From Tubulanus polymorphus (Eukaryota > Animalia > Nemertea): 64,000 nt of DNA. Below, one piece after another: positions 1 through 64,000 of this stretch. The stretch spans positions 4,960,001 to 5,024,000 of the forward strand of contig NC_134035.1 in NCBI RefSeq assembly GCF_964204645.1. Direction: 5' to 3'. How positions within the stretch are numbered: the stretch's first letter is position 1; each line of letters opens with the position of its first letter. Position numbers and translations under genes: made by a program. The notes beneath the pieces were generated by a model. That model was not told where the DNA came from, searched no databases, and saw only the letters and a list, made by a program, of their open reading frames with translations.

Positions 1-2328
1 TTGACTTTATCTCAACCTTTGAACTGACTTTATTGTGTAGAAGGTTTATGAACTAAACTTCGGACATTCATAATTTCATACGTACTTCGTCACCAGCGAC
101 GAGGAGATGGCTTGCAAGCTTCACTTTGGCAAAACAAAGTGAGGAGTCCGTTGGGAAACAAACAATTTATAGTCACATCTAGTTTTCCAGAAAAATGTCA
201 TAAACCAAAAACTGAATCGGATAAAACAAGTACATAACTATTAACTTTAAAAATGCCTTAAGACTCTTAATTGAAAGCAGATTTCTTTAATAAAGCTAGC
301 TAAAACGGTGACGATAATATCGTTATTCCTTGGGTAGAAATATCGGCGTCAGATCTCGACCGTATAATGCTGCCCCTATGTAAAACCATAGCGGGATAAA
401 TGTGAACTAATTTTTCACTCGCCTGCCAGACACTTTTTACTGACTTATAGGACGGACTATTTACCAATTTGCGGGCCGGACCGTGTGAAATTCTGGAAAC
501 TGCACTGAAACTACACAACTGACAATGCTTCTACTAAGCATTAGTTAAGAAAGTGGGAAAATATGATTTGTTTCAACTGTGATTACTAAAGGCCTACAGA
601 TTACATTTGACATGGACCCTGCCGATTCAGTCCAGAAAAGATACAAAACCAGTATTAGAATTGGCTTCCAAAATTCTCAAGTTCTAACTTGTGGTTAGAT
701 ATCTATAAATTAAGATGATCTATTTGTTGAGATTTGGGATCTGGGATCTATTAGCAAAAACTCACTTGAATTGTTCGGTGGCAATGACTGTAGGGCTGGG
801 CCGACTGCTCAGACTGTGCTTCTACGAGAGGCTCTCAAGTGCATTCGTTTTCAAATTTTGAATGAATTTTTCATCTACATTTCTCAAAATTTCAATTATT
901 TGGCCTTTTATGAGACATCCACAATCGATCGATAAGAACTTCCCCACCATCCTACCCTCGGCAGGAGTGGAATCAGGCCGTGGCCACACTGCTGACAGCA
1001 AAATGAAATGAAAAAGGCATTAAAACTTTAAAAAGGGCCACTATCCATGCCTTTCGAGAGACGAAATTTCGAAGTTTGAATATTATTTTCAAAGTTGTGA
1101 AATTCCACACGTTTTCTCAAACATTTTGGGCCTGGCGGCACTAGAAACAAAAGGAAACAGATCATCAGAAAATTTTACTCGATTCTAACTTTTTTCAACC
1201 TCACAGCTGGGGAAATTTCTCGAGGGCACTCGCCGTAGAATGAACGGCATCGCCACACTAGAGATCCCCTGACAGTCTGGTCCTGGACCCACCCTGGGGC
1301 CACGTGAAAACAAAAATCATTCGATACTTAATTACTTGCATCTGAATAATTGAATGTGCTAAAAATCGCCAGCTGTATGGTTTCAGCGCTGTTTCAAGAA
1401 TTTCAGAAAACTTTCTGAGTGCGGACCGCTCGACCAGAAACCCGGGGAGTTAACGAGTTCAAAGACTCTGGCACGCGAGTAAAAAGTTAATTTCCTGTTT
1501 TCCCGCTATCGTAAAATATAGGGGCAGCACTTGGCAGTTAATATCTGACCATGGACTACAATTCTACTGTGGCATGCGAGTAATAAATATATTCTTAAAT
1601 CTAATTTCATTCATCATTCAACATGATTTTGTTTTAATCAATAAATTCCATCTATAAAAAAGCTTTGTTTCAGGTAAATATGCTTTTAAAATGGTTTCAA
1701 AGTAATTTTAATGTAATCCATATCGTGCTTGTCAACCAAGGTCGTGTGGAGGCAAACATACCCTCAGAAGAAATATTTTCGTTTCGATCTAAATTTCCGT
1801 CGATTCAACTCAAAAAAGGTCCAATTTTGACAATATAAAGGTTTTAATTGACAATTTCTTACGCTTCCTTACATACACTAATGGGATTAGTTTAGTAGTA
1901 AGGGCAAGGTGGTAGGGTAAAAGCCAAATCAAAAGCCACCAAATTAAATTTTATTTCCTCGCGACCTCTCTCTCTGCCGTCCTCCTCGTCCTCACTATCA
2001 CCACTACCACCACTTACACCAACGAACTAGCGCGAATGGCAGTGGCACCAGTCACTTGGCTTACCCTCTGAGTCTGGTCTTACTTCATGAAGTAGCTCAG
2101 AATTGTACCAGATGTTTTATGGGTTTCACAACTAATTAAAGAAACTATACTAACTAAACTTGGCCCCTCTGCTGCCCTGGACCTACTATTATTCAAGCTC
2201 CTACCAATTGAACATCAACACTATAAAGTTATTCATATTTTTCTTTCATTTCAGAAGACTCTTGAAGAATTTCAACAAATACCCGACCAGCAGGGACAGA
2301 TCAATTGCCGTCTGTAGAAAATACAAAA

Positions 2329-2898
2329 ATGGGTCTATTCGATCGTCTGGCCAGTTTTTTAGGCTTCGCTAAGAAGGAGGCGAAAGTTCTCATCGTCGGA
2401 CTCGACAACAGTGGAAAATCGTCGATAATCAACCATTTAAAACTACCGCAGTCTCAAACGAGCGACATCGTTCCGACCGTCGGGTTTAACATCGAAAAAA
2501 TCAAGAATAGCTCCATCTCGTTTACGATGTTCGACATGTCGGGTCAAGGTCGTTACCGCACTCTGTGGGAGCATTATTATAAAGATTGCGACGCGATCAT
2601 TTTCGTCATCGACAGTTCCGACAAACTGCGTTTAGTCGTCGCGAAAGACGAACTCGATTTGTTGATGCAACATCCGCAGATCAAACAACGACGCATCCCG
2701 ATTTTGTTCTTCGCGAATAAAATGGATTTGCGCGATTCGCTGTCGAGCGTTAAGTGCGTGAATTTGATGAAACTGGAAACGATTCAGGATAAAGCGTGGC
2801 ACATCTGTGACAGTAACGCGTTGACCGGCGAGGGTTTGACGCAAGGCGTCGAGTGGCTGACCGATCAGATCAAAGATTCCATTAACAATCGGCGTTAA
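2329..2898 (+). CDS. ARL6: ADP-ribosylation factor-like protein 6 (ARL6/BBS3), 189 aa, single coding exon
   Basis: The first ATG is at 2329 (MGLFDRLA, N-myristoylation-type start). Motifs: G1 [14 protein letters not shown]3 [16 protein letters not shown] (ARL6-type), G4 NKMD, and C-terminal [15 protein letters not shown] polypyrimidine/AG acceptor at 2241-2254 suggests a 5'UTR intron. Confidence 0.95.
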
Positions 2899-2923
2899 AC
2901 AAATGATTGCGGTTCGATTCACG

Positions 2924-3223
2924 ATAAATATACATTCAGATGCTGCAGTAAACCTTGCCTAACTCGGACAAAACATTGTTTTTTTTCGAACCTTTACTCG
3001 AACTTCACTGAGAACCTTAGTGTCAGTGGTGTATCGCTGTCGCGACCTATGACATGGTTCATGCGAGCTCTTAATAAATATACATTCAGATGCTGCAGTA
3101 AACCTTGCCTAACTCGGACAAAACATTGTTTTTTTTCGAACCTTTACTCGAACTTAACTGAGAACCTTAGTGTCAATGGTGTATCGCTGTCGCGACCTAT
3201 GACGTGGTTCATGCGAGCTCTTA
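2924..3223. repeat. 150-bp direct tandem duplication (2 copies) just 3' of ARL6
   Basis: 2924-3073 and 3074-3223 are near-identical (ataaatatacattcagatgctgcagtaaacc...atgcgagctctta). Confidence 0.95.
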
Positions 3224-3384
3224 GTACACGCGGTATATGGAGCACCGTGAACCGGACACTCTCGGGACTTGGTGAATCTCATTTAGGCCTAACTGGTCCC
3301 AGTTAGTAGGCGAGGTTAACTATCCTTCAGTCAAGCCCGCTGAAGTCGGAATTTCAAGCCAATTTTCTGCGTTAGTCATGGTAG

Positions 3385-3680
3385 CATCCTCCCTCGGCAG
3401 GGATTCAAACCTAATGGCATCGCTACACTCAGCCATGCCACGAACCCCTGTCACGTTAGCTTTGCTGCATGAAAAATGTGGCACCAATGAGTTTGCTCGT
3501 TGTATAATCACTGAGGAAATTGCACGGAACTGTAAATGGGAAAACCCTGGCTAAAATAAAACAGGGTTTCTGATTGGCTAATAATGACATCATTCTAAGC
3601 TGTGCACTCAGTCTAGTGTAGCAGGGTTTCGTACCGTGGCAATCTCGATGCCATCAGGTTCCCTGCCGCCGGGGAGTATG
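3385..3680. mobile_element. Non-autonomous fold-back element (hAT-like MITE) with tRNA-like inverted ends, copy 1
   Basis: It is a reverse-complement match to 55938-56255. It begins catcctccctcggcagggattcaaacctaatggcatcg and ends cgatgccatcaggttccctgccgccggggagtatg. A half copy lies at 8894-9052 and a diverged single end at ~948-990. Confidence 0.75.
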
Positions 3681-5229
3681 TCATAGTTAGATGTTTTGGA
3701 CCATTTCCTTATACGCTTTCGATGTTGAATATGTTCCATATAAGTAGCATTTTCACTTACCGCAAATCAAACAAAAATCCCTGTTCAAAAAAGATCCGAC
3801 TTACTCTGGTTTTACTGTATGTCATCTCTAAGTCAAACAACGAATGATTATTCAAACTGGGCTCACTGTTTCTTGATATAACGATTCAATCATTATTATT
3901 TGATTGATTTAATTACGATTTTTCAATCGTTGCTGCATACGTGTATGTTTTTCCCTAGTCTATTTATTATAAGACCGATGTTATAACTGTTTAAAAGATC
4001 AAAAACCCACAACGGTTCCAAGTAAAATCTGACATGATGTTGCCTTTAAATGTTGTCTAATTGTTGAAGCGGGTAGCGGGTATGTTTGGGAGCGTTCAAA
4101 TAGCACGTACAATCTTCGGGGAAAGGGATAAAAGAATACTGTACTATCTTTGTTACAGGGGAGGGGGTTTCAGAAAAATGTACATACTTTTCTGATCATA
4201 CTTTTCTGGGTCTTAGAAAAATGTAAGTACTTAGTGGACGAGAGATGTCCAAAATTATCTCACACACCCTCAGATACAAATTATTGAATTAGTATATCCT
4301 AAATCATCCCACTACTTCTAAGATCTACATATGATTTTATATAATAGACATATCTTCAGCATCTCAGCGTTTTTCAATTACAGGTAGGTCAACAATTTAA
4401 GCGTTATATTATGGCCAAAACGTTGGTCTTTTGAATAAGTACCGAGATCGTGAAAGCGGGAGGGCGTCTAAAACATGGCGAATTCGACCGTTAAAGTACT
4501 ATTCGAACGCTCCTTTTGACAAATGAATAGTTTTTGGCTAGCCGCCGATTAGTGCCTAAGGGTCATTCTATAGAATACAGGTGAAAGATTGGCCACATCC
4601 TACCGATGTTCAATGCGACGATGCAAAAATCGGCGAAATTGTTCTCAATAACTATAGTGATAATCATCTGAGATTTGTTGAGAGATTTTCCACCGTTTTT
4701 AAAAACCGTCCATCAATCATCCAACTGCGCGGGGCCGATTGTATTAGTCATTTATAAACTGTATCTGATTATAGTTTATCTGATTATAGTGCCGATATTC
4801 GTTATATGTTGTCCACTCACTGAATTGTGACAATAAAGTGTTTACATTCACTACTCAATTTTGTTTGTTGATTGAATTTCTTTCTTCATGTTTCGTACGC
4901 GTCGTAATGGAAAGATGAATTAATTTTCAATGGTACTGTTGATTTTCTGATAGAAAAAGAAACTCCGAAAAAATTTCCCCCTTAAGATTTTTGATAGATA
5001 GGAATTTACTTTCTGGCGGAAGATATAATTCCCGCATCGTCCTGAATTTGTGGTGGCTAGGGCACTTGAAAAAATGCGAACACTTTGGCAATTATCCGGC
5101 AGATAATTCGAAAAATTATAATCACGAATTCGCCCAAAAAATCATAGAATTCGAAAATAAAGTGACACGTATTATGCTAGTGGTATCTATTATTATATCT
5201 ATTTTCTCTTCCCCGTCCAGGTATCTTAT

Positions 5230-7983
5230 CTAGTTTTCCAGCGTCATAGCGCGAAATGCTTCCATGTATTTGTTTTTAGCGTGACATGTGTATTGGGAAT
5301 CCCAGCCGGTCAGGTCAGCTGCTGTCGGCGACCAGATCACCAAACGAGCCATTACCGATACGGGTTGACGAGATGTAACCACCCTCATGTTGCCCGTTGA
5401 TGTCAACTCGGTGGATTCTTTTTCGAAGTCGCTCAAATCGTGCATCCTTTGCGTCTTGTAGAAACGAACTTCTGGAAGCGGATATCCGGTGGTATCGCAG
5501 TTCAAGATAACCTTAAACAAAACAAAATATACGATTGAACAAAATAGGACAGGACCCAGTGCATCGCAGATTTCGAAGTTCGGTCCATGTACTAACTAAT
5601 TGAAATTCATTTACAAATTTTTTAACGATAGAGTCAATTTTTAACACCGAATGAGTCCAGAATTTATAGTAATTCGGTTGGACCAAAACTTAACAGCAGT
5701 AACAAACGTAACGGACGACCAGGAACAATTTTGAAATTACCTCTTTCTTGCTAGTTGCATTGGACACTGTTTCATGCATTTCGTTGTTTGAAATGAATCT
5801 AATCGGTTCAAACTGCGCGAATTTGATCGCTTTCGTTTGAATGGGATGTCGATAACCGACATCCAACTTCCACTGATCCTCGAAAATCGCTGACTGGCTT
5901 CCATCCACTTTGAAATAGGATATGAGAAAGTTTTCCGCGCGAATCATCGAAACTGGTTTTACGAATTGACCATTTTTGCTCGTCATTAGAATATAAGGAC
6001 TCGGATAAGCCACAGAGAATACAGTGACCATGGTCTTCTCTTTATGGCTGATAGGTACTACACCAAACTTCTCCAAAGCGTCCGTGTTGGCGTACCATAA
6101 ATTCTGGTACAACGGAAGTGTATATACCAATACATTTCTGATCTTTCCGAAATCGCCTCTCTTGGTGATGAAAGAACACATGGAAGTGTGAATCTCAACT
6201 ACTTTGTCGACGCCTAAGTTCAAGTATGGAACTGATGCGCAGTATTCACCAGTATTTTCATCTGTTGCGTTCAGTTTAACGACTATCTTCGCCTCGTAGG
6301 TCATATCGTCGATCCATTTGTTATATGTTCCGTGATTGTCGATCGAGTTCGGACTGTAATGGTCCGTTTTTTTACCGTCGTTTGCGACGAATCTGTACCA
6401 GTCGTATGCAGCCCTCAAGACGCCTCTGCTTGCTTTACTGCGTGAGAATTGCGGGGCCGCATCAGTGACATCGAACGTCAAGCGTCGCTGTAACGTCACC
6501 GTACCATTGACTGTATCTTCCAGCAGTATTGTCTCCGGAGACCCGGTAGCTTTACCCAACGGGACATCGCGCACGATTACCATTTTACCGGCATTTACCA
6601 TGACATGTATGGTGTATGTTTGGCAGCCAGTCAGTATTATCATCAGTCGGTACATTCCTAGTTTTTCTAGTTTTTCTGGGGCTGATTCGACTTCTAAACG
6701 TGCTGTTGTTGACGAGCCCGAAGTTTGTTGAGATATTTTACCGTATCCATCATCATCTCCAGCATCTGGAAATATAAATTCAGAGACCTTCGCATCATAC
6801 TGAGACTCACACTTCCTGATCTGCTGAAAATCGAAAGTATAAGAAACGAAAGAACTAAGTTTCTTTTTTTCCTTTTATACTACTGAAATCTCATCAGTTT
6901 TATTAATTATCAGTGATTTACAGGACGCCGGACGATGTTTTTTATGATTGCGACTTATGTAGATAAGTATTTCTAGTATATACGTATACGTATATGGACT
7001 AATTTACCCGTATTGGTGATCAGCACTTCTCGTTCGGGAAACCGAATATACCAGTGGGTTTCTAATTCCAGGCTCGTATCAGCGGTGACTGATATGACGA
7101 ACGGTTTTCGTGGTTTGTACTCGGAAACTTCAACTCGCCGAATCCAACCGAGATTATCCGAGCACTCATTATCCTGATCGTCTGCCCAAACAATACTAAA
7201 CGACGCGATACATACCTAAAACAATTCATACAAACAAAACATGGTCAGATCTGGTTAATGGATTAGTATCTCTGTTTATGGATTTCCATGATTTTGTTTG
7301 TAATTTCTGAAGACTCGTAGATTCAGATTCGCAGACGACCCTTTATTGTATTCAAAATCCTTACGTACTGAGACATACAGAATATGGAAAGTATTTGAGA
7401 TCGATAGGTATAATAATAAACCAATAAAAAGAAAAACTAAATAAGTAGTTATATACACTTGAGATAGATATGTGAATGATTATATCAAAGCATTCAGTGA
7501 TGAATTTTCCAATGGCTTTTTGTAGATTACAATCGGTTATAAGATAACTATCAGGATATAGTCGAAACGTTAAAACAAACTCCAGCTCAGAGAAACATTT
7601 GAGACTCGCTTTTCTTTTATATTGTGCAATTATTTTGTGTATCATCGGTATTAATCGGAGAGTTTCATCAATATTAAAACGTGAAACTGCTAGGCCTTCA
7701 CCGTGAATTTAGTCGAAACGTTAAAATAAACTACAGTTCAAACAAACATTTGAGACTCGTTTTTCTTTTATATTGTGCAATTATGTTATGTATATATACA
7801 CGGATTCAGAGTGCTCCATCGAAACTGCTATAGGCCTACACCATGAATTTTCCTCTGATACATTTTAAAATATCTACAAAAATCGGTCATTCATTTATTC
7901 ATTTCTAAATCGAAAAAAGACTGAGACATCTTACTCACCGTGAAAATTACTGCGAAAAAGGACCAACTTAGCTTCCTCTCCAT
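5230..7983 (-). CDS. Secreted multi-Ig-like-domain protein, copy A (intact, 519 aa)
   Basis: Exons 7939-7983, 7008-7215, 5741-6765 and 5230-5511; all introns GT-AG, phases 0/1/0, 1560 nt total. Signal peptide MERKLSWSFFAVIFTVCIASFSIVWA. The last exon is I-set-like (LNCDTTGYPLPEVRFYK...ARLVI...QYTCHAKN). No TM segment before the stop. Confidence 0.8.
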
Positions 7984-8569
7984 AGTGCCTACACTGCGTG
8001 TGAACGGCCAGACTTGTATAAACAAGCCCTCTATTCACAAATGATGGAATATTTGGTCTTTTCACATAGATTACAAGTGGGTAATTGGTACGTTTAACAT
8101 ATTACCCGGTAACGTTTATCGTGATTACGAGTTGTTTTCCAAAGTAGGTCCTAAATATGTTTGTTAGAAATAATTCACATTCGAATCAACGTGTCCTCCT
8201 CCCCAATCACAAATATCATCAGACGCTTTACATTTACAAAATGGTGGCAAATCTTACCTGCAGAGAAAACGAAAAGTCACGATGGAAATATGATTTTTTG
8301 TTTCAAATTGCACACTGTTTTCTCAATGATAATTTTATGCTGAATGAATGACATAAACAAAATTATATAGGATTGAACGAATTCGAGGACCTGCATGTCT
8401 CCACTCACCGTAGGAGTTTATCATAGATCTTTCGTCGATGCAGTATTTTAAATTGTACACGATGCCAGTTCAAATGAGTATCGCCGAAAGTAAAATTGAC
8501 GATACCGTTTCTCACATTGGTCGACGTGGATTCGGGGAAAAGAAAGCACACACACTCATTTCGATTCTG

Positions 8570-8892
8570 AAGTACTCGGAAACTTCAACTCGCCGAATCC
8601 AACCGAGATTATCCGAGCACTCATTATCCTGATCGTCTGCCCAAACAACACCAGACGAGGCGATACATACCTGTAACATTTCATACAAACAAAACATGGT
8701 CAAAAAAGTGGTTTCTTGATTAGTATCTTTGTTCATGGATTTCCATGATTTTGTTTTTAACCTTACTGAAGATGACTATTTAGATAAAGTCGAAACGAGG
8801 AAATAATCATGAGTACGAAGAGAAATTTGGGACTCTTGCCCTGCGAGATGACGCCATAAGTATCTTACCCCGAAATATATATCTATGATAGA
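8570..8892 (-). pseudogene. Deleted fragment of a D-type Ig gene (5' half of exon 2 plus part of intron 1)
   Basis: It encodes VCIASSGVVWADDQDNECSDNLGWIRRVEVSEY fused directly to the 3' flank that normally follows the stop codon (cactcatttcgattctg). The intron sequence matches copy D (~19430-19651). Confidence 0.85.
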
Positions 8893-10613
8893 TTGGCTAA
8901 AATAAAACAGGGTTTCTGATTGGCTAATAATGACATCATTCTAAGCTGTGCACTCGGTCTAGTCTTCGTGCTTGCTCGTAGGTCTAGTGTAGCAGGGTTT
9001 CGTACCGTGGCAATCTCGATGCCATCAGGTTCTCTGCCTGCCGGCGAGAATGTCATAGTTAGATGTTTTGGACCAGTTCCTTATACGCTTTCGATGTTGA
9101 ATATGTTCCTTATAAGTAGCATTTTCACTTACCGCAAATCGAACAAAAATCCCTGTTCAAGAAAGATCCGACTTACTCTGGTTTTACTGTATGTCATCTC
9201 TAAGTCTAACAACGAATACTTATTCAAACTGGGCTCACTGTTTCTTGATATAACGATTCAATCATTATTATTTTATGATTTAATTACGATATTTTAATCG
9301 TTGCTGCATACGTGTATGTTTTTCCCTAGTCTATTTATTATAAGACCGATGATATAACTGTTTAAAAGATCAAAAACCCACGACGGTTCCAAGTAAAATC
9401 TGACATGATGTTGCCTTTAAATGTTGTCTTCGTTGTAGCGGGTAGCGGGTATGTTTGGGAGCGTTCAAATAGCACGTACAAACTTCGGGGAAAAGGAATA
9501 AAAGAATACCTTACTATCTTTGTTACAGGGGAGGGGTGTTAGAAAAATAAACATACTTTTCTGATCATACTTTTCTGGGTCTTAGAAAAATGTAAGTACT
9601 TAGTGGACGAGAGATGTCCAAAATTATCTCACACACCCTCAGATACAAATTATTGAATTAGTATATCCTAAATCATCCCACTACTTCTAAGATCTACATA
9701 TGATTTTATATAATAGACATATCTTCGCCATTAAATTCTGGCGCCTATCTCAGCGTTTTTCGATTACAGGTAGGTCAACAATTTAAGCGTTATATCATGG
9801 CCAAAACGTTGGTCTTTTGAGTAAGTACTGAGATCGTGAAAGGGGGAGGGCGTCTAAAACATGGCGAATTCGACCGTTAAAGTACTATTCGAACGCTCCT
9901 TTTGACAAATGAACAGTTTTTGGCTAGCCGCCGATTAGTGCCTAAGGGTCATTTATAGAATACAGGTGAAAGATTGGCCACTTCCTGCCGATGTTCAATG
10001 CGACGATGCAAAAATCGGCGAAATTGTTCTCAATAACTATAGTGATAATCATCTGAGATTTGTTGAGAGATTTTCCACCGTTTTTAAAAACCGTCCATCA
10101 ATCATCCAACTGCGCGGGCCCGATTGTATTAGTCATTTATAAACTGTATCTGATTATAGTTTAACGGAATTTCGCTGTGCTGATATTCGTTATATGTTGT
10201 CCACTCACTGAATTGTGACAATAAAGTGTTTACATTCACTACTCAATTTTGTTTGTTGATTGTATTTCTTTCTTCATGTTTCGTACGCGTCGTAATGGAA
10301 AGATCAATTTTCAATGGTACTTTTGATTTTCTGATAGAAAAAGAAACTCCCAAAAAATTTCCCCCATAAGATTTTTGATAGATAGGAATTGACTTTCTGG
10401 CGGAAGATATATTTCTCGCATCGTCCTGAATTTGTGGTGGCTAGGGGACTTGAAAAAATGCGAACACTTTGGCAATTATCCGGCAGATAATTCGAAAAAT
10501 TATAATCACGAATTCGCCCAAAAAATCATAGAATTCGAAAATAAAGTGACACGTATTATGCTAGTGGTATCTATTATCATATCTATTTTCTCTTCCCCGT
10601 CCAGGTATCTTAT

Positions 10614-13264
10614 CTAGTTTTCCAGCGTCATAGCGCGAAATGCTTCCATGTATTTGTTTTTAGCGTGACATGTGTATTGGGAATCCCAGCCGGTCAGGTC
10701 AGCTGCTGTCGGCGACCTGATCACCAAACGAGCCATTACCGATACGGGTTGACGAGATGTGACCACCCTCATGTTGCCCGTCGATGTCAACTCGGTGGAT
10801 TCTTTTTCGAAGTCGCTCAAATCGTGCATCCTTTGTGTCTTGTAGAAACGAACTTCTGGAAGCGGATATCCGGTGGCATCGCAGTTCAAGATAACCTTAA
10901 ACAAAACAAAATATACGATTGAACAAAATAGGACAGGACCCAGTGCATCGCAGATTTCGACGTTCGGTCCATGTACTAACCTAAGAATTGAAATTCATTT
11001 ACAATTTTTTAACGATAAAGTCAATCTTTAACACCGAATGAGTCCAGAATTTATAGAATTTCGGTTGGACCAAAACTTAACAGCAGTAACAGACGTAACG
11101 GACGACCATTAACAATTTTGAAATTACCTCTTTCTTGCTAGTTGCATTGTACACTGACTTATGCATTTCGTTGTTTGAAATGAATCTAATCGGTTCGAAC
11201 TTCACGAATTTGATCGCTTTCGTTTGAATGGGATGTCGATAACCGACATCCAACTTCCACTGATCCTCGAAAATCGCTGACTGGCTTCCATCCACTTTGA
11301 AATAGGATATGAGATAATTTTCCGCGCGAATAATCGAAACTGGTTTTACGAATTGACCATTTTTGCTCGTCATTAGAATATAAGGACTCGGATAAGCCAG
11401 AGAGAATACAGTGAATATGGTCTTCTCTTTATGGCTTATTGGTACCACACCAAACTTCTCCAAAGCGTCAGTTTTATCCTGCCATAAATTCTGGTACAAC
11501 GGAGCTGTATATACCATTACATTTCTGATCTTTCCGAAATCGCTTCTCTTGGTGATGAAAGAACACATGGAAGTGTGAATCTCAACTACTTTGTCGACGC
11601 CTAAATCCAAGTATGGAGCTGATGCGCAGTATTCGCCGGTATTTTCATCTGTTGCGTTCAGTTTAACGACCATCTTCGCCTCGTAGGTCAGATCGTCGAT
11701 CCATTTGTTATATGTTCCGTGATTGTTGATCGAGTTCGGACTGTAATGGTCCGTTGTCCGACCATCGTTTGCGACGAATCTGTACCAGTCGTATGTAGCC
11801 CTCAAGACGCCTCTGCTTGCTTTGCTGCGTGAGAATTGCGGGGCAGCTTCAGTGACATCGAACGTCAAGCGTCGGTGTAACGTCACCGTACCATCGACTG
11901 TATCTTCAAGCAGTATTGTCTCCGGAGACCCGGTAGCTCTACCCAACGGGACATCGCGCATGATTACCATTTTACCGGCATTTACCATAACATGTATGGT
12001 GTATGTTTGGCAGCCGGTCAGTGATATCATCAGTCGGTACATTCCTAGTTTTTCTAGTTTTTCTGGGGCTGATTCCACTTCTAGACGCGCTGTTGTTGAC
12101 GAGCCCGAAGTTTGTTGAGATATTTTACCGTATCCATCATCATCGCCAGCATCTGAAAATATGAATTCAGAGACCTTCGCAAAATACTCAGGACACTTCG
12201 ATCTGCTGAAAATCGAAAGTATGAGCAACGAATCTTATCAGCAATCTTCCTTTTATGCTACAAATATTTCATTATTCATATTGATTATCAGTGATGCACT
12301 GGACGCCGGATGATGTTACTTATAATTGCGACTTTCGTAGATTATAGTATTTCTGGTATAGGCCGATATGTAAAATAGAGATGGAATAATATACCCGTAT
12401 TGATGATTGGCACTTCTCGTTCAAAAGACCGAATATACCAGTGGGTTTCTAATTCCAGGCTCGTATCAGCGGTGACTGATATGACGAACGGTTTTCGTGG
12501 TTCGTACTCGGAAACTTCAACTCGCCGAATCCAACCGAGATTATCCGAGCACTCATTATCCTGATCGTCTGCCCAAACAACACCAGACGACGCGATACAT
12601 ACCTGTAACATTTCATACAAGCGAAACTTGGTCAAAAATCTGGTTACTTAATATCTTTGTTCATGGATTTCCATGATTTTGTTTGTAACCTTAATATTTC
12701 TGAAGATTCATAGATCAAGATTCACAGACGACTTTTTACTGTATTCAAAATCCCTACGTACAGAGACATACAGAACATATAAAAAAATATATGAGATCGA
12801 CAAGTATGGTGATAAGCAAATATAAGAAGTACTAAACAAGTATATTCATATACAGTTAAGATAGATACAAGACATGTGTATATGAATGATTACGTATATC
12901 AAATCATTCAGTGATGAATTTTCCAACGGCTTTGAGTAGATTACAATCGATTAGAAGATAACTATCAGGATATAGTCGAAACGTTAAAATAAACTACAGC
13001 TCAAACAAACATTTGTTCAAACAAACTCGTTTTTCTTTTATATTGAGCAATTATGTTATGTATTTACACGGATTCGGAGTGCTTCATCGAGATTAAAACG
13101 CGAAACTGCTATAGGCCTACACCACGAATTTTCCTCCGATACATTTTAAAATATCTACAAAAATCGGTCATTCATTTATTCATTTCTAAATCGAACAAAG
13201 ACTGAGACATCTTACTCACCGTGAAAATTACTGCGAAAAAGGACCAACTTAGCTTCCCTTCCAT
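10614..13264 (-). CDS. Secreted multi-Ig-like-domain protein, copy B (intact, 519 aa)
   Basis: Exons 13220-13264, 12395-12602, 11128-12152 and 10614-10895 have the same lengths (45/208/1025/282) and phases as copy A, and are open throughout. Confidence 0.8.
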
Positions 13265-13882
13265 AGTGCCTACACTGCGTGTGAACTGCCAGACTTGTAT
13301 AAACAAGCCCTCTATTCACAAATGATGGAATATTTGGTCTTTCCACATAGATTACAAGTGGGTAATTGCTACGTTTAACATATTACCCGGTAACGTTTAT
13401 CATGATTACGAGTTATTTTCATAAGTAGGTCCTAAATATGTTGTTAGATATAATTCACATTCGAATCAACGTGTCCTCCTCCGCAATCACAAATATCATC
13501 AAACGCTTTACATTTACAAAATGGTGGCAAATCTTACCTGGAGAGAAACGAAAAGTTACGATGGAAATATGATTTTTTTTTAAATTGCACACCGTTTTCT
13601 CAATGATGATTTTATTCTAAATAAATGACATAAACAAAATTGTATAACATTGCACGAATTCGAGGACCTGCGTGTCTCCACTCACCGTAGGAGTTTATCA
13701 TAGATCTTTCGTCGATGCATTATTTTAAATTGTACACGATGCCAGTTCAAATGAGTATCGCCGAAAGTAGAATTGACGACACCGTTTCTCACATTGGTCG
13801 ACGTGGATTCGGGGAAAAGAAAGCACAAACACTCATTTAGATTCTGTATAACTCAAATAATTGCGCCGTCCGTACATCTTAT

Positions 13883-16523
13883 CTAGTTTCCCAGCAGCGT
13901 CACATCGCGAAATTCTTCCATGTATCTGTTTTTAACGCGACAGGTATACTGCGTATCCCAGCCGGTCAGGTCAGCTGCTGTCGGCGACCTGATCACCAAA
14001 CGAGCCATTACCGATACGGGTTGACGAGATGTGACCACCCTCATGTTGCCCGTCGATGTCAACTCGGTGGAATCTTTTTCGAAGTCGCTCAAATCGTGCA
14101 TCCTTTGCGTCTTGTAGAAACGAACTTCTGGAAGCGGATATCCGGTGGTATCGCAGTTCAAGATAACCTTAAACAAAACAAAATATATGATTGAACAAAA
14201 TAGGACGGAACCCAGTGCAGCGCAGATTTCGAAGTTCGGTCCATGTACTAACCTAAGAATTGAAAATCATTTTCAATTTTTTGACGATAGAGTCAATTTT
14301 TAACACCGAATGAGTCCAGAATTTATAGTATTTCGGTTGGAGCAAAACTTAACAGCAGTAACATATGTAACGGACGACCAGGAACAATTTTGAAATTACC
14401 TCTTTCTTGCTAGTTGCGTTGTACACGGACTAATAAACATTTGGTTGTTTGAAATGAATCTAATCGGTTCGAACTGCGCGAATTTGATCGCTTTCGTTTG
14501 AATGGGATGTCGATAACCGACATCCAACTTCCACTGATCCTCGAAAATCGCTGACTGGCTTCCACCCACTTTGAAATATGATATGAGAAAGTTTTCCGCG
14601 TGAATAATCGAAACTGGTTTTACGAATTGACCATTTTTGCTCGTCATTAGAATATAAGGACTCGGATAAGCCACGGAGAATACAGTGACTATGGTCTTCT
14701 CTTTATGGCTGATAGGTACTACACCAAACTTCTCCAAAGCGTCCGTTTTGGCGTACCATAAATTCTGGTACAACGGAGCTGTATGTACCATTACATTTCT
14801 GATCTTTCCGAAATCGCTTCTCTTGGCGATGAAAGAACACATGGAAGTGTGAATCTCAACTACTTTGTCGACGCCTAAATCCAAGTATGGAGCTGATGCG
14901 CAGTATTCGCCGGTATTTCCATCTGTTGCGTTCAGTTTAACGACCATCTTCGCCTCGTAGGTCAGATCGTCGATCCATTTGTTATACGTTCCGTGATTGT
15001 CGATCAAGTTCGGACTGTAATGGTCCGGTTTTTTTACCGTCGTTATCGAATGATTTGTACCAGTCTTCAGACGTGGCACTCACGATGCCTTCACTGGCCT
15101 TACTGCGTGAGAATTGCGGGGCCGCTTCAGTGACATCGAACGTCAAGCGTCGCTGTAACGTCACCGTACCATCGACTGTATCTTCCAGCACTATTGTCTC
15201 CGGAGACCCGGTAGCTCTACCCAACGGGATATCGCGCACGATTGCCATTTTACCGGCATCTACCATGACATGTATGGTGTATGTTTGGCAGCCAGTCAGT
15301 ATTAGCATCAGTCGGTACGTTGCTATTTTTTCTAGTGTTTCTGGGGCTGATTCGACTTCTAAACGCGCTGTTGTTGACGAGCCCGAAGTTTGTTGAGATA
15401 TTTTACCGTATCCATCATCATCTCCAGCATCTGGAAATGTAAATTCAGAGACCTTCGCATCATACTGAGACTCACACCTCCTGATCTGCTGAAAATCGAA
15501 AGTATAAGAAACGAAATAACTAAGTTTCTTTTTTCCTTTTATACTACAGAAATTTCATCAGTTTTATTAATTATCAGTGGTTTACAGGACGCCGGACGAT
15601 GTTATTTATGATTGCGACTTATTTAGATAAGTATTTCTGGTATATACGTATACGTATATGGACTAATTTACCCGTATTGGTGATCAGCACTTCTCGTTCG
15701 GAAAACCGAATATACCAGTGGGTTTCTAATTCCAGGCTCGTATCAGCGGTGACTGATATGACGAACGGTTTTCGTGGTTCGTACTCGGAAACTTCAACTC
15801 GCCGAATCCAACCGAGATTATCCGAGCACTCATTATCCTGATCGTCTGCCCAAACAATACTAAACGACGCGATACATACCTGTAACAATTCATACAAACA
15901 AAACATGGCCAGATATCTGGTTAATGGATAAGTATCTCTGTTAATGGATTTCCATGATTTTGTTTGTAATCTTAACATTTCTGAAGATTCATAGATTCAG
16001 ATTCGCAGACGACCCTTCATTGTATTCAAAATCCTTGCGTACTGAGACATACAGAATATGAAAAGTATTTGAGATCAACAGGTATAATAATAAACAAATA
16101 AAAATAAAAACTAAACAAGTAGTTATATACATTTGAGATAGATATGTGAATGATTTATCAAAGCATTCAGTGATGAATTTTCCAATGTCTTTTTGTAGAT
16201 TACAATCGGTTATAAGATAACTATCAGGATATAGTCGAAACGTTAAAACAAAAAATAAACTACAGCTCAAACAAACATTTGAGACTCGTTATTCTTTTAT
16301 ATTGTGCAATTATGTTATGTAATTACACGGATTCAGAGTGCTTCATCGAGATTAAAACGTGAAACTGCTATAGGCCTACACCATGAATTTTCCTCTGATA
16401 CATTTCAGAATATCTACAAAAATCGGTCATTCATTTATTCATTTCTAAATCGAACAAAGACTGAGACATCTTACTCACCGTGAAAATTACTGCGAAAAAG
16501 GACCAACTTAGCTTTCCCTCCAT
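13883..16523 (-). pseudogene. Multi-Ig gene copy C, frameshifted
   Basis: Exons 16479-16523, 15672-15879, 14400-15430 and 13883-14167. A +1 nt change at ~15027 gives a stop at 14982-14984. A second, +2 nt shift lies at ~14430-14440. Confidence 0.8.
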
Positions 16524-17143
16524 AGTGCTTACACTGCGTGTGAACTGCCAAACTTGTATAAACAAGCCCTTTATTCACAAATGATGGAATATTCGGTCTT
16601 TCCACATAGATTACAAGTGGGTAATTGCTACGTTAAACATATTACCCGGTAATGTTTATCGTGATTACGAGTTGTTTTCCAAAGTAGGTCCTAAATATGT
16701 TTGTTAGAAATAATTCACATTCGAATCAACGTGCCCTCCTCCGCAATCACAAATATCATCAAACGATTTACATTTACAAAATGGTGGCAAATCTTACCTG
16801 GAGAGAAACGAAAAGTTACGATGGAAATATGATTTTTGTTTCAAATTGTACACTGTTTTCTCAATGATGATTTTATTCTAAATGAATGACATAAACAAAA
16901 TTGTATAACATTGCACGAATTCGAGGACCTGCGTGTCTCCACTCACCGTAGGAGTTTATCATAGATCTTTCGTCGATGCATTATTTTAAATTGTACACGA
17001 TGCCAGTTCAAATGAGTATCGCCGAAAGTAAAATTGACGATACCGTTTCTCACATTGGTCGACGTGGATTCGGGGAAAAGAAAGCACAAACACTCATTTC
17101 GATTCTGCATTACTCAAATAATTGCCCCGTCCGTACTTCTTAT

Positions 17144-20100
17144 CTAGTTTCCCAGCAGCGTCATAGCGCGAAATGCTTCCATGTATTTGTTTTTAGCGCG
17201 ACAGGTATACGAATACCAGCCGGTCAGGTCAGCTGCCGTCGGCGACCTGATCACCAAACGAGCCATAACCCGCTCTGGTTGACGAGATGTGACCAACTCA
17301 ACGTTACCCTTCGATGTTAACTCGGTGGATTTTTGTTCGAAGTCGCTCAAACCATTCATTATATGTGTTTTGTAGAAACGGATTTCTGGTAGCGGATACC
17401 CGGTGGCATCGCAGTTCAACGTTACCTAAAACAACAATATACATAAGATCAAAACAAGTGAGGACCCAGTGCTGCGTTTAGCGGAATAGTTCCACGATCG
17501 AATATTTACAAAAAGTACCCGATTATTGTAAGAGCTTACCACCAACGATTTAGGTAACTAACTAGAACAAAGCATGATAGGACCTATAGTGTTATACCAC
17601 AGTGTTGTCGAATAAGATCTAACTCAAATAGAGTTGAAATTCATATTCGATTCATTTACCATAAATGGTGCAATTCGAACATCGAAAGGGTCTAGATAGT
17701 TACCTAATCGATGGGCTTGTATAAATATCCGATCCGTGAAACTAAACCACAGGTACAAATACATAACGACCGGGAACAGGATGAGTCGAGAAGATACACA
17801 CTATCCGTGTGAGATGGATGACGAGAGAAACCCAACAATGATTCAGTCAAAGATAAATAATTCTTGAATTGAAGTGTGAAAAATTCTTGAATTGATGGCT
17901 AATAGTTTTTATAGCCGGAACGTTGCTCAAAATAGATCTCTTCAATTCAAGAATTTTTCATCTTTGACTGAATCATTGTGGGATTTCTCTCGTCAACGAT
18001 TACGAACAATTTTAGAATATATTACCTCTGTCTTGCTAGTCGCATTGAGCACTGTTTTATGCCATTCGTTGTTTGAAATGAATCTAATCGGTTCGAACTG
18101 CGCGAATTTGATCGCCTTCGTTTGAATGGGATGTCGATAACCGACATCCAACTTCCACTGATCCTCGAAAATCGCTGACTGGCTTCCATCCACTTTGAAA
18201 TAGGATATGAGACGGTTTTCCGCGCGAATCATCGAAACTGGTTTTACGAATTGACCATTTTTGCTCGTCATTAGAATATAAGGACTCGGATAAGCCACGG
18301 AGAACACAGTGACAATGGTCTTCTCTTTACTGCTTATTGGTACCACCCCGACATCTTCCGTTTTATCCCGCAATAAATTCTGATACAACGGAGCTGCATA
18401 TAACAGTACGTTTATGATCTTTCCAAAATCGCTTCTCTTGGTGATGAGTGAACACATGGAAGTGTGAATCTCAACTACTTTGTCGACGCCTAAATCCGAG
18501 TAAGCAGTTGATACGCAGTATTCGCCGGTGTTTTCATCTGTTATCTGTTCAGCGTTCATTTTAACGAATGTGCTCGTCTCGTAGGTCAGATCGTCGATCC
18601 ATTTATTATACGTTCCGTGATTGATGATCGGGTTCGTGCTGTGATCGTTCGTTTTTTTACCGTCGTGATCGAATGATTTGTACCAGTCTTCCGATGTGGC
18701 CCTCAAGACGCCTCTGCTTGCTTTGCTGCGTGAGAATTGCGGGGCCGCTTCAGTGACATCGAACGTCAAGCGTCGCAGTAACGTCACCGTACCATCGGCT
18801 GTATCTTCCAGCACTATTGTCTCCGGAGATGCGGTAGCTCTACCCAACGGGATATCGCGCATCATTACCATTTTACCGGCCTTTATCATAAGATAAATGT
18901 AGTATGTTCGGCAGCCGGTCAGTATTATCGTTAGGCGGTATGTTCCTAGTTTTTTTCGTGTTTCTGGGGCTGATTCGACTTCTAAACGTGCTTTTGTTGA
19001 CGAGCCAGAAGTTTGTTGAGATATTTTACCGTATCCATCATCATCACCAGTATCTGAAAACGTGAATTCAGAGATCTTCGCATCATACTGAGAATCAGGC
19101 TTTCTGGTATGAGATGGTTCAACACCGAACATTCAAAGATTGAGCAACAAAAGAACAAAATTTCTTCCTTCCTTTAATATACCTAGTAGGTATACGAAAA
19201 ATACAGATGGAATAATTTACCCGTATTGATGACTGGCACTCCTCGTTCAGGTAAAGTAACGAACCAGTGGGTTTCTAATTCCAGGCTCGTATCAGCGGTG
19301 ACTGATATGACGAACGGTTTTAGTGGTTCGTACTCGGAAACTTCAACTCGCCGAATCCAACCGAGATTATCCGAGCACTCGTTATCCTGATCGTCTGCCC
19401 AAACAACACCAGACGACGCGATACATACCTGTAACATTTCATACAAACAAAACATGGTCAAAAAAGTGGTTTCTTGATTAGTATCTTTGTTCATGGATTT
19501 CCATGATTTTGTTTGTAACCTTACTGAAGATGACTATTTAGATAAAGTCGAAACGTGGAAACAATCATGAGTACAAAGAGAAATTTGGGACTCTTGCCCT
19601 GCGAGATGACGCCATTAGTATCTTACCCCGAAATTTATATCTATGATAGATTTATGAGTCCCTGTCGCAGTTTTCTATTTGAACAATTTTGATGATTGTA
19701 GTTTATCTGGACACCTCGTAATCTATGATAAATTCTAGGTTATTTTCAGAACAATAAAAAACACCGCGAGCAATACACGATAAATGATAATCTATAAACC
19801 GATACATTAATTTTCAGGCAACATAGAAATTATATGAAATCAAAAAACTATCGATCTGGACACCTCGTAATCTATGATAAATTCTAGGTTATTTTCAGAA
19901 CAATAAAAAACACCGCGAGCAATACACGATAAATGATAATCTATAAGCCGATACATTAATTTTCAGGCAACATAGAAATTATATGAAATCAAAAAACTAT
20001 CGATCAGCTTGATTACGAATCATTGACGGGGTTTGATACATATATACCACAGAGATTTAGTCAGTTCCAAAATTTGGAACGCGACCTGATTCGCTCTTTT

Positions 20101-20380
20101 GGGTCGTTCCAAATTAAACCGGTCTGAAATGGACCAGACCAATTTGGAACCGACGCTTTTCAGGTGTAAGCGCTTGGTCCGATCCAAATTGGGCCGGGCC
20201 GAATTTAGACTGGTCTAAGTATAAGCTTAAAACATGGAACAGGCCTATGTTCACAACAAATGTGTCGATGATACATTTCAGAATATCAACAAAAGCGTCG
20301 TCATTCACATTTCTAAATCGAACAAAGATATATTTACTCACCATGAACGTAAGAAATGTCAAACTTAGCTTCCCCTCCAT
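17144..20380 (-). CDS. Secreted multi-Ig-like-domain protein, copy D (intact, 518 aa, most divergent intact copy)
   Basis: Exons 20342-20380 (MEGKLSLTFLTFM|gtgagt), 19221-19428, 18026-19053 and 17144-17425; phases are consistent and the frame is open. Confidence 0.78.
19705..20005. repeat. 149-bp direct tandem duplication in intron 1 of Ig copy D
   Basis: atctggacacctcgtaatctatgataaattctagg... starts at both 19705 and 19854. Confidence 0.95.
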
Positions 20381-21033
20381 GGTGACTACACTACGTGTGA
20401 AACTGCCAGACAGAAACGTGTATAAACAAGCCAAAATCATAAATAATGAAATGTTTTGTCTTTCCGCGTATAGGTAATTGCAACATTTAACATATCACTC
20501 CGTAATGTTTATCGTAATTAGAGGTTATTTTCCAAAGTATAGCCGTAAATATGTTATCGTTATCAGTCAAAATTCACATTCGATTTTACGTATCCTCCGC
20601 AATCACGTATACGTATCTGATATTTTACATTTACAAAAAATCGTGAGAAAAAAATGTGAGAAAACGCAAACTCATGACGGAAATAAGATTTTTTTTTCTT
20701 AAATTTTACATAGTCTTCTTAACGTTAGTTTAATTCCGAAGGAATGACAGAACCAAAATAGTATACGATTGAACGAATATATCATCTAAGGGCCTGAATG
20801 TTTCCAGTTACCGTAAGAGTTTATTATAGACCGCTTTTCGATGCATTATTTCAAGTTTTACATGACACCATTTCCAAAGAGTATATACTCTTTGGAAATA
20901 GCGTCAAAAATCGAAAGTAAATTTTACGTTAACTGTTATGTATAGTTTCGCTGAGAAATGCGTAGAAAAGAAAACACACATATTTATTCCAATTCTGGAT
21001 TACTAAAAAAATTTTCCGTCCGTACATCCTGAT

Positions 21034-23263
21034 CTAGTTTTCCAGCGTCATAAAGCCAAATTTTTCCATGTATTCGTTTTTAGCGCGACAGGTGTACTGT
21101 GAATACCAGCCGCCTACGTCAGCTGCTGTCGGTGACCTGATCACCAAACGAGCCATAACCCGCGTCGGTTGACGAGATATGACCACCTTCTTGTTACCCG
21201 TCGATTTGATCTCGGTGGATTTCTTTTCGAAGTTTTGCAAACCATTCATTCTTAGTGTTTTGTAGAAACGGATTTCTGGTAGCGGATATCCGGTGGCATC
21301 GCAGTTCAACGTTACCTATAACAACAATAAACATAAGATTAAAACAAGTCAGGACCCAGTGCTGTGTTTAATAGTTCCACGATCGAATATTTTCAAAAAC
21401 CATCCGATTATTTTAAACCTACCACACCAACGATTTAGGTAACTAACTAGAACCAAACATGATAGGATCCATAATGTTATACGACAGTAGTTGAATAAGA
21501 AAATAAAAACAGTAATTTTCAATGTTTTTACCAAAAAAGGTGCAATTCACCAATAAGAAGGAGTCCAGAATTAGTATTTCGCAGGTACCAACAAATACAC
21601 TCGATCAAGAACTATTTTAGAATATGTTACCTGTTTCTTGCTAGTCGCATCGAACACAAATCTCGTCATTTTTTTGTTTGAAATGAATGTAATCGGTTCG
21701 AACTTCGCGAATTTGATCGCTTTCGTTTGAATCGAATTTCGATAACCGACGTCCAACTCTCACTGATCCTCGAAAATCGCCGACTGGCTTCCATCCACTT
21801 CAAAATAGGATTCGAGAAAGCTATTCGTGCGAATCGTCGAAACTGGTTTTACGAATTGACCATTTTTGCTCGTCATCAGAATATAAGGACTCGGATAAGC
21901 GACGGTGAATACAGTGACAATGGTCTTCTCTTTATGGCTGATAGGTACTACACCAAACTTCTCCAGAGCGTCAATTTTGATGTGCCATATATCCTGGTCT
22001 AACGGAGGCGCATATACCATTACATTTTTGATCTTTCCGAAATCGCTTCTCTTGGTCATGAGTGAACACATTGAAGTGTAAATCTCAACTACTTTGTCGA
22101 CGCCTAAATCCAAGTATGGAGCTGATGCGCAGTATTCGCCGGTATTTTCATCTGTTGCGTTCAGTTTAACGACCATCTTCGCCTCATAGGTCAGATCGTT
22201 GATCCATTTGTTATACGTTCCGTGATTGTCGATCAAGTTCGGACTGTAATGGTCCGTTTCTTTACCGTCGTTATCGAATGATTTGTACCAGTCTTCAGAC
22301 GTGGCACTCACGATGCCTTCACTGGCCTTACTGCGTGAGAATTGCGGGGCCGCTTCAGTGACATCGAACGTCAAGCGTCGCTGTAACGTCACCGTACCAT
22401 CGACTGTATCTTCAAGCAGTATTGTCTCCGGAGACCCGGTAGCTCTACCCAACGGGACATCGCGCATGATTACCATTTTACCGGCATTTACCATAACATG
22501 TATGGTGTATGTTTGGCAGCCGGTCAGTATTATCATCAGTCGGTACATTGCTATTTTTTCTAGTGTTTCTGGGGCTGATTCGACTTCTAGACGCGCTGTT
22601 GTTGATGAGCCCGAAGTTTGTTGAGATATTTTACCGTATCCATCATCATCGCCAGCATCTGAAAATATAAATTCAGAGACATTCGCAAAATACTGGGACT
22701 CAGGCTTTCGGGGATGATGCGGTTCGACACCGAAGGATTGAGCAACAAAAGAACGAACTTTCTTCCTTTTTTCAATATATCTAAAGGTACACGAAAAAAA
22801 GGCGATCGAGCAATTTACCCGTATTGGTGATCAGCACTTCTCGTTCGGGTAACCGAATATACCAGTGGGTTTCTAATTCCAGGCTCCAGCGGTGACTGAT
22901 ATGACGAACGGTTTTCGTGGTTCGTACTCGGAAACTTCAACTCGCCGAATCCAACCGAGATTATCCGAGCACTCATTATCCTGATCGTCTGCCCAAACAA
23001 CACCAGACGACGCGATACATACCTGTAACATTTCATACAAACAAAACATGGTCAAAATGATTGATTGAATATGTGATTGATGCATTTCAAAATATTGACA
23101 AAACATTTATCTATAAATGTATTTAGAATTGGGACGTCACGAATACAGCCAGCATGATTCCCCGCGATAATTCTGTTTTCACATTGAAATAGAGTCAATG
23201 GTTAAGCGTAGAACTTTTTCTGACTGTAAAAATTGTTGCGAAAGTCAAAATTAGCTTCCCCAT
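21034..23263 (-). pseudogene. Multi-Ig gene copy E, disrupted
   Basis: Exons 23225-23263, 22819-23022 (4-bp deletion; 204 vs 208 nt), 21631-22658 (Trp codon changed to TGA at 21760-21762) and 21034-21315. Confidence 0.8.
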
Positions 23264-23529
23264 AGTGATGCATATGAACTGCAGTAAGCGCTGTATTCGT
23301 TATTATGATTTATTCGTATAATCGTGTAAATTGCGAGTGGATATTGCGACGTTCGATTTACTGTGGCATGTTAAACGTGCTTATTTTCCAACATCAACAT
23401 AAAAAGACGTTCTAATTTCCGAACAAATCATATGACTGACGCGTCAGTCTCCTCCGTAATCGCAAACGTCTGTAGTATCACGGTTGAAAAATTCCAATAC
23501 TTGACAAAATGGTTTGATGTAGGTGACAG

Positions 23530-23655
23530 ATCCTGCCCAAACGATACGATACATGCCTGTTACAATTCATAGAAGAATGATCAAACATGATCAAAGTGAA
23601 TGATAGAAATTTGTTAATGACGCATTTCGAAATATGGACAAAACATCCATCTATG
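23530..23655 (-). pseudogene. Degenerate remnant of a further Ig-gene exon 2/intron 1 boundary
   Basis: cctgcccaaacgatacgatacatgcctgttacaattcata...aaacatgatcaaa...gacaaaacatccatctat resembles ~22990-23115. Confidence 0.5.
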
Positions 23656-24352
23656 CGTTATTTTTAATCGTGCACAGAAAAAGACAAAGGCGTGTATTTT
23701 CAGTTGACTTGGTGAAAGTCTTCATATTTGTATGCCGGTAACTTTTGGTTTCGTGAAGTAATCGTGAAGACAAATAGTACTTAGAAGGCTTACTAGATTT
23801 CATTAAAAGTACGAGCTTTCGCTACTAGTGTATATAGTAGCTACATCAGGTAGTTGAGCACTCATTTCAGCCGGTGACCTGGCGAAACTATAGAAGCGAA
23901 CGCTCATTTTCGTCTGTTGTGGGGTATTTTTCAATTTGTACACTGTCGATTTTCCAAATATGATATTTTTTCTGAACAAATGAAACAAGCATAAAATATT
24001 GTTGTTGCTTCGAGACTTATCTTACTACGGACTTAAGTCGGTGCAGATGTTATAGATTTTCCGCAATTCAGATATTTCTTAAGAATCTAATTAAATGCAA
24101 ATTTGAGGTACAAGACGCCTGCGTGACGACATATCAATTGAATAATTACAGTCGTAAGGACTCCTTGAATTGTCTGAGGAAATAAAGCATAAAGACATAT
24201 GATTCAAAAAGGTAATCAATTCATCCATCTGTTTCCTCTAATGGATCAAGCAGTTGTTGCGGCCAGACTGTCTACCGCTGATCGCCGCAGACGGATTGTG
24301 GACTGATCATCTTGAGGATCTATTTGTAAAATAACAGCGACTGTTAGCGAGG

Positions 24353-27300
24353 ATGACTCCCGAATACATCAGTGAACAGCGAGTACGCGCGGCTTTGAAT
24401 CCTGTCCATACGTTAGTCGATGCGCTGGAAGAAGCGTTCAGGAACTTTTCTAAGGGTAAAGAAGGGGGCGCAATTCAACCCTTACGTACGAGGCTTGAAG
24501 TCAGTGATCACAACGGGCAAGTTATATTTCTATTTCATGGCGTTGACAGCGCATTTCCGATTAATTTTTGGGTAAATGAAATTGATAGTCAGAGTCGTGG
24601 CACTTCTGGCGTGGTGGGAAAATGTTACATTTCAATAAATGGACCAAAATTGTTTTGACAGAATGCTGATCGCTATGCCTGTCTATTCGGTAAACGACCA
24701 AGCACTCGCCATAAAGGTACTTACGCTATACAGCGAAAATAAGAGGAGGAATCTTCCGACTTATCAAGGCGTCATGTTGTTGTTCCACGCCGATACTGGC
24801 TGTTTGGCATCGGTAAGGCTGTCAGATCACATGCGGTACTAAGTCAAAATAGTCCGATCAAATCGTTCGCAATGTCTTATGAGATTTCTTTTCAAAATAG
24901 ATAATCGATGCTATTTCGGTGACAGAAATAAGAACCGCAGCCGCGTCTGCCGTCGCCACTAAGGTACAGGTCTAGCTACAGAATGATTTTCTTCCCCTTA
25001 ATCTATTGACATTGTAACGTCCCTTTTATCTATGATATATAGTGCATCTACCGCGGTGAACCGAAAATATTGGCCATTATCGGAGCCGGCTCACAAGGAA
25101 AAGGTCACTGGAATGTGTTCTCGCAAATTTACTCGTTCACTGAAGTATGTCTTCGAAAAACCGAATAAAACTTTCGAAGAAAATATTTTCTAGAATGAAT
25201 AACTAATTCTAACGTATAGGTTCGAGTTTACAGCCGAACGCGTAGTTCATCGGAGAAACTGGTGTCTCATATCGGAAGTAGAGGAAAGGTTTGTGAAAGC
25301 GCGGAAGATGCCGTGAAGAACGCTGATATTATCATCACAGCAACATTCTCGAAACAGCCGCTAGTTTTTAAAGACTGGGTCAAACCAGGAGCTCATATCA
25401 ATGGTTTGTTTTTCAATCTTTTTTAATTTTCTATATTCTCCTTCCCCTGGGAGACTTTATTCTATGAACGCCGAGCGAAGCTGGATATAAGAGGGGTTTC
25501 GCAACCTCAAATCCATAACCCCCAAATTTCAAACTACAAACTCACTTATATTTTTCTTGTAAATTCAGGGAAATTGAAATGAAAACAAATGACAAAAAAT
25601 ATTCTATGCAAAATTTACTATTTTCAACTCGATCTGTTAGTGAGTTAGAGATCTGAGAAAATCAAATAATTACCTTGATAATAAAAGGTTTTTATAATCA
25701 ACGGTTGTTTCAACCAATGTATTGCAGCATTGGGAGCCAACTCGCCGGACCGGCAGGAACTGGATCCAGTATTAGTGAGAGATTCCGTCGTGTACGTCGA
25801 CGACAGACGAGCCGCCATCGCGGGAAGTGGAGATATAATCCACTCCAAGGTAGAAATAGAAAAAACAAAATTCGGTGTTTCATCATAGAAATTCGATTTT
25901 TATTTTTTGAAGAATTCACAGTGATGCATCAGAAGTAGTATATCCCAAGAGAGTTAATGTATTGGCAAATCTGATTGGCTGTTATTTGGCGTACTAACCA
26001 ATGCGAAAAATTGACACATTCATAATAAGAATAACATTCTGATATCAATTTCATTATCGTTATGGCTGGCTTATGTCGACAAGCAACGCGACGCCTACCG
26101 ACTCCTACCGACGCAACTGAGAGCAACCGCGATCGCAGCCCAGCTTATGTCGACTGCGCTCCGATTCGCAGCAACTGAGGTCGACTAGCGGGATATGAGA
26201 TCCTCCCAGTTGCTTCCCTACTTATGTCGGTTGCGATTACTAGCAACTGCAACGGCTCAAATGGTCACGTCATAAGCACTTTGAGAATAAATTTGAATTA
26301 TTAGGAAATATATTTCTATTAAAAAAGCTATTTCTTTAAGACTTTGATCTTTCTGATTCTGTTTTGACTACAACGTGCTAGCGACATCTATAAAGATGGC
26401 CGCTCACACCATAATTCTACCAATTTCGTTTCTAGATCTTTGGTCCAGTCCTCTGCCGTGCTGAAGGTTTTGTTTACGTTTTGAACTACTTGAATTTGAA
26501 AGTTTATGACTAATTACGAATGACGCTAACTAGCGGTGATAATTTGTACTATGTATATGCGGTCTCTCATTGGCTGGAACCCCAGCGCTCAGTTCCGTCG
26601 CGTCGCAGATGAGCTTATGTCGGCTGCGATCGAAAGCAACTGCCCGCCTACCGTAGGCCGGAGTAGAACATGGGCAACTAGCCGGATATGGCTTGCGACG
26701 AGTCGGTAGGCGTCGCGTTGCCGTAGCAAGCCGGCTTATGTCGAACCGATTGAGGAGCAACTGGCGGCCGCTAGTTGCCGCTAATCGGCGGTAAACCCAG
26801 TTGCGTCGGTAGGCGTCGCGTTGCTTGTCGACATAAGCCAGCCTTGGAGCAATCATGACAAATGATTACTCCAAGATAAAACCTCATATTACAGTCAACC
26901 CCCTATACACTACCCACATCGGTGCAGCAGAACGATTTTGGCGGTATAGAGAGTATGGCGGTATATCGGGGGCGACACGGTATATCGGGGGTTGTCTGTA
27001 TTACAGTCAACTCCTCATATACCGGCTACATAGGTTACTCAGGATTTTAGCGTCTGGTATAGGGGTTACTTTCACTACATTTATTACATTTATTTATTTT
27101 CACCGGTTGAAAGACAAAATACACATGTTCCATTCTTGGAAAATAACCTGGCGTTAAGCGCTAATGCTGATTTATCGGGGGGGGGGGGTATATAAGGGGT
27201 ATATACTTGTTAATTTGTTGTCCATTAAACTGTAGGCAGAAATCTACGCAGAAATTGGAGAAGTGATCGATGGTAGAAAGGAAATAAAACGTGATCCGAT

Positions 27301-27709
27301 CACTATATTCAAGTCATTGGGTAAGAAAGAGATAAAACAATAACTTAACTCACAATTAATTCTTTTTCACAGTTTGATAAAATTGATCTCAAGTAAATCA
27401 GCGGCGAAAATGAGCCGAAAAATAGATTTACAAACATTAACAATTGAAATCAAATACGGTTTTACAACGAACTTCGGGAGACCAGTAAAATATATTCCTT
27501 ATAAACACGAGTTCGTTATGTAAAGTATGAAATTATCGATATCTGTTTCTGTTCGGGGCGAAATTATAGAGAGTTGTTGTTGATTTTCCTATTTTAAAGG
27601 TTTAGCGATTGAAGACGCGGTTACTGCCAAACTTGTGCACGATTCTGTGCACAAAGAAAGAGCAGCCGACACTGACAGAAAGTCGAACCAACAAACTGGA
27701 CGAAAATAA
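24353..27709 (+). CDS. CRYM: Mu-crystallin / ketimine reductase (ornithine cyclodeaminase family), 8 exons, 326 aa
   Basis: Exons 24353-24516, 24662-24812, 24901-24963, 25043-25144, 25220-25403, 25728-25849, 27236-27320 and 27600-27709 (981 nt, in phase). Motifs: QPLRT, AMPVYS, RTAAASAVATK, IIGAGSQG, ADIIITAT, WVKPGAHINALGA, AEIYAEIGEVI, IFKSLGLAIEDAVTAKLV. Confidence 0.92.
26064..26843. mobile_element. 780-bp non-autonomous DNA transposon (PIF/Harbinger-like) in CRYM intron 6
   Basis: Perfect 39-bp TIRs ggctggcttatgtcgacaagcaacgcgacgcctaccgac, with recurring internal cttatgtcg motifs. The element is absent at the paralogous position in the CRYM pseudogene (~32597). Confidence 0.85.
26890..27000. 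mobile_element. Short Tc1/mariner-type MITE (TA-flanked)
   Basis: ta|cagtcaacccc...ggggttgtctg|ta. Related ends occur at 27002, 32648-32946 and ~37228. Confidence 0.6.
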
Positions 27710-28589
27710 ACATTTACCGATACTACATTCAACGTCCAATTAATCGTTGATCGTAAAAATAGACGTTTTTCGAATTTAACTGACATTAATTTCACGTTCA
27801 ATTGTAATATGGACGTATCTTAACTGACATTAATTTCATATCCAATTAGCAATTGTAAAACTGAATATATATATATGTTTCAAAATTTCTGATATTCATT
27901 TAATCAATTTCTGAGTCCAAGATCGTACGACGCGTATTAGTAACACATTACACGTAGCGAAAACCGACGGTTGGAAAAACTCTTACATTTCTGTAAGTAT
28001 TTTCTCTGCAAAATAAATTCAGCAACGATTTGTTCGACCAACAAATCACTGCTTAATTTATCACAAATTCATGTAAGCACAACCAAGAATTTTCAAATAC
28101 TAATAACGGTTAAAAAAATTCTATAAAAGATCCACTATATGAAGATTTGGCAACTTTATCTTCATATATTTATTCAGGTTCTTCCAGTCTCGATCGATTG
28201 TTACTATTAATAGATTTATACGTGATGAACATCATTTAGATAACGATAAGCTTGTAACTGTTTCTGTTAATTTTTCCATTAGTTTGTATCACTACTGATT
28301 ACTTGATTATTCTCTTAGTTCTGGATTTGTATATTTCACAATTTTTTTGTAACTCAATATTCCTGAAGATGAAACGTCGAATAAACTTCTAGCTCAATTA
28401 AAAACATTTATCGTACTTTATGTTATTTTTCGTTGTTGCTGAGCAGTTGTCATGATGGATTTCTCAATTTCTCAAACATTTCGAAATTTGTGCTTCAACT
28501 TTAGGATGAGTAAAAATAGTGTGAACTATCATCTTCAAAACATTATTGAATTATAGAATATTCACTAGTATCTGCCTAGTTTGAAAATG

Positions 28590-28930
28590 AAATCTCGGTA
28601 ATAAGACAGATAACAAAAAGCGCTATTCCGAAAGCTCGCTCTCCGAAGGCCCTTTTAGATAGCTCGGTTTCAAAGTTTTTAAATCTATCGATGCCATCAA
28701 CTGTCCTTAACAGTATATTCCATAAATGAGCTTCACACGACTTAAAGTCACGATCACCAAACGACGTGCGTGTTCTGGGCAACGCAAGCGTATTTGTAAT
28801 AACAGATCTTGTTGCCACTACTATTAGATGTCGTAATGAAGATTAGGTCCTGTAAATATACAGGAGCTATGCCATGGACTCGAAGATCTGGACTGATATC
28901 TTAAAGTCAACTCTTACCACAATCGGGTAT
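28590..28930 (-). mobile_element. Degenerate 3' fragment of a CR1/L2-type LINE ORF2
   Basis: The minus-strand translation LPRTRTSFGDRDFKSCEAHLWNIL, with upstream WL.PIV.RVDFKI and AP.YLQDL remnants, resembles the C-terminus of CR1/L2 reverse transcriptases. Confidence 0.7.
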
Positions 28931-29503
28931 AGCCAATACAATCTACCCAGAATCTGAATAAAATAACGAAATTAATTTGCAACGAACACGTATATTCCAT
29001 ATAGTGTATGAGTCAGGAGAATATCAAAATATCGATTATATGTACATTTCAAGCGATCGAATTTCTGTCAAACTGTCATCACCGTCATGACAGGTGTAGA
29101 AACATGTCAACGGAATAAATGCCGATGATTTCTGCGTTTCAGAATGAACCGAGTTTAGGCCCTAACATCGCTGAGCAAAGGTAAGCGCAATTATTTTTTC
29201 ATTTTCCAGTGAATACGCCACAGTCTTCAGCGAATCTTCAGAGCAATCTTTCGAATCGAGAGAACCAACGCGCACTGAAAAGATTACACTCAAAGACCAC
29301 AACATTTTGGCTACACTGACTTGAATAAATCGACCTAGAATGAATTTTCATCTACCGCAGTTTCTGTCAGAAACTTGTGCAAAATCTCGTTTATCATCAG
29401 AAATCACAGTTTTCAAATCTTAGTTCATTTGTAGTAAAACGGGACGTAATTGATTACGTTTAATTCCACCGAATTTCAATCTATTTGAATATAGGCTAAT
29501 AAG

Positions 29504-29898
29504 ATGCAGACGATCGCGATCATTTTCGTATTCATAACATGTACGTCTGTCGATTCGTCGATGACAGACGGAGACTGCCGTAATATGTGCGACAAGACGT
29601 GCGCGTATACAAGATGTCGAGTATGATTTGTTTCGACCTGGAAGGATGCGAGTCCCAATGCGGCGGAGAGCCTTCGGGTTGGGACTGTACCAAGATGGAC
29701 GGTTATTCTAACTACGAAGCGCGAAAGAACGCGTGTCGCAGCCAATGCGAGAATGTGTGTGAATACACCAATAAAGATGAAGTGAACATCTGCACGTACG
29801 CGTGCGTGAAGAATAGCGGCGAACCTAACCAAATGGCTTGCGCCGACCTAACTTCAGCTCCGGATTGTTACATAGATTATATGGAAAATGAACGCTAA
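29504..29898 (+). pseudogene. Small secreted Cys-rich (CxxxC) peptide gene with a 2-nt frameshift (~130 aa if restored)
   Basis: The ATG at 29504 follows an AG acceptor and starts signal peptide MQTIAIIFVFITCTSVDS, then CRNMCDKTC. TATACAAG at 29606-29613 versus TATAAG in the paralog (~33899) switches frame into ORF 29587-29898 (CESQC, CRSQCENVC, CTYAC). Confidence 0.7.
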
Positions 29899-30630
29899 TA
29901 AATCAACTACACGATGAACCGTCATAAAACTCACATTTGATTCGTGATTAAAATGATTAAAATTGAAAAACAGTTAGAATCAAACTTTCGATTTCTTATT
30001 TTGTTTTGAATACGGTAACATCTATCAAATAAACAGATTCATAGTGACAATGATATATAAGTTATACATTTTTGAGACGAATTTTCATCAAATGTTAGAC
30101 CAGACAACTTAACTGAAGAACATGAAAACGAAAAATGAATAAATAGACCAGCAGGTCAGATTTAGGGTCAGAAGGAAGGGGTGTTCACTAAAGAAATTTA
30201 GGGCCAAGCTTAGCCGCGATTTCTTCCACACTCAAAAGTATTTTAGAATCTTCTAGAATGACGAAAGAGCCAATTACCGCAACATTTTTATATTTCTCTT
30301 CAGTCCGGAATTTTTGAGGACTGTTTTCGGTGTTTAAGATTTTCAACGATTCAGATTGCTTAATCTAAGAATCCTAATCAAATGCAAATTTTAGGTACCA
30401 AACGCCTGCGTGACGATATATCAATTCATTGATTAAAAAATACGTCTCCTTGAAATGTGGAATGTGGGTGGATTAAATAATTTAAAAAGGTAATCAATTC
30501 ATTAATGTGTTTCCTCTAATGGATCAAGCAGTTGTTGCGGCCAGACTGTCTACCGCTGATCGCCGCACACGGATTGTGGACTGATCATCTTGAGGATCTA
30601 TTTGTAAAATAACAGCGACTGATAGCGAGG

Positions 30631-33450
30631 ATGACTCCCGAATACATCAGTGAACAGCGAGTACGCGCGGCTTTGAATCCTGTCCATCCGTTAGTCGATG
30701 CGCTGGAAGAAGCGTTCAGGAACTTTCTAAGGGTAAAGAAGGAGGCGCCATTCAACCCTTGCGTATGCGGCTTGAAGTCAGTGACCACAACGGGCAAGTT
30801 ATCCATTTCTATTTTCTATGACGTAAAGAAGCCATTTTCCGATCAACATTTGGGTAAAGAAATTATTGCTACCCAGAAATCGTGATCAAAAGTGGTAATA
30901 TCCTTTTATGTAATCAGGTCGGGACCCAAAAGCAACGCGCAAACTATAGATTGTGAAAATACGTCGGATTTAGATTGTTCTGGCACAAACCAATTTTGCA
31001 TGTACGACAAAAGGTCACGTTACGGCTCTGTGGACTCAGTACTGAACAATAGGGGTTTTACAATGAAACAGCAGCTACAGCGTTTAATTTTTTGCTTATG
31101 AGCCTAGATCTACATCGATATCACTCTATTTGGGAAAATGCTATTTTGTATATCACATTAATGGGCAGAAATTGTCTTGACAGAATGCTGATCGCTATGC
31201 CTGGCTATTCGGCAAACGACCAAGCACTCGCCATAAAGGTACTTACGCGATACAACGACAAAAAGAGGACGAATCTTCAGACTTTCGATTTTCACGGCGT
31301 CTTGTTGTTGTTCCACGCTGATATCGGTTGTTTGGCTTCGGTAAGGCTATCAGATTCCGGGTGGTTTCCAATCAAAATCGTTCGCAATGTCTTATAATAT
31401 TTTTTTTTCAAAATGGATAATTGATGCTATTTCGGTGTCAGAAATAAGAACCGCAGCCGCGTCTGCTGTCGCCACTAAGGTACAGGTCTAGCTACAGAAT
31501 GATTGTCTTCCTATAAAACTGTTGAAATTGAAACGTCCCTTTTATCTATGATATATAGTGCATCTACCGCGGTGAACCGAAAATATTGGCCATTATCAGA
31601 GCCGGCTCACAAGGAAAAGGTCACTGGAATGTGTTATCGTAAATTTACTCGTTCACTGAAGTATGTCTTCGAAAAACCGAATAAAACTTTCGAAGAAAAT
31701 ATTTTCTAGAATGAATAACTACATATATTTATGACGTATAGGTTCGAGTTTACAGCCGAACGCGCAGTTCATCGGAGAAACTGGTGTCTCATATCGGAAG
31801 TAGAGGAAAGGTTTGTGAAAGCGCGGAAGATGCCGTGAAGAACGCTGATATTATCATCACAGCCACATTCTCGAAACAGCCGCTAGTTTTTAAAGACTGG
31901 CTCAAACCAGGAGCTCATATCAATGGTTTGTTTCAAATTCATTTTCAATTTTCCATCTTATCATCCGAAACCCTGGGAAATTTTATTTTAGACCGAGGCA
32001 GGAGCGTAAAATATGTAAAATTGATTTCGCAATTTCAAATTACGTAACTCTGGTAACTTCAAATATATTTACTTTTCAGACTTCAAACAATTTCAGGGAA
32101 ATTTAAAGTCTTTCCAAATAGTATTCTATACAAAATCTACTGTTTCAAATCGATCAGTCAATGAGTTAGAGTTCTGAGTAATTCAAATCTTTACTCTTAG
32201 GCAGAAAAAAATGTGTCGTTTCCACAAACGTATTGCAGCATTGGGAGCCATCTCACCGGACTGTGGCAGGAACTGGATCCTGTATTAATGAGAGATTCGG
32301 TCGTGTACGCCGATGACAGACGAGCCGCCATCGCGGAAAGTGGAGATATAATCCACTCCAAGGTAAAAATAGAAAGGACAAAATTTACTTTTTCTTCATG
32401 GAAATTCCATTTTTTCTTTTTTAAAAGAATTCACAGCTATGCATCATAAGCAGTATAACCCAAGAAAGTTAATGTATTGGCAAATCCGATTGGCTGTTAC
32501 CGTATTTTGGCGTACTAACCAATGCGATAAATTGACACATTCAAAATAAGAATAACATTAAAATACAACATTATGATATCAATATCATTATCGTAAAACC
32601 TTGGAGTAATCAATTGACAAATGATTGCTCCAAGAAAACCTTACATTACAGTCAACCCCCGATATACCGCCCACACCCATACAGAACGATTTTGGCGATA
32701 CACAGAGTATGTGTTTTACTATGCATTTGTATCGAGATGTACATTGAGAAAACCTCAAGGTATGCAGGGGTGGGACGGTATATGAGAGGGCGGTATATCA
32801 CGGGTTGTCTGTGTTACAGTCAACTCTTCATATAGCGGCTACATCAGTTATTCAGGATTTTAGCATTTGGATATAGAGAGTATATATAGCGGTATAACAG
32901 GGGTTATTTTCACCATATTTCAACGGATTATTAGTAGTTGACTGTACATGGATGCATTTGAAACTATTCAGGCAGAAATCTATGCAGAAATCTATGCAGA
33001 AATCCGATCACTATATCCAAGTCATTGCGTAAGAAACAGAAAAAAACAATGACTCTCAATAGAAATAACTCATTATTAATTCAGTTACAGTTTGATAACA
33101 TTGAACGTGTTCATGAGTCTTACGATAGAAAGTAGATTTACAAATATTCAATTGAAACCAAATATAGTTTAACTATATTTATTAACTGTTAGTAACAACT
33201 AGTTATGTAACGAACTTTAGGAGACCAGAGAATATGTTCCTTATAAACAAGAGTTCGTAATATTACGTATGAAATTAATGATATCTATTTTTGTATGGGA
33301 CGAAATTCTGAAAGAATTTTGCTGATTTACCCATTTTAAAGGTTTGGCGATTGAAGGCGCGGTTACTGCCAAACTCGTGCACGATTCTGAGTGCAATGAA
33401 GAAGCAGCCGACACTGACAGAAAGTCGAATCAACAAACTGGATGAAAATA
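30631..33450 (+). pseudogene. CRYM: CRYM duplicate, pseudogene
   Basis: Lesions: 1-nt deletion in exon 1 (aactttctaagg); exon 3 acceptor AG>GG (~31416); GxG>RxG in the nucleotide-binding loop; 2-nt insertion in exon 6; exon 7 largely replaced by a gcagaaatctat repeat; altered last exon. Confidence 0.88.
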
Positions 33451-33827
33451 AACATTCACGGAAATACAATCAAAGATTAGCGTAACACTAGGCGCATTTC
33501 GAATTTAGCTGACATTAAGTTTCACATTCAATATTGTAATATGGACGTATTTTAACTGACATTCATTACATATCTCATTATTAGCAATTGTAAAACTGGA
33601 TATATTTCAATAGTTCTCATATTCATTTAATTGATTTCTGTTTCGAAGATCGTAAGACTCGATCGTATCGGGTATAAATTAAACTTAGTGAAAACTTAAA
33701 TCACATAGTTTTCCAATCTTAGATCTTTTTCATGCATCGAATACTTGAATGAACAATCAAATGATCGTTATCGATTACGCTTAAATCCACCGAATCAGAA
33801 TTTATTTAAATACAGGCTTTTTTAGCA

Positions 33828-33945
33828 TGCAGACGATCGCGATCATTTTTGTATTTATAACACGCGCATCTGCAGATTCGTCGATGACAGACGTACGCAT
33901 ATAAGACGTCGAATATGCTTTATTTCAACCTGGTAGGCTGTAAAG
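33828..33945 (+). pseudogene. Truncated paralog of the Cys-rich peptide gene
   Basis: ATGCAGACGATCGCGATCATTTTTGTATTTATAACA matches 29504 onward. It has an internal deletion, loss of Cys codons and no 3' half. Confidence 0.75.
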
Positions 33946-34734
33946 CCGCGTTAGCTTGAGCGCTTTTGGCCCGGACAACTGCTCACAAGGGTGAAGCTAA
34001 TTGAGCCCGTGCCTGTTTGACCCGGGGCAAGTTCATCCTATCTGAGTAGGTCGTGTTTTTCAAAGCGGTATCAACGCAGCAACGATACGACCAGTAATAA
34101 CTGGAATTTACGATACGCGGTACATATAAAACAGGTACTTTGTTCGTTCTAAATTAACGATTTCTTCACCAACCTATATTATATACATGATCGAGAATAT
34201 TTCAACAATATTCATATTTGGACGGCGAAAATATCATGAGAGCAGTAAATTAACTATGAATATGAGTATTCGCTTTTGAGCAACAATATTGTATCAAGAT
34301 TCAAGAGTTTGGCATAAAACATGATATAAGATAAACTGACTACGAAAAAAATACGGACCATAATATTGCGGCATAACAAAATGGATATACTCGCATACAT
34401 TTAAATATATCTAATATACAAAGCACTACAAAAAATAACTAAATAAAAATTAAAACTTAAACAATGATAAACATGAGCTATAATCTAACATTTAAATAAT
34501 ACTCTGCGAATATATAGTTTTAACACCTTAACATAATTTCATTTAACGAAAAATCAATAAATAGACCAGCTGTTAACGGAGAAATTTACATGATTGCAAC
34601 TTTACGTGTAAAAACATTATCACTCTTTTTAAGTACATGTAACGCCTTTTTTTTCAATCCCACAAACGTATAAAAAAATTTATTAGAAAAATATCATCTA
34701 TATTCGAAACCGTTCTTCGAAGATTCATCGAAAT

Positions 34735-37700
34735 TCAACTGTTTTTTTCTGTTCTATTGCCAAATATTTTCGACGATATTTTCGACAATTCACCCCGAAT
34801 CGACGCGATAAACGGTGCCGGGGAATCGCCCAATTGCAAGTCGTCACCGTTGTCAGTGGGGACTGGTATATTTGTTGGCGTTGAATTGGGATCGGACTGC
34901 GCCGGTACGGTATCGTTTTCGTCAGTTACCAGAAGGATGCGACCGTCGACCGGTGAAACGGGACGCGAGCTGACGGGTGAATGAATTACGATAGGTGGCG
35001 CTACGGAGCCTCCATCAGCGGGGAATCTATAAAATCGAATGAAACAAATAAATCAAACCGACTTTTTGGAATATGTAGATTGCAACTGTATCCAACTAAA
35101 CGACAATGATTCGACCATATTCAATGATTGTCAAAATTGATTCGAAGATAAATCTCAAAATTAGAACGATGAATTGAGTATGAGAGAAAATCCACAATCA
35201 CAAGGAAAAATATCAAAGATATTTTGACATTTTGACTCAATTTCCAGAGACACTTTTTCATAAGTGCCATCTGTCTATAGAGGTAATTTGTAACTCGAAA
35301 CTGAAACAGTTCATTTCAGAGAACCATCTGAAACACCTAGTGTTAGACCAAACAAGTTAACCGAGGAAAGAACCAACATGGACGATTGATTATTTCAAAA
35401 ATATGAAATTTGAAGGTAAATTCAAAAATTTATCATTGGTCATCATCGCATCCCAGTAGGTTGTGTTTCTCGAAGCAGTGGATGTTTTCTTATTCTCAGC
35501 GCAAAACGATTGATTTAAAAGGTTGACTGAAAATTTCGACAGAGCTTGAAAACACACCTATTATACGGAGGAGTTGATATAAGTTCCGAAGTCATGTTTA
35601 TACTGGTGTATTCATTGATAGAACTGCGACGGGATGTCGGCTGTGAATACGTCGTCAAACTTCTCGGCGATAAATCAGCCGAATGATGCGTTACTGGGGC
35701 CTGAAAATAACCAATTTAATTAATGATAACATTTGCCATAAGCAGTTTTCAGATTATTAAGTTTTCAAAGTTAGAACGAGATATTGTAAAATATGATGCT
35801 GGATGATGGTGCAGTTATAGAATGAGTGTTTTAATCACGTGTAAAATAGACACAGTAGTCCACTATTCTGATATTGAGATTAGCTTCAACAACCGACCTC
35901 ATTCGACATCGAGGTGAGGTGCGCGATTTCATCTCCGGCACGGTAAGGAGTCCACGTTACGTCGCGGTATTCCCGGTCACGGTCACTTCGATGGAAATGC
36001 ATCGGCGTGTGATGCGGTTCCTCTCCTGAAAATAACCCGAGAAAGATTGATTAACACAGATTCTAGGACAATTGCCCCCCCCCCGGACAAATGCCCCCAG
36101 ACAATTGCCCCCTAGGACACTTCTCCCTGGACAAATGCCCCCCCGAATAAAATCCTTTTTGATTTGGATTAACACCACCTAAATACTTCACTTAGAAATT
36201 CATTTGTATATTATTGAATATAGATTTATGAGATATAGAATTACTGATGTTGTGTGCAGATCAAAAACTTTAAATCAGTCCTTGAGTAATTATTATTCAC
36301 TTACCAAATTAAAGGAAACTTAATTAGTCCACTTATTAGTGCATTAGTTAAGGTTGGCTAATTCATTGGAATTAGTCTTAGTGTTACTTTAGCCAATCAA
36401 AAACTTTAAATCATTCCTAGAGTAATTAGCACTAATTAGCTAGAGTTAGTTCGCTTAGTCTAATCAATCAGAAGTAAATACCTGTGTTACTTTAAGATAA
36501 AAAATTTGGGGGGCAATTGTCTGGGGGGCAACTGTCCAGGGGGGGCAGTTGTCCAGGGGGCAATTGTCCTGAGACCATTAACACCAAAAAAGCAAATGCT
36601 TGAATGTTGAAATGCAGCGATGAACTTACTAGGTGTGTGCGCGAATGACTCTGAGTTATATTCCACTTCAGCAACAGATCTGAAACTAGAGTCAAAATAG
36701 AAAATAATACACCCCTAATTGAGGAAACATACTAAAGATGGACTATCGGTACTAAGCCTTGAAATCCTTAGGACTAACGAGTCTGATCAATGCTTACCTT
36801 TCTGAAAATTCTGCTGGTTTGTCCAATTCAGGTGAATGATGCTGTTCTTCTAGCAATCTAAGAAAATAGACGAAACATTGTGCATTGTGAATTACTGCAT
36901 GTATACAGTAGATACATATATATATATATCGAGTTGTATAACAAACCTCGGTGTGATCATTGAAAAAGCCTCGTCCAGTAAATCATGCATTCGTTGTCTG
37001 GCCTGTTCTAAACTTTCATCACCGGTTGCACCACTACGATACGACCTACAAAATCAAAATGGAATTATAAATAAACTCTCCGCCATAACAAGGTTCAGAG
37101 AACTGAATCCTGTACTTTATCCAAGAACTACCGGTAGGCGCAATAAACTCCTGATATACCACCATTCTTTGAAGGTAAACTCTTTACTGTAAAATGGTTT
37201 GTCGCGCGCAACATAATGCCTACAGTATACAATCAACACCTGATATACCGCCTCCTGCTAAACTGCCACCCCCGCCCCATGCCAGGTTTATTTTCGAGAA
37301 CTCATACCTGTATTCTATCATGAAACTAGTCATAAGAAACTCACGATACAGCAACATTCTTTCTATATGCCACCAAAATGACAAATACTGCAACCAGGTT
37401 GAATTTACCTATATCCAGGATCATGCGTGAAAACATCAGGCAGATATTCAGGATCACCCAACACGGCATCAATTTCCCTATCCCTTCGCGGGTTGATCTG
37501 AAATTCAGATTTCACTTTCATAACATCATGAAGTTAATGATTATCAAAATTCTGAACTCCAAAACTCCAAAACCCCAAAAAGAAACCATGGATGATGGAA
37601 ACGCTCAATATCAATTCATAAAACTAATGGCCACAATTCTTAAGCCAGCATAAATCAGTACAAAATGTAAGCAAAATGTTTTGGTCTCTCATTTTAAGAT

Positions 37701-40700
37701 ACATCATCAACATCATCACACAAAATTAGAGTTTTTTTGTGGCACCCCTATCGTTTGGTAGTCACTCAATAAATGATATTAAGTCGATATCCTATATTGT
37801 TCAAATTATGTACACTATCTAATATTTATTGAGAAATAAATTCTTCATTCATTCAAAGCATGTTCAACCGGTTTCATTACATTACTACTTACAGGCAGGT
37901 TTCTGATTGGCTGTGATGTCAAACCCTGACTTGCGAAGATCGGAGGAAGTTCTTCTCTGCGATGTATCATCTCGTCGACTTGTTGCAAGTGACTTGGTGA
38001 CGTTTGTGTCGTCGCATTGTTTTCGAGCCGATGAGAATCTACGCAATAAACAAAGTAACGATCAGTTCACCATGGTATACTGAGTACTACACTATATCCC
38101 ACAACATGCTCACATTATTTTCAATATATGAGAGCTATTCTTAAAGCTAAGAATGTCTAGCGTATATTAGTGAAATGATCATAATAATACTATTTTCTCT
38201 GCTACACTTCACTGCGTTTCAGCAGTTTACACAGGGCAGTTGGAAGGAAAATTTCAGTGGGGCGGCTATTGATTTTATTGATGAACAGATAAAGTACCTG
38301 ATTGCCGCGCAGCTGTATTTCAGCGAGCACCAAATGCGCGAAGCCCAAAAGGGGTCTAGGGGTTCTCCCCCAGAAATTTTTTTATTTTCCAAGCTCCGAG
38401 ATTGATACTGAGTGAATCTGGCTATAAAAATCATGATATTCATTACAAGAGGATATAACATGAAAAAGAATATCTGCCGCCCCCGTTCCGACGGCCCTGT
38501 TACATACCTCAATATCACATTGTATTATTGTGTAATATAATTGATAATTTAATAAAACCTCAGCAGAAATGCTCATTAACAAGATGAGTCTTAACAAGAG
38601 AAAAACTTATTTTATAGAAACTTTTAGACAAAACCTTATTTCCTAGCGGAATCATCATAAAAGAACAATTTAAGAGAGGTACTTTATGTACCTACATCAC
38701 AAAGGAAACTAACTATCTTAACTAAGAGGAAGTCTGTAAATAGGTCTAAGGCCTTCTTTGATGGTAAATAATGATATGAAGTCTTCAGAGACTTTTAAAT
38801 GTTTCAAAGTAATCATACCATCGTCAATGGGAGCGACGGTGCTGCTTCTGCGTCGCCGATTCACTTTCTTCTTCTTCTTTTTAACCGGTGGATGATGATT
38901 ATCTACGATCAGTTCGGCCGCCGATCCGTTCTCGCTGATAACGGTAACTTCATCGCCGCGTGCTGACTCGTTCCAACCGGGCCTAGCGGGAAAAAATGAA
39001 CAGCGTAAGTCGAGATGAAACAAAACCCTACACGAAGAGCCCCACTGACAGATTGTTGTGAAAATAGTTTTTTAAATACCGGGATTTTTTCGATTTATGT
39101 TTGTTCAACGTTTCCCAGTCGAGTTCACGTTCCAGACGATTAGCAATCGATTTAGGGTCGGCCATTTTCTTCGACTGTTCAGCAGATGCCTTGTTCGGTT
39201 TTAGACCTCCTTGAATATCATTCTAAGAGAGACAGAGAGAAAAGACATGGCAATGTTAACGGTACATAAAACTAGGGGTTCAGGGACACCATGCCCACTT
39301 GGGAAGTGGTTCCAAATGCTAAACAATCTAACAATTTCAATATTCAACGCCCCCTGGTGACCATATACAGAATCCAATGACCTTGAAACTCACCACAATC
39401 ATAGAAAATGTCAGCAGCTACGATTTTGTAATTGATTGTGATAACAAAATATGCCTTGTTACCACTTTAATATGGAAATACTAAGTTATTCTACTATTCA
39501 ACGCCCCCTGGTGACCATATTCAAAACCCAATGACCTTGAAACTCACCACAATCATAGAACATGTCACGAACTATAACTTTGTAATCGAACATGGTAACA
39601 AAATATGCCTAGGTACCAATATAATAAGGAAATACTAAGTTATTCTACTATTCAACGCCCCCTGGTGACCATATAGAATAACTAATGGCGTTAAAACTTG
39701 CCACAATCATAGATGATGTCATGAGCTACAACTTTGCAATTGATTGTGGTTACAAAATATGCATTGATACGAATATAATATAGAAATACTAAGATATTGC
39801 ATTATTCAACGCCCCCTGGTGGCCATATACAAAAACCAATGACCTTGAAACTCACCACAGTCATAGAACACGTTATGAGCTACAACTTTCTAAATGATTG
39901 TGGTAACAAAATACGCTTAGGTATCAATATAATGTGGAAAAATTTATACCCACTTATGAATGAGTACTGCTGACACCAAGATGGCCGCCAATTGCGTCAT
40001 AATTGGCTTATGAAAAATACCTGTCTCAGGTATAAAACATCTCTTTCCAAAGAATACCCATCACAAATTGCAATGAGAAATGATAAACCAGTAGGAAGCT
40101 ACAGGACTCAGAATTTGGGCCAAAAGTAACATTTTTGGGCACTAAAAAGGTCATAGGACGGCCATCTCGAGTCTGATCGACCAAATTTTTGTTATGCTGA
40201 TGGGCCCTGGGGGACTTCACATATATCCGAAAGATCAAGGTAATTGATCAAAGCATCTTCAAAATTTCCCTCAAAAAGTTCAAAAATGTGTAAAAAGAGC
40301 TGATTTTGGCGAACAACAATGGCTGCCAGTCGGCCATATTGAATCTGACAGGGCCAGTTTTTGGGCTGAAGATGTGTCTAGGGTAGATACATGTGTAACC
40401 CAAATATCAAGACATTACCTTGAAGCGTCTTCAAAACTTCCCAAAATAACTGGATTCCGTCTACGGACGGACGAACGCTATGATGGACGGATGGACGACG
40501 GACGAAAAGTGAACGCAATAGCCCGCTGGGACTAAAGTCCCAAGTGGGCTAAAAATCGAAATCTAAAATTATTTCGAAATGTTCAACCACTGAAAAATGA
40601 TTATAAATAGAAATCTCAATCAGTGAATGACAGGTTTGCGGCACTAATTTCTTACGGGAATGAATTTGTGTTGATTCGGCGATGAAGAATCAGGTCGTGT

Positions 40701-43700
40701 GGCAGGAGCTTGACGACAGAATCGATAATATATACACAGCGAAATCCAACAGCAGAAGAAAACGACGACAATCGCACCAAAAACGGCTCCGATTATCCAG
40801 AACGGTTTTTCTAGTTCCGGCGTCGGGGTCGGCGTTTTGTAAAAAGCTGTTTAAAAAGAAATGAAAATAGATGGGTGGTAGACAAGGAATGAATGATTGT
40901 CTCATCTTATGTCTATTTCAACTTGCTTGCAAATCAGGTGGCCTAGCTCAGTCATTTTTGGTGGTACATATATGATATAAGTCTTATTAGGACCAGAAAG
41001 GACTGGCAGTTGACCTAATACATTAATTTTTAATCAATTTGAAACTGTATAGAAGGATAATCCAAAAAGTCTTCATTGAAAGGGGTTAAATATAGAAAAT
41101 TGACTCCAAATTAATCTTTTAGGTCAACTGCCAGTCCTTTCTGGCCCTAAGAAGACTTTTATCAGGTATGTACCACCAAAACAGACCGAGCTAGACCACC
41201 TGATATGCTCTCAAGTCAAGTTAAAATAGACGTTAGAAAATACAACTAATAAATCATACGTTCTGCATTGGTGGTAACGACTTCTTGCAACTGTAACGCT
41301 AACTCTTGTTTGGAAAACGTGTTCAAAGCGGCTATCACATCTTTCGCGGGCACGAACGAATTATTATTTGTCTTATTCGCTGTAACGTGAGTAACGATGA
41401 CTTCAGTAGAAACTGAACCTCGACTGACATCGATCAGCTGAAAATTGAGAAACATACATAAATGAATTACACACAACCACGTATACGTTACTTAGTTTTG
41501 TAACAAATAGATGACTCATCTGAATGCTGAGTAGTAGCTTGGATATCACTTCACCCCTCTCTCAACCCTGGAGCTAGTGGCAGAGTGGCGCAGAGTTAGA
41601 GAAATAGGCTAGAGTTTATGATATAAAAGTAGGCTTTTGTAAAGCATTCAGAGGGCTCGATTGCGTGCTGTATGAATCTTAAGTATTACAACTGTACTGC
41701 GAGGCATCTTCATGCTATAGACACCAGTGTGCGCAATGCAAGGCAGGCCTACGGCGAAGGCGAGTGTTCCATCAATATGAGATGATTTCATAAATCTAGC
41801 CAGCGCCAGTGCAGTCTTTATCAACTTCTGCGCTGTAGATGATGTGGTCAAACCACTCTCAACCGCGAAAGATCAAGAGAATTCATACAAATACAATATA
41901 TATATTCATAAACAGAAATCATGCGTATATAAGCTAGTACTAATCTACCATAATAACTACCGGTACTGTATCATTCATTTTAAACTATCGCGTTAGTGGA
42001 GCATATTCTACGGTATACAGAATAGATATATATCGATGAAAGCATTTATTCACGAGAACGAATATTGAGCTGGAAGCATCATTTAGTGTGTTTTATGTAT
42101 ATGTTGTGTGTGTTTTACCTAGATCAATCAATTCAATTCTTCTCATCTGAAAATTATCGACAAGTCAAAAAATGTATGAAATACCGTATATAGATAAGGA
42201 TGTCGGGGCTAATGGTCATAGTATATGAAATAATATCCGGGAATGCCAGTGTTTGGAAACAAAAATTTTAACGAAAATACTGAGACTATCAACAAACTAT
42301 AATAGCACAATTCAGGAAAAAGTAAATGACAGAGAAAAAAGTCACGATTCAAAATTTTAAAGTTGAAAAAATCAGAGCTTCAACTACTGCAAAATCCTTC
42401 TACTCATAAAATCATCAGTAATTTCGGGTTATACCTGAACAGCTAAATCTGCAGATTTTGCAGCACGTTTAACTCGACGAAACGACCTACGAACGCGCAA
42501 ATCTTTTTCACGCAGACGGACGAATCCTGCTGCTATTGCTAAAGCTAATCTTTCTTCCAAAATAGCCTGATAGGTTGCATTATACACAGTCCTCAATCTG
42601 GGCACGCTCAAAACTGAAACGAACACAATAAAGACACAATATATATCTATATCTATTGGTAGAAAGAGTATCACTGTTAACTGGACACCAAATTACACAC
42701 AAAAATGTTTAACTCAAAAGTTTGATTCAGTTGATTTTGGTTGGTTTCTTATTTTCAACGAGTGTTACAATATCAAAAATAGCTATTTCCCTGGAAATGA
42801 GAAAAAAATGTGTAACTTACTTGTATTGACCCAGAAGTTGGAGTATCTTCGGAGCTTACTAACAGTAACCGCTGTAGGATTGACTGAAACAGGTGTTGGT
42901 GGTGACTGGGAAGCTGAGGAAGAGACAGTAGGTGAACCATGTATAGGTGAACTCGTAAAAACAGTGCTTGCCGTAACGACCCCAGAGACCAGTGAGCTAG
43001 TAGGAACATTCATAGTAGACATACCAGAAATACTAGAAAGTGACTTTAAAGATGAAGATATGGTTTGAGTAATAATAATAGATCTAGAAAATGAAATGGT
43101 CACAGATTCAGAAATAGAATCAGTTGGAATAAAAGTTGACAATATACTAGGATTACTTGGTAAAAGAGAACTAACAGGTTTGGTAGAAGAGGGCAATGTT
43201 TGAGTGATGACGATACCACTTGTTGGTGGACCAGTTGTTGATGATAAACTTGGTGGTAGAGAAATAACATGTTTGGTGGAGGAGGAAAATGTTTGAGTGG
43301 TGATTGTACCACTCGTAGATGGATCAGCTATTGATGATAAACTTGTTAAAGGAGAACTGACAGGATTGGTAGAAGAGGACAATGTTTGAGTGACGATGAT
43401 AACACTGGTTGATGGACCAGTTGTTGATGATAGACTTGGTAAAGGAGAACCAACAGGTTTGGTAGAAGAGGACAATGTTTGAGTGACGATGATAACACTG
43501 GTTGATGGACCAGTTGTTGATGATAGACTTGGTAAAGGAGAACCAACAGGTTTGGTAGATGAGGGCAGTGTTTGAGTGGTAATTATACCACTGGTTAATG
43601 GGCCACTTGTTGGTGATAGACTTGGTAAAATAGAACTAACAGGTTTGGTAGGTGAGAGCAATGTTTGAGTGATGATTATACCACTGGTTGATGGACCAGT

Positions 43701-46700
43701 TGCTGATGATATACTTGATATAAGAGAACTAAAAGGTTCAGTAGAAGTGGACAATGTTGGAGTGATAGATATACCACTGGTTGATGGAACAGTTGTTGAT
43801 AGACTTGGCAAAAGAGGACTCACAGGTTTTGTAGAGGAGGACAATGTTTGAGTGATGATTAAACCATTGGTAAGTGGACCAGCTAATGATGATAGACTTG
43901 GTGAAATAGAACTAACAGGTTCGATAGAAGATGACAATGTTTGAGTGGTGATTAAACCACTGGTAAGCGGATAAGTTGATGATGATAGACTTGAGAAAAG
44001 TGAACTAAAAGGTTTGGTAGAAGAGGACAATAATCGAGTGGTAATTATACCACTGGTCGATGGACCAATTGATGATAGACTTGGTAAAATAGAACTAACA
44101 AGATTACTAGAAGAGGGCAGTGTTTGAGTGATGATTAAACCACTGGTTGATGATAGACTGGCTGAAATAGAACTAACAGGTTTGGTAGAAAAGGGCAATG
44201 TTTGAGTGATGATTAAACCACTGGTTGATGGACCAGATGATGATAGACTTGCTGAAATAGAACTAGCAGGTTTGGTAGAAGAGGACAATGTTTGAGTGGT
44301 GATTATACCACTGGTTGATGGACCTATTGCTGATGATAGACTTGATATAAGTGAACTAAAAGGTTCAGTAGAAGCGGACAATGTTTGAGTGAAAAATATA
44401 CCACTGGTTGATGGAAAAGTTGTTGATAGACTTGGTGAATGGGAACTAACAGGTTTGACAGGAGAGGACAATGTTTGAGTGATGATTAAACCACTGGTTA
44501 GTGGATCAGTTGATGATGATGGACTTGATAATAGAGAACTAGTAGGTTTGGTAGAAGAGAATATCTTAGTGGTAATTATACCACTTGTTCGTGGACCAGT
44601 TGCTGAGGGACTTGGTGAAATAGGACTACCAGGGTTGGTAGTAGAGGGCAATGTTTGAGTGATGATTAAACCACTGGTTGATGGACCAGATGATGATGGA
44701 CTTGGTAAAAGAGAACTAACAGGTTTGGTAAATGAGGACAATGTTTGAGTGATGGTTATAACACTGGTTGATGGACCAGTTGATGAAAGACTTTGTGAAA
44801 TAGAACTAGCAGGTTTGGTAGAAGTGAACAATGTTTGAGTGGTGATTAAACCACTGGTTAGTGGATCAGTTGATGATGATGGACTTGATAAAAGAGAAGT
44901 AAAAGGTTTGGTAGAAGAGAATATTTTAGTGGTTATTATACCACTTGTTGGTGGACCAGTTGCTGAGGGACTTGGTAAAATAGGACTACCAGGTTTGGTA
45001 GAAGAGGGCAATGTTTGAGTGGTAATCATACCACTGGTTGATAGAGTTGATGATAGATTTGCTGAAATAGAACTAGCAGGTTTGGTAGAAGTGGACAATG
45101 TTTGAGTGGTGATTATACCACTGGTTGATGGACCTGTTGTTGATGATAGACTTGATATAAGAGAACTAAAAGGTTCAGTAGAAGTGGACAATGTTTGAGT
45201 GAAAAATATATCACTGGTTGATGGAAAAGCTGTTGATAGACTTGGCGAATGAGAACTAACAGGTTTGGCAGAAGAGGACAATGTTTGAGTGATGATTAAA
45301 CCACTGGTTAGTTGATGAGTTGATGATGATTGACGTGATAACAGAGAAGTAAATTGTTTGGTAGAAGAGGAGAATAGTTGATTGGTAATTATACCACTTG
45401 TTAGTGGACCAGTAGGTGATGGACTTGGTAAAATAGGACTACCAGGTTTAGTAGAAGAGGGTAATGTTTGAGTGATGATTAAACCACTGGTTAGTGGATG
45501 AGTTGATGATGATACAGTTGAGAAAAGAGAACTAAAAGGTTTGGTAGAAGAGGACAATAGTTGAGTGGTAATTATACCACTGGTCGATGGACCTGTTGCT
45601 GATGATAGACTTGATATAAGAGAACTAAAAGGTTCACTAGAAGTGGACAATGTTTGAGTGATAAATATACCGCTGGTTGATGGACCAGTTGATGAAAGAC
45701 TTGGTGAAATAGAACTAACAGGTTTGGTAGAAGAGGGCAATATCTGAGTGATGATTAAACCACTGTTTAGTGGAAGAGTTGATGGTGATACACTTGAGAA
45801 AAGAAAACTAAAAGGTTTGGTAGAAGAGGACAATAGTTGAGTGGTAATTACACCACTCGTCGTTGGACCAACTGATGATAGACTTGGTAAAATAGAACTA
45901 ACAAGATTGCTAGAAGAGGGCAGTGTTTGAGTGATGATTAAACCACTGTTTGATGGACCAGTTGATGATAGACTTAATGAAATAGAACTAACAGGTTTGG
46001 TAGAAGAGGACAATGTTTGAGTGGTGATTATACCACTGGTTGATGGAACTGTTGCTGATGATAGACTTGATATAAGAGAACTAAAAGGTTCAGTAGAAGT
46101 GGACAATATTTGAGTGATAAATATACCACTTGTTGATGGAAAAGTTGTTGATAGACTTGGTGAATTGGAATTAACAGGTTTGGCAGGAGAGGACAATGTT
46201 TGAGTGATGATTAAACCACTGGTTAGTGGATGAGTTGATGACGACGGACTTGATAAAAGAGCAGTAAAAGGTTTGGTAGAAGAGGAGAATATTTTAGTGG
46301 TAATCATACCACTTGTTGGTGGACCAGTTGCTGATGGACTTGGTAAAATAGGACTATCAGGTTTCGTAGAAGAGGGCAATGTTTGAGTGGTAATCATATC
46401 ACTGGCTGATGGACCAGTTGATGATGGACTTGGTAAAAAAGAACTAACAGGTTTGGTTAATGAGGATAACGTTTGAGGGATGATAATACCACTGAGTGAT
46501 GAACCAGTTGATGAAAGACTTGGTGAAATAGAACTAACAGGTTTGGTAGAAGAGGATAATGTTTGAGTGGTGATTATTTCACTGGTTGATGGACCATTTG
46601 ATGAAAGACTTGGTGAAATAGAACTAGCAGGTTTGGTAGAAGTGAACAATGTTTGAGTGGTGATTAAACCACTGGTTAGTGGATCAGTTGATGATGATGG

Positions 46701-49700
46701 ACTTGATAAAAGAGAAGTAAAAGGTTTGGTAGAAGAGAATATTTTAGTGGTTATTATACCACTTGTTGGTGGACCAGTTGCTGAGGGACTTGGTAAAATA
46801 GGACTACCAGGTTTGGTAGAAGAGGGCAATGTTTGAGTGATGATTAAACCACTGGTTGATAGAGTTGATGATAGACTTGCTGAAATAGAACTAGCAGGTT
46901 TGGTAGAAGTGGACAATGTTTGAGTGGTGATTATACCTCTGGTTGATGGACCTGTTTTTGATGATAGACTTGATATAAGAGAACTAAAAGGTTCAGTAGA
47001 AATGGACAATGTTTGAGTGATAAATTTATCACTGGTTGATGGAAAAGCTGTTGATAGACTTGGCGAATGAGAACTAACAGGTTTGGCAGAAGAGGACAAT
47101 GTTTGAGTGATGATTAAACCACTGGTTAGTTGATGAGTTGATGATGATTGACGTGATAACAGAGAAGTAAATTGTTTGGCAGAAGAGGAGAATAGTTGAT
47201 TGGTAATTATACCACTTGTTAGTGGACCAGTAGGTGATGGACTTGGTAAAATAGGACTACCAGGTTTAGTAGAAGAGGGCAATGTTTGAGTGATGATTAA
47301 ACCACTGGTTAGTGGATGAGTTGATGATGATACAGTTGAGAAAAGAGAACTAAAAGGTTTGGTAGATGAGGACAATAGTTGAGTGGTAATTATACCACTG
47401 GTCGATGGACCTGTTGCTGATGATAGACTTGATATAAGAGAACTAAAAGGTTCACTAGAAGTGGACAATGTTTGAGTGATAAATATACCGCTGGTTGATG
47501 GACCAGTTGATGAAAGACTTGGTGAAATAGAACTAACAGGTTTGGTAGAAGAGGGCAATATCTGAGTGATGATTAAACCACTGTTTAGTGGATGAGTTGA
47601 TGGTGATACACTTGAGAAAAGAAAACTAGAAGGTTTGGTAGAAGAGGACAATAGTTGAGTGGTAATTACACCACTCGTCGATGGACCAATTGATGATAGA
47701 CTTGGTAAAATAGAACTAACAAGATTGCTAGAAGAGGGCAGTGTTTGAGTGATGATTAAACCACTGTTTGATGGACCAGTTGATGATAGACTTAATGAAA
47801 TAGAACTAACAGGTTTGGTAGAAGAGGACAATAGTTGAGTGGTAATTACACCACTCGTCGATGGACCAATTGATGATAGACTTGGTAAATTAGAACTAAC
47901 AATATTGCTAGAAGAGGGCAGTGTTTGAGTGATGATTAAACCACTGTTTGATGGACCAGTTGACGATAGACTTAATGAAATAGAACTAACAGGTTTGGTA
48001 GAAGAGGACAATGTTTGAGTGGTGATTATACCACTGGTTGATGGAACTGTTGCTGATGATAGACTTGATATAAGAAAACTAGAAGGTTCAGTAGAAGTGG
48101 ACAATGTTTGAGTGATAAATATACCACTTGTTGATGGAAAAGTTGTTGATAGACTTGGTGAATTGGAACTAACAGGTTTGGCAGGAGAGGACAATGTTTG
48201 AGTGATGATTAAACCACTGGTTAGTGGATGAGTTGATGACGACGGACTTGATAAAAGAGCAGTAAAAGGTTTGGTAGAAGAGGAGAATATTTTAGTGGTA
48301 ATCATACCACTTGTTGGTGGACCAGTTGCTGATGGACTTGGTAAAATAGGACTATCAGGTTTCGTAGAAGAGGACAATGTTTGAGTGGTAATCATATCAC
48401 TGGCTGATGGACCAGTTGATGATGGACTTGGTAAAAAAGAACTAACAGGTTTGGTTAATGAGGATAACGTTTGAGGGATGATAATACCACTGAGTGATGA
48501 ACCAGTTGATGAAAGACTTGTTGAAATAGAACTAACAGGTTTGGTAGAAGAGGACAATGTTTGAGTGGTGATTTTACCACTGGTTAGTGGATGAGTTGAT
48601 GATGATACACTTGAGAAAAGAGAACTAAAAGGTTTGGTAAATGAGGACAATGATTGAGTGGTAATTATACCACTGGTCGATGGACCAATTGATGATAGAC
48701 TTGCTGAAATAGAACTAGCAGGTTTGGTGGAAGAGGACAATGTTTGAGTGGTGATTATACCACTGGTTGATGGACCTGTTGCTGATGATAGACTTGATAT
48801 AAGAGAACTAAATGGTTCAGTAGAAGTGGACAATGTTTGAGTGATAAATATACCACTTGTTGATGGAAAAGTTGTTGATAGACTTGGTGAATCGGAACTA
48901 ACAGGTTTGGCAGAAAAGGACAATGTTTGAGTGATGATTAAACCACTGGTTAGTGGATGAGTTGATGACGACGGACTTGATAAAAGAGCAGTAAAAGGTT
49001 TGGTAGAAGAGAATATTTTAGTGGTAATCATACCACTTGTTGGTGGACCAGTCGCTGATGGATTTGGTAAAGTAGGACTATCAGGTTTCGTAGAAAAGGG
49101 CACAGTTTGAGTGGTAAGCATATCACTGGCTGATGGACCAATTGATGGACTTGGTAAAAGAGAACTAACAGGTTTGGTTAATGAGGATAACGTTTGAGTG
49201 ATGATAATACCACTGATTGATGAACCAGTTGATGAAAGACTTGGTGAAATAGAACTAACAGGTTTGGTAGAAGAGGATAATGTTTGAGTGGTGATTATTT
49301 CATTGGTTGATGGACCATTTGATGAAAGACTTGGTGAAATAGAACTAACAGGTTTGGTAAATGAGGACAATGTTTGAGTGATGATTATACCACTGGTTGA
49401 TGGATTAGTTGATGAAAGACTTGTTGAAATAGAACTAACAGGTTTGGTAGAAGAGGACAATGTTTGAGTGTTGATTTTACCTCTGGTCGATGAATCAGTT
49501 GCTGATGATGTACTTGATACAAGAGAACTAAAAGGTTCAGTAGAAGTGGACAATGTTTGAGTGATAAATATACCACTGGTTGATGGAAAAGTTGTTGATA
49601 GACTAGGCGAATGGGAACTAACAGGTTTGGCAGAAGAGGGCAATGTTTGAGTGATGATTAAACCACTGGTAAGAGAATGAGTTGATGATGATACACTTGA

Positions 49701-52700
49701 GAAAAGAGAACTAAAAGGTTTGGTAGAAGAGGACAATAGTTGAGTGGTAATTATACCACTGGTCGATGGACCAATTGATGATTGACTTGCTGAAATAGAA
49801 CTAGCAGGTTTGATAGAAGAGGACAATAGTTGAGTGGTAATTATACCACTGGTCGATGGACCTGTTGCTGATGATAGACTTGATATAAGAGAACTTAAAG
49901 GTTCAGTAGAAGTGGACAATGTTTGAGTGATAAATATATCACTGGTTGATGGAAAAGTTGTTGATAGACTTGGCGAATGAGAACTAACAGGTTTGGCAGA
50001 AGAGGACAATGTTTGAGTGATGATTGAACCACTGGTTAGTTGATTAGTTGATGATGATAGACTTGATAAAAGAGAAGTAAATTGTTTGGTAGAAGAGGAG
50101 AATAGTTGATTGGTAATTATATCACTTGTTAGTGGACCAGTAGGTGATGGACTTGGTAAAATAGGACTACCAGGTTTGGTAGAAGAGGGCAATGTTTGAG
50201 TGATGATTAAACCACTGGTTAGTGGGTGAGTTGATGATGATACACTTGAAAAAAGAGACCTAAAAGGTTTGGTAGAAGAGGGCAATGTTTGACTGATGAT
50301 TAAACCACTGGTTGATGGACCAGTTGATGATAGACTTGCTGAAATAGAACCAGCAGGTTTGGTAGAAGTGGACAATGTTTGAGTGGTGATTTTACCACTG
50401 GTCGCTGAACCAGTTGCTGATGATGTACTTGATATAAGAGAACTAAAAGGTTCAGTAGAAGTGGACAATGTTTGAGTGATAAATATACCACTGGTTGATG
50501 GAAAAGTTGTTGATAGACTTGGCGAATGGGAACTAACAGGTTTGGCAGAAAAGGGCAATGTTTGAGTGATGATTAAACCACTGGTTAGTGAATGAGTTGA
50601 TGATGATACACTTGAGAAAAGAGAACTAAAAGGTTTGGTAGAAGAGGACAATAGTTGAGTGGTAATTATACCACTGGTCGATGGACCAATTGATGATAGA
50701 CTTGCTGAAATAGAACTAGCAGGTTTGGTAGAAGAGGACAATGTTTGAGTGGTGATTATACCACTGGTTGGTGGACCTGTTGCTGATGATAGACTTGATA
50801 TCAGAGAACTAAAAGGTTCAGTAGAAGTGGACAATGTTTGAGTGATAAATATATCACTGGTTGATGGAAAAGTTGTTGATAGACTTGGCGAATGAGAACT
50901 AACAGGTTTGGCAGAAGAGGACAATGTTTGAGTGATGATTAAACCACTGGTTAGTTGATGAGTTGATGATGATACACTTGAGAAAAGAGAACTAAAAGGT
51001 TTGGTAGAAGAGGACAATAGTTGAGTGGTAATTATACCACTCGTCGATGGACCAATTGATGATGGACTTGCTGAAATAGAACTAGCAGGTTTGGTAGAAG
51101 AGGACAATGTTTGAGTGGTGATTATACCAGTAGATGATGGAACAGTAGTTAATGATAGACTTGGTAAAATAGAACTAACAGGTTTGGTAGAAGAGGACAA
51201 TATTTGAGTGATGATTAAACCACTGGTTAGCGGAAGAGTTGATGATGATAGAATTGAGAAATGTGAAGGTTTGGTAAAAGAGTGAAGTCGAGTGGTAATT
51301 ATACCACTTGTTGATGGACTGGTTGATGATAGACTTGGCGAAAGAGTACTAACATGTTTGGTGGAGGAGGACAATGTTTGAGTAGTAATTATATCACTGG
51401 TTAATTGGCCACTTGTTGATGATAGACTTGGCAAAATAGAACTAACAGTTCTTGGGGAAGTGGACAATGTTTGAGGGGTGATTATACCACTGGTTGATGG
51501 AACCGCTGCTGATGATGGATTTAGCAAATGAGAACTAACACGTTCGGTAGAAGACGGCAATATTTGAGAGGTGATTATACCACCTGTTGATGGAACAGCT
51601 GTTGATGATAGATTTGGAAAAATAGAACTAACAGGTTTGGTAGAAGAGGACAATGACTGAGTGGTGATTATACCACTGGTAGATGGACTAGTTGATGATA
51701 GACTTGGTAAAAGAGAACTAACAGGTTTGGTAGAAGAGGACAATGTTTGAGTGGTGATTATACCAGTGGTTGAAGGAGCAGCTGTTGATGATAGACTTGC
51801 TGAAATGGAGCTAACATGTTTGGTAGATGAGGGCAATGTTGGAGTGGTGATTATACCACTGGTTGATAGAATACTTGTTGATGATAGACTTGGTAAAATA
51901 GAACTAACAGGTTTGGTAGATGAGGGCAATGTTTGAGTAGTGATTATACCACTGGTTGATGGAACCACTGCTGATGATGGATTTAGCAAATGAGAACTAA
52001 CACGTTCGGTAGAAGACGGCAATGCCTGAGTGGTGATTATACCAGTAGATGATGGCACAGTAGATGATGATAGACTTGGTAAAATAGAACTAACAATTTT
52101 GGTAGAAGAGAACAATATTTGAGTGGTAATCATACCACTGGTTAATGGGCCACTTGTTGATGATAGACTTGGTAAGATAGAACTAACAGTTTTCGGAGAA
52201 GAGGGCAATATTTGAGAGGTGATTATACCACCTGTTGATGGATCAGCTGTTGATGATAGATTTGGAAAAATAGAACTAACAGGTTTGGTAGAAGAGGACA
52301 ATGACTGAGTGGTGATTATACCACTGGTAGATGGACTAGTTGATGATAGACTTGGTAAAAGAGAACTAACAGGTTTTGTAGAAGAGGACAATGTTTGAGT
52401 GGTGATTATACCAGTGGTTGAAGGAGCAGCTGTTGATGATAGACTTGCTGAAATGGAGCTAACATGTTTGGTAGATGAGGGCAATGTTGGAGTGGTGATT
52501 ATACCACTGGTTGATAGAATACTTGTTGATGATAGACTTGGTAAAATAGAACTAACAGGTTTGGTAGATGAGGGCAATGTTTGAGTAGTGATTATACCAC
52601 TGGTTGATGGACCAGTTGTTGACGAGAGACTTGGTAAAATAGAACTAGTAGGTTTGGTAGAAAATGACAATGTTGGAGTTATGATCATACTACTGGTAAA

Positions 52701-55326
52701 TAGGCCACTAGTTGATGGTAGACTTCGTAAAAGAGAACTAACAGGTTCGGTAGAAGAGGACAATTTTTGAGTGAGAATTATACCACTGGTTGATAGAATA
52801 ATTTTAGTAGATGACGAAATATCGTTTCGAGTTTGACTTGGTAAAAGAGAACTAACAGGATTGGTAGAAGGTGGCAATGTTTGAGACAATGTAGACAAAG
52901 TACTCGTCAACGAAGATAATGAAGCAAGTGAGGTAGGTCTGCGCGGAAATGGACTAAGAGGAAGAGTAGATTGCGTTGGGAAGCGTCGCTTACTGAAAGA
53001 GAACTGAGAATGAAATGCAGAATGAGCAGAGGAAACCAATGACGATTCAATCTGCATTGGTGAGACTACTGCAAAGGAAGGTAGTAGATTAGTAGACAAA
53101 GATTGCTCATTAACAGTAACAGTAAAGAAAGTGGATTTAAGAGGTACATCAATTACAGATAGTCTTTTACTATTATAAGTAGAAGGTATAGATTTAGTAC
53201 GTATCATGCTGGGTGTCATTTTACGAGTATCTACAATAGAGGATAAATATGCATTACCGGTATTAGTAATTGCAGGTGTAGGTGCTAAGGTTGAGGTTGC
53301 CACAGAGGATGGAAAGATTCTACTATCTAACATTAGAATTCTACTCGAGACATCACTGTTAACGTCGTTAGTAGCACTCATTTGTTTTGTATCGTATCCA
53401 GGACTGATTCGTCGAGATGCACTAATTCTTCCTTCCTCCATGGTTGAATTTTGTACGCTCAAATTGGACGTTCGAAATACCAGATCCTGAGTGATTCCCT
53501 GCACTGCAGCGGTGTTACTCACCAAATCACTTTTTGACATAATCTGACCATTTTTTGTAAGTATAAGTGAACCATCGATGACGACAGCAGTGGTACTTGG
53601 TTTCGTGAGTATTGATAAAACCGGAGTGATGACAGCAGCGTGTTCTGTTTGAGCATTTGCATCGATAGAAAAGGACGGCGACAAACTAGCACGATTAGTT
53701 TCTAAAACGCTCTTTTTCGCACGAGAAGACCATGTTTGGCTAGAGCGAGGTGCGAAAACATTCGTGCTGCTAATTTCAATCGGAACACTTCGAGTTTGGC
53801 TGGATATCCGCGCGCTCATTAAGTTATCAGTTGGCAAATGTGATGTTCGTGCACTCCTAGGCAAACGGCTTTTCTCCGCATCACTAAACCGCATTTGAAT
53901 CGAGCGTGTATTTTTGGCAATAACATTTGTGTGGCTAATTTCAAGCGGAACTTGAGACTGAGTTGAAATAATCGGTTCATGGAAGCTGATTCCATGATCA
54001 GTTGTTGAATGCGTATTCGATATGGTTGCACTCGACGGTGATTTAACGGTTTGAGTTGACGCAATGACATTTGTGCCGGTAATTTCAACTGGAAAACTTC
54101 GAGTCGAATGCGTATGATCCGAGGCTGCACTGTGTGATTTTACTACAGTTTCAGTATACGGTGACGACGTTAGTAAAATGAAGGATGATTTTACTGTGTT
54201 AGTAGCAGTTGCCTTCTGTACAGAGTTAGTCGTTTTGGTTGCGAACGATTTCTTACCATTTAACGATGATGCCTCCTCAGTAGCGCCAACAGCAGTTGTT
54301 AATTCAAAAGCAGTTGTAAATTCATCAGCAGTAGAAGTGTTCTCAATGATGCTTATTTGAGATTTTTCTGCATCGCCGACGCTTCGCTTGAAAACATTTC
54401 TTCTGGCGCGTGAAGAACGTACCAATCTACTGCTTGACAGTTCAGCGATTTTTTGCGATAAATTTCTGGGTTGATTGGCTAAAAAACACAATAAGAATAA
54501 GTTGTATCCACAAAATATCACAGGAAGGCCAACCAACCGGGACAAATTTCTATTAGAAACAAGTTTTAAAGTTTTAAAGCCGTAATCAAAAATAGGCTGA
54601 TCAAAAATACCTGTATCAGGTATAAAACATCCCTTTCCAGAGAATATCCATCACAAATTGCAATTAGAAATGGCAAACCAGTAGGAAGCTACAGGACTCA
54701 GCATTCGGGCCAAAATCTATATTTTTGGGCACTAAAAAGGTCATAGGACAGCCATCTTGAGTCCGGTCGACCCAATTTTTCTTATGCTGATTGGCCCTTA
54801 AATACAAACGAAAGATCAAGGTAATTGATCAAAGCGCCTCCAAAATTTCCCTCAAAAAGTTCAAAAATGTGTAAAAAGTGCAGATTTTGCCGAACAACAC
54901 TGGCTGCCAGTCAGCCATCTTGATTTTGACAGGGCCAGTTTTTGGGCTGAAGATGTGTGTACGGTAGATACATGTGTAACCCAAATATCAAGACATTACA
55001 TTGAAGCGTCTTCAAAACTTCCCAAAATAACTGGATTCCGTCTAAGGACGGACGGACGGTGGACGAAAAGTGAGCGAAATAGCCCGCTGGGACTAAATTC
55101 CCAAGTGGGCTAAAAATGATCAGTACGATTATCAGTACGCCCATGACAAGGTAAGAGACCCTCAGTAACACCTTTTATATTTCTGTTTAAACTTACCATC
55201 TTGTCGTATGATGAAGATTGTAGTAGTTACTGTCAACAGCAGCGTTAATACGTATATAACATATGTTGAAACTGAACGACCATTATCACGCCACAATCTT
55301 CTATTCCTGCCAATATCATTCTTCAT
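34735..55326 (-). CDS. KIAA1549/UPF0606-like membrane mucin-type protein, 15 coding exons, ~4550 aa
   Basis: Exons 55197-55326, 42821-54478, 42435-42613, 41260-41437, 40656-40846, 39080-39222, 38819-38982, 37893-38038, 37409-37497, 36947-37045, 36798-36857, 36630-36685, 35898-36025, 35558-35700 and 34735-35026 join in phase with GT-AG. TM segment FWIIGAVFGAIVVVFFCCWISLCIYY-RFCR. Cytoplasmic EQARQRMHDLLDEAFSMI and C-terminal FIASIRGELSKISSK recall the conserved KIAA1549-family blocks. Confidence 0.8.
36059..36576. mobile_element. MITE with G/C-rich subterminal repeats and 9-bp TSD (Mutator-like)
   Basis: Ends gattctaggacaattgccccc / gggggcaattgtcctgagacc, with repeated ggacaa(t/a)tgccccc motifs. 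Flanks are attaacaca (36050-36058) and attaacacc (36577-36585). Confidence 0.8.
39271..40552. mobile_element. Helentron-associated non-autonomous element (HINE / CvA-pearl-like) with four 154-bp internal repeats
   Basis: Subterminal inverted repeat gcccacttggga (39293) / tcccaagtgggc (~40538). Repeat units start at 39341, 39495, 39649 and 39803. A (GGAC)n microsatellite lies at ~40465-40503, followed by the terminal hairpin agcccgctgggac..gtcccaagtgggct. Confidence 0.75.
40910..41232. mobile_element. Fold-back MITE with ~120-bp imperfect TIRs and TTA TSD
   Basis: ccagaaaggactggcagttgacctaa and ttaggtcaactgccagtcctttctgg are inverted; tta flanks both sides. Confidence 0.8.
43150..52900 (-). 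repeat. Coding tandem repeat, ~90-93 bp (30-31 aa) unit, roughly 100 copies with higher-order blocks
   Basis: Consensus is approximately TSGIITTQTLSSSTKPVSSISPSLSSTGPS. Blocks recur at 648 bp (51751 vs 52399) and ~1.8-2.0 kb (46463 vs 48461; 45331 vs 47149). Confidence 0.95.
54560..55113. mobile_element. Second, 5'-truncated copy of the Helentron-associated element (no 154-bp array)
   Basis: 54604-55113 aligns with 40013-40552, including the GGAC microsatellite and terminal hairpin. Confidence 0.75.
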
Positions 55327-55937
55327 TTCAATGAGCAACGAGGCCTAGCAAGCAATGAAGCCTATCGCATCTAAAAATTAAACAGAAATGTTCCCTTATA
55401 GGCTAAGTCTATTGGGTACTTTGTGTACAACCATTGAGCAGGGATCAGTTGATGAAAGTTAGTTAAAAATAACGGGTGGATAAAAACCATAGTTAAAATT
55501 AACTTTTACTTGTCACTGTCAACTTTACACTGTTTAACTCCTAACTAACATTTGAGCAACTGGCATCTGAATCTTAAGTTAGCGCCCAAATCAGGGGCCT
55601 TGTTATTTGGGCAAGGATATAGGCCCTAGTATTTGTTAATTTCGTTTAAGAGATCATACAAAAATCAAAAGTCACTCAGTGCAACGGAGTCTATTCATTT
55701 TCCTGGCATTGATTTTTCCTTGGGATAATTCTCTAAATCTTTTGAGCACATATACTTTAATTTGGTTTTTATACTACCAGCAGTGAAACTGTGCAATCTC
55801 AATAAACCATCATCTTTTTTTAGAGGCTATAGTTAGCTAAATTCATTGACCATTGACATTTGGGGATATTGAACAAAAATACAAGCCAGACAGGTAGATA
55901 TTCACTTTAAAAAGTCAAAAGTTGAGCATGAAGAAAC

Positions 55938-56255
55938 CATCCTCCCCCGGCATGGACTCCAACCTGATGGCATCGAGATTGCCACGGTAAAAACCCTGCC
56001 ACACTAGACCGAGTGCGCAGCTTGGATGATGTCATTATAAGCCAATCAGATATCCTGTATTATTTCAGCACAGGTTTTCCCATTTATAGTTCATTTTTAC
56101 TAAAAATGTATCTCAGCAATTTACAACGAGCAATCTGATTGGTGCCACAAGTTTTCGTGCGGCAAACCTGCGCACCCGGTCTAGTGTGGCAGGGGTTCGT
56201 GCCGTGGCTGAGTGTAGCGATGCCATCAGGTTCGAATCCCTGCCGAGGGAGGGTG
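55938..56255. mobile_element. Fold-back hAT-like MITE with tRNA-like inverted ends, copy 2 (best preserved)
   Basis: ~85-bp imperfect TIRs with CA...TG termini. The 8-bp flanks are gaagaaac / gaagagac. The right arm contains GGTTCGAATCC. Confidence 0.8.
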
Positions 56256-56358
56256 GAAGAGACAGGCCTCGGGATTATTAAACTACGACACGAACTTGAA
56301 TAGGAACCGGTACGGTAGTAGTAGTAATCAGGTAGTAGGGAGAGACTAATTAGACTTA

Positions 56359-56565
56359 GGCCATATAAAATAAATTACTTGATTCTCATCAGCGCCCGCC
56401 CCGAGTTTAGGGGCAGGCGCTTGGAGTTTTTTTTATCTTGGAGGTCTTGCTAGTCTTCATATATCATTAGAGCTTGCAAAATATTTTGTATAAAATATAA
56501 ACCTCCCTCCTCGATGATTTTTTTACAACTTCTGATGAGAATCAATTGATTTATTTTATATGGCC
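56359..56565. mobile_element. Tourist/Harbinger-like MITE
   Basis: TIRs ggccatataaaataaat..ttgattctcatcag / ctgatgagaatcaa..atttattttatatggcc, with TTA on both flanks. Confidence 0.85.
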
Positions 56566-56587
56566 TTAGTTGGTCAGGGGGTAGGAT

Positions 56588-57139
56588 AGTCAGTAACCTG
56601 TCTGTTTAGTTTCACGATCGGATATTTTCACAGCTCATCCGATTATAAAAAGCTTACCACCAACGATTAGGTTACTAACTAGTAAGGGGGATAGTAGGGT
56701 AGGGCAAAATAACCATCAACATCGCTCAACAAAGTCAAACTAAACATTGACAGACCTGGAAAACTAGCAGAATATTTTGACAATCATCTGAACTTATTGT
56801 TCTTAATATTTTGGTAGCATTGAGTGACTCATCATCGTCGTAATTGTGTATTGAACGAAAATAAATTTGTCAAAACACGAAAACTATTTCTTCCAAAGGT
56901 ACTCTGGATATTTCGAATCCCTCAGAGTAGGCTAATCTATTTCCTAAAAACCGGGTATGGACTTTGGACTTTGCTAATCAATCACAATTTGCAATTCTTT
57001 ATTTACCATTTTTACATAGTTTAGGCCTAGTCAGTAACCTGTCTGTGGTTTAGTTTCACGATCAGATATTTTCACAAACCACATATATAAGCTCATCCGA
57101 TTATAAAAAGCTTACCACCAACGATTAGGTAACTAACTA
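56588..57139. repeat. Two local copies of a ~95-110 bp dispersed repeat (56588-56682, 57028-57139)
   Basis: agtttcacgatc.gatattttcaca...catccgattataaaaagcttaccaccaacgattagg.taacta; also present at ~17487-17562 and ~21372-21449. Confidence 0.75.
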
Positions 57140-58008
57140 AGTTTAGGCCAGTAACCCCAAGGATTCATTAAAGCCCTTAATATCTGTTTTGTTCCGCATG
57201 AAAAATTTGAAAACACTATCAGTCCCAACGATGCGAATTGTCAATTGATAAAGATATTCCTGGTCACTGAGTTGGGCATGCCGATGGGCTACCGCCGGGA
57301 CTATTCATAATATCGACGAGAAAAGTTATCCTTTCTCGTATCGAATTTTAACTATGTAGTGTTGAAATCGGAGCCGTTCCTTCGGGCATAAGGACGGCGG
57401 ACCTACACATCGACTCTGGCCCGCAGTACCAGGAGGAATCCTAACTAATGATACCTACTGGGGTCAAAAACTTAATATGTCGGGCCCCTGTGAGCTCAAG
57501 GAAACATTTTCGGACTTAACGTTATTTTCTCGTTAATATTGTGGGATTTTCTACATCTACATCGTGGCCACAACCGACGCCTCCGAGGAACCTGAGGTAA
57601 GGTCCAGGTCCGATCGAACTTTCCAGCAGCTAAGATTGCCTGGCAGCCCAAGCGCAATCCACTGCGCAACTAAGCAATGTAGTAGCGACAAATGACTTTT
57701 GGAAGTGGAATTGTTGTGACCATGCGAGTTGTGGTGACCAATCCCAGGTGTGACCGACTAGGCCGGTCGGATGCCCGGCCCCGCCCGGGCGCGCGCGTGC
57801 GATTACCTAGCATTCTCGAAGTTCACGGCCTGTTTAACGATGAAATACACTCCATAAACTAAATGAATAAAAGAACTAATTCATCCTTAACGTTTCAATG
57901 AAGAAAATTTATTGAAGGCCGAAAAATACCGGTACCCGGTATCATGGTTAATTATCGTGATTTCGATCCGACTTGATCGCAATTATGCTCTTTTTACATC
58001 ATTTTATT

Positions 58009-60258
58009 TCAATTGGTAAACATATTCGAATTAATCCAGTTCAAAATCGTTGGATGGCTTATTTTGGTATAGACACTTGGATCGCCAGCGCCACATGGGT
58101 ATGGACCAAATGACAACATACCACGAAGTACTTCCCTGTCACCATCTAAACAGGTTAATGGCCCTCCCGAATCACCCTGTAATAGAATTTCAAAAAGACA
58201 TCAATCAATGATTATTGAACCTCGTTGAAATGTTCTAAGGCGTAGATCCAGAGGCCAATTTTGGAGAACTTGTCAAGTTCGAAGGGACACAAAAACGACG
58301 TCCAAAAAGGCAGTACTCAATGCACCAATTATCTTTGTTCACAAAATGAAAAAGGGCGGTCAACAAAAATTTGATGGATTTGTACAAGTCTCATAAGACC
58401 CTATGGATCCGCCCCTGTTTCTGATAGGTTAAAATGAACGATTGTTGCACCATGTAACTCATCTTCATCGTTGAATAAAACCTGATCGCGAGTTTTGATC
58501 AGACCCGGTGTCTTATATGATGAAGCACAAAACAGTGGAATTGGCCCCTGAGTTTGGGCTATTGGATCAAACTGAATTCTAACCGAGAAAATTGGATCCA
58601 TAAATTCCTACTTACAGAACAAGTGTCTTTTCCGTCGTCACCTTCTATGCAAAGATGGAGATCAGTAGAATTGAATTCTGGGAATTTATCTTCGTAATAA
58701 TTCTCGCATATTTGCAGAGATACAGGTTTCAGGTTGGTTTTCATAAGGTCGTTCGAGTATCCTTAAAAGTAAACGGTAAAGTGACGCACGAAATTCTACA
58801 AGTGTGGGTTTATTATCAAAACACGAAATCTGATCAGGGTAGAAAGATAGCTTAATATGTTTTACCCGTTTCGTTAACCGCGGAACCGTCGGTAAATCCC
58901 CATCCGGAAGCCGTACACACCGCATCGTTGCCGAGATCATTGTTATTATCGGGTAAATTAACGGCACTCGCCCCTGGATCGCCTACCGGTAACCCATCAC
59001 CGGCTATACGAATAACCGCCACATCTTGTACTGAAAATTCATAAAATAGTTTGAGCTGGTTTCATTTCCGATTCTTCTGGTTATATAACGATTTCAATAG
59101 TTTTGTTGACGTTCATTTGTGATAATGCTGAATATTGTAAGATTCATAATAAAAAGAGTGTAGTAAGGGCATTTGTTACGTGCATTTGGCCAAAATAATA
59201 CAAAAATTGATGGTGTACCGTAAACCCACCTCATATAAATGATGAAACTAACCACAATTCGAATCTTTATCGATTGCTGTTCCGACGTCTTCCAGAAATT
59301 ACTGGATATAATGCACAGACTTTTATGAATGCATTTTTCATTGGAACATGAAAAAAACTATATCTAGGTAAAAACTGCGCTTGGCCCCCCTCTGCTGGCA
59401 TCCCCTGTTATACTGTAATACCCACCTGGATTATTCCGGCTGAAAATTGGGTTGCGTTTAATTTCTGCGACGTTGAAAAGATTCTTACGGCTGATACTAT
59501 CTCTTGATATCGTTCTAATGAACAATTCAACGTCGCTGTTGTCCCCGAAAAATAGTGAAAAAAAGGAAAACAGAATGAGAAGCAAAGAACGATTCTACAG
59601 TCGTTCGTACATATCTTTCGTTTAAGTGTTGATCGAAAAGAATCACACATTTTTCATATGCAAATACAATTTTGTAACAATATACTTGTAAAACTGCAAT
59701 TATTTTTAAGAGTGAGAAATAACTGTTTCACTGTTATCCATATTGTCCATGTTTCTAGTAATTTTGGTATGGACAAGCTCTACCGAGTTCTTCACCGGGT
59801 TTCGCGGCGAACAGAATTTGAATGATAAAGCTGATAAAAATGTTTTGAAAGATGTCATATTATGTCCACTTACGTTGGTGATAAGTTATTAAAACAATGG
59901 GAGGCGCTTAATACGGTGAACGTATTCAAAATGATCCCGCCGCAGAAAAAAGTTCGCTCTGCGTCTTTTTTTCGAAAACCGACCGACCACGGGATTTCAT
60001 TATGAGCGACTTTTACGCCGTTTGTTATTTGCTCTGAAATAATAACGAAAAACAGATCACGATGCTGCGGGGTGCTAATTCTAGGGTCAGCGTCAAAAGT
60101 CTAATTTTTCAAACGAGATAAGATGGCTTTTCAAGAAATCGACAGCTTAATCGTAGTTCGTTAGCACCGTTTCGTTTTTGTTATTTAAAACGATTGCACT
60201 TACCAGACGGGGCCAAAAACTCCGCAGCAAAGATTACAACAGTTATAAGCAGATTCAT
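58009..60258 (-). CDS. Secreted trypsin-family (S1A) serine protease, 6 exons, 267 aa
   Basis: Exons 60204-60258, 59874-60033, 59426-59535, 58866-59030, 58616-58761 and 58009-58176 (804 nt, in phase). Motifs: ITNG N-terminus, IPWSV, FCGG, LSASHC (His), QDVAVIR (Asp), CTASGWG, KDTCSGDSGGPL (Ser), PSVYTKI, WI. Confidence 0.9.
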
Positions 60259-60587
60259 TTTCACCAGAACAACTATCTGCCCGCACACTCGTGCGTTCAA
60301 TTAAATTGATTCTGACGAAGCCAGCTGCATTCGACACCGGTGACAGTCTTGTCAGAAATTTTCCATCAAAATATGATGACATTTTATGTCAGAAATATAT
60401 CTATCCGATGCAAAATATGTACAGGAAGCTAAAATCGAATACGTGCATATAATGAACGTGTAAATACATTGATTCTCTTATAGTTCTATGATTTGAAATT
60501 GAGATTGTGAGATTCACGCGAAGAAAGATCACTCGATTACCTCGAACACCCTCATTACCTCGTTTAAACAAACTTCAGGACACCTGA

Positions 60588-61898
60588 TACAGTGGAACCT
60601 CGTCACATCGAACTTCAGGAGACCAGAAAATCTGTTAGTTATAACTGATACAGAGGAACCTCGTTACAACGAACTTCAGGAGACCAGAAAATCTGTTAGT
60701 TATAACTGATACAGAGGAACCTCGTTACAACGAACTTCAGGAGACCAGAAAATCTGTTAGTTATAACTGATACAGAGGAACCTCGTTACAGCGAACTTCA
60801 GGAGACCAGAAAATCTGTTAGTTATAACTGATACAGAGGAACCTCGTTACAACGAAGTTCAGGGGACCAGAAAATCTGTTAGTTATAACTGATACAGAGG
60901 AACCTCGTTACAACGAACTTCAGGAGACCAGAAAATCTGTTAGTTATAACTGATACAGAGGAACCTCGTTACAACGAACTTTGGGAGACCACAAAATCTG
61001 TTCGTTATAACTAATACAGCGGAACCTCGTTACAACGAACTTCGGGAGACCAGAAAATCTGTTCGTTATAACTGATGCAGCGGAACCTCGTTACAACGAA
61101 CTTCGGGAGACCAGAAAATCTGTTCGTTATAACTAATACAGCGGAACCTCGTTACAACGAACTTCGGGAGACCAGAAAATCTGTTCGTTATAATTGATGC
61201 AGCGGAACCTCGTTACAACGAACTTCGGGAGACCAGAAAATCTGTTCATTATAACTGATGCAGCGGAACCTCGTTACAACGAACTTCGGGAGACCAGAAA
61301 ATCTGTTCGTTATAACTGATGCAGCGGAACCTCGTTGACCAGAAAATCTGTTCGTTATAACTGATGCAGCGGAACCTCGTTACAACGTACTTCGGGAGAC
61401 CAGAAAATCTGTTCGTTATAACTGATGCAGCGGAACCTCGTTACAACGTACTTCGGGAGACCAGAAAATCTGTTCGTTATAACTGATGCAGCGGAACCTC
61501 GTTACAACGAACTTCGGGAGACCAGAAAATCTGTTCGTTATAACTGATGCAGCGGAACCTCGTTACAACGAACTTCGGGAGACCAGAAAATCTGTTCGTT
61601 ATAACTGATGCAGCGGAACCTCGTTACAACGAACTTCGGGAGACCAGAAAATCTGTTCGTTATAACTGATACAGCGGAACCTCGTTACAACGAACTTCGG
61701 GAGACCAAAAAATCTGTTCGTTATAACTGATACAGAGGAACTCATTAAAACGAACTTCAAGAGACCAGAAAATCTGTTCGTTATAACTGATGCAGCGGAA
61801 CCTCGTTACAACAAACTTCAGATCAGAAAACCTGTTCGTTATAACTGATACAGTGCAACCTCGTTACAACGAACTTTATGAGATCAGAAAATCTGTTC
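60588..61898. repeat. 61-bp tandem minisatellite, ~22 units
   Basis: Unit t(a/g)cag(a/c)ggaacctcgttacaacgaacttc(a/g)ggagaccagaaaatctgtt(a/c)gttataactga starts at 60588, 60649, 60710 and so on. One unit has a 16-bp deletion at ~61336. Confidence 0.97.
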
Positions 61899-62486
61899 TG
61901 CGGTTTAGACCGTTCCTGATGCACATTAGCCAATGAATGCTATAAACAGATGATCAAAAGATATAGAAATCAAAATCGCCAAACTACACCAAAAATTAAA
62001 AAAACATTTTCTTCACATTTCAATTTGACATTTATTCAAAACGTCCACAAAAGCATTGATAATAATGATAATAATAATTATAATAACATATAAATTGTAT
62101 ATTAGTTACTCAGTACATTCTTAATATCAACAAAGTATCAAATGGTAAATCATAATATATATTATACAGCGGCTAGAGAATCTATATCTTCTAATATGTA
62201 GCGAGGAGAGTTAGACGGGAGGGGCGGACCCACAGGGGAAGTTAATAGTGGTATATATAAAAATAATTCGAAATAAAACACGAAAATCTGACCCAGACAA
62301 TGAATGAAAAAGACACGACAAAAAACTCCAACATCGAAAATTGATGAAATAAATAAATTAATTAATGTACAATGATGTGATTCGCTAGGTTAGGTCCAGG
62401 GTTTTTATAGACACGACCAATGATAACGACTCCTTGCTTCAACACTTCAGGGTCCTTACAGATCAGTCATTCCTCCTATAGATCCA

Positions 62487-62627
62487 GGGGCCGGTTGCAT
62501 AGTCATGACTTAGATTTAAGACCAGTTTAAGACCAACTTAGTTCTATAGCCAATCTAACAACTTAAGACCAGTCTTAAGATTTAAGACCACTTTTGGACT
62601 TAAGTCACGACTGTGCAACTGGCCCCT
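62487..62627. mobile_element. Short Tourist/Harbinger-like MITE
   Basis: TIRs ggggccggttgcatagtcatgacttag / cttaagtcacgactgtgcaactggcccc with internal ttaagacca repeats. An older similar element lies at ~55441-55567. Confidence 0.8.
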
Positions 62628-62972
62628 CGATACAATCCTGGATGTAAGGAGTTCTAGAGGAGAACATTTCAAATCTTGAGGAGTGTCTGCATCACTTTTA
62701 TGTCCCAATCAGTCGGTACTGTTTATATTGGTAAACCATCAATTCTGTGGTTATATAAGCAAATTGTTCTACACTTTTCGCTACCTAAACCTGGTTTCTA
62801 GTTAGGTAACTGCTGAATTGGGTAAAAATAAATCGTACCAACTGTATCGATTAATGGGTAGTCTAACAACTATAAACTAGACTAAAGTTTCTAATTGCCT
62901 ATTTCTCAAAATTGAAGGAGTTTTATCAAATGGGCATTTTGTTCAGAATAAAGGAGTTTCAAGCACCTTTAA

Positions 62973-63578
62973 AGGGCACATGCCATCTAGATAGAATATT
63001 GTGTTAAAGTTATTATCAAATGCGATATATTCACAAATATCAAATATGCTACCGGTTCGAAGTTGATTTTAGCCATTACTGAGAAATATGACTTTTAAAT
63101 CATCATGTGCTCACTGTAATTGTCTACGGTATATTAGCAGGTGCGCGCGTTTCTGACGTCATCTCTGACAAACGCTCGCCGTTTCCAGTCATTTCACTTG
63201 ACATTTCATAAGGTTTTTATCACTATGGGAGTGTTTTTGAATTCATAACCGTTGTATACTGTTGCTACTGTTGTACTTATGATAAACGTATATAATTAAG
63301 TAGCGCTGTCGGTCTGCCAATACAGCGAACGAATGATCTTGATTCTATCGATTATATGCATAGGCTAAGCGTACTAAGCGCGCACACGATATTGTGTTGA
63401 TAGTCAACTACATGAATGTGTTGTGAACTACATGAATGAAGTGTAAGATAAACGAATTGTTAATTTACAGCTAATTAAAGACACTTTTTTATCAGTCACA
63501 TCTCAGGTTGTTATGTATATACTAAAGATTCACCTGGTTAAGAAATCAAGAAAGTGCAATTTTGATGGCATATGCCCT
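62973..63578. mobile_element. Kolobok-like non-autonomous DNA transposon
   Basis: ttaa|agggcacatgccatc ... gatggcatatgccct|tttaa: short TIRs starting AGG, flanked by TTAA. Confidence 0.7.
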
Positions 63579-64000
63579 TTTAAAAGCATTTTCCGTATTG
63601 AAGGTGTTTTCGAGGAATCGAGTTGTAGTGGGGACCCTGTCAATATTTTTTCATATAAAATCAACATAGAACGCGCATAAAATCACACAGGAGGAAGAGA
63701 ATTTCCAAAATCAATCTTGTAAGATCCAGAGGCTAGTTTCACACAAAGTACGTGAGACCCAAGATATAGAGTGAGGCTCGAGCTAATTTTGATTCTTTAC
63801 CGAATCGAACCATACAAGTCTAATAATACGAGTTCATTTCAAAGCCCGAATTGAATTCTCCTATTTCGGGACGGTTCGTCGTTGTAATGAAAGTTTGTAA
63901 ACGGCATAAATTAAAATATAATTTTTGATCGCGGATATCATGATACAAACGAATAAAATCCTATCATCAATAGATTCAACTATAATACAATACATGAGGA

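Follow-up and report, generated by a model that had tools for sequence, protein, structure and literature searches.

The five head-to-tail gene copies on the minus strand of a 64,000-nucleotide stretch of Tubulanus polymorphus DNA (contig NC_134035.1, positions 4,960,001 to 5,024,000; hereafter the window) probably form a birth-and-death tandem array of a species-restricted family of secreted proteins with four immunoglobulin-like (Ig) domains, subject to transposon-associated transfer and to weak purifying selection. At present, this is an ordinary lineage-specific expansion of the immunoglobulin superfamily (IgSF). Almost no immune or cell-recognition molecules of nemerteans have been described, and what is new here is a domain plan and an evolutionary description for a family of about 23 loci hitherto known just as "uncharacterized protein".

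Array layout and probable exchange between copies

Self-BLAST of the window and tBLASTn with the 519-aa protein delineated five four-exon copies at 5230-23263 (Table 1), in repeat units (n = 5, 5017-23057) that are 82-92% identical to one another at the DNA level. A search of the animal's own genome indicated that the array is contained entirely in the window. When the exons of copy B were projected onto the other copies, AG/GT boundaries were found at all four exons in every one of them, and the exon-3 acceptor reads ...tt(t/c)cag|AT, in phase 1. This gene plan, with copies A, B and D intact and copies C and E broken, had been proposed in a first-pass annotation of the window and is borne out. 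The exons measure 45+208+1025+282 nt in A and B and 39+208+1028+282 nt in D, while intron 3 spans 229-232 nt in A-C, 600 nt in D and 315 nt in E. RefSeq holds proteins identical to the exon models of the three intact copies, all of them labelled "uncharacterized protein".

Table 1. Features of the array, in window coordinates
Feature	Position	Strand	Parts	Product
Copy A, intact	5230..7983	-	exon 4 5230-5511, exon 3 5741-6765, exon 2 7008-7215, exon 1 7939-7983	519 aa = RefSeq LOC141912735 (P0021)
Sixth-copy remnant	8572..8894	-	3' part of intron 1 and first ~111 nt of exon 2, fused directly to array intergenic DNA	
Copy B, intact	10614..13264	-	exon 4 10614-10895, exon 3 11128-12152, exon 2 12395-12602, exon 1 13220-13264	519 aa = RefSeq LOC141912813 (P0001)
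Copy C, broken	13883..16523	-	exon 4 13883-14167, exon 3 14400-15430, exon 2 15672-15879, exon 1 16479-16523	RefSeq LOC141912930 (P0003), truncated 233 aa
Copy D, intact	17144..20380	-	exon 4 17144-17425, exon 3 18026-19053, exon 2 19221-19428, exon 1 20342-20380	518 aa = RefSeq LOC141912745 (P0022)
Start and end point of the C3 7.2-kb copy	17523..17523	-	intron 3 of copy D	
Copy E, pseudogene	21034..23263	-	exon 4 21034-21315, exon 3 21631-22658, exon 2 22819-23022, degenerate exon 1 23225-23263	

The broken copies carry different lesions. Exon 3 of copy C has a frameshift near 15030 and a further disruption near 14430, while in copy E exon 2 has lost 4 nt near 22885, which shifts the frame, exon 3 contains an in-frame TGA (21760-21762) and the exon-1 donor is poor. 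Together with the truncated sixth copy, these pseudogenes agree with the birth-and-death mode suggested earlier. Two gene fragments had also been counted. One of them is clear, namely the remnant listed in Table 1, which is 97.5% identical to a D-type copy on chromosome C3 and overlaps an ORF at 8512-8736; the second may correspond to what is left of exon 1 in copy E (23225-23263). About 20 kb from the array, on the same strand, lies a mucin-like ORF of 3920 aa that is rich in Ser, Thr and Pro.

Exon 3 is a mosaic among the copies, a make-up compatible with gene conversion. The introns of the A/B/C group cannot be aligned with those of the D/E group, though exon dS is only around 0.2. Chromosome C3 carries a circularly permuted 7.2-kb copy of part of the array, which matches the window at 97.4-98.7% identity and lies between two copies of a young transposon, a high-copy repeat of 1.76 kb, with junctions at C3:24263582/3 and 24270806/7. 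The array would have grown by tandem duplication, with exon segments exchanged among copies by gene conversion or unequal crossing-over and copies lost through frameshift, stop or deletion, and at least one transposon-associated transfer would have carried two genes to another chromosome. The circularly permuted, transposon-flanked C3 copy provides a natural example of a tandem-array gene seeded elsewhere.

The predicted protein and its family

The product is predicted to consist of a putative signal peptide and four Ig-like domains, with neither a transmembrane (TM) segment nor a GPI tail. KD19 hydropathy reaches 1.98 at residue 8, in an N-terminal signal-like segment, and stays at or below 1.04 everywhere else; there is no hydrophobic stretch along the protein past the N-terminus, the C-terminus is hydrophilic, and no TM segment was found in any family member examined. 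The predicted signal peptide is likely to be cleaved after residue 26. D1 (residues ~31-146) is V-like and contains Cys33 and Cys132. D2 (~150-286) is atypical, with a long, poorly modelled loop, Cys260 (in G-E-Y-C) and Cys281. D3 (~288-403) is I-set-like and has zero cysteines, and D4 (~404-519) is a canonical I-set domain with Cys431, Cys502 and a Y-T-C motif. The cysteine pairs of D1, D2 and D4 are candidate disulfides.

The AF2 model (pLDDT 73.6, pTM 0.70) is all-beta, with a helix at residues 2-24 and about 45 residues of D2 at pLDDT <50. Foldseek matched it to multi-Ig chains at E 1e-15 to 1e-10, including titin I65-I70 at E 1e-15. With VIA-align, the matches of D4 reached Z 12.4-12.7, superposing 102 aa at an rmsd of 2.3 A. 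Two-Ig tandems were matched by residues 288-519, and three-Ig chains, DIP and Dscam among them, by residues 150-519 (Z 12-13). For D1, the top 50 structural matches were Ig domains in 50 cases (rmsd 2.0-2.7 A over 91-99 aa), at Z 8.3-9.2 against an aligner background of 7-8, a small margin; Foldseek also returned V-set matches for D1 (E ~2e-3), and ESM features assigned it to the V-set at 0.94. A shape search of the ESM Atlas yielded just generic multi-Ig clusters (TM 0.21-0.36). An Ig-like two-sheet beta-sandwich is therefore what the model predicts for each domain, and with it membership of the IgSF.

Sequence comparisons give a mixed picture, with matches in the C-terminal half. D4 of P0001 matched Pfam Ig_3 with 25.7 bits (E 1.7e-5), which is under the gathering score of 30; Ig_3/I-set matches were obtained for 5 of 12 family members, with a best E of 5e-9, and the family profile matched DCC and Robo Ig domains in PDB (E 2e-9), spanning D3 into D4. 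Pfam searches with the translations of exon 2 and exon 3 singly gave no family, and a tail fibre match to exon 3 among PDB sequences (phmmer, E 0.97) was dismissed as chance. The four domains showed no mutual sequence similarity in an internal repeat test (z -1.4 to 0.9 versus shuffles). Thus, the first-pass description of a secreted product that is Ig-like throughout and lacks a TM or GPI anchor is upheld by hydropathy and predicted structure, but its "repeats" hold at the fold level only, since the domains have no detectable similarity to each other. Pfam and hydropathy likewise gave no lectin, fibrinogen, chitin-binding or TM partner, as had been stated.

When 1.84 billion representative proteins were searched exhaustively with HMMER, relatives were retrieved in T. 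polymorphus only, in line with the earlier failure to recognise a named ortholog. On present sequence data the family appears to be confined to this species so far, a restriction that the small number of nemertean proteomes in databases may explain. The exon-3 translation, the family alignment and the distant paralog P0018 were also used as queries in word-indexed searches, which gave a single generic hemicentin-like Ig match outside T. polymorphus. The family-alignment word search missed the family's own distant members, so that its blank carries little weight and the restriction claim is borne by the exhaustive HMMER search. A literature search found no paper describing the family. In the genome census, about 23 loci were located on 10 chromosomes, mostly at just ~20-27% identity, and a close subfamily comprises about six or seven intact copies, three of them in the window, with long invariant blocks. 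The array is part of the family, not the whole of it.

Selection and possible roles

Pairwise dN/dS over exons 2-4 ranges from 0.45 to 0.69 and is below 1 in every pair (Fisher p 0.027 to 3.5e-7). In the predicted structure, loops do not vary more strongly than strands. Of the 31 sliding windows, a single one rises above 1, reaching 1.22 on the basis of non-independent pairs, and no robust hypervariable patch was found by this approach across the protein; D1 ranks with the better conserved regions (pN/pS 0.46-0.51 over residues 27-71). These tests speak against positive selection, whether gene-wide or windowed, and do not support the label "diversifying" given to the family in the first-pass annotation. 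To judge from the coding sequences, selection on the protein appears to be purifying but weak, and a dN/dS near 0.5 is also compatible with plain relaxed constraint and no special role.

Since no membrane anchor is predicted, a soluble extracellular glycoprotein is expected, which would bind other molecules via its Ig domains. By its evolutionary style, the sole basis for assigning a role, the best guess is a secreted binding factor that evolves fast and faces the environment, acting in humoral defence or as a component of secretions; an immune or recognition role is conjecture. It is unlikely that the family is a diversifying repertoire for humoral or self/non-self recognition, in which positive selection and patchwork conversion generate binding diversity as in FREP, VCBP and Alr. 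A tandem array with pseudogenes and mosaic copies, a predicted secreted product, an expanded, lineage-restricted family and a dN/dS that is high for a metazoan gene would all suit such a repertoire, but they are countered by the significantly constrained pairs, by loops that have changed no more than strands, by the small number of intact copies with their invariant blocks, and by the lack of a lectin-type or other effector domain. A variant that dispenses with point-mutation selection, namely a nemertean-specific, soluble four-Ig humoral recognition repertoire whose variety would stem from the shuffling of exon pieces between genes of the array and from transposons seeding new arrays on other chromosomes, is decidedly improbable.

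Very little credence is given to the idea that the proteins are secreted Ig cues by which cells recognise one another in the nervous system or in tissue patterning, on the model of Drosophila Beat/Dpr/DIP or C. elegans ZIG. The top three-domain structural matches are indeed DIP-alpha/theta, Dpr-DIP complexes and Dscam, those of D1 include ZIG-8 and Dpr1 Ig1, and the family profile picks out DCC and Robo, but such matches, at 10-20% identity, reflect no more than a generic I-set fold. Strong constraint and conservation between phyla are typical of wiring families, while this family lacks relatives beyond one species, is weakly constrained and has frequent pseudogenes. A still fainter prospect is that the proteins, instead of being recognition molecules, serve as structural or functional components of what nemerteans secrete, for instance epidermal mucus or the products of proboscis glands: they are predicted to be secreted, cysteine-poor and fast-evolving, and the mucin-like ORF is nearby, but adjacency by itself is weak evidence, and neither Ig proteins nor mucins appear in the main text of a paper on the mucus and proboscis proteome of another palaeonemertean. 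It is scarcely conceivable that the copies are artefacts of assembly or haplotypes. The C3 piece is nearly identical to window DNA, and the high-copy repeat that bounds it could mislead an assembler, but the proteins of the window copies are 6-20% divergent, and the copies also differ in intron lengths and in their disruptions, which speaks against an artefact for them, and neither the window nor the C3 extract contains N runs. The question is limited to the C3 duplicate at most. A birth-and-death array of secreted four-Ig proteins under weak constraint is thus the preferred reading.

Comparison with known systems

The nearest analogue in overall plan is hemolin of lepidopteran haemolymph (PDB 1bih), which, as is predicted for the Tubulanus product, is secreted, soluble, anchorless and built of four Ig domains, and which was weakly matched in the family-profile search (E 0.0089). 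All four hemolin domains are canonical, disulfide-bonded and of the I-set, with an origin in L1/neuroglian; hemolin adopts a horseshoe fold and is encoded by a single-copy gene, whereas in the Tubulanus family D4 only is canonical and the genes lie in arrays. Foldseek TM-scores to horseshoe structures (axonin-1, contactins, Sidekick) were 0.19-0.25, so that the horseshoe was not recovered, and no matches indicating hemolin/L1-type kinship emerged from the exhaustive HMMER search.

The poxvirus type-I interferon-binding protein (3oq3) and the IL-1R ectodomain are soluble three-Ig ligand binders that were matched at Z 11.5-11.7, covering up to residues 54-519. However, at 9-13% identity and an overall rmsd of 15-17 A only the fold is shared, and no cytokine system is known that would connect them with this family. 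The Drosophila DIP, Dpr and Beat proteins and C. elegans ZIG proteins, the top structural matches over several domains (Z 12-13), resemble it as lineage-expanded small extracellular proteins of two to three Ig domains. Most of them have a GPI or TM anchor and are strongly conserved, in contrast with the predicted soluble, weakly constrained four-domain Tubulanus proteins, and the exhaustive HMMER search gave no sequence kinship beyond the generic Ig fold.

Snail FREP, amphioxus/Ciona VCBP and Hydractinia Alr are, like the array, clustered invertebrate IgSF genes with birth-and-death and exchange between copies. Unlike FREP, the Tubulanus protein stops right after D4, and a fibrinogen domain was found by Pfam in 0 of 12 members; unlike VCBP, it has no chitin-binding domain in Pfam and four domains in place of two V-type ones; unlike Alr, it lacks a TM segment and cytoplasmic tail, and its D1 is well conserved where the membrane-distal domain of Alr is hypervariable. 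That no positive selection was detected in the Tubulanus array is a further difference. If challenge were found to induce these genes, or if they turned out to vary from one individual to another, they would represent a lophotrochozoan addition to these independently expanded IgSF recognition systems.

Gene models and products of the array

Self-BLAST with one unit and tBLASTn with the 519-aa product placed five units, 82-92% identical in DNA, head-to-tail on the minus strand of the window (GC ~39%, zero N; host genome 268 Mb). When copy B's four exons were projected onto every unit, the resulting models had AG and GT exon boundaries in all five copies and confirmed copies A, B and D as intact and C and E as broken, as the first-pass annotation had it; its exon-3 acceptor, tt(t/c)cag followed by AT in phase 1, was also correct. 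Of the two additional fragments that it listed, one was found, as the remnant of a sixth copy, and no second. A search of the species' own genome recovered no additional array members on C11, the chromosome of the window, beyond the window itself.

The spliced model was searched one exon at a time, and later analyses used database proteins. A word search with the exon-3 translation led to a RefSeq entry, 519 aa long, from the palaeonemertean Tubulanus polymorphus (Nemertea), whose sequence equals the model of copy B over all four exons; cluster look-ups supplied the products of A, C and D. This agreement bears out the gene models that had been derived by hand. The array genes are thus already annotated, though undescribed, the products of A, B, C and D all being named 'uncharacterized protein'.

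Array copies, their relatives and neighbouring features (window positions unless a chromosome, C, is named)
Feature	Location	Strand	Description	RefSeq product
Five-unit array	~5017-23057	minus	copies A-E	
Copy A			open reading frame	P0021, 519 aa
Copy B			open reading frame	P0001, 519 aa
Copy C			exon-3 frameshift near 15030; further damage near 14430	P0003, truncated, 233 aa
Copy D			open reading frame	P0022, 518 aa
Copy E			broken; 4-nt deletion in exon 2; in-frame TGA 21760-21762; weak exon-1 donor	
Sixth-copy remnant	8572-8894		end of intron 1, then exon 2 up to its nt 111, joined to intergenic DNA	
Array DNA on C3	C3:24263583-24270807		7.2 kb, two joined pieces	P0023 (520 aa, intact chimera); P0002 (444 aa, without Ig exon)
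Source of C3 piece 1	17523 down to 14375		exon 4 of D, then 5' part of C; 97.4% identical	
Source of C3 piece 2	22702 down to 17523		3' part of E, then D exons 1-3; 98.7% identical	
C3 piece with flanking elements	G000:C3:24261826-24272556		loci L036, L037	
Close subfamily	five window copies; C3 24.26 Mb (two), 23.63 Mb, 22.22 Mb; C10 3.80 Mb		genome profile search	
Distant loci	C2, C4, C5, C7, C8, C9, C10, C12; e.g. G000:C9:13862350-13869247, C7:15876133-15881347, C2:2935362-2938444		genome profile search; several as tandem pairs	
Arf-family ORF	2305-2898	plus	intronless, 197 aa; Pfam Arf, full length, E 2.4e-51	
Ornithine cyclodeaminase/mu-crystallin-like ORFs	24353-31397	plus	short, exon-like; weak OCD_Mu_crystall match (E 0.0035) at 31092-31397; N-terminal ORF at 24353 similar by eye	
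Ser/Thr/Pro-rich ORF	42783-54545	minus	3920 aa; a 31-aa (93-nt) unit repeated ~105 times	
Tandem repeat	60584-61898		61-nt unit, ~21 copies, 92-96% matches	
Tandem repeat	39341-39940		154-nt unit, 3.9 copies	
Separate two-copy arrays	2924-3223; 19705-20005		~150 nt; one within intron 1 of copy D	

The Arf-family ORF adjoins the array just past its 3' end. The Ser/Thr/Pro-rich ORF, on the same strand as the array, has the appearance of a giant secreted protein of mucin type, and its 93-nt repeat accounts for a GC skew near 0.48 across 10 kb.

Predicted architecture and distribution of the family

The N-terminus is the sole strongly hydrophobic stretch of the product: its Kyte-Doolittle mean over 19 residues is 1.98, and no other part exceeds 1.04. 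With its hydrophilic C-terminus the product carries neither transmembrane nor GPI signal, which upholds the earlier reading, and no membrane anchor was found in any family member examined. Pfam recognised just the last ~100 residues (Ig_3, E 1.7e-5; I-set), below the gathering score. All structures discussed here are predictions from shallow paralog alignments. AlphaFold2, run on a 12-sequence paralog alignment, returned an all-beta model (pLDDT 73.6, pTM 0.70) for which Foldseek matched Ig-domain chains across ~500 columns, titin I65-I70 leading at E 1e-15, followed by Sidekick, axonin-1, Robo1, Dscam and contactins. VIA-align assigned residues 404-519 (the fourth domain, D4) to the canonical I-set type (Z 12.4-12.7, rmsd 2.3 A over 102 aa), and it matched residues 288-519 to two tandem Ig domains and residues 150-519 to three (DIP, Dscam Ig7-9; Z 12-13). 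D1 was tested alone by folding the product of copy C, which is naturally truncated; in an all-against-all search, the 50 top matches to residues 33-145 were all Ig domains (Z 8.3-9.2, rmsd 2.0-2.7 A, 91-99 aa), and Foldseek and ESM features indicated the V-set type. A family profile run against PDB sequences matched Ig domains of DCC and Robo1 (E 2e-9 to 1e-7) from D3 into D4. Taken together, these matches give a predicted product of four Ig-like domains, in line with the Ig-like architecture first read from sequence.

The four domains of the product share no detectable sequence similarity with one another. Six mature cysteines are distributed in pairs over D1, D2 and D4, with none in D3, and only the D4 pair occupies the canonical position. 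Ig genes usually follow a rule of one domain, one exon, from which the introns here deviate, intron 2 falling in an acidic loop within D1 and intron 3 after the first strand of D4.

When 1.84 billion representative proteins were searched exhaustively with phmmer, 14 matched: eight T. polymorphus proteins of ~250-520 aa (one close paralog, seven at 22-27% identity) and, for the remainder, giant multi-Ig proteins aligning to D4 only. Word-based searches found nothing further outside T. polymorphus. On these sequences the family appears species-restricted so far, a term limited by the few nemertean proteomes that are public. A genome profile search found ~10 close-subfamily loci and ~13 distant ones, examples of the latter being members of the same four-Ig family at 20-27% identity. 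The whole family shares introns at profile columns 78 and 414. Two more, near columns 214 and 314, interrupt the genes of distant members, which suggests that both were lost from the window subfamily and that three exons were thereby merged into its large exon 3.

Selection on the copies, and their probable exchange and movement

Selection on the array is weakly purifying, not diversifying as had been proposed. Over exons 2-4, dN/dS (Nei-Gojobori) was 0.45-0.69 across nine comparisons of intact copies, significantly below 1 in every one (Fisher p 0.027 to 3.5e-7); per-domain values were 0.3-0.9, the few above 1 resting on tiny synonymous counts. No hypervariable surface was found: predicted strands and loops change at equal relative rates, long blocks do not vary at all among copies, and only one of 31 overlapping 30-codon windows (residues 132-161) exceeded 1, at 1.22 and from non-independent pairs.

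The copies are mosaics. Exon 3 of copy C differs from the E/C3 type by 0-3 mismatches per 120 nt over nt 1-480, past which it is nearest to B (2 mismatches) and thereafter to A (3-6); exon 3 of A and D is near-identical at nt 721-900, against 18-30 differences per 120 nt elsewhere. Introns of A/B/C and D/E differ in length and admit no sensible alignment (forced p-distance 0.32-0.50), while exon dS between these groups is only ~0.2. The mosaics and the intron/exon contrast are both consistent with gene conversion or unequal crossing-over focused on exons, and the contrast suggests that exchange among copies is confined to exons.

The array DNA on C3 is circularly permuted, starting and ending at array position 17523, with its internal junction in exon 3. 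It is bounded by two direct copies, 98.6% identical to each other, of a 1756-bp element with terminal inverted repeats of ~580 bp, whose copies are young (at least 40 full-length genome-wide, 94-99% identity). Two array genes thus look to have moved between chromosomes via a composite transposon or a circle. The pattern is that expected of a composite transposon lifted from an array carrying the element once per period; an alternative that fits also is a circle, made up of a single period and a single element, that recombined with an element already resident.

Possible function and known systems

The product is probably secreted and may act as a soluble binder through its Ig surfaces. Because the family evolves through tandem arrays and pseudogenes, with dN/dS near 0.5 and no orthologs, it can tentatively be likened to environment-facing secreted proteins, of defence or of secretions, more than to conserved neuronal wiring cues. 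The recognition family of the first-pass annotation is possible only if diversity arises by segment shuffling, not by selected point changes. A role as a component of secretions is faintly hinted at by the mucin-like ORF 20 kb away, the sole contextual clue.

Among known systems, hemolin, soluble and with four Ig domains, offers the closest plan, and the predicted structure most resembles I-set chains of generic type, as in DIP, Dpr, Dscam and titin. The family lacks the defining features of hemolin/L1, and likewise those of FREP, VCBP and Alr. The family is new, its superfamily very well known and its mode of evolution familiar.
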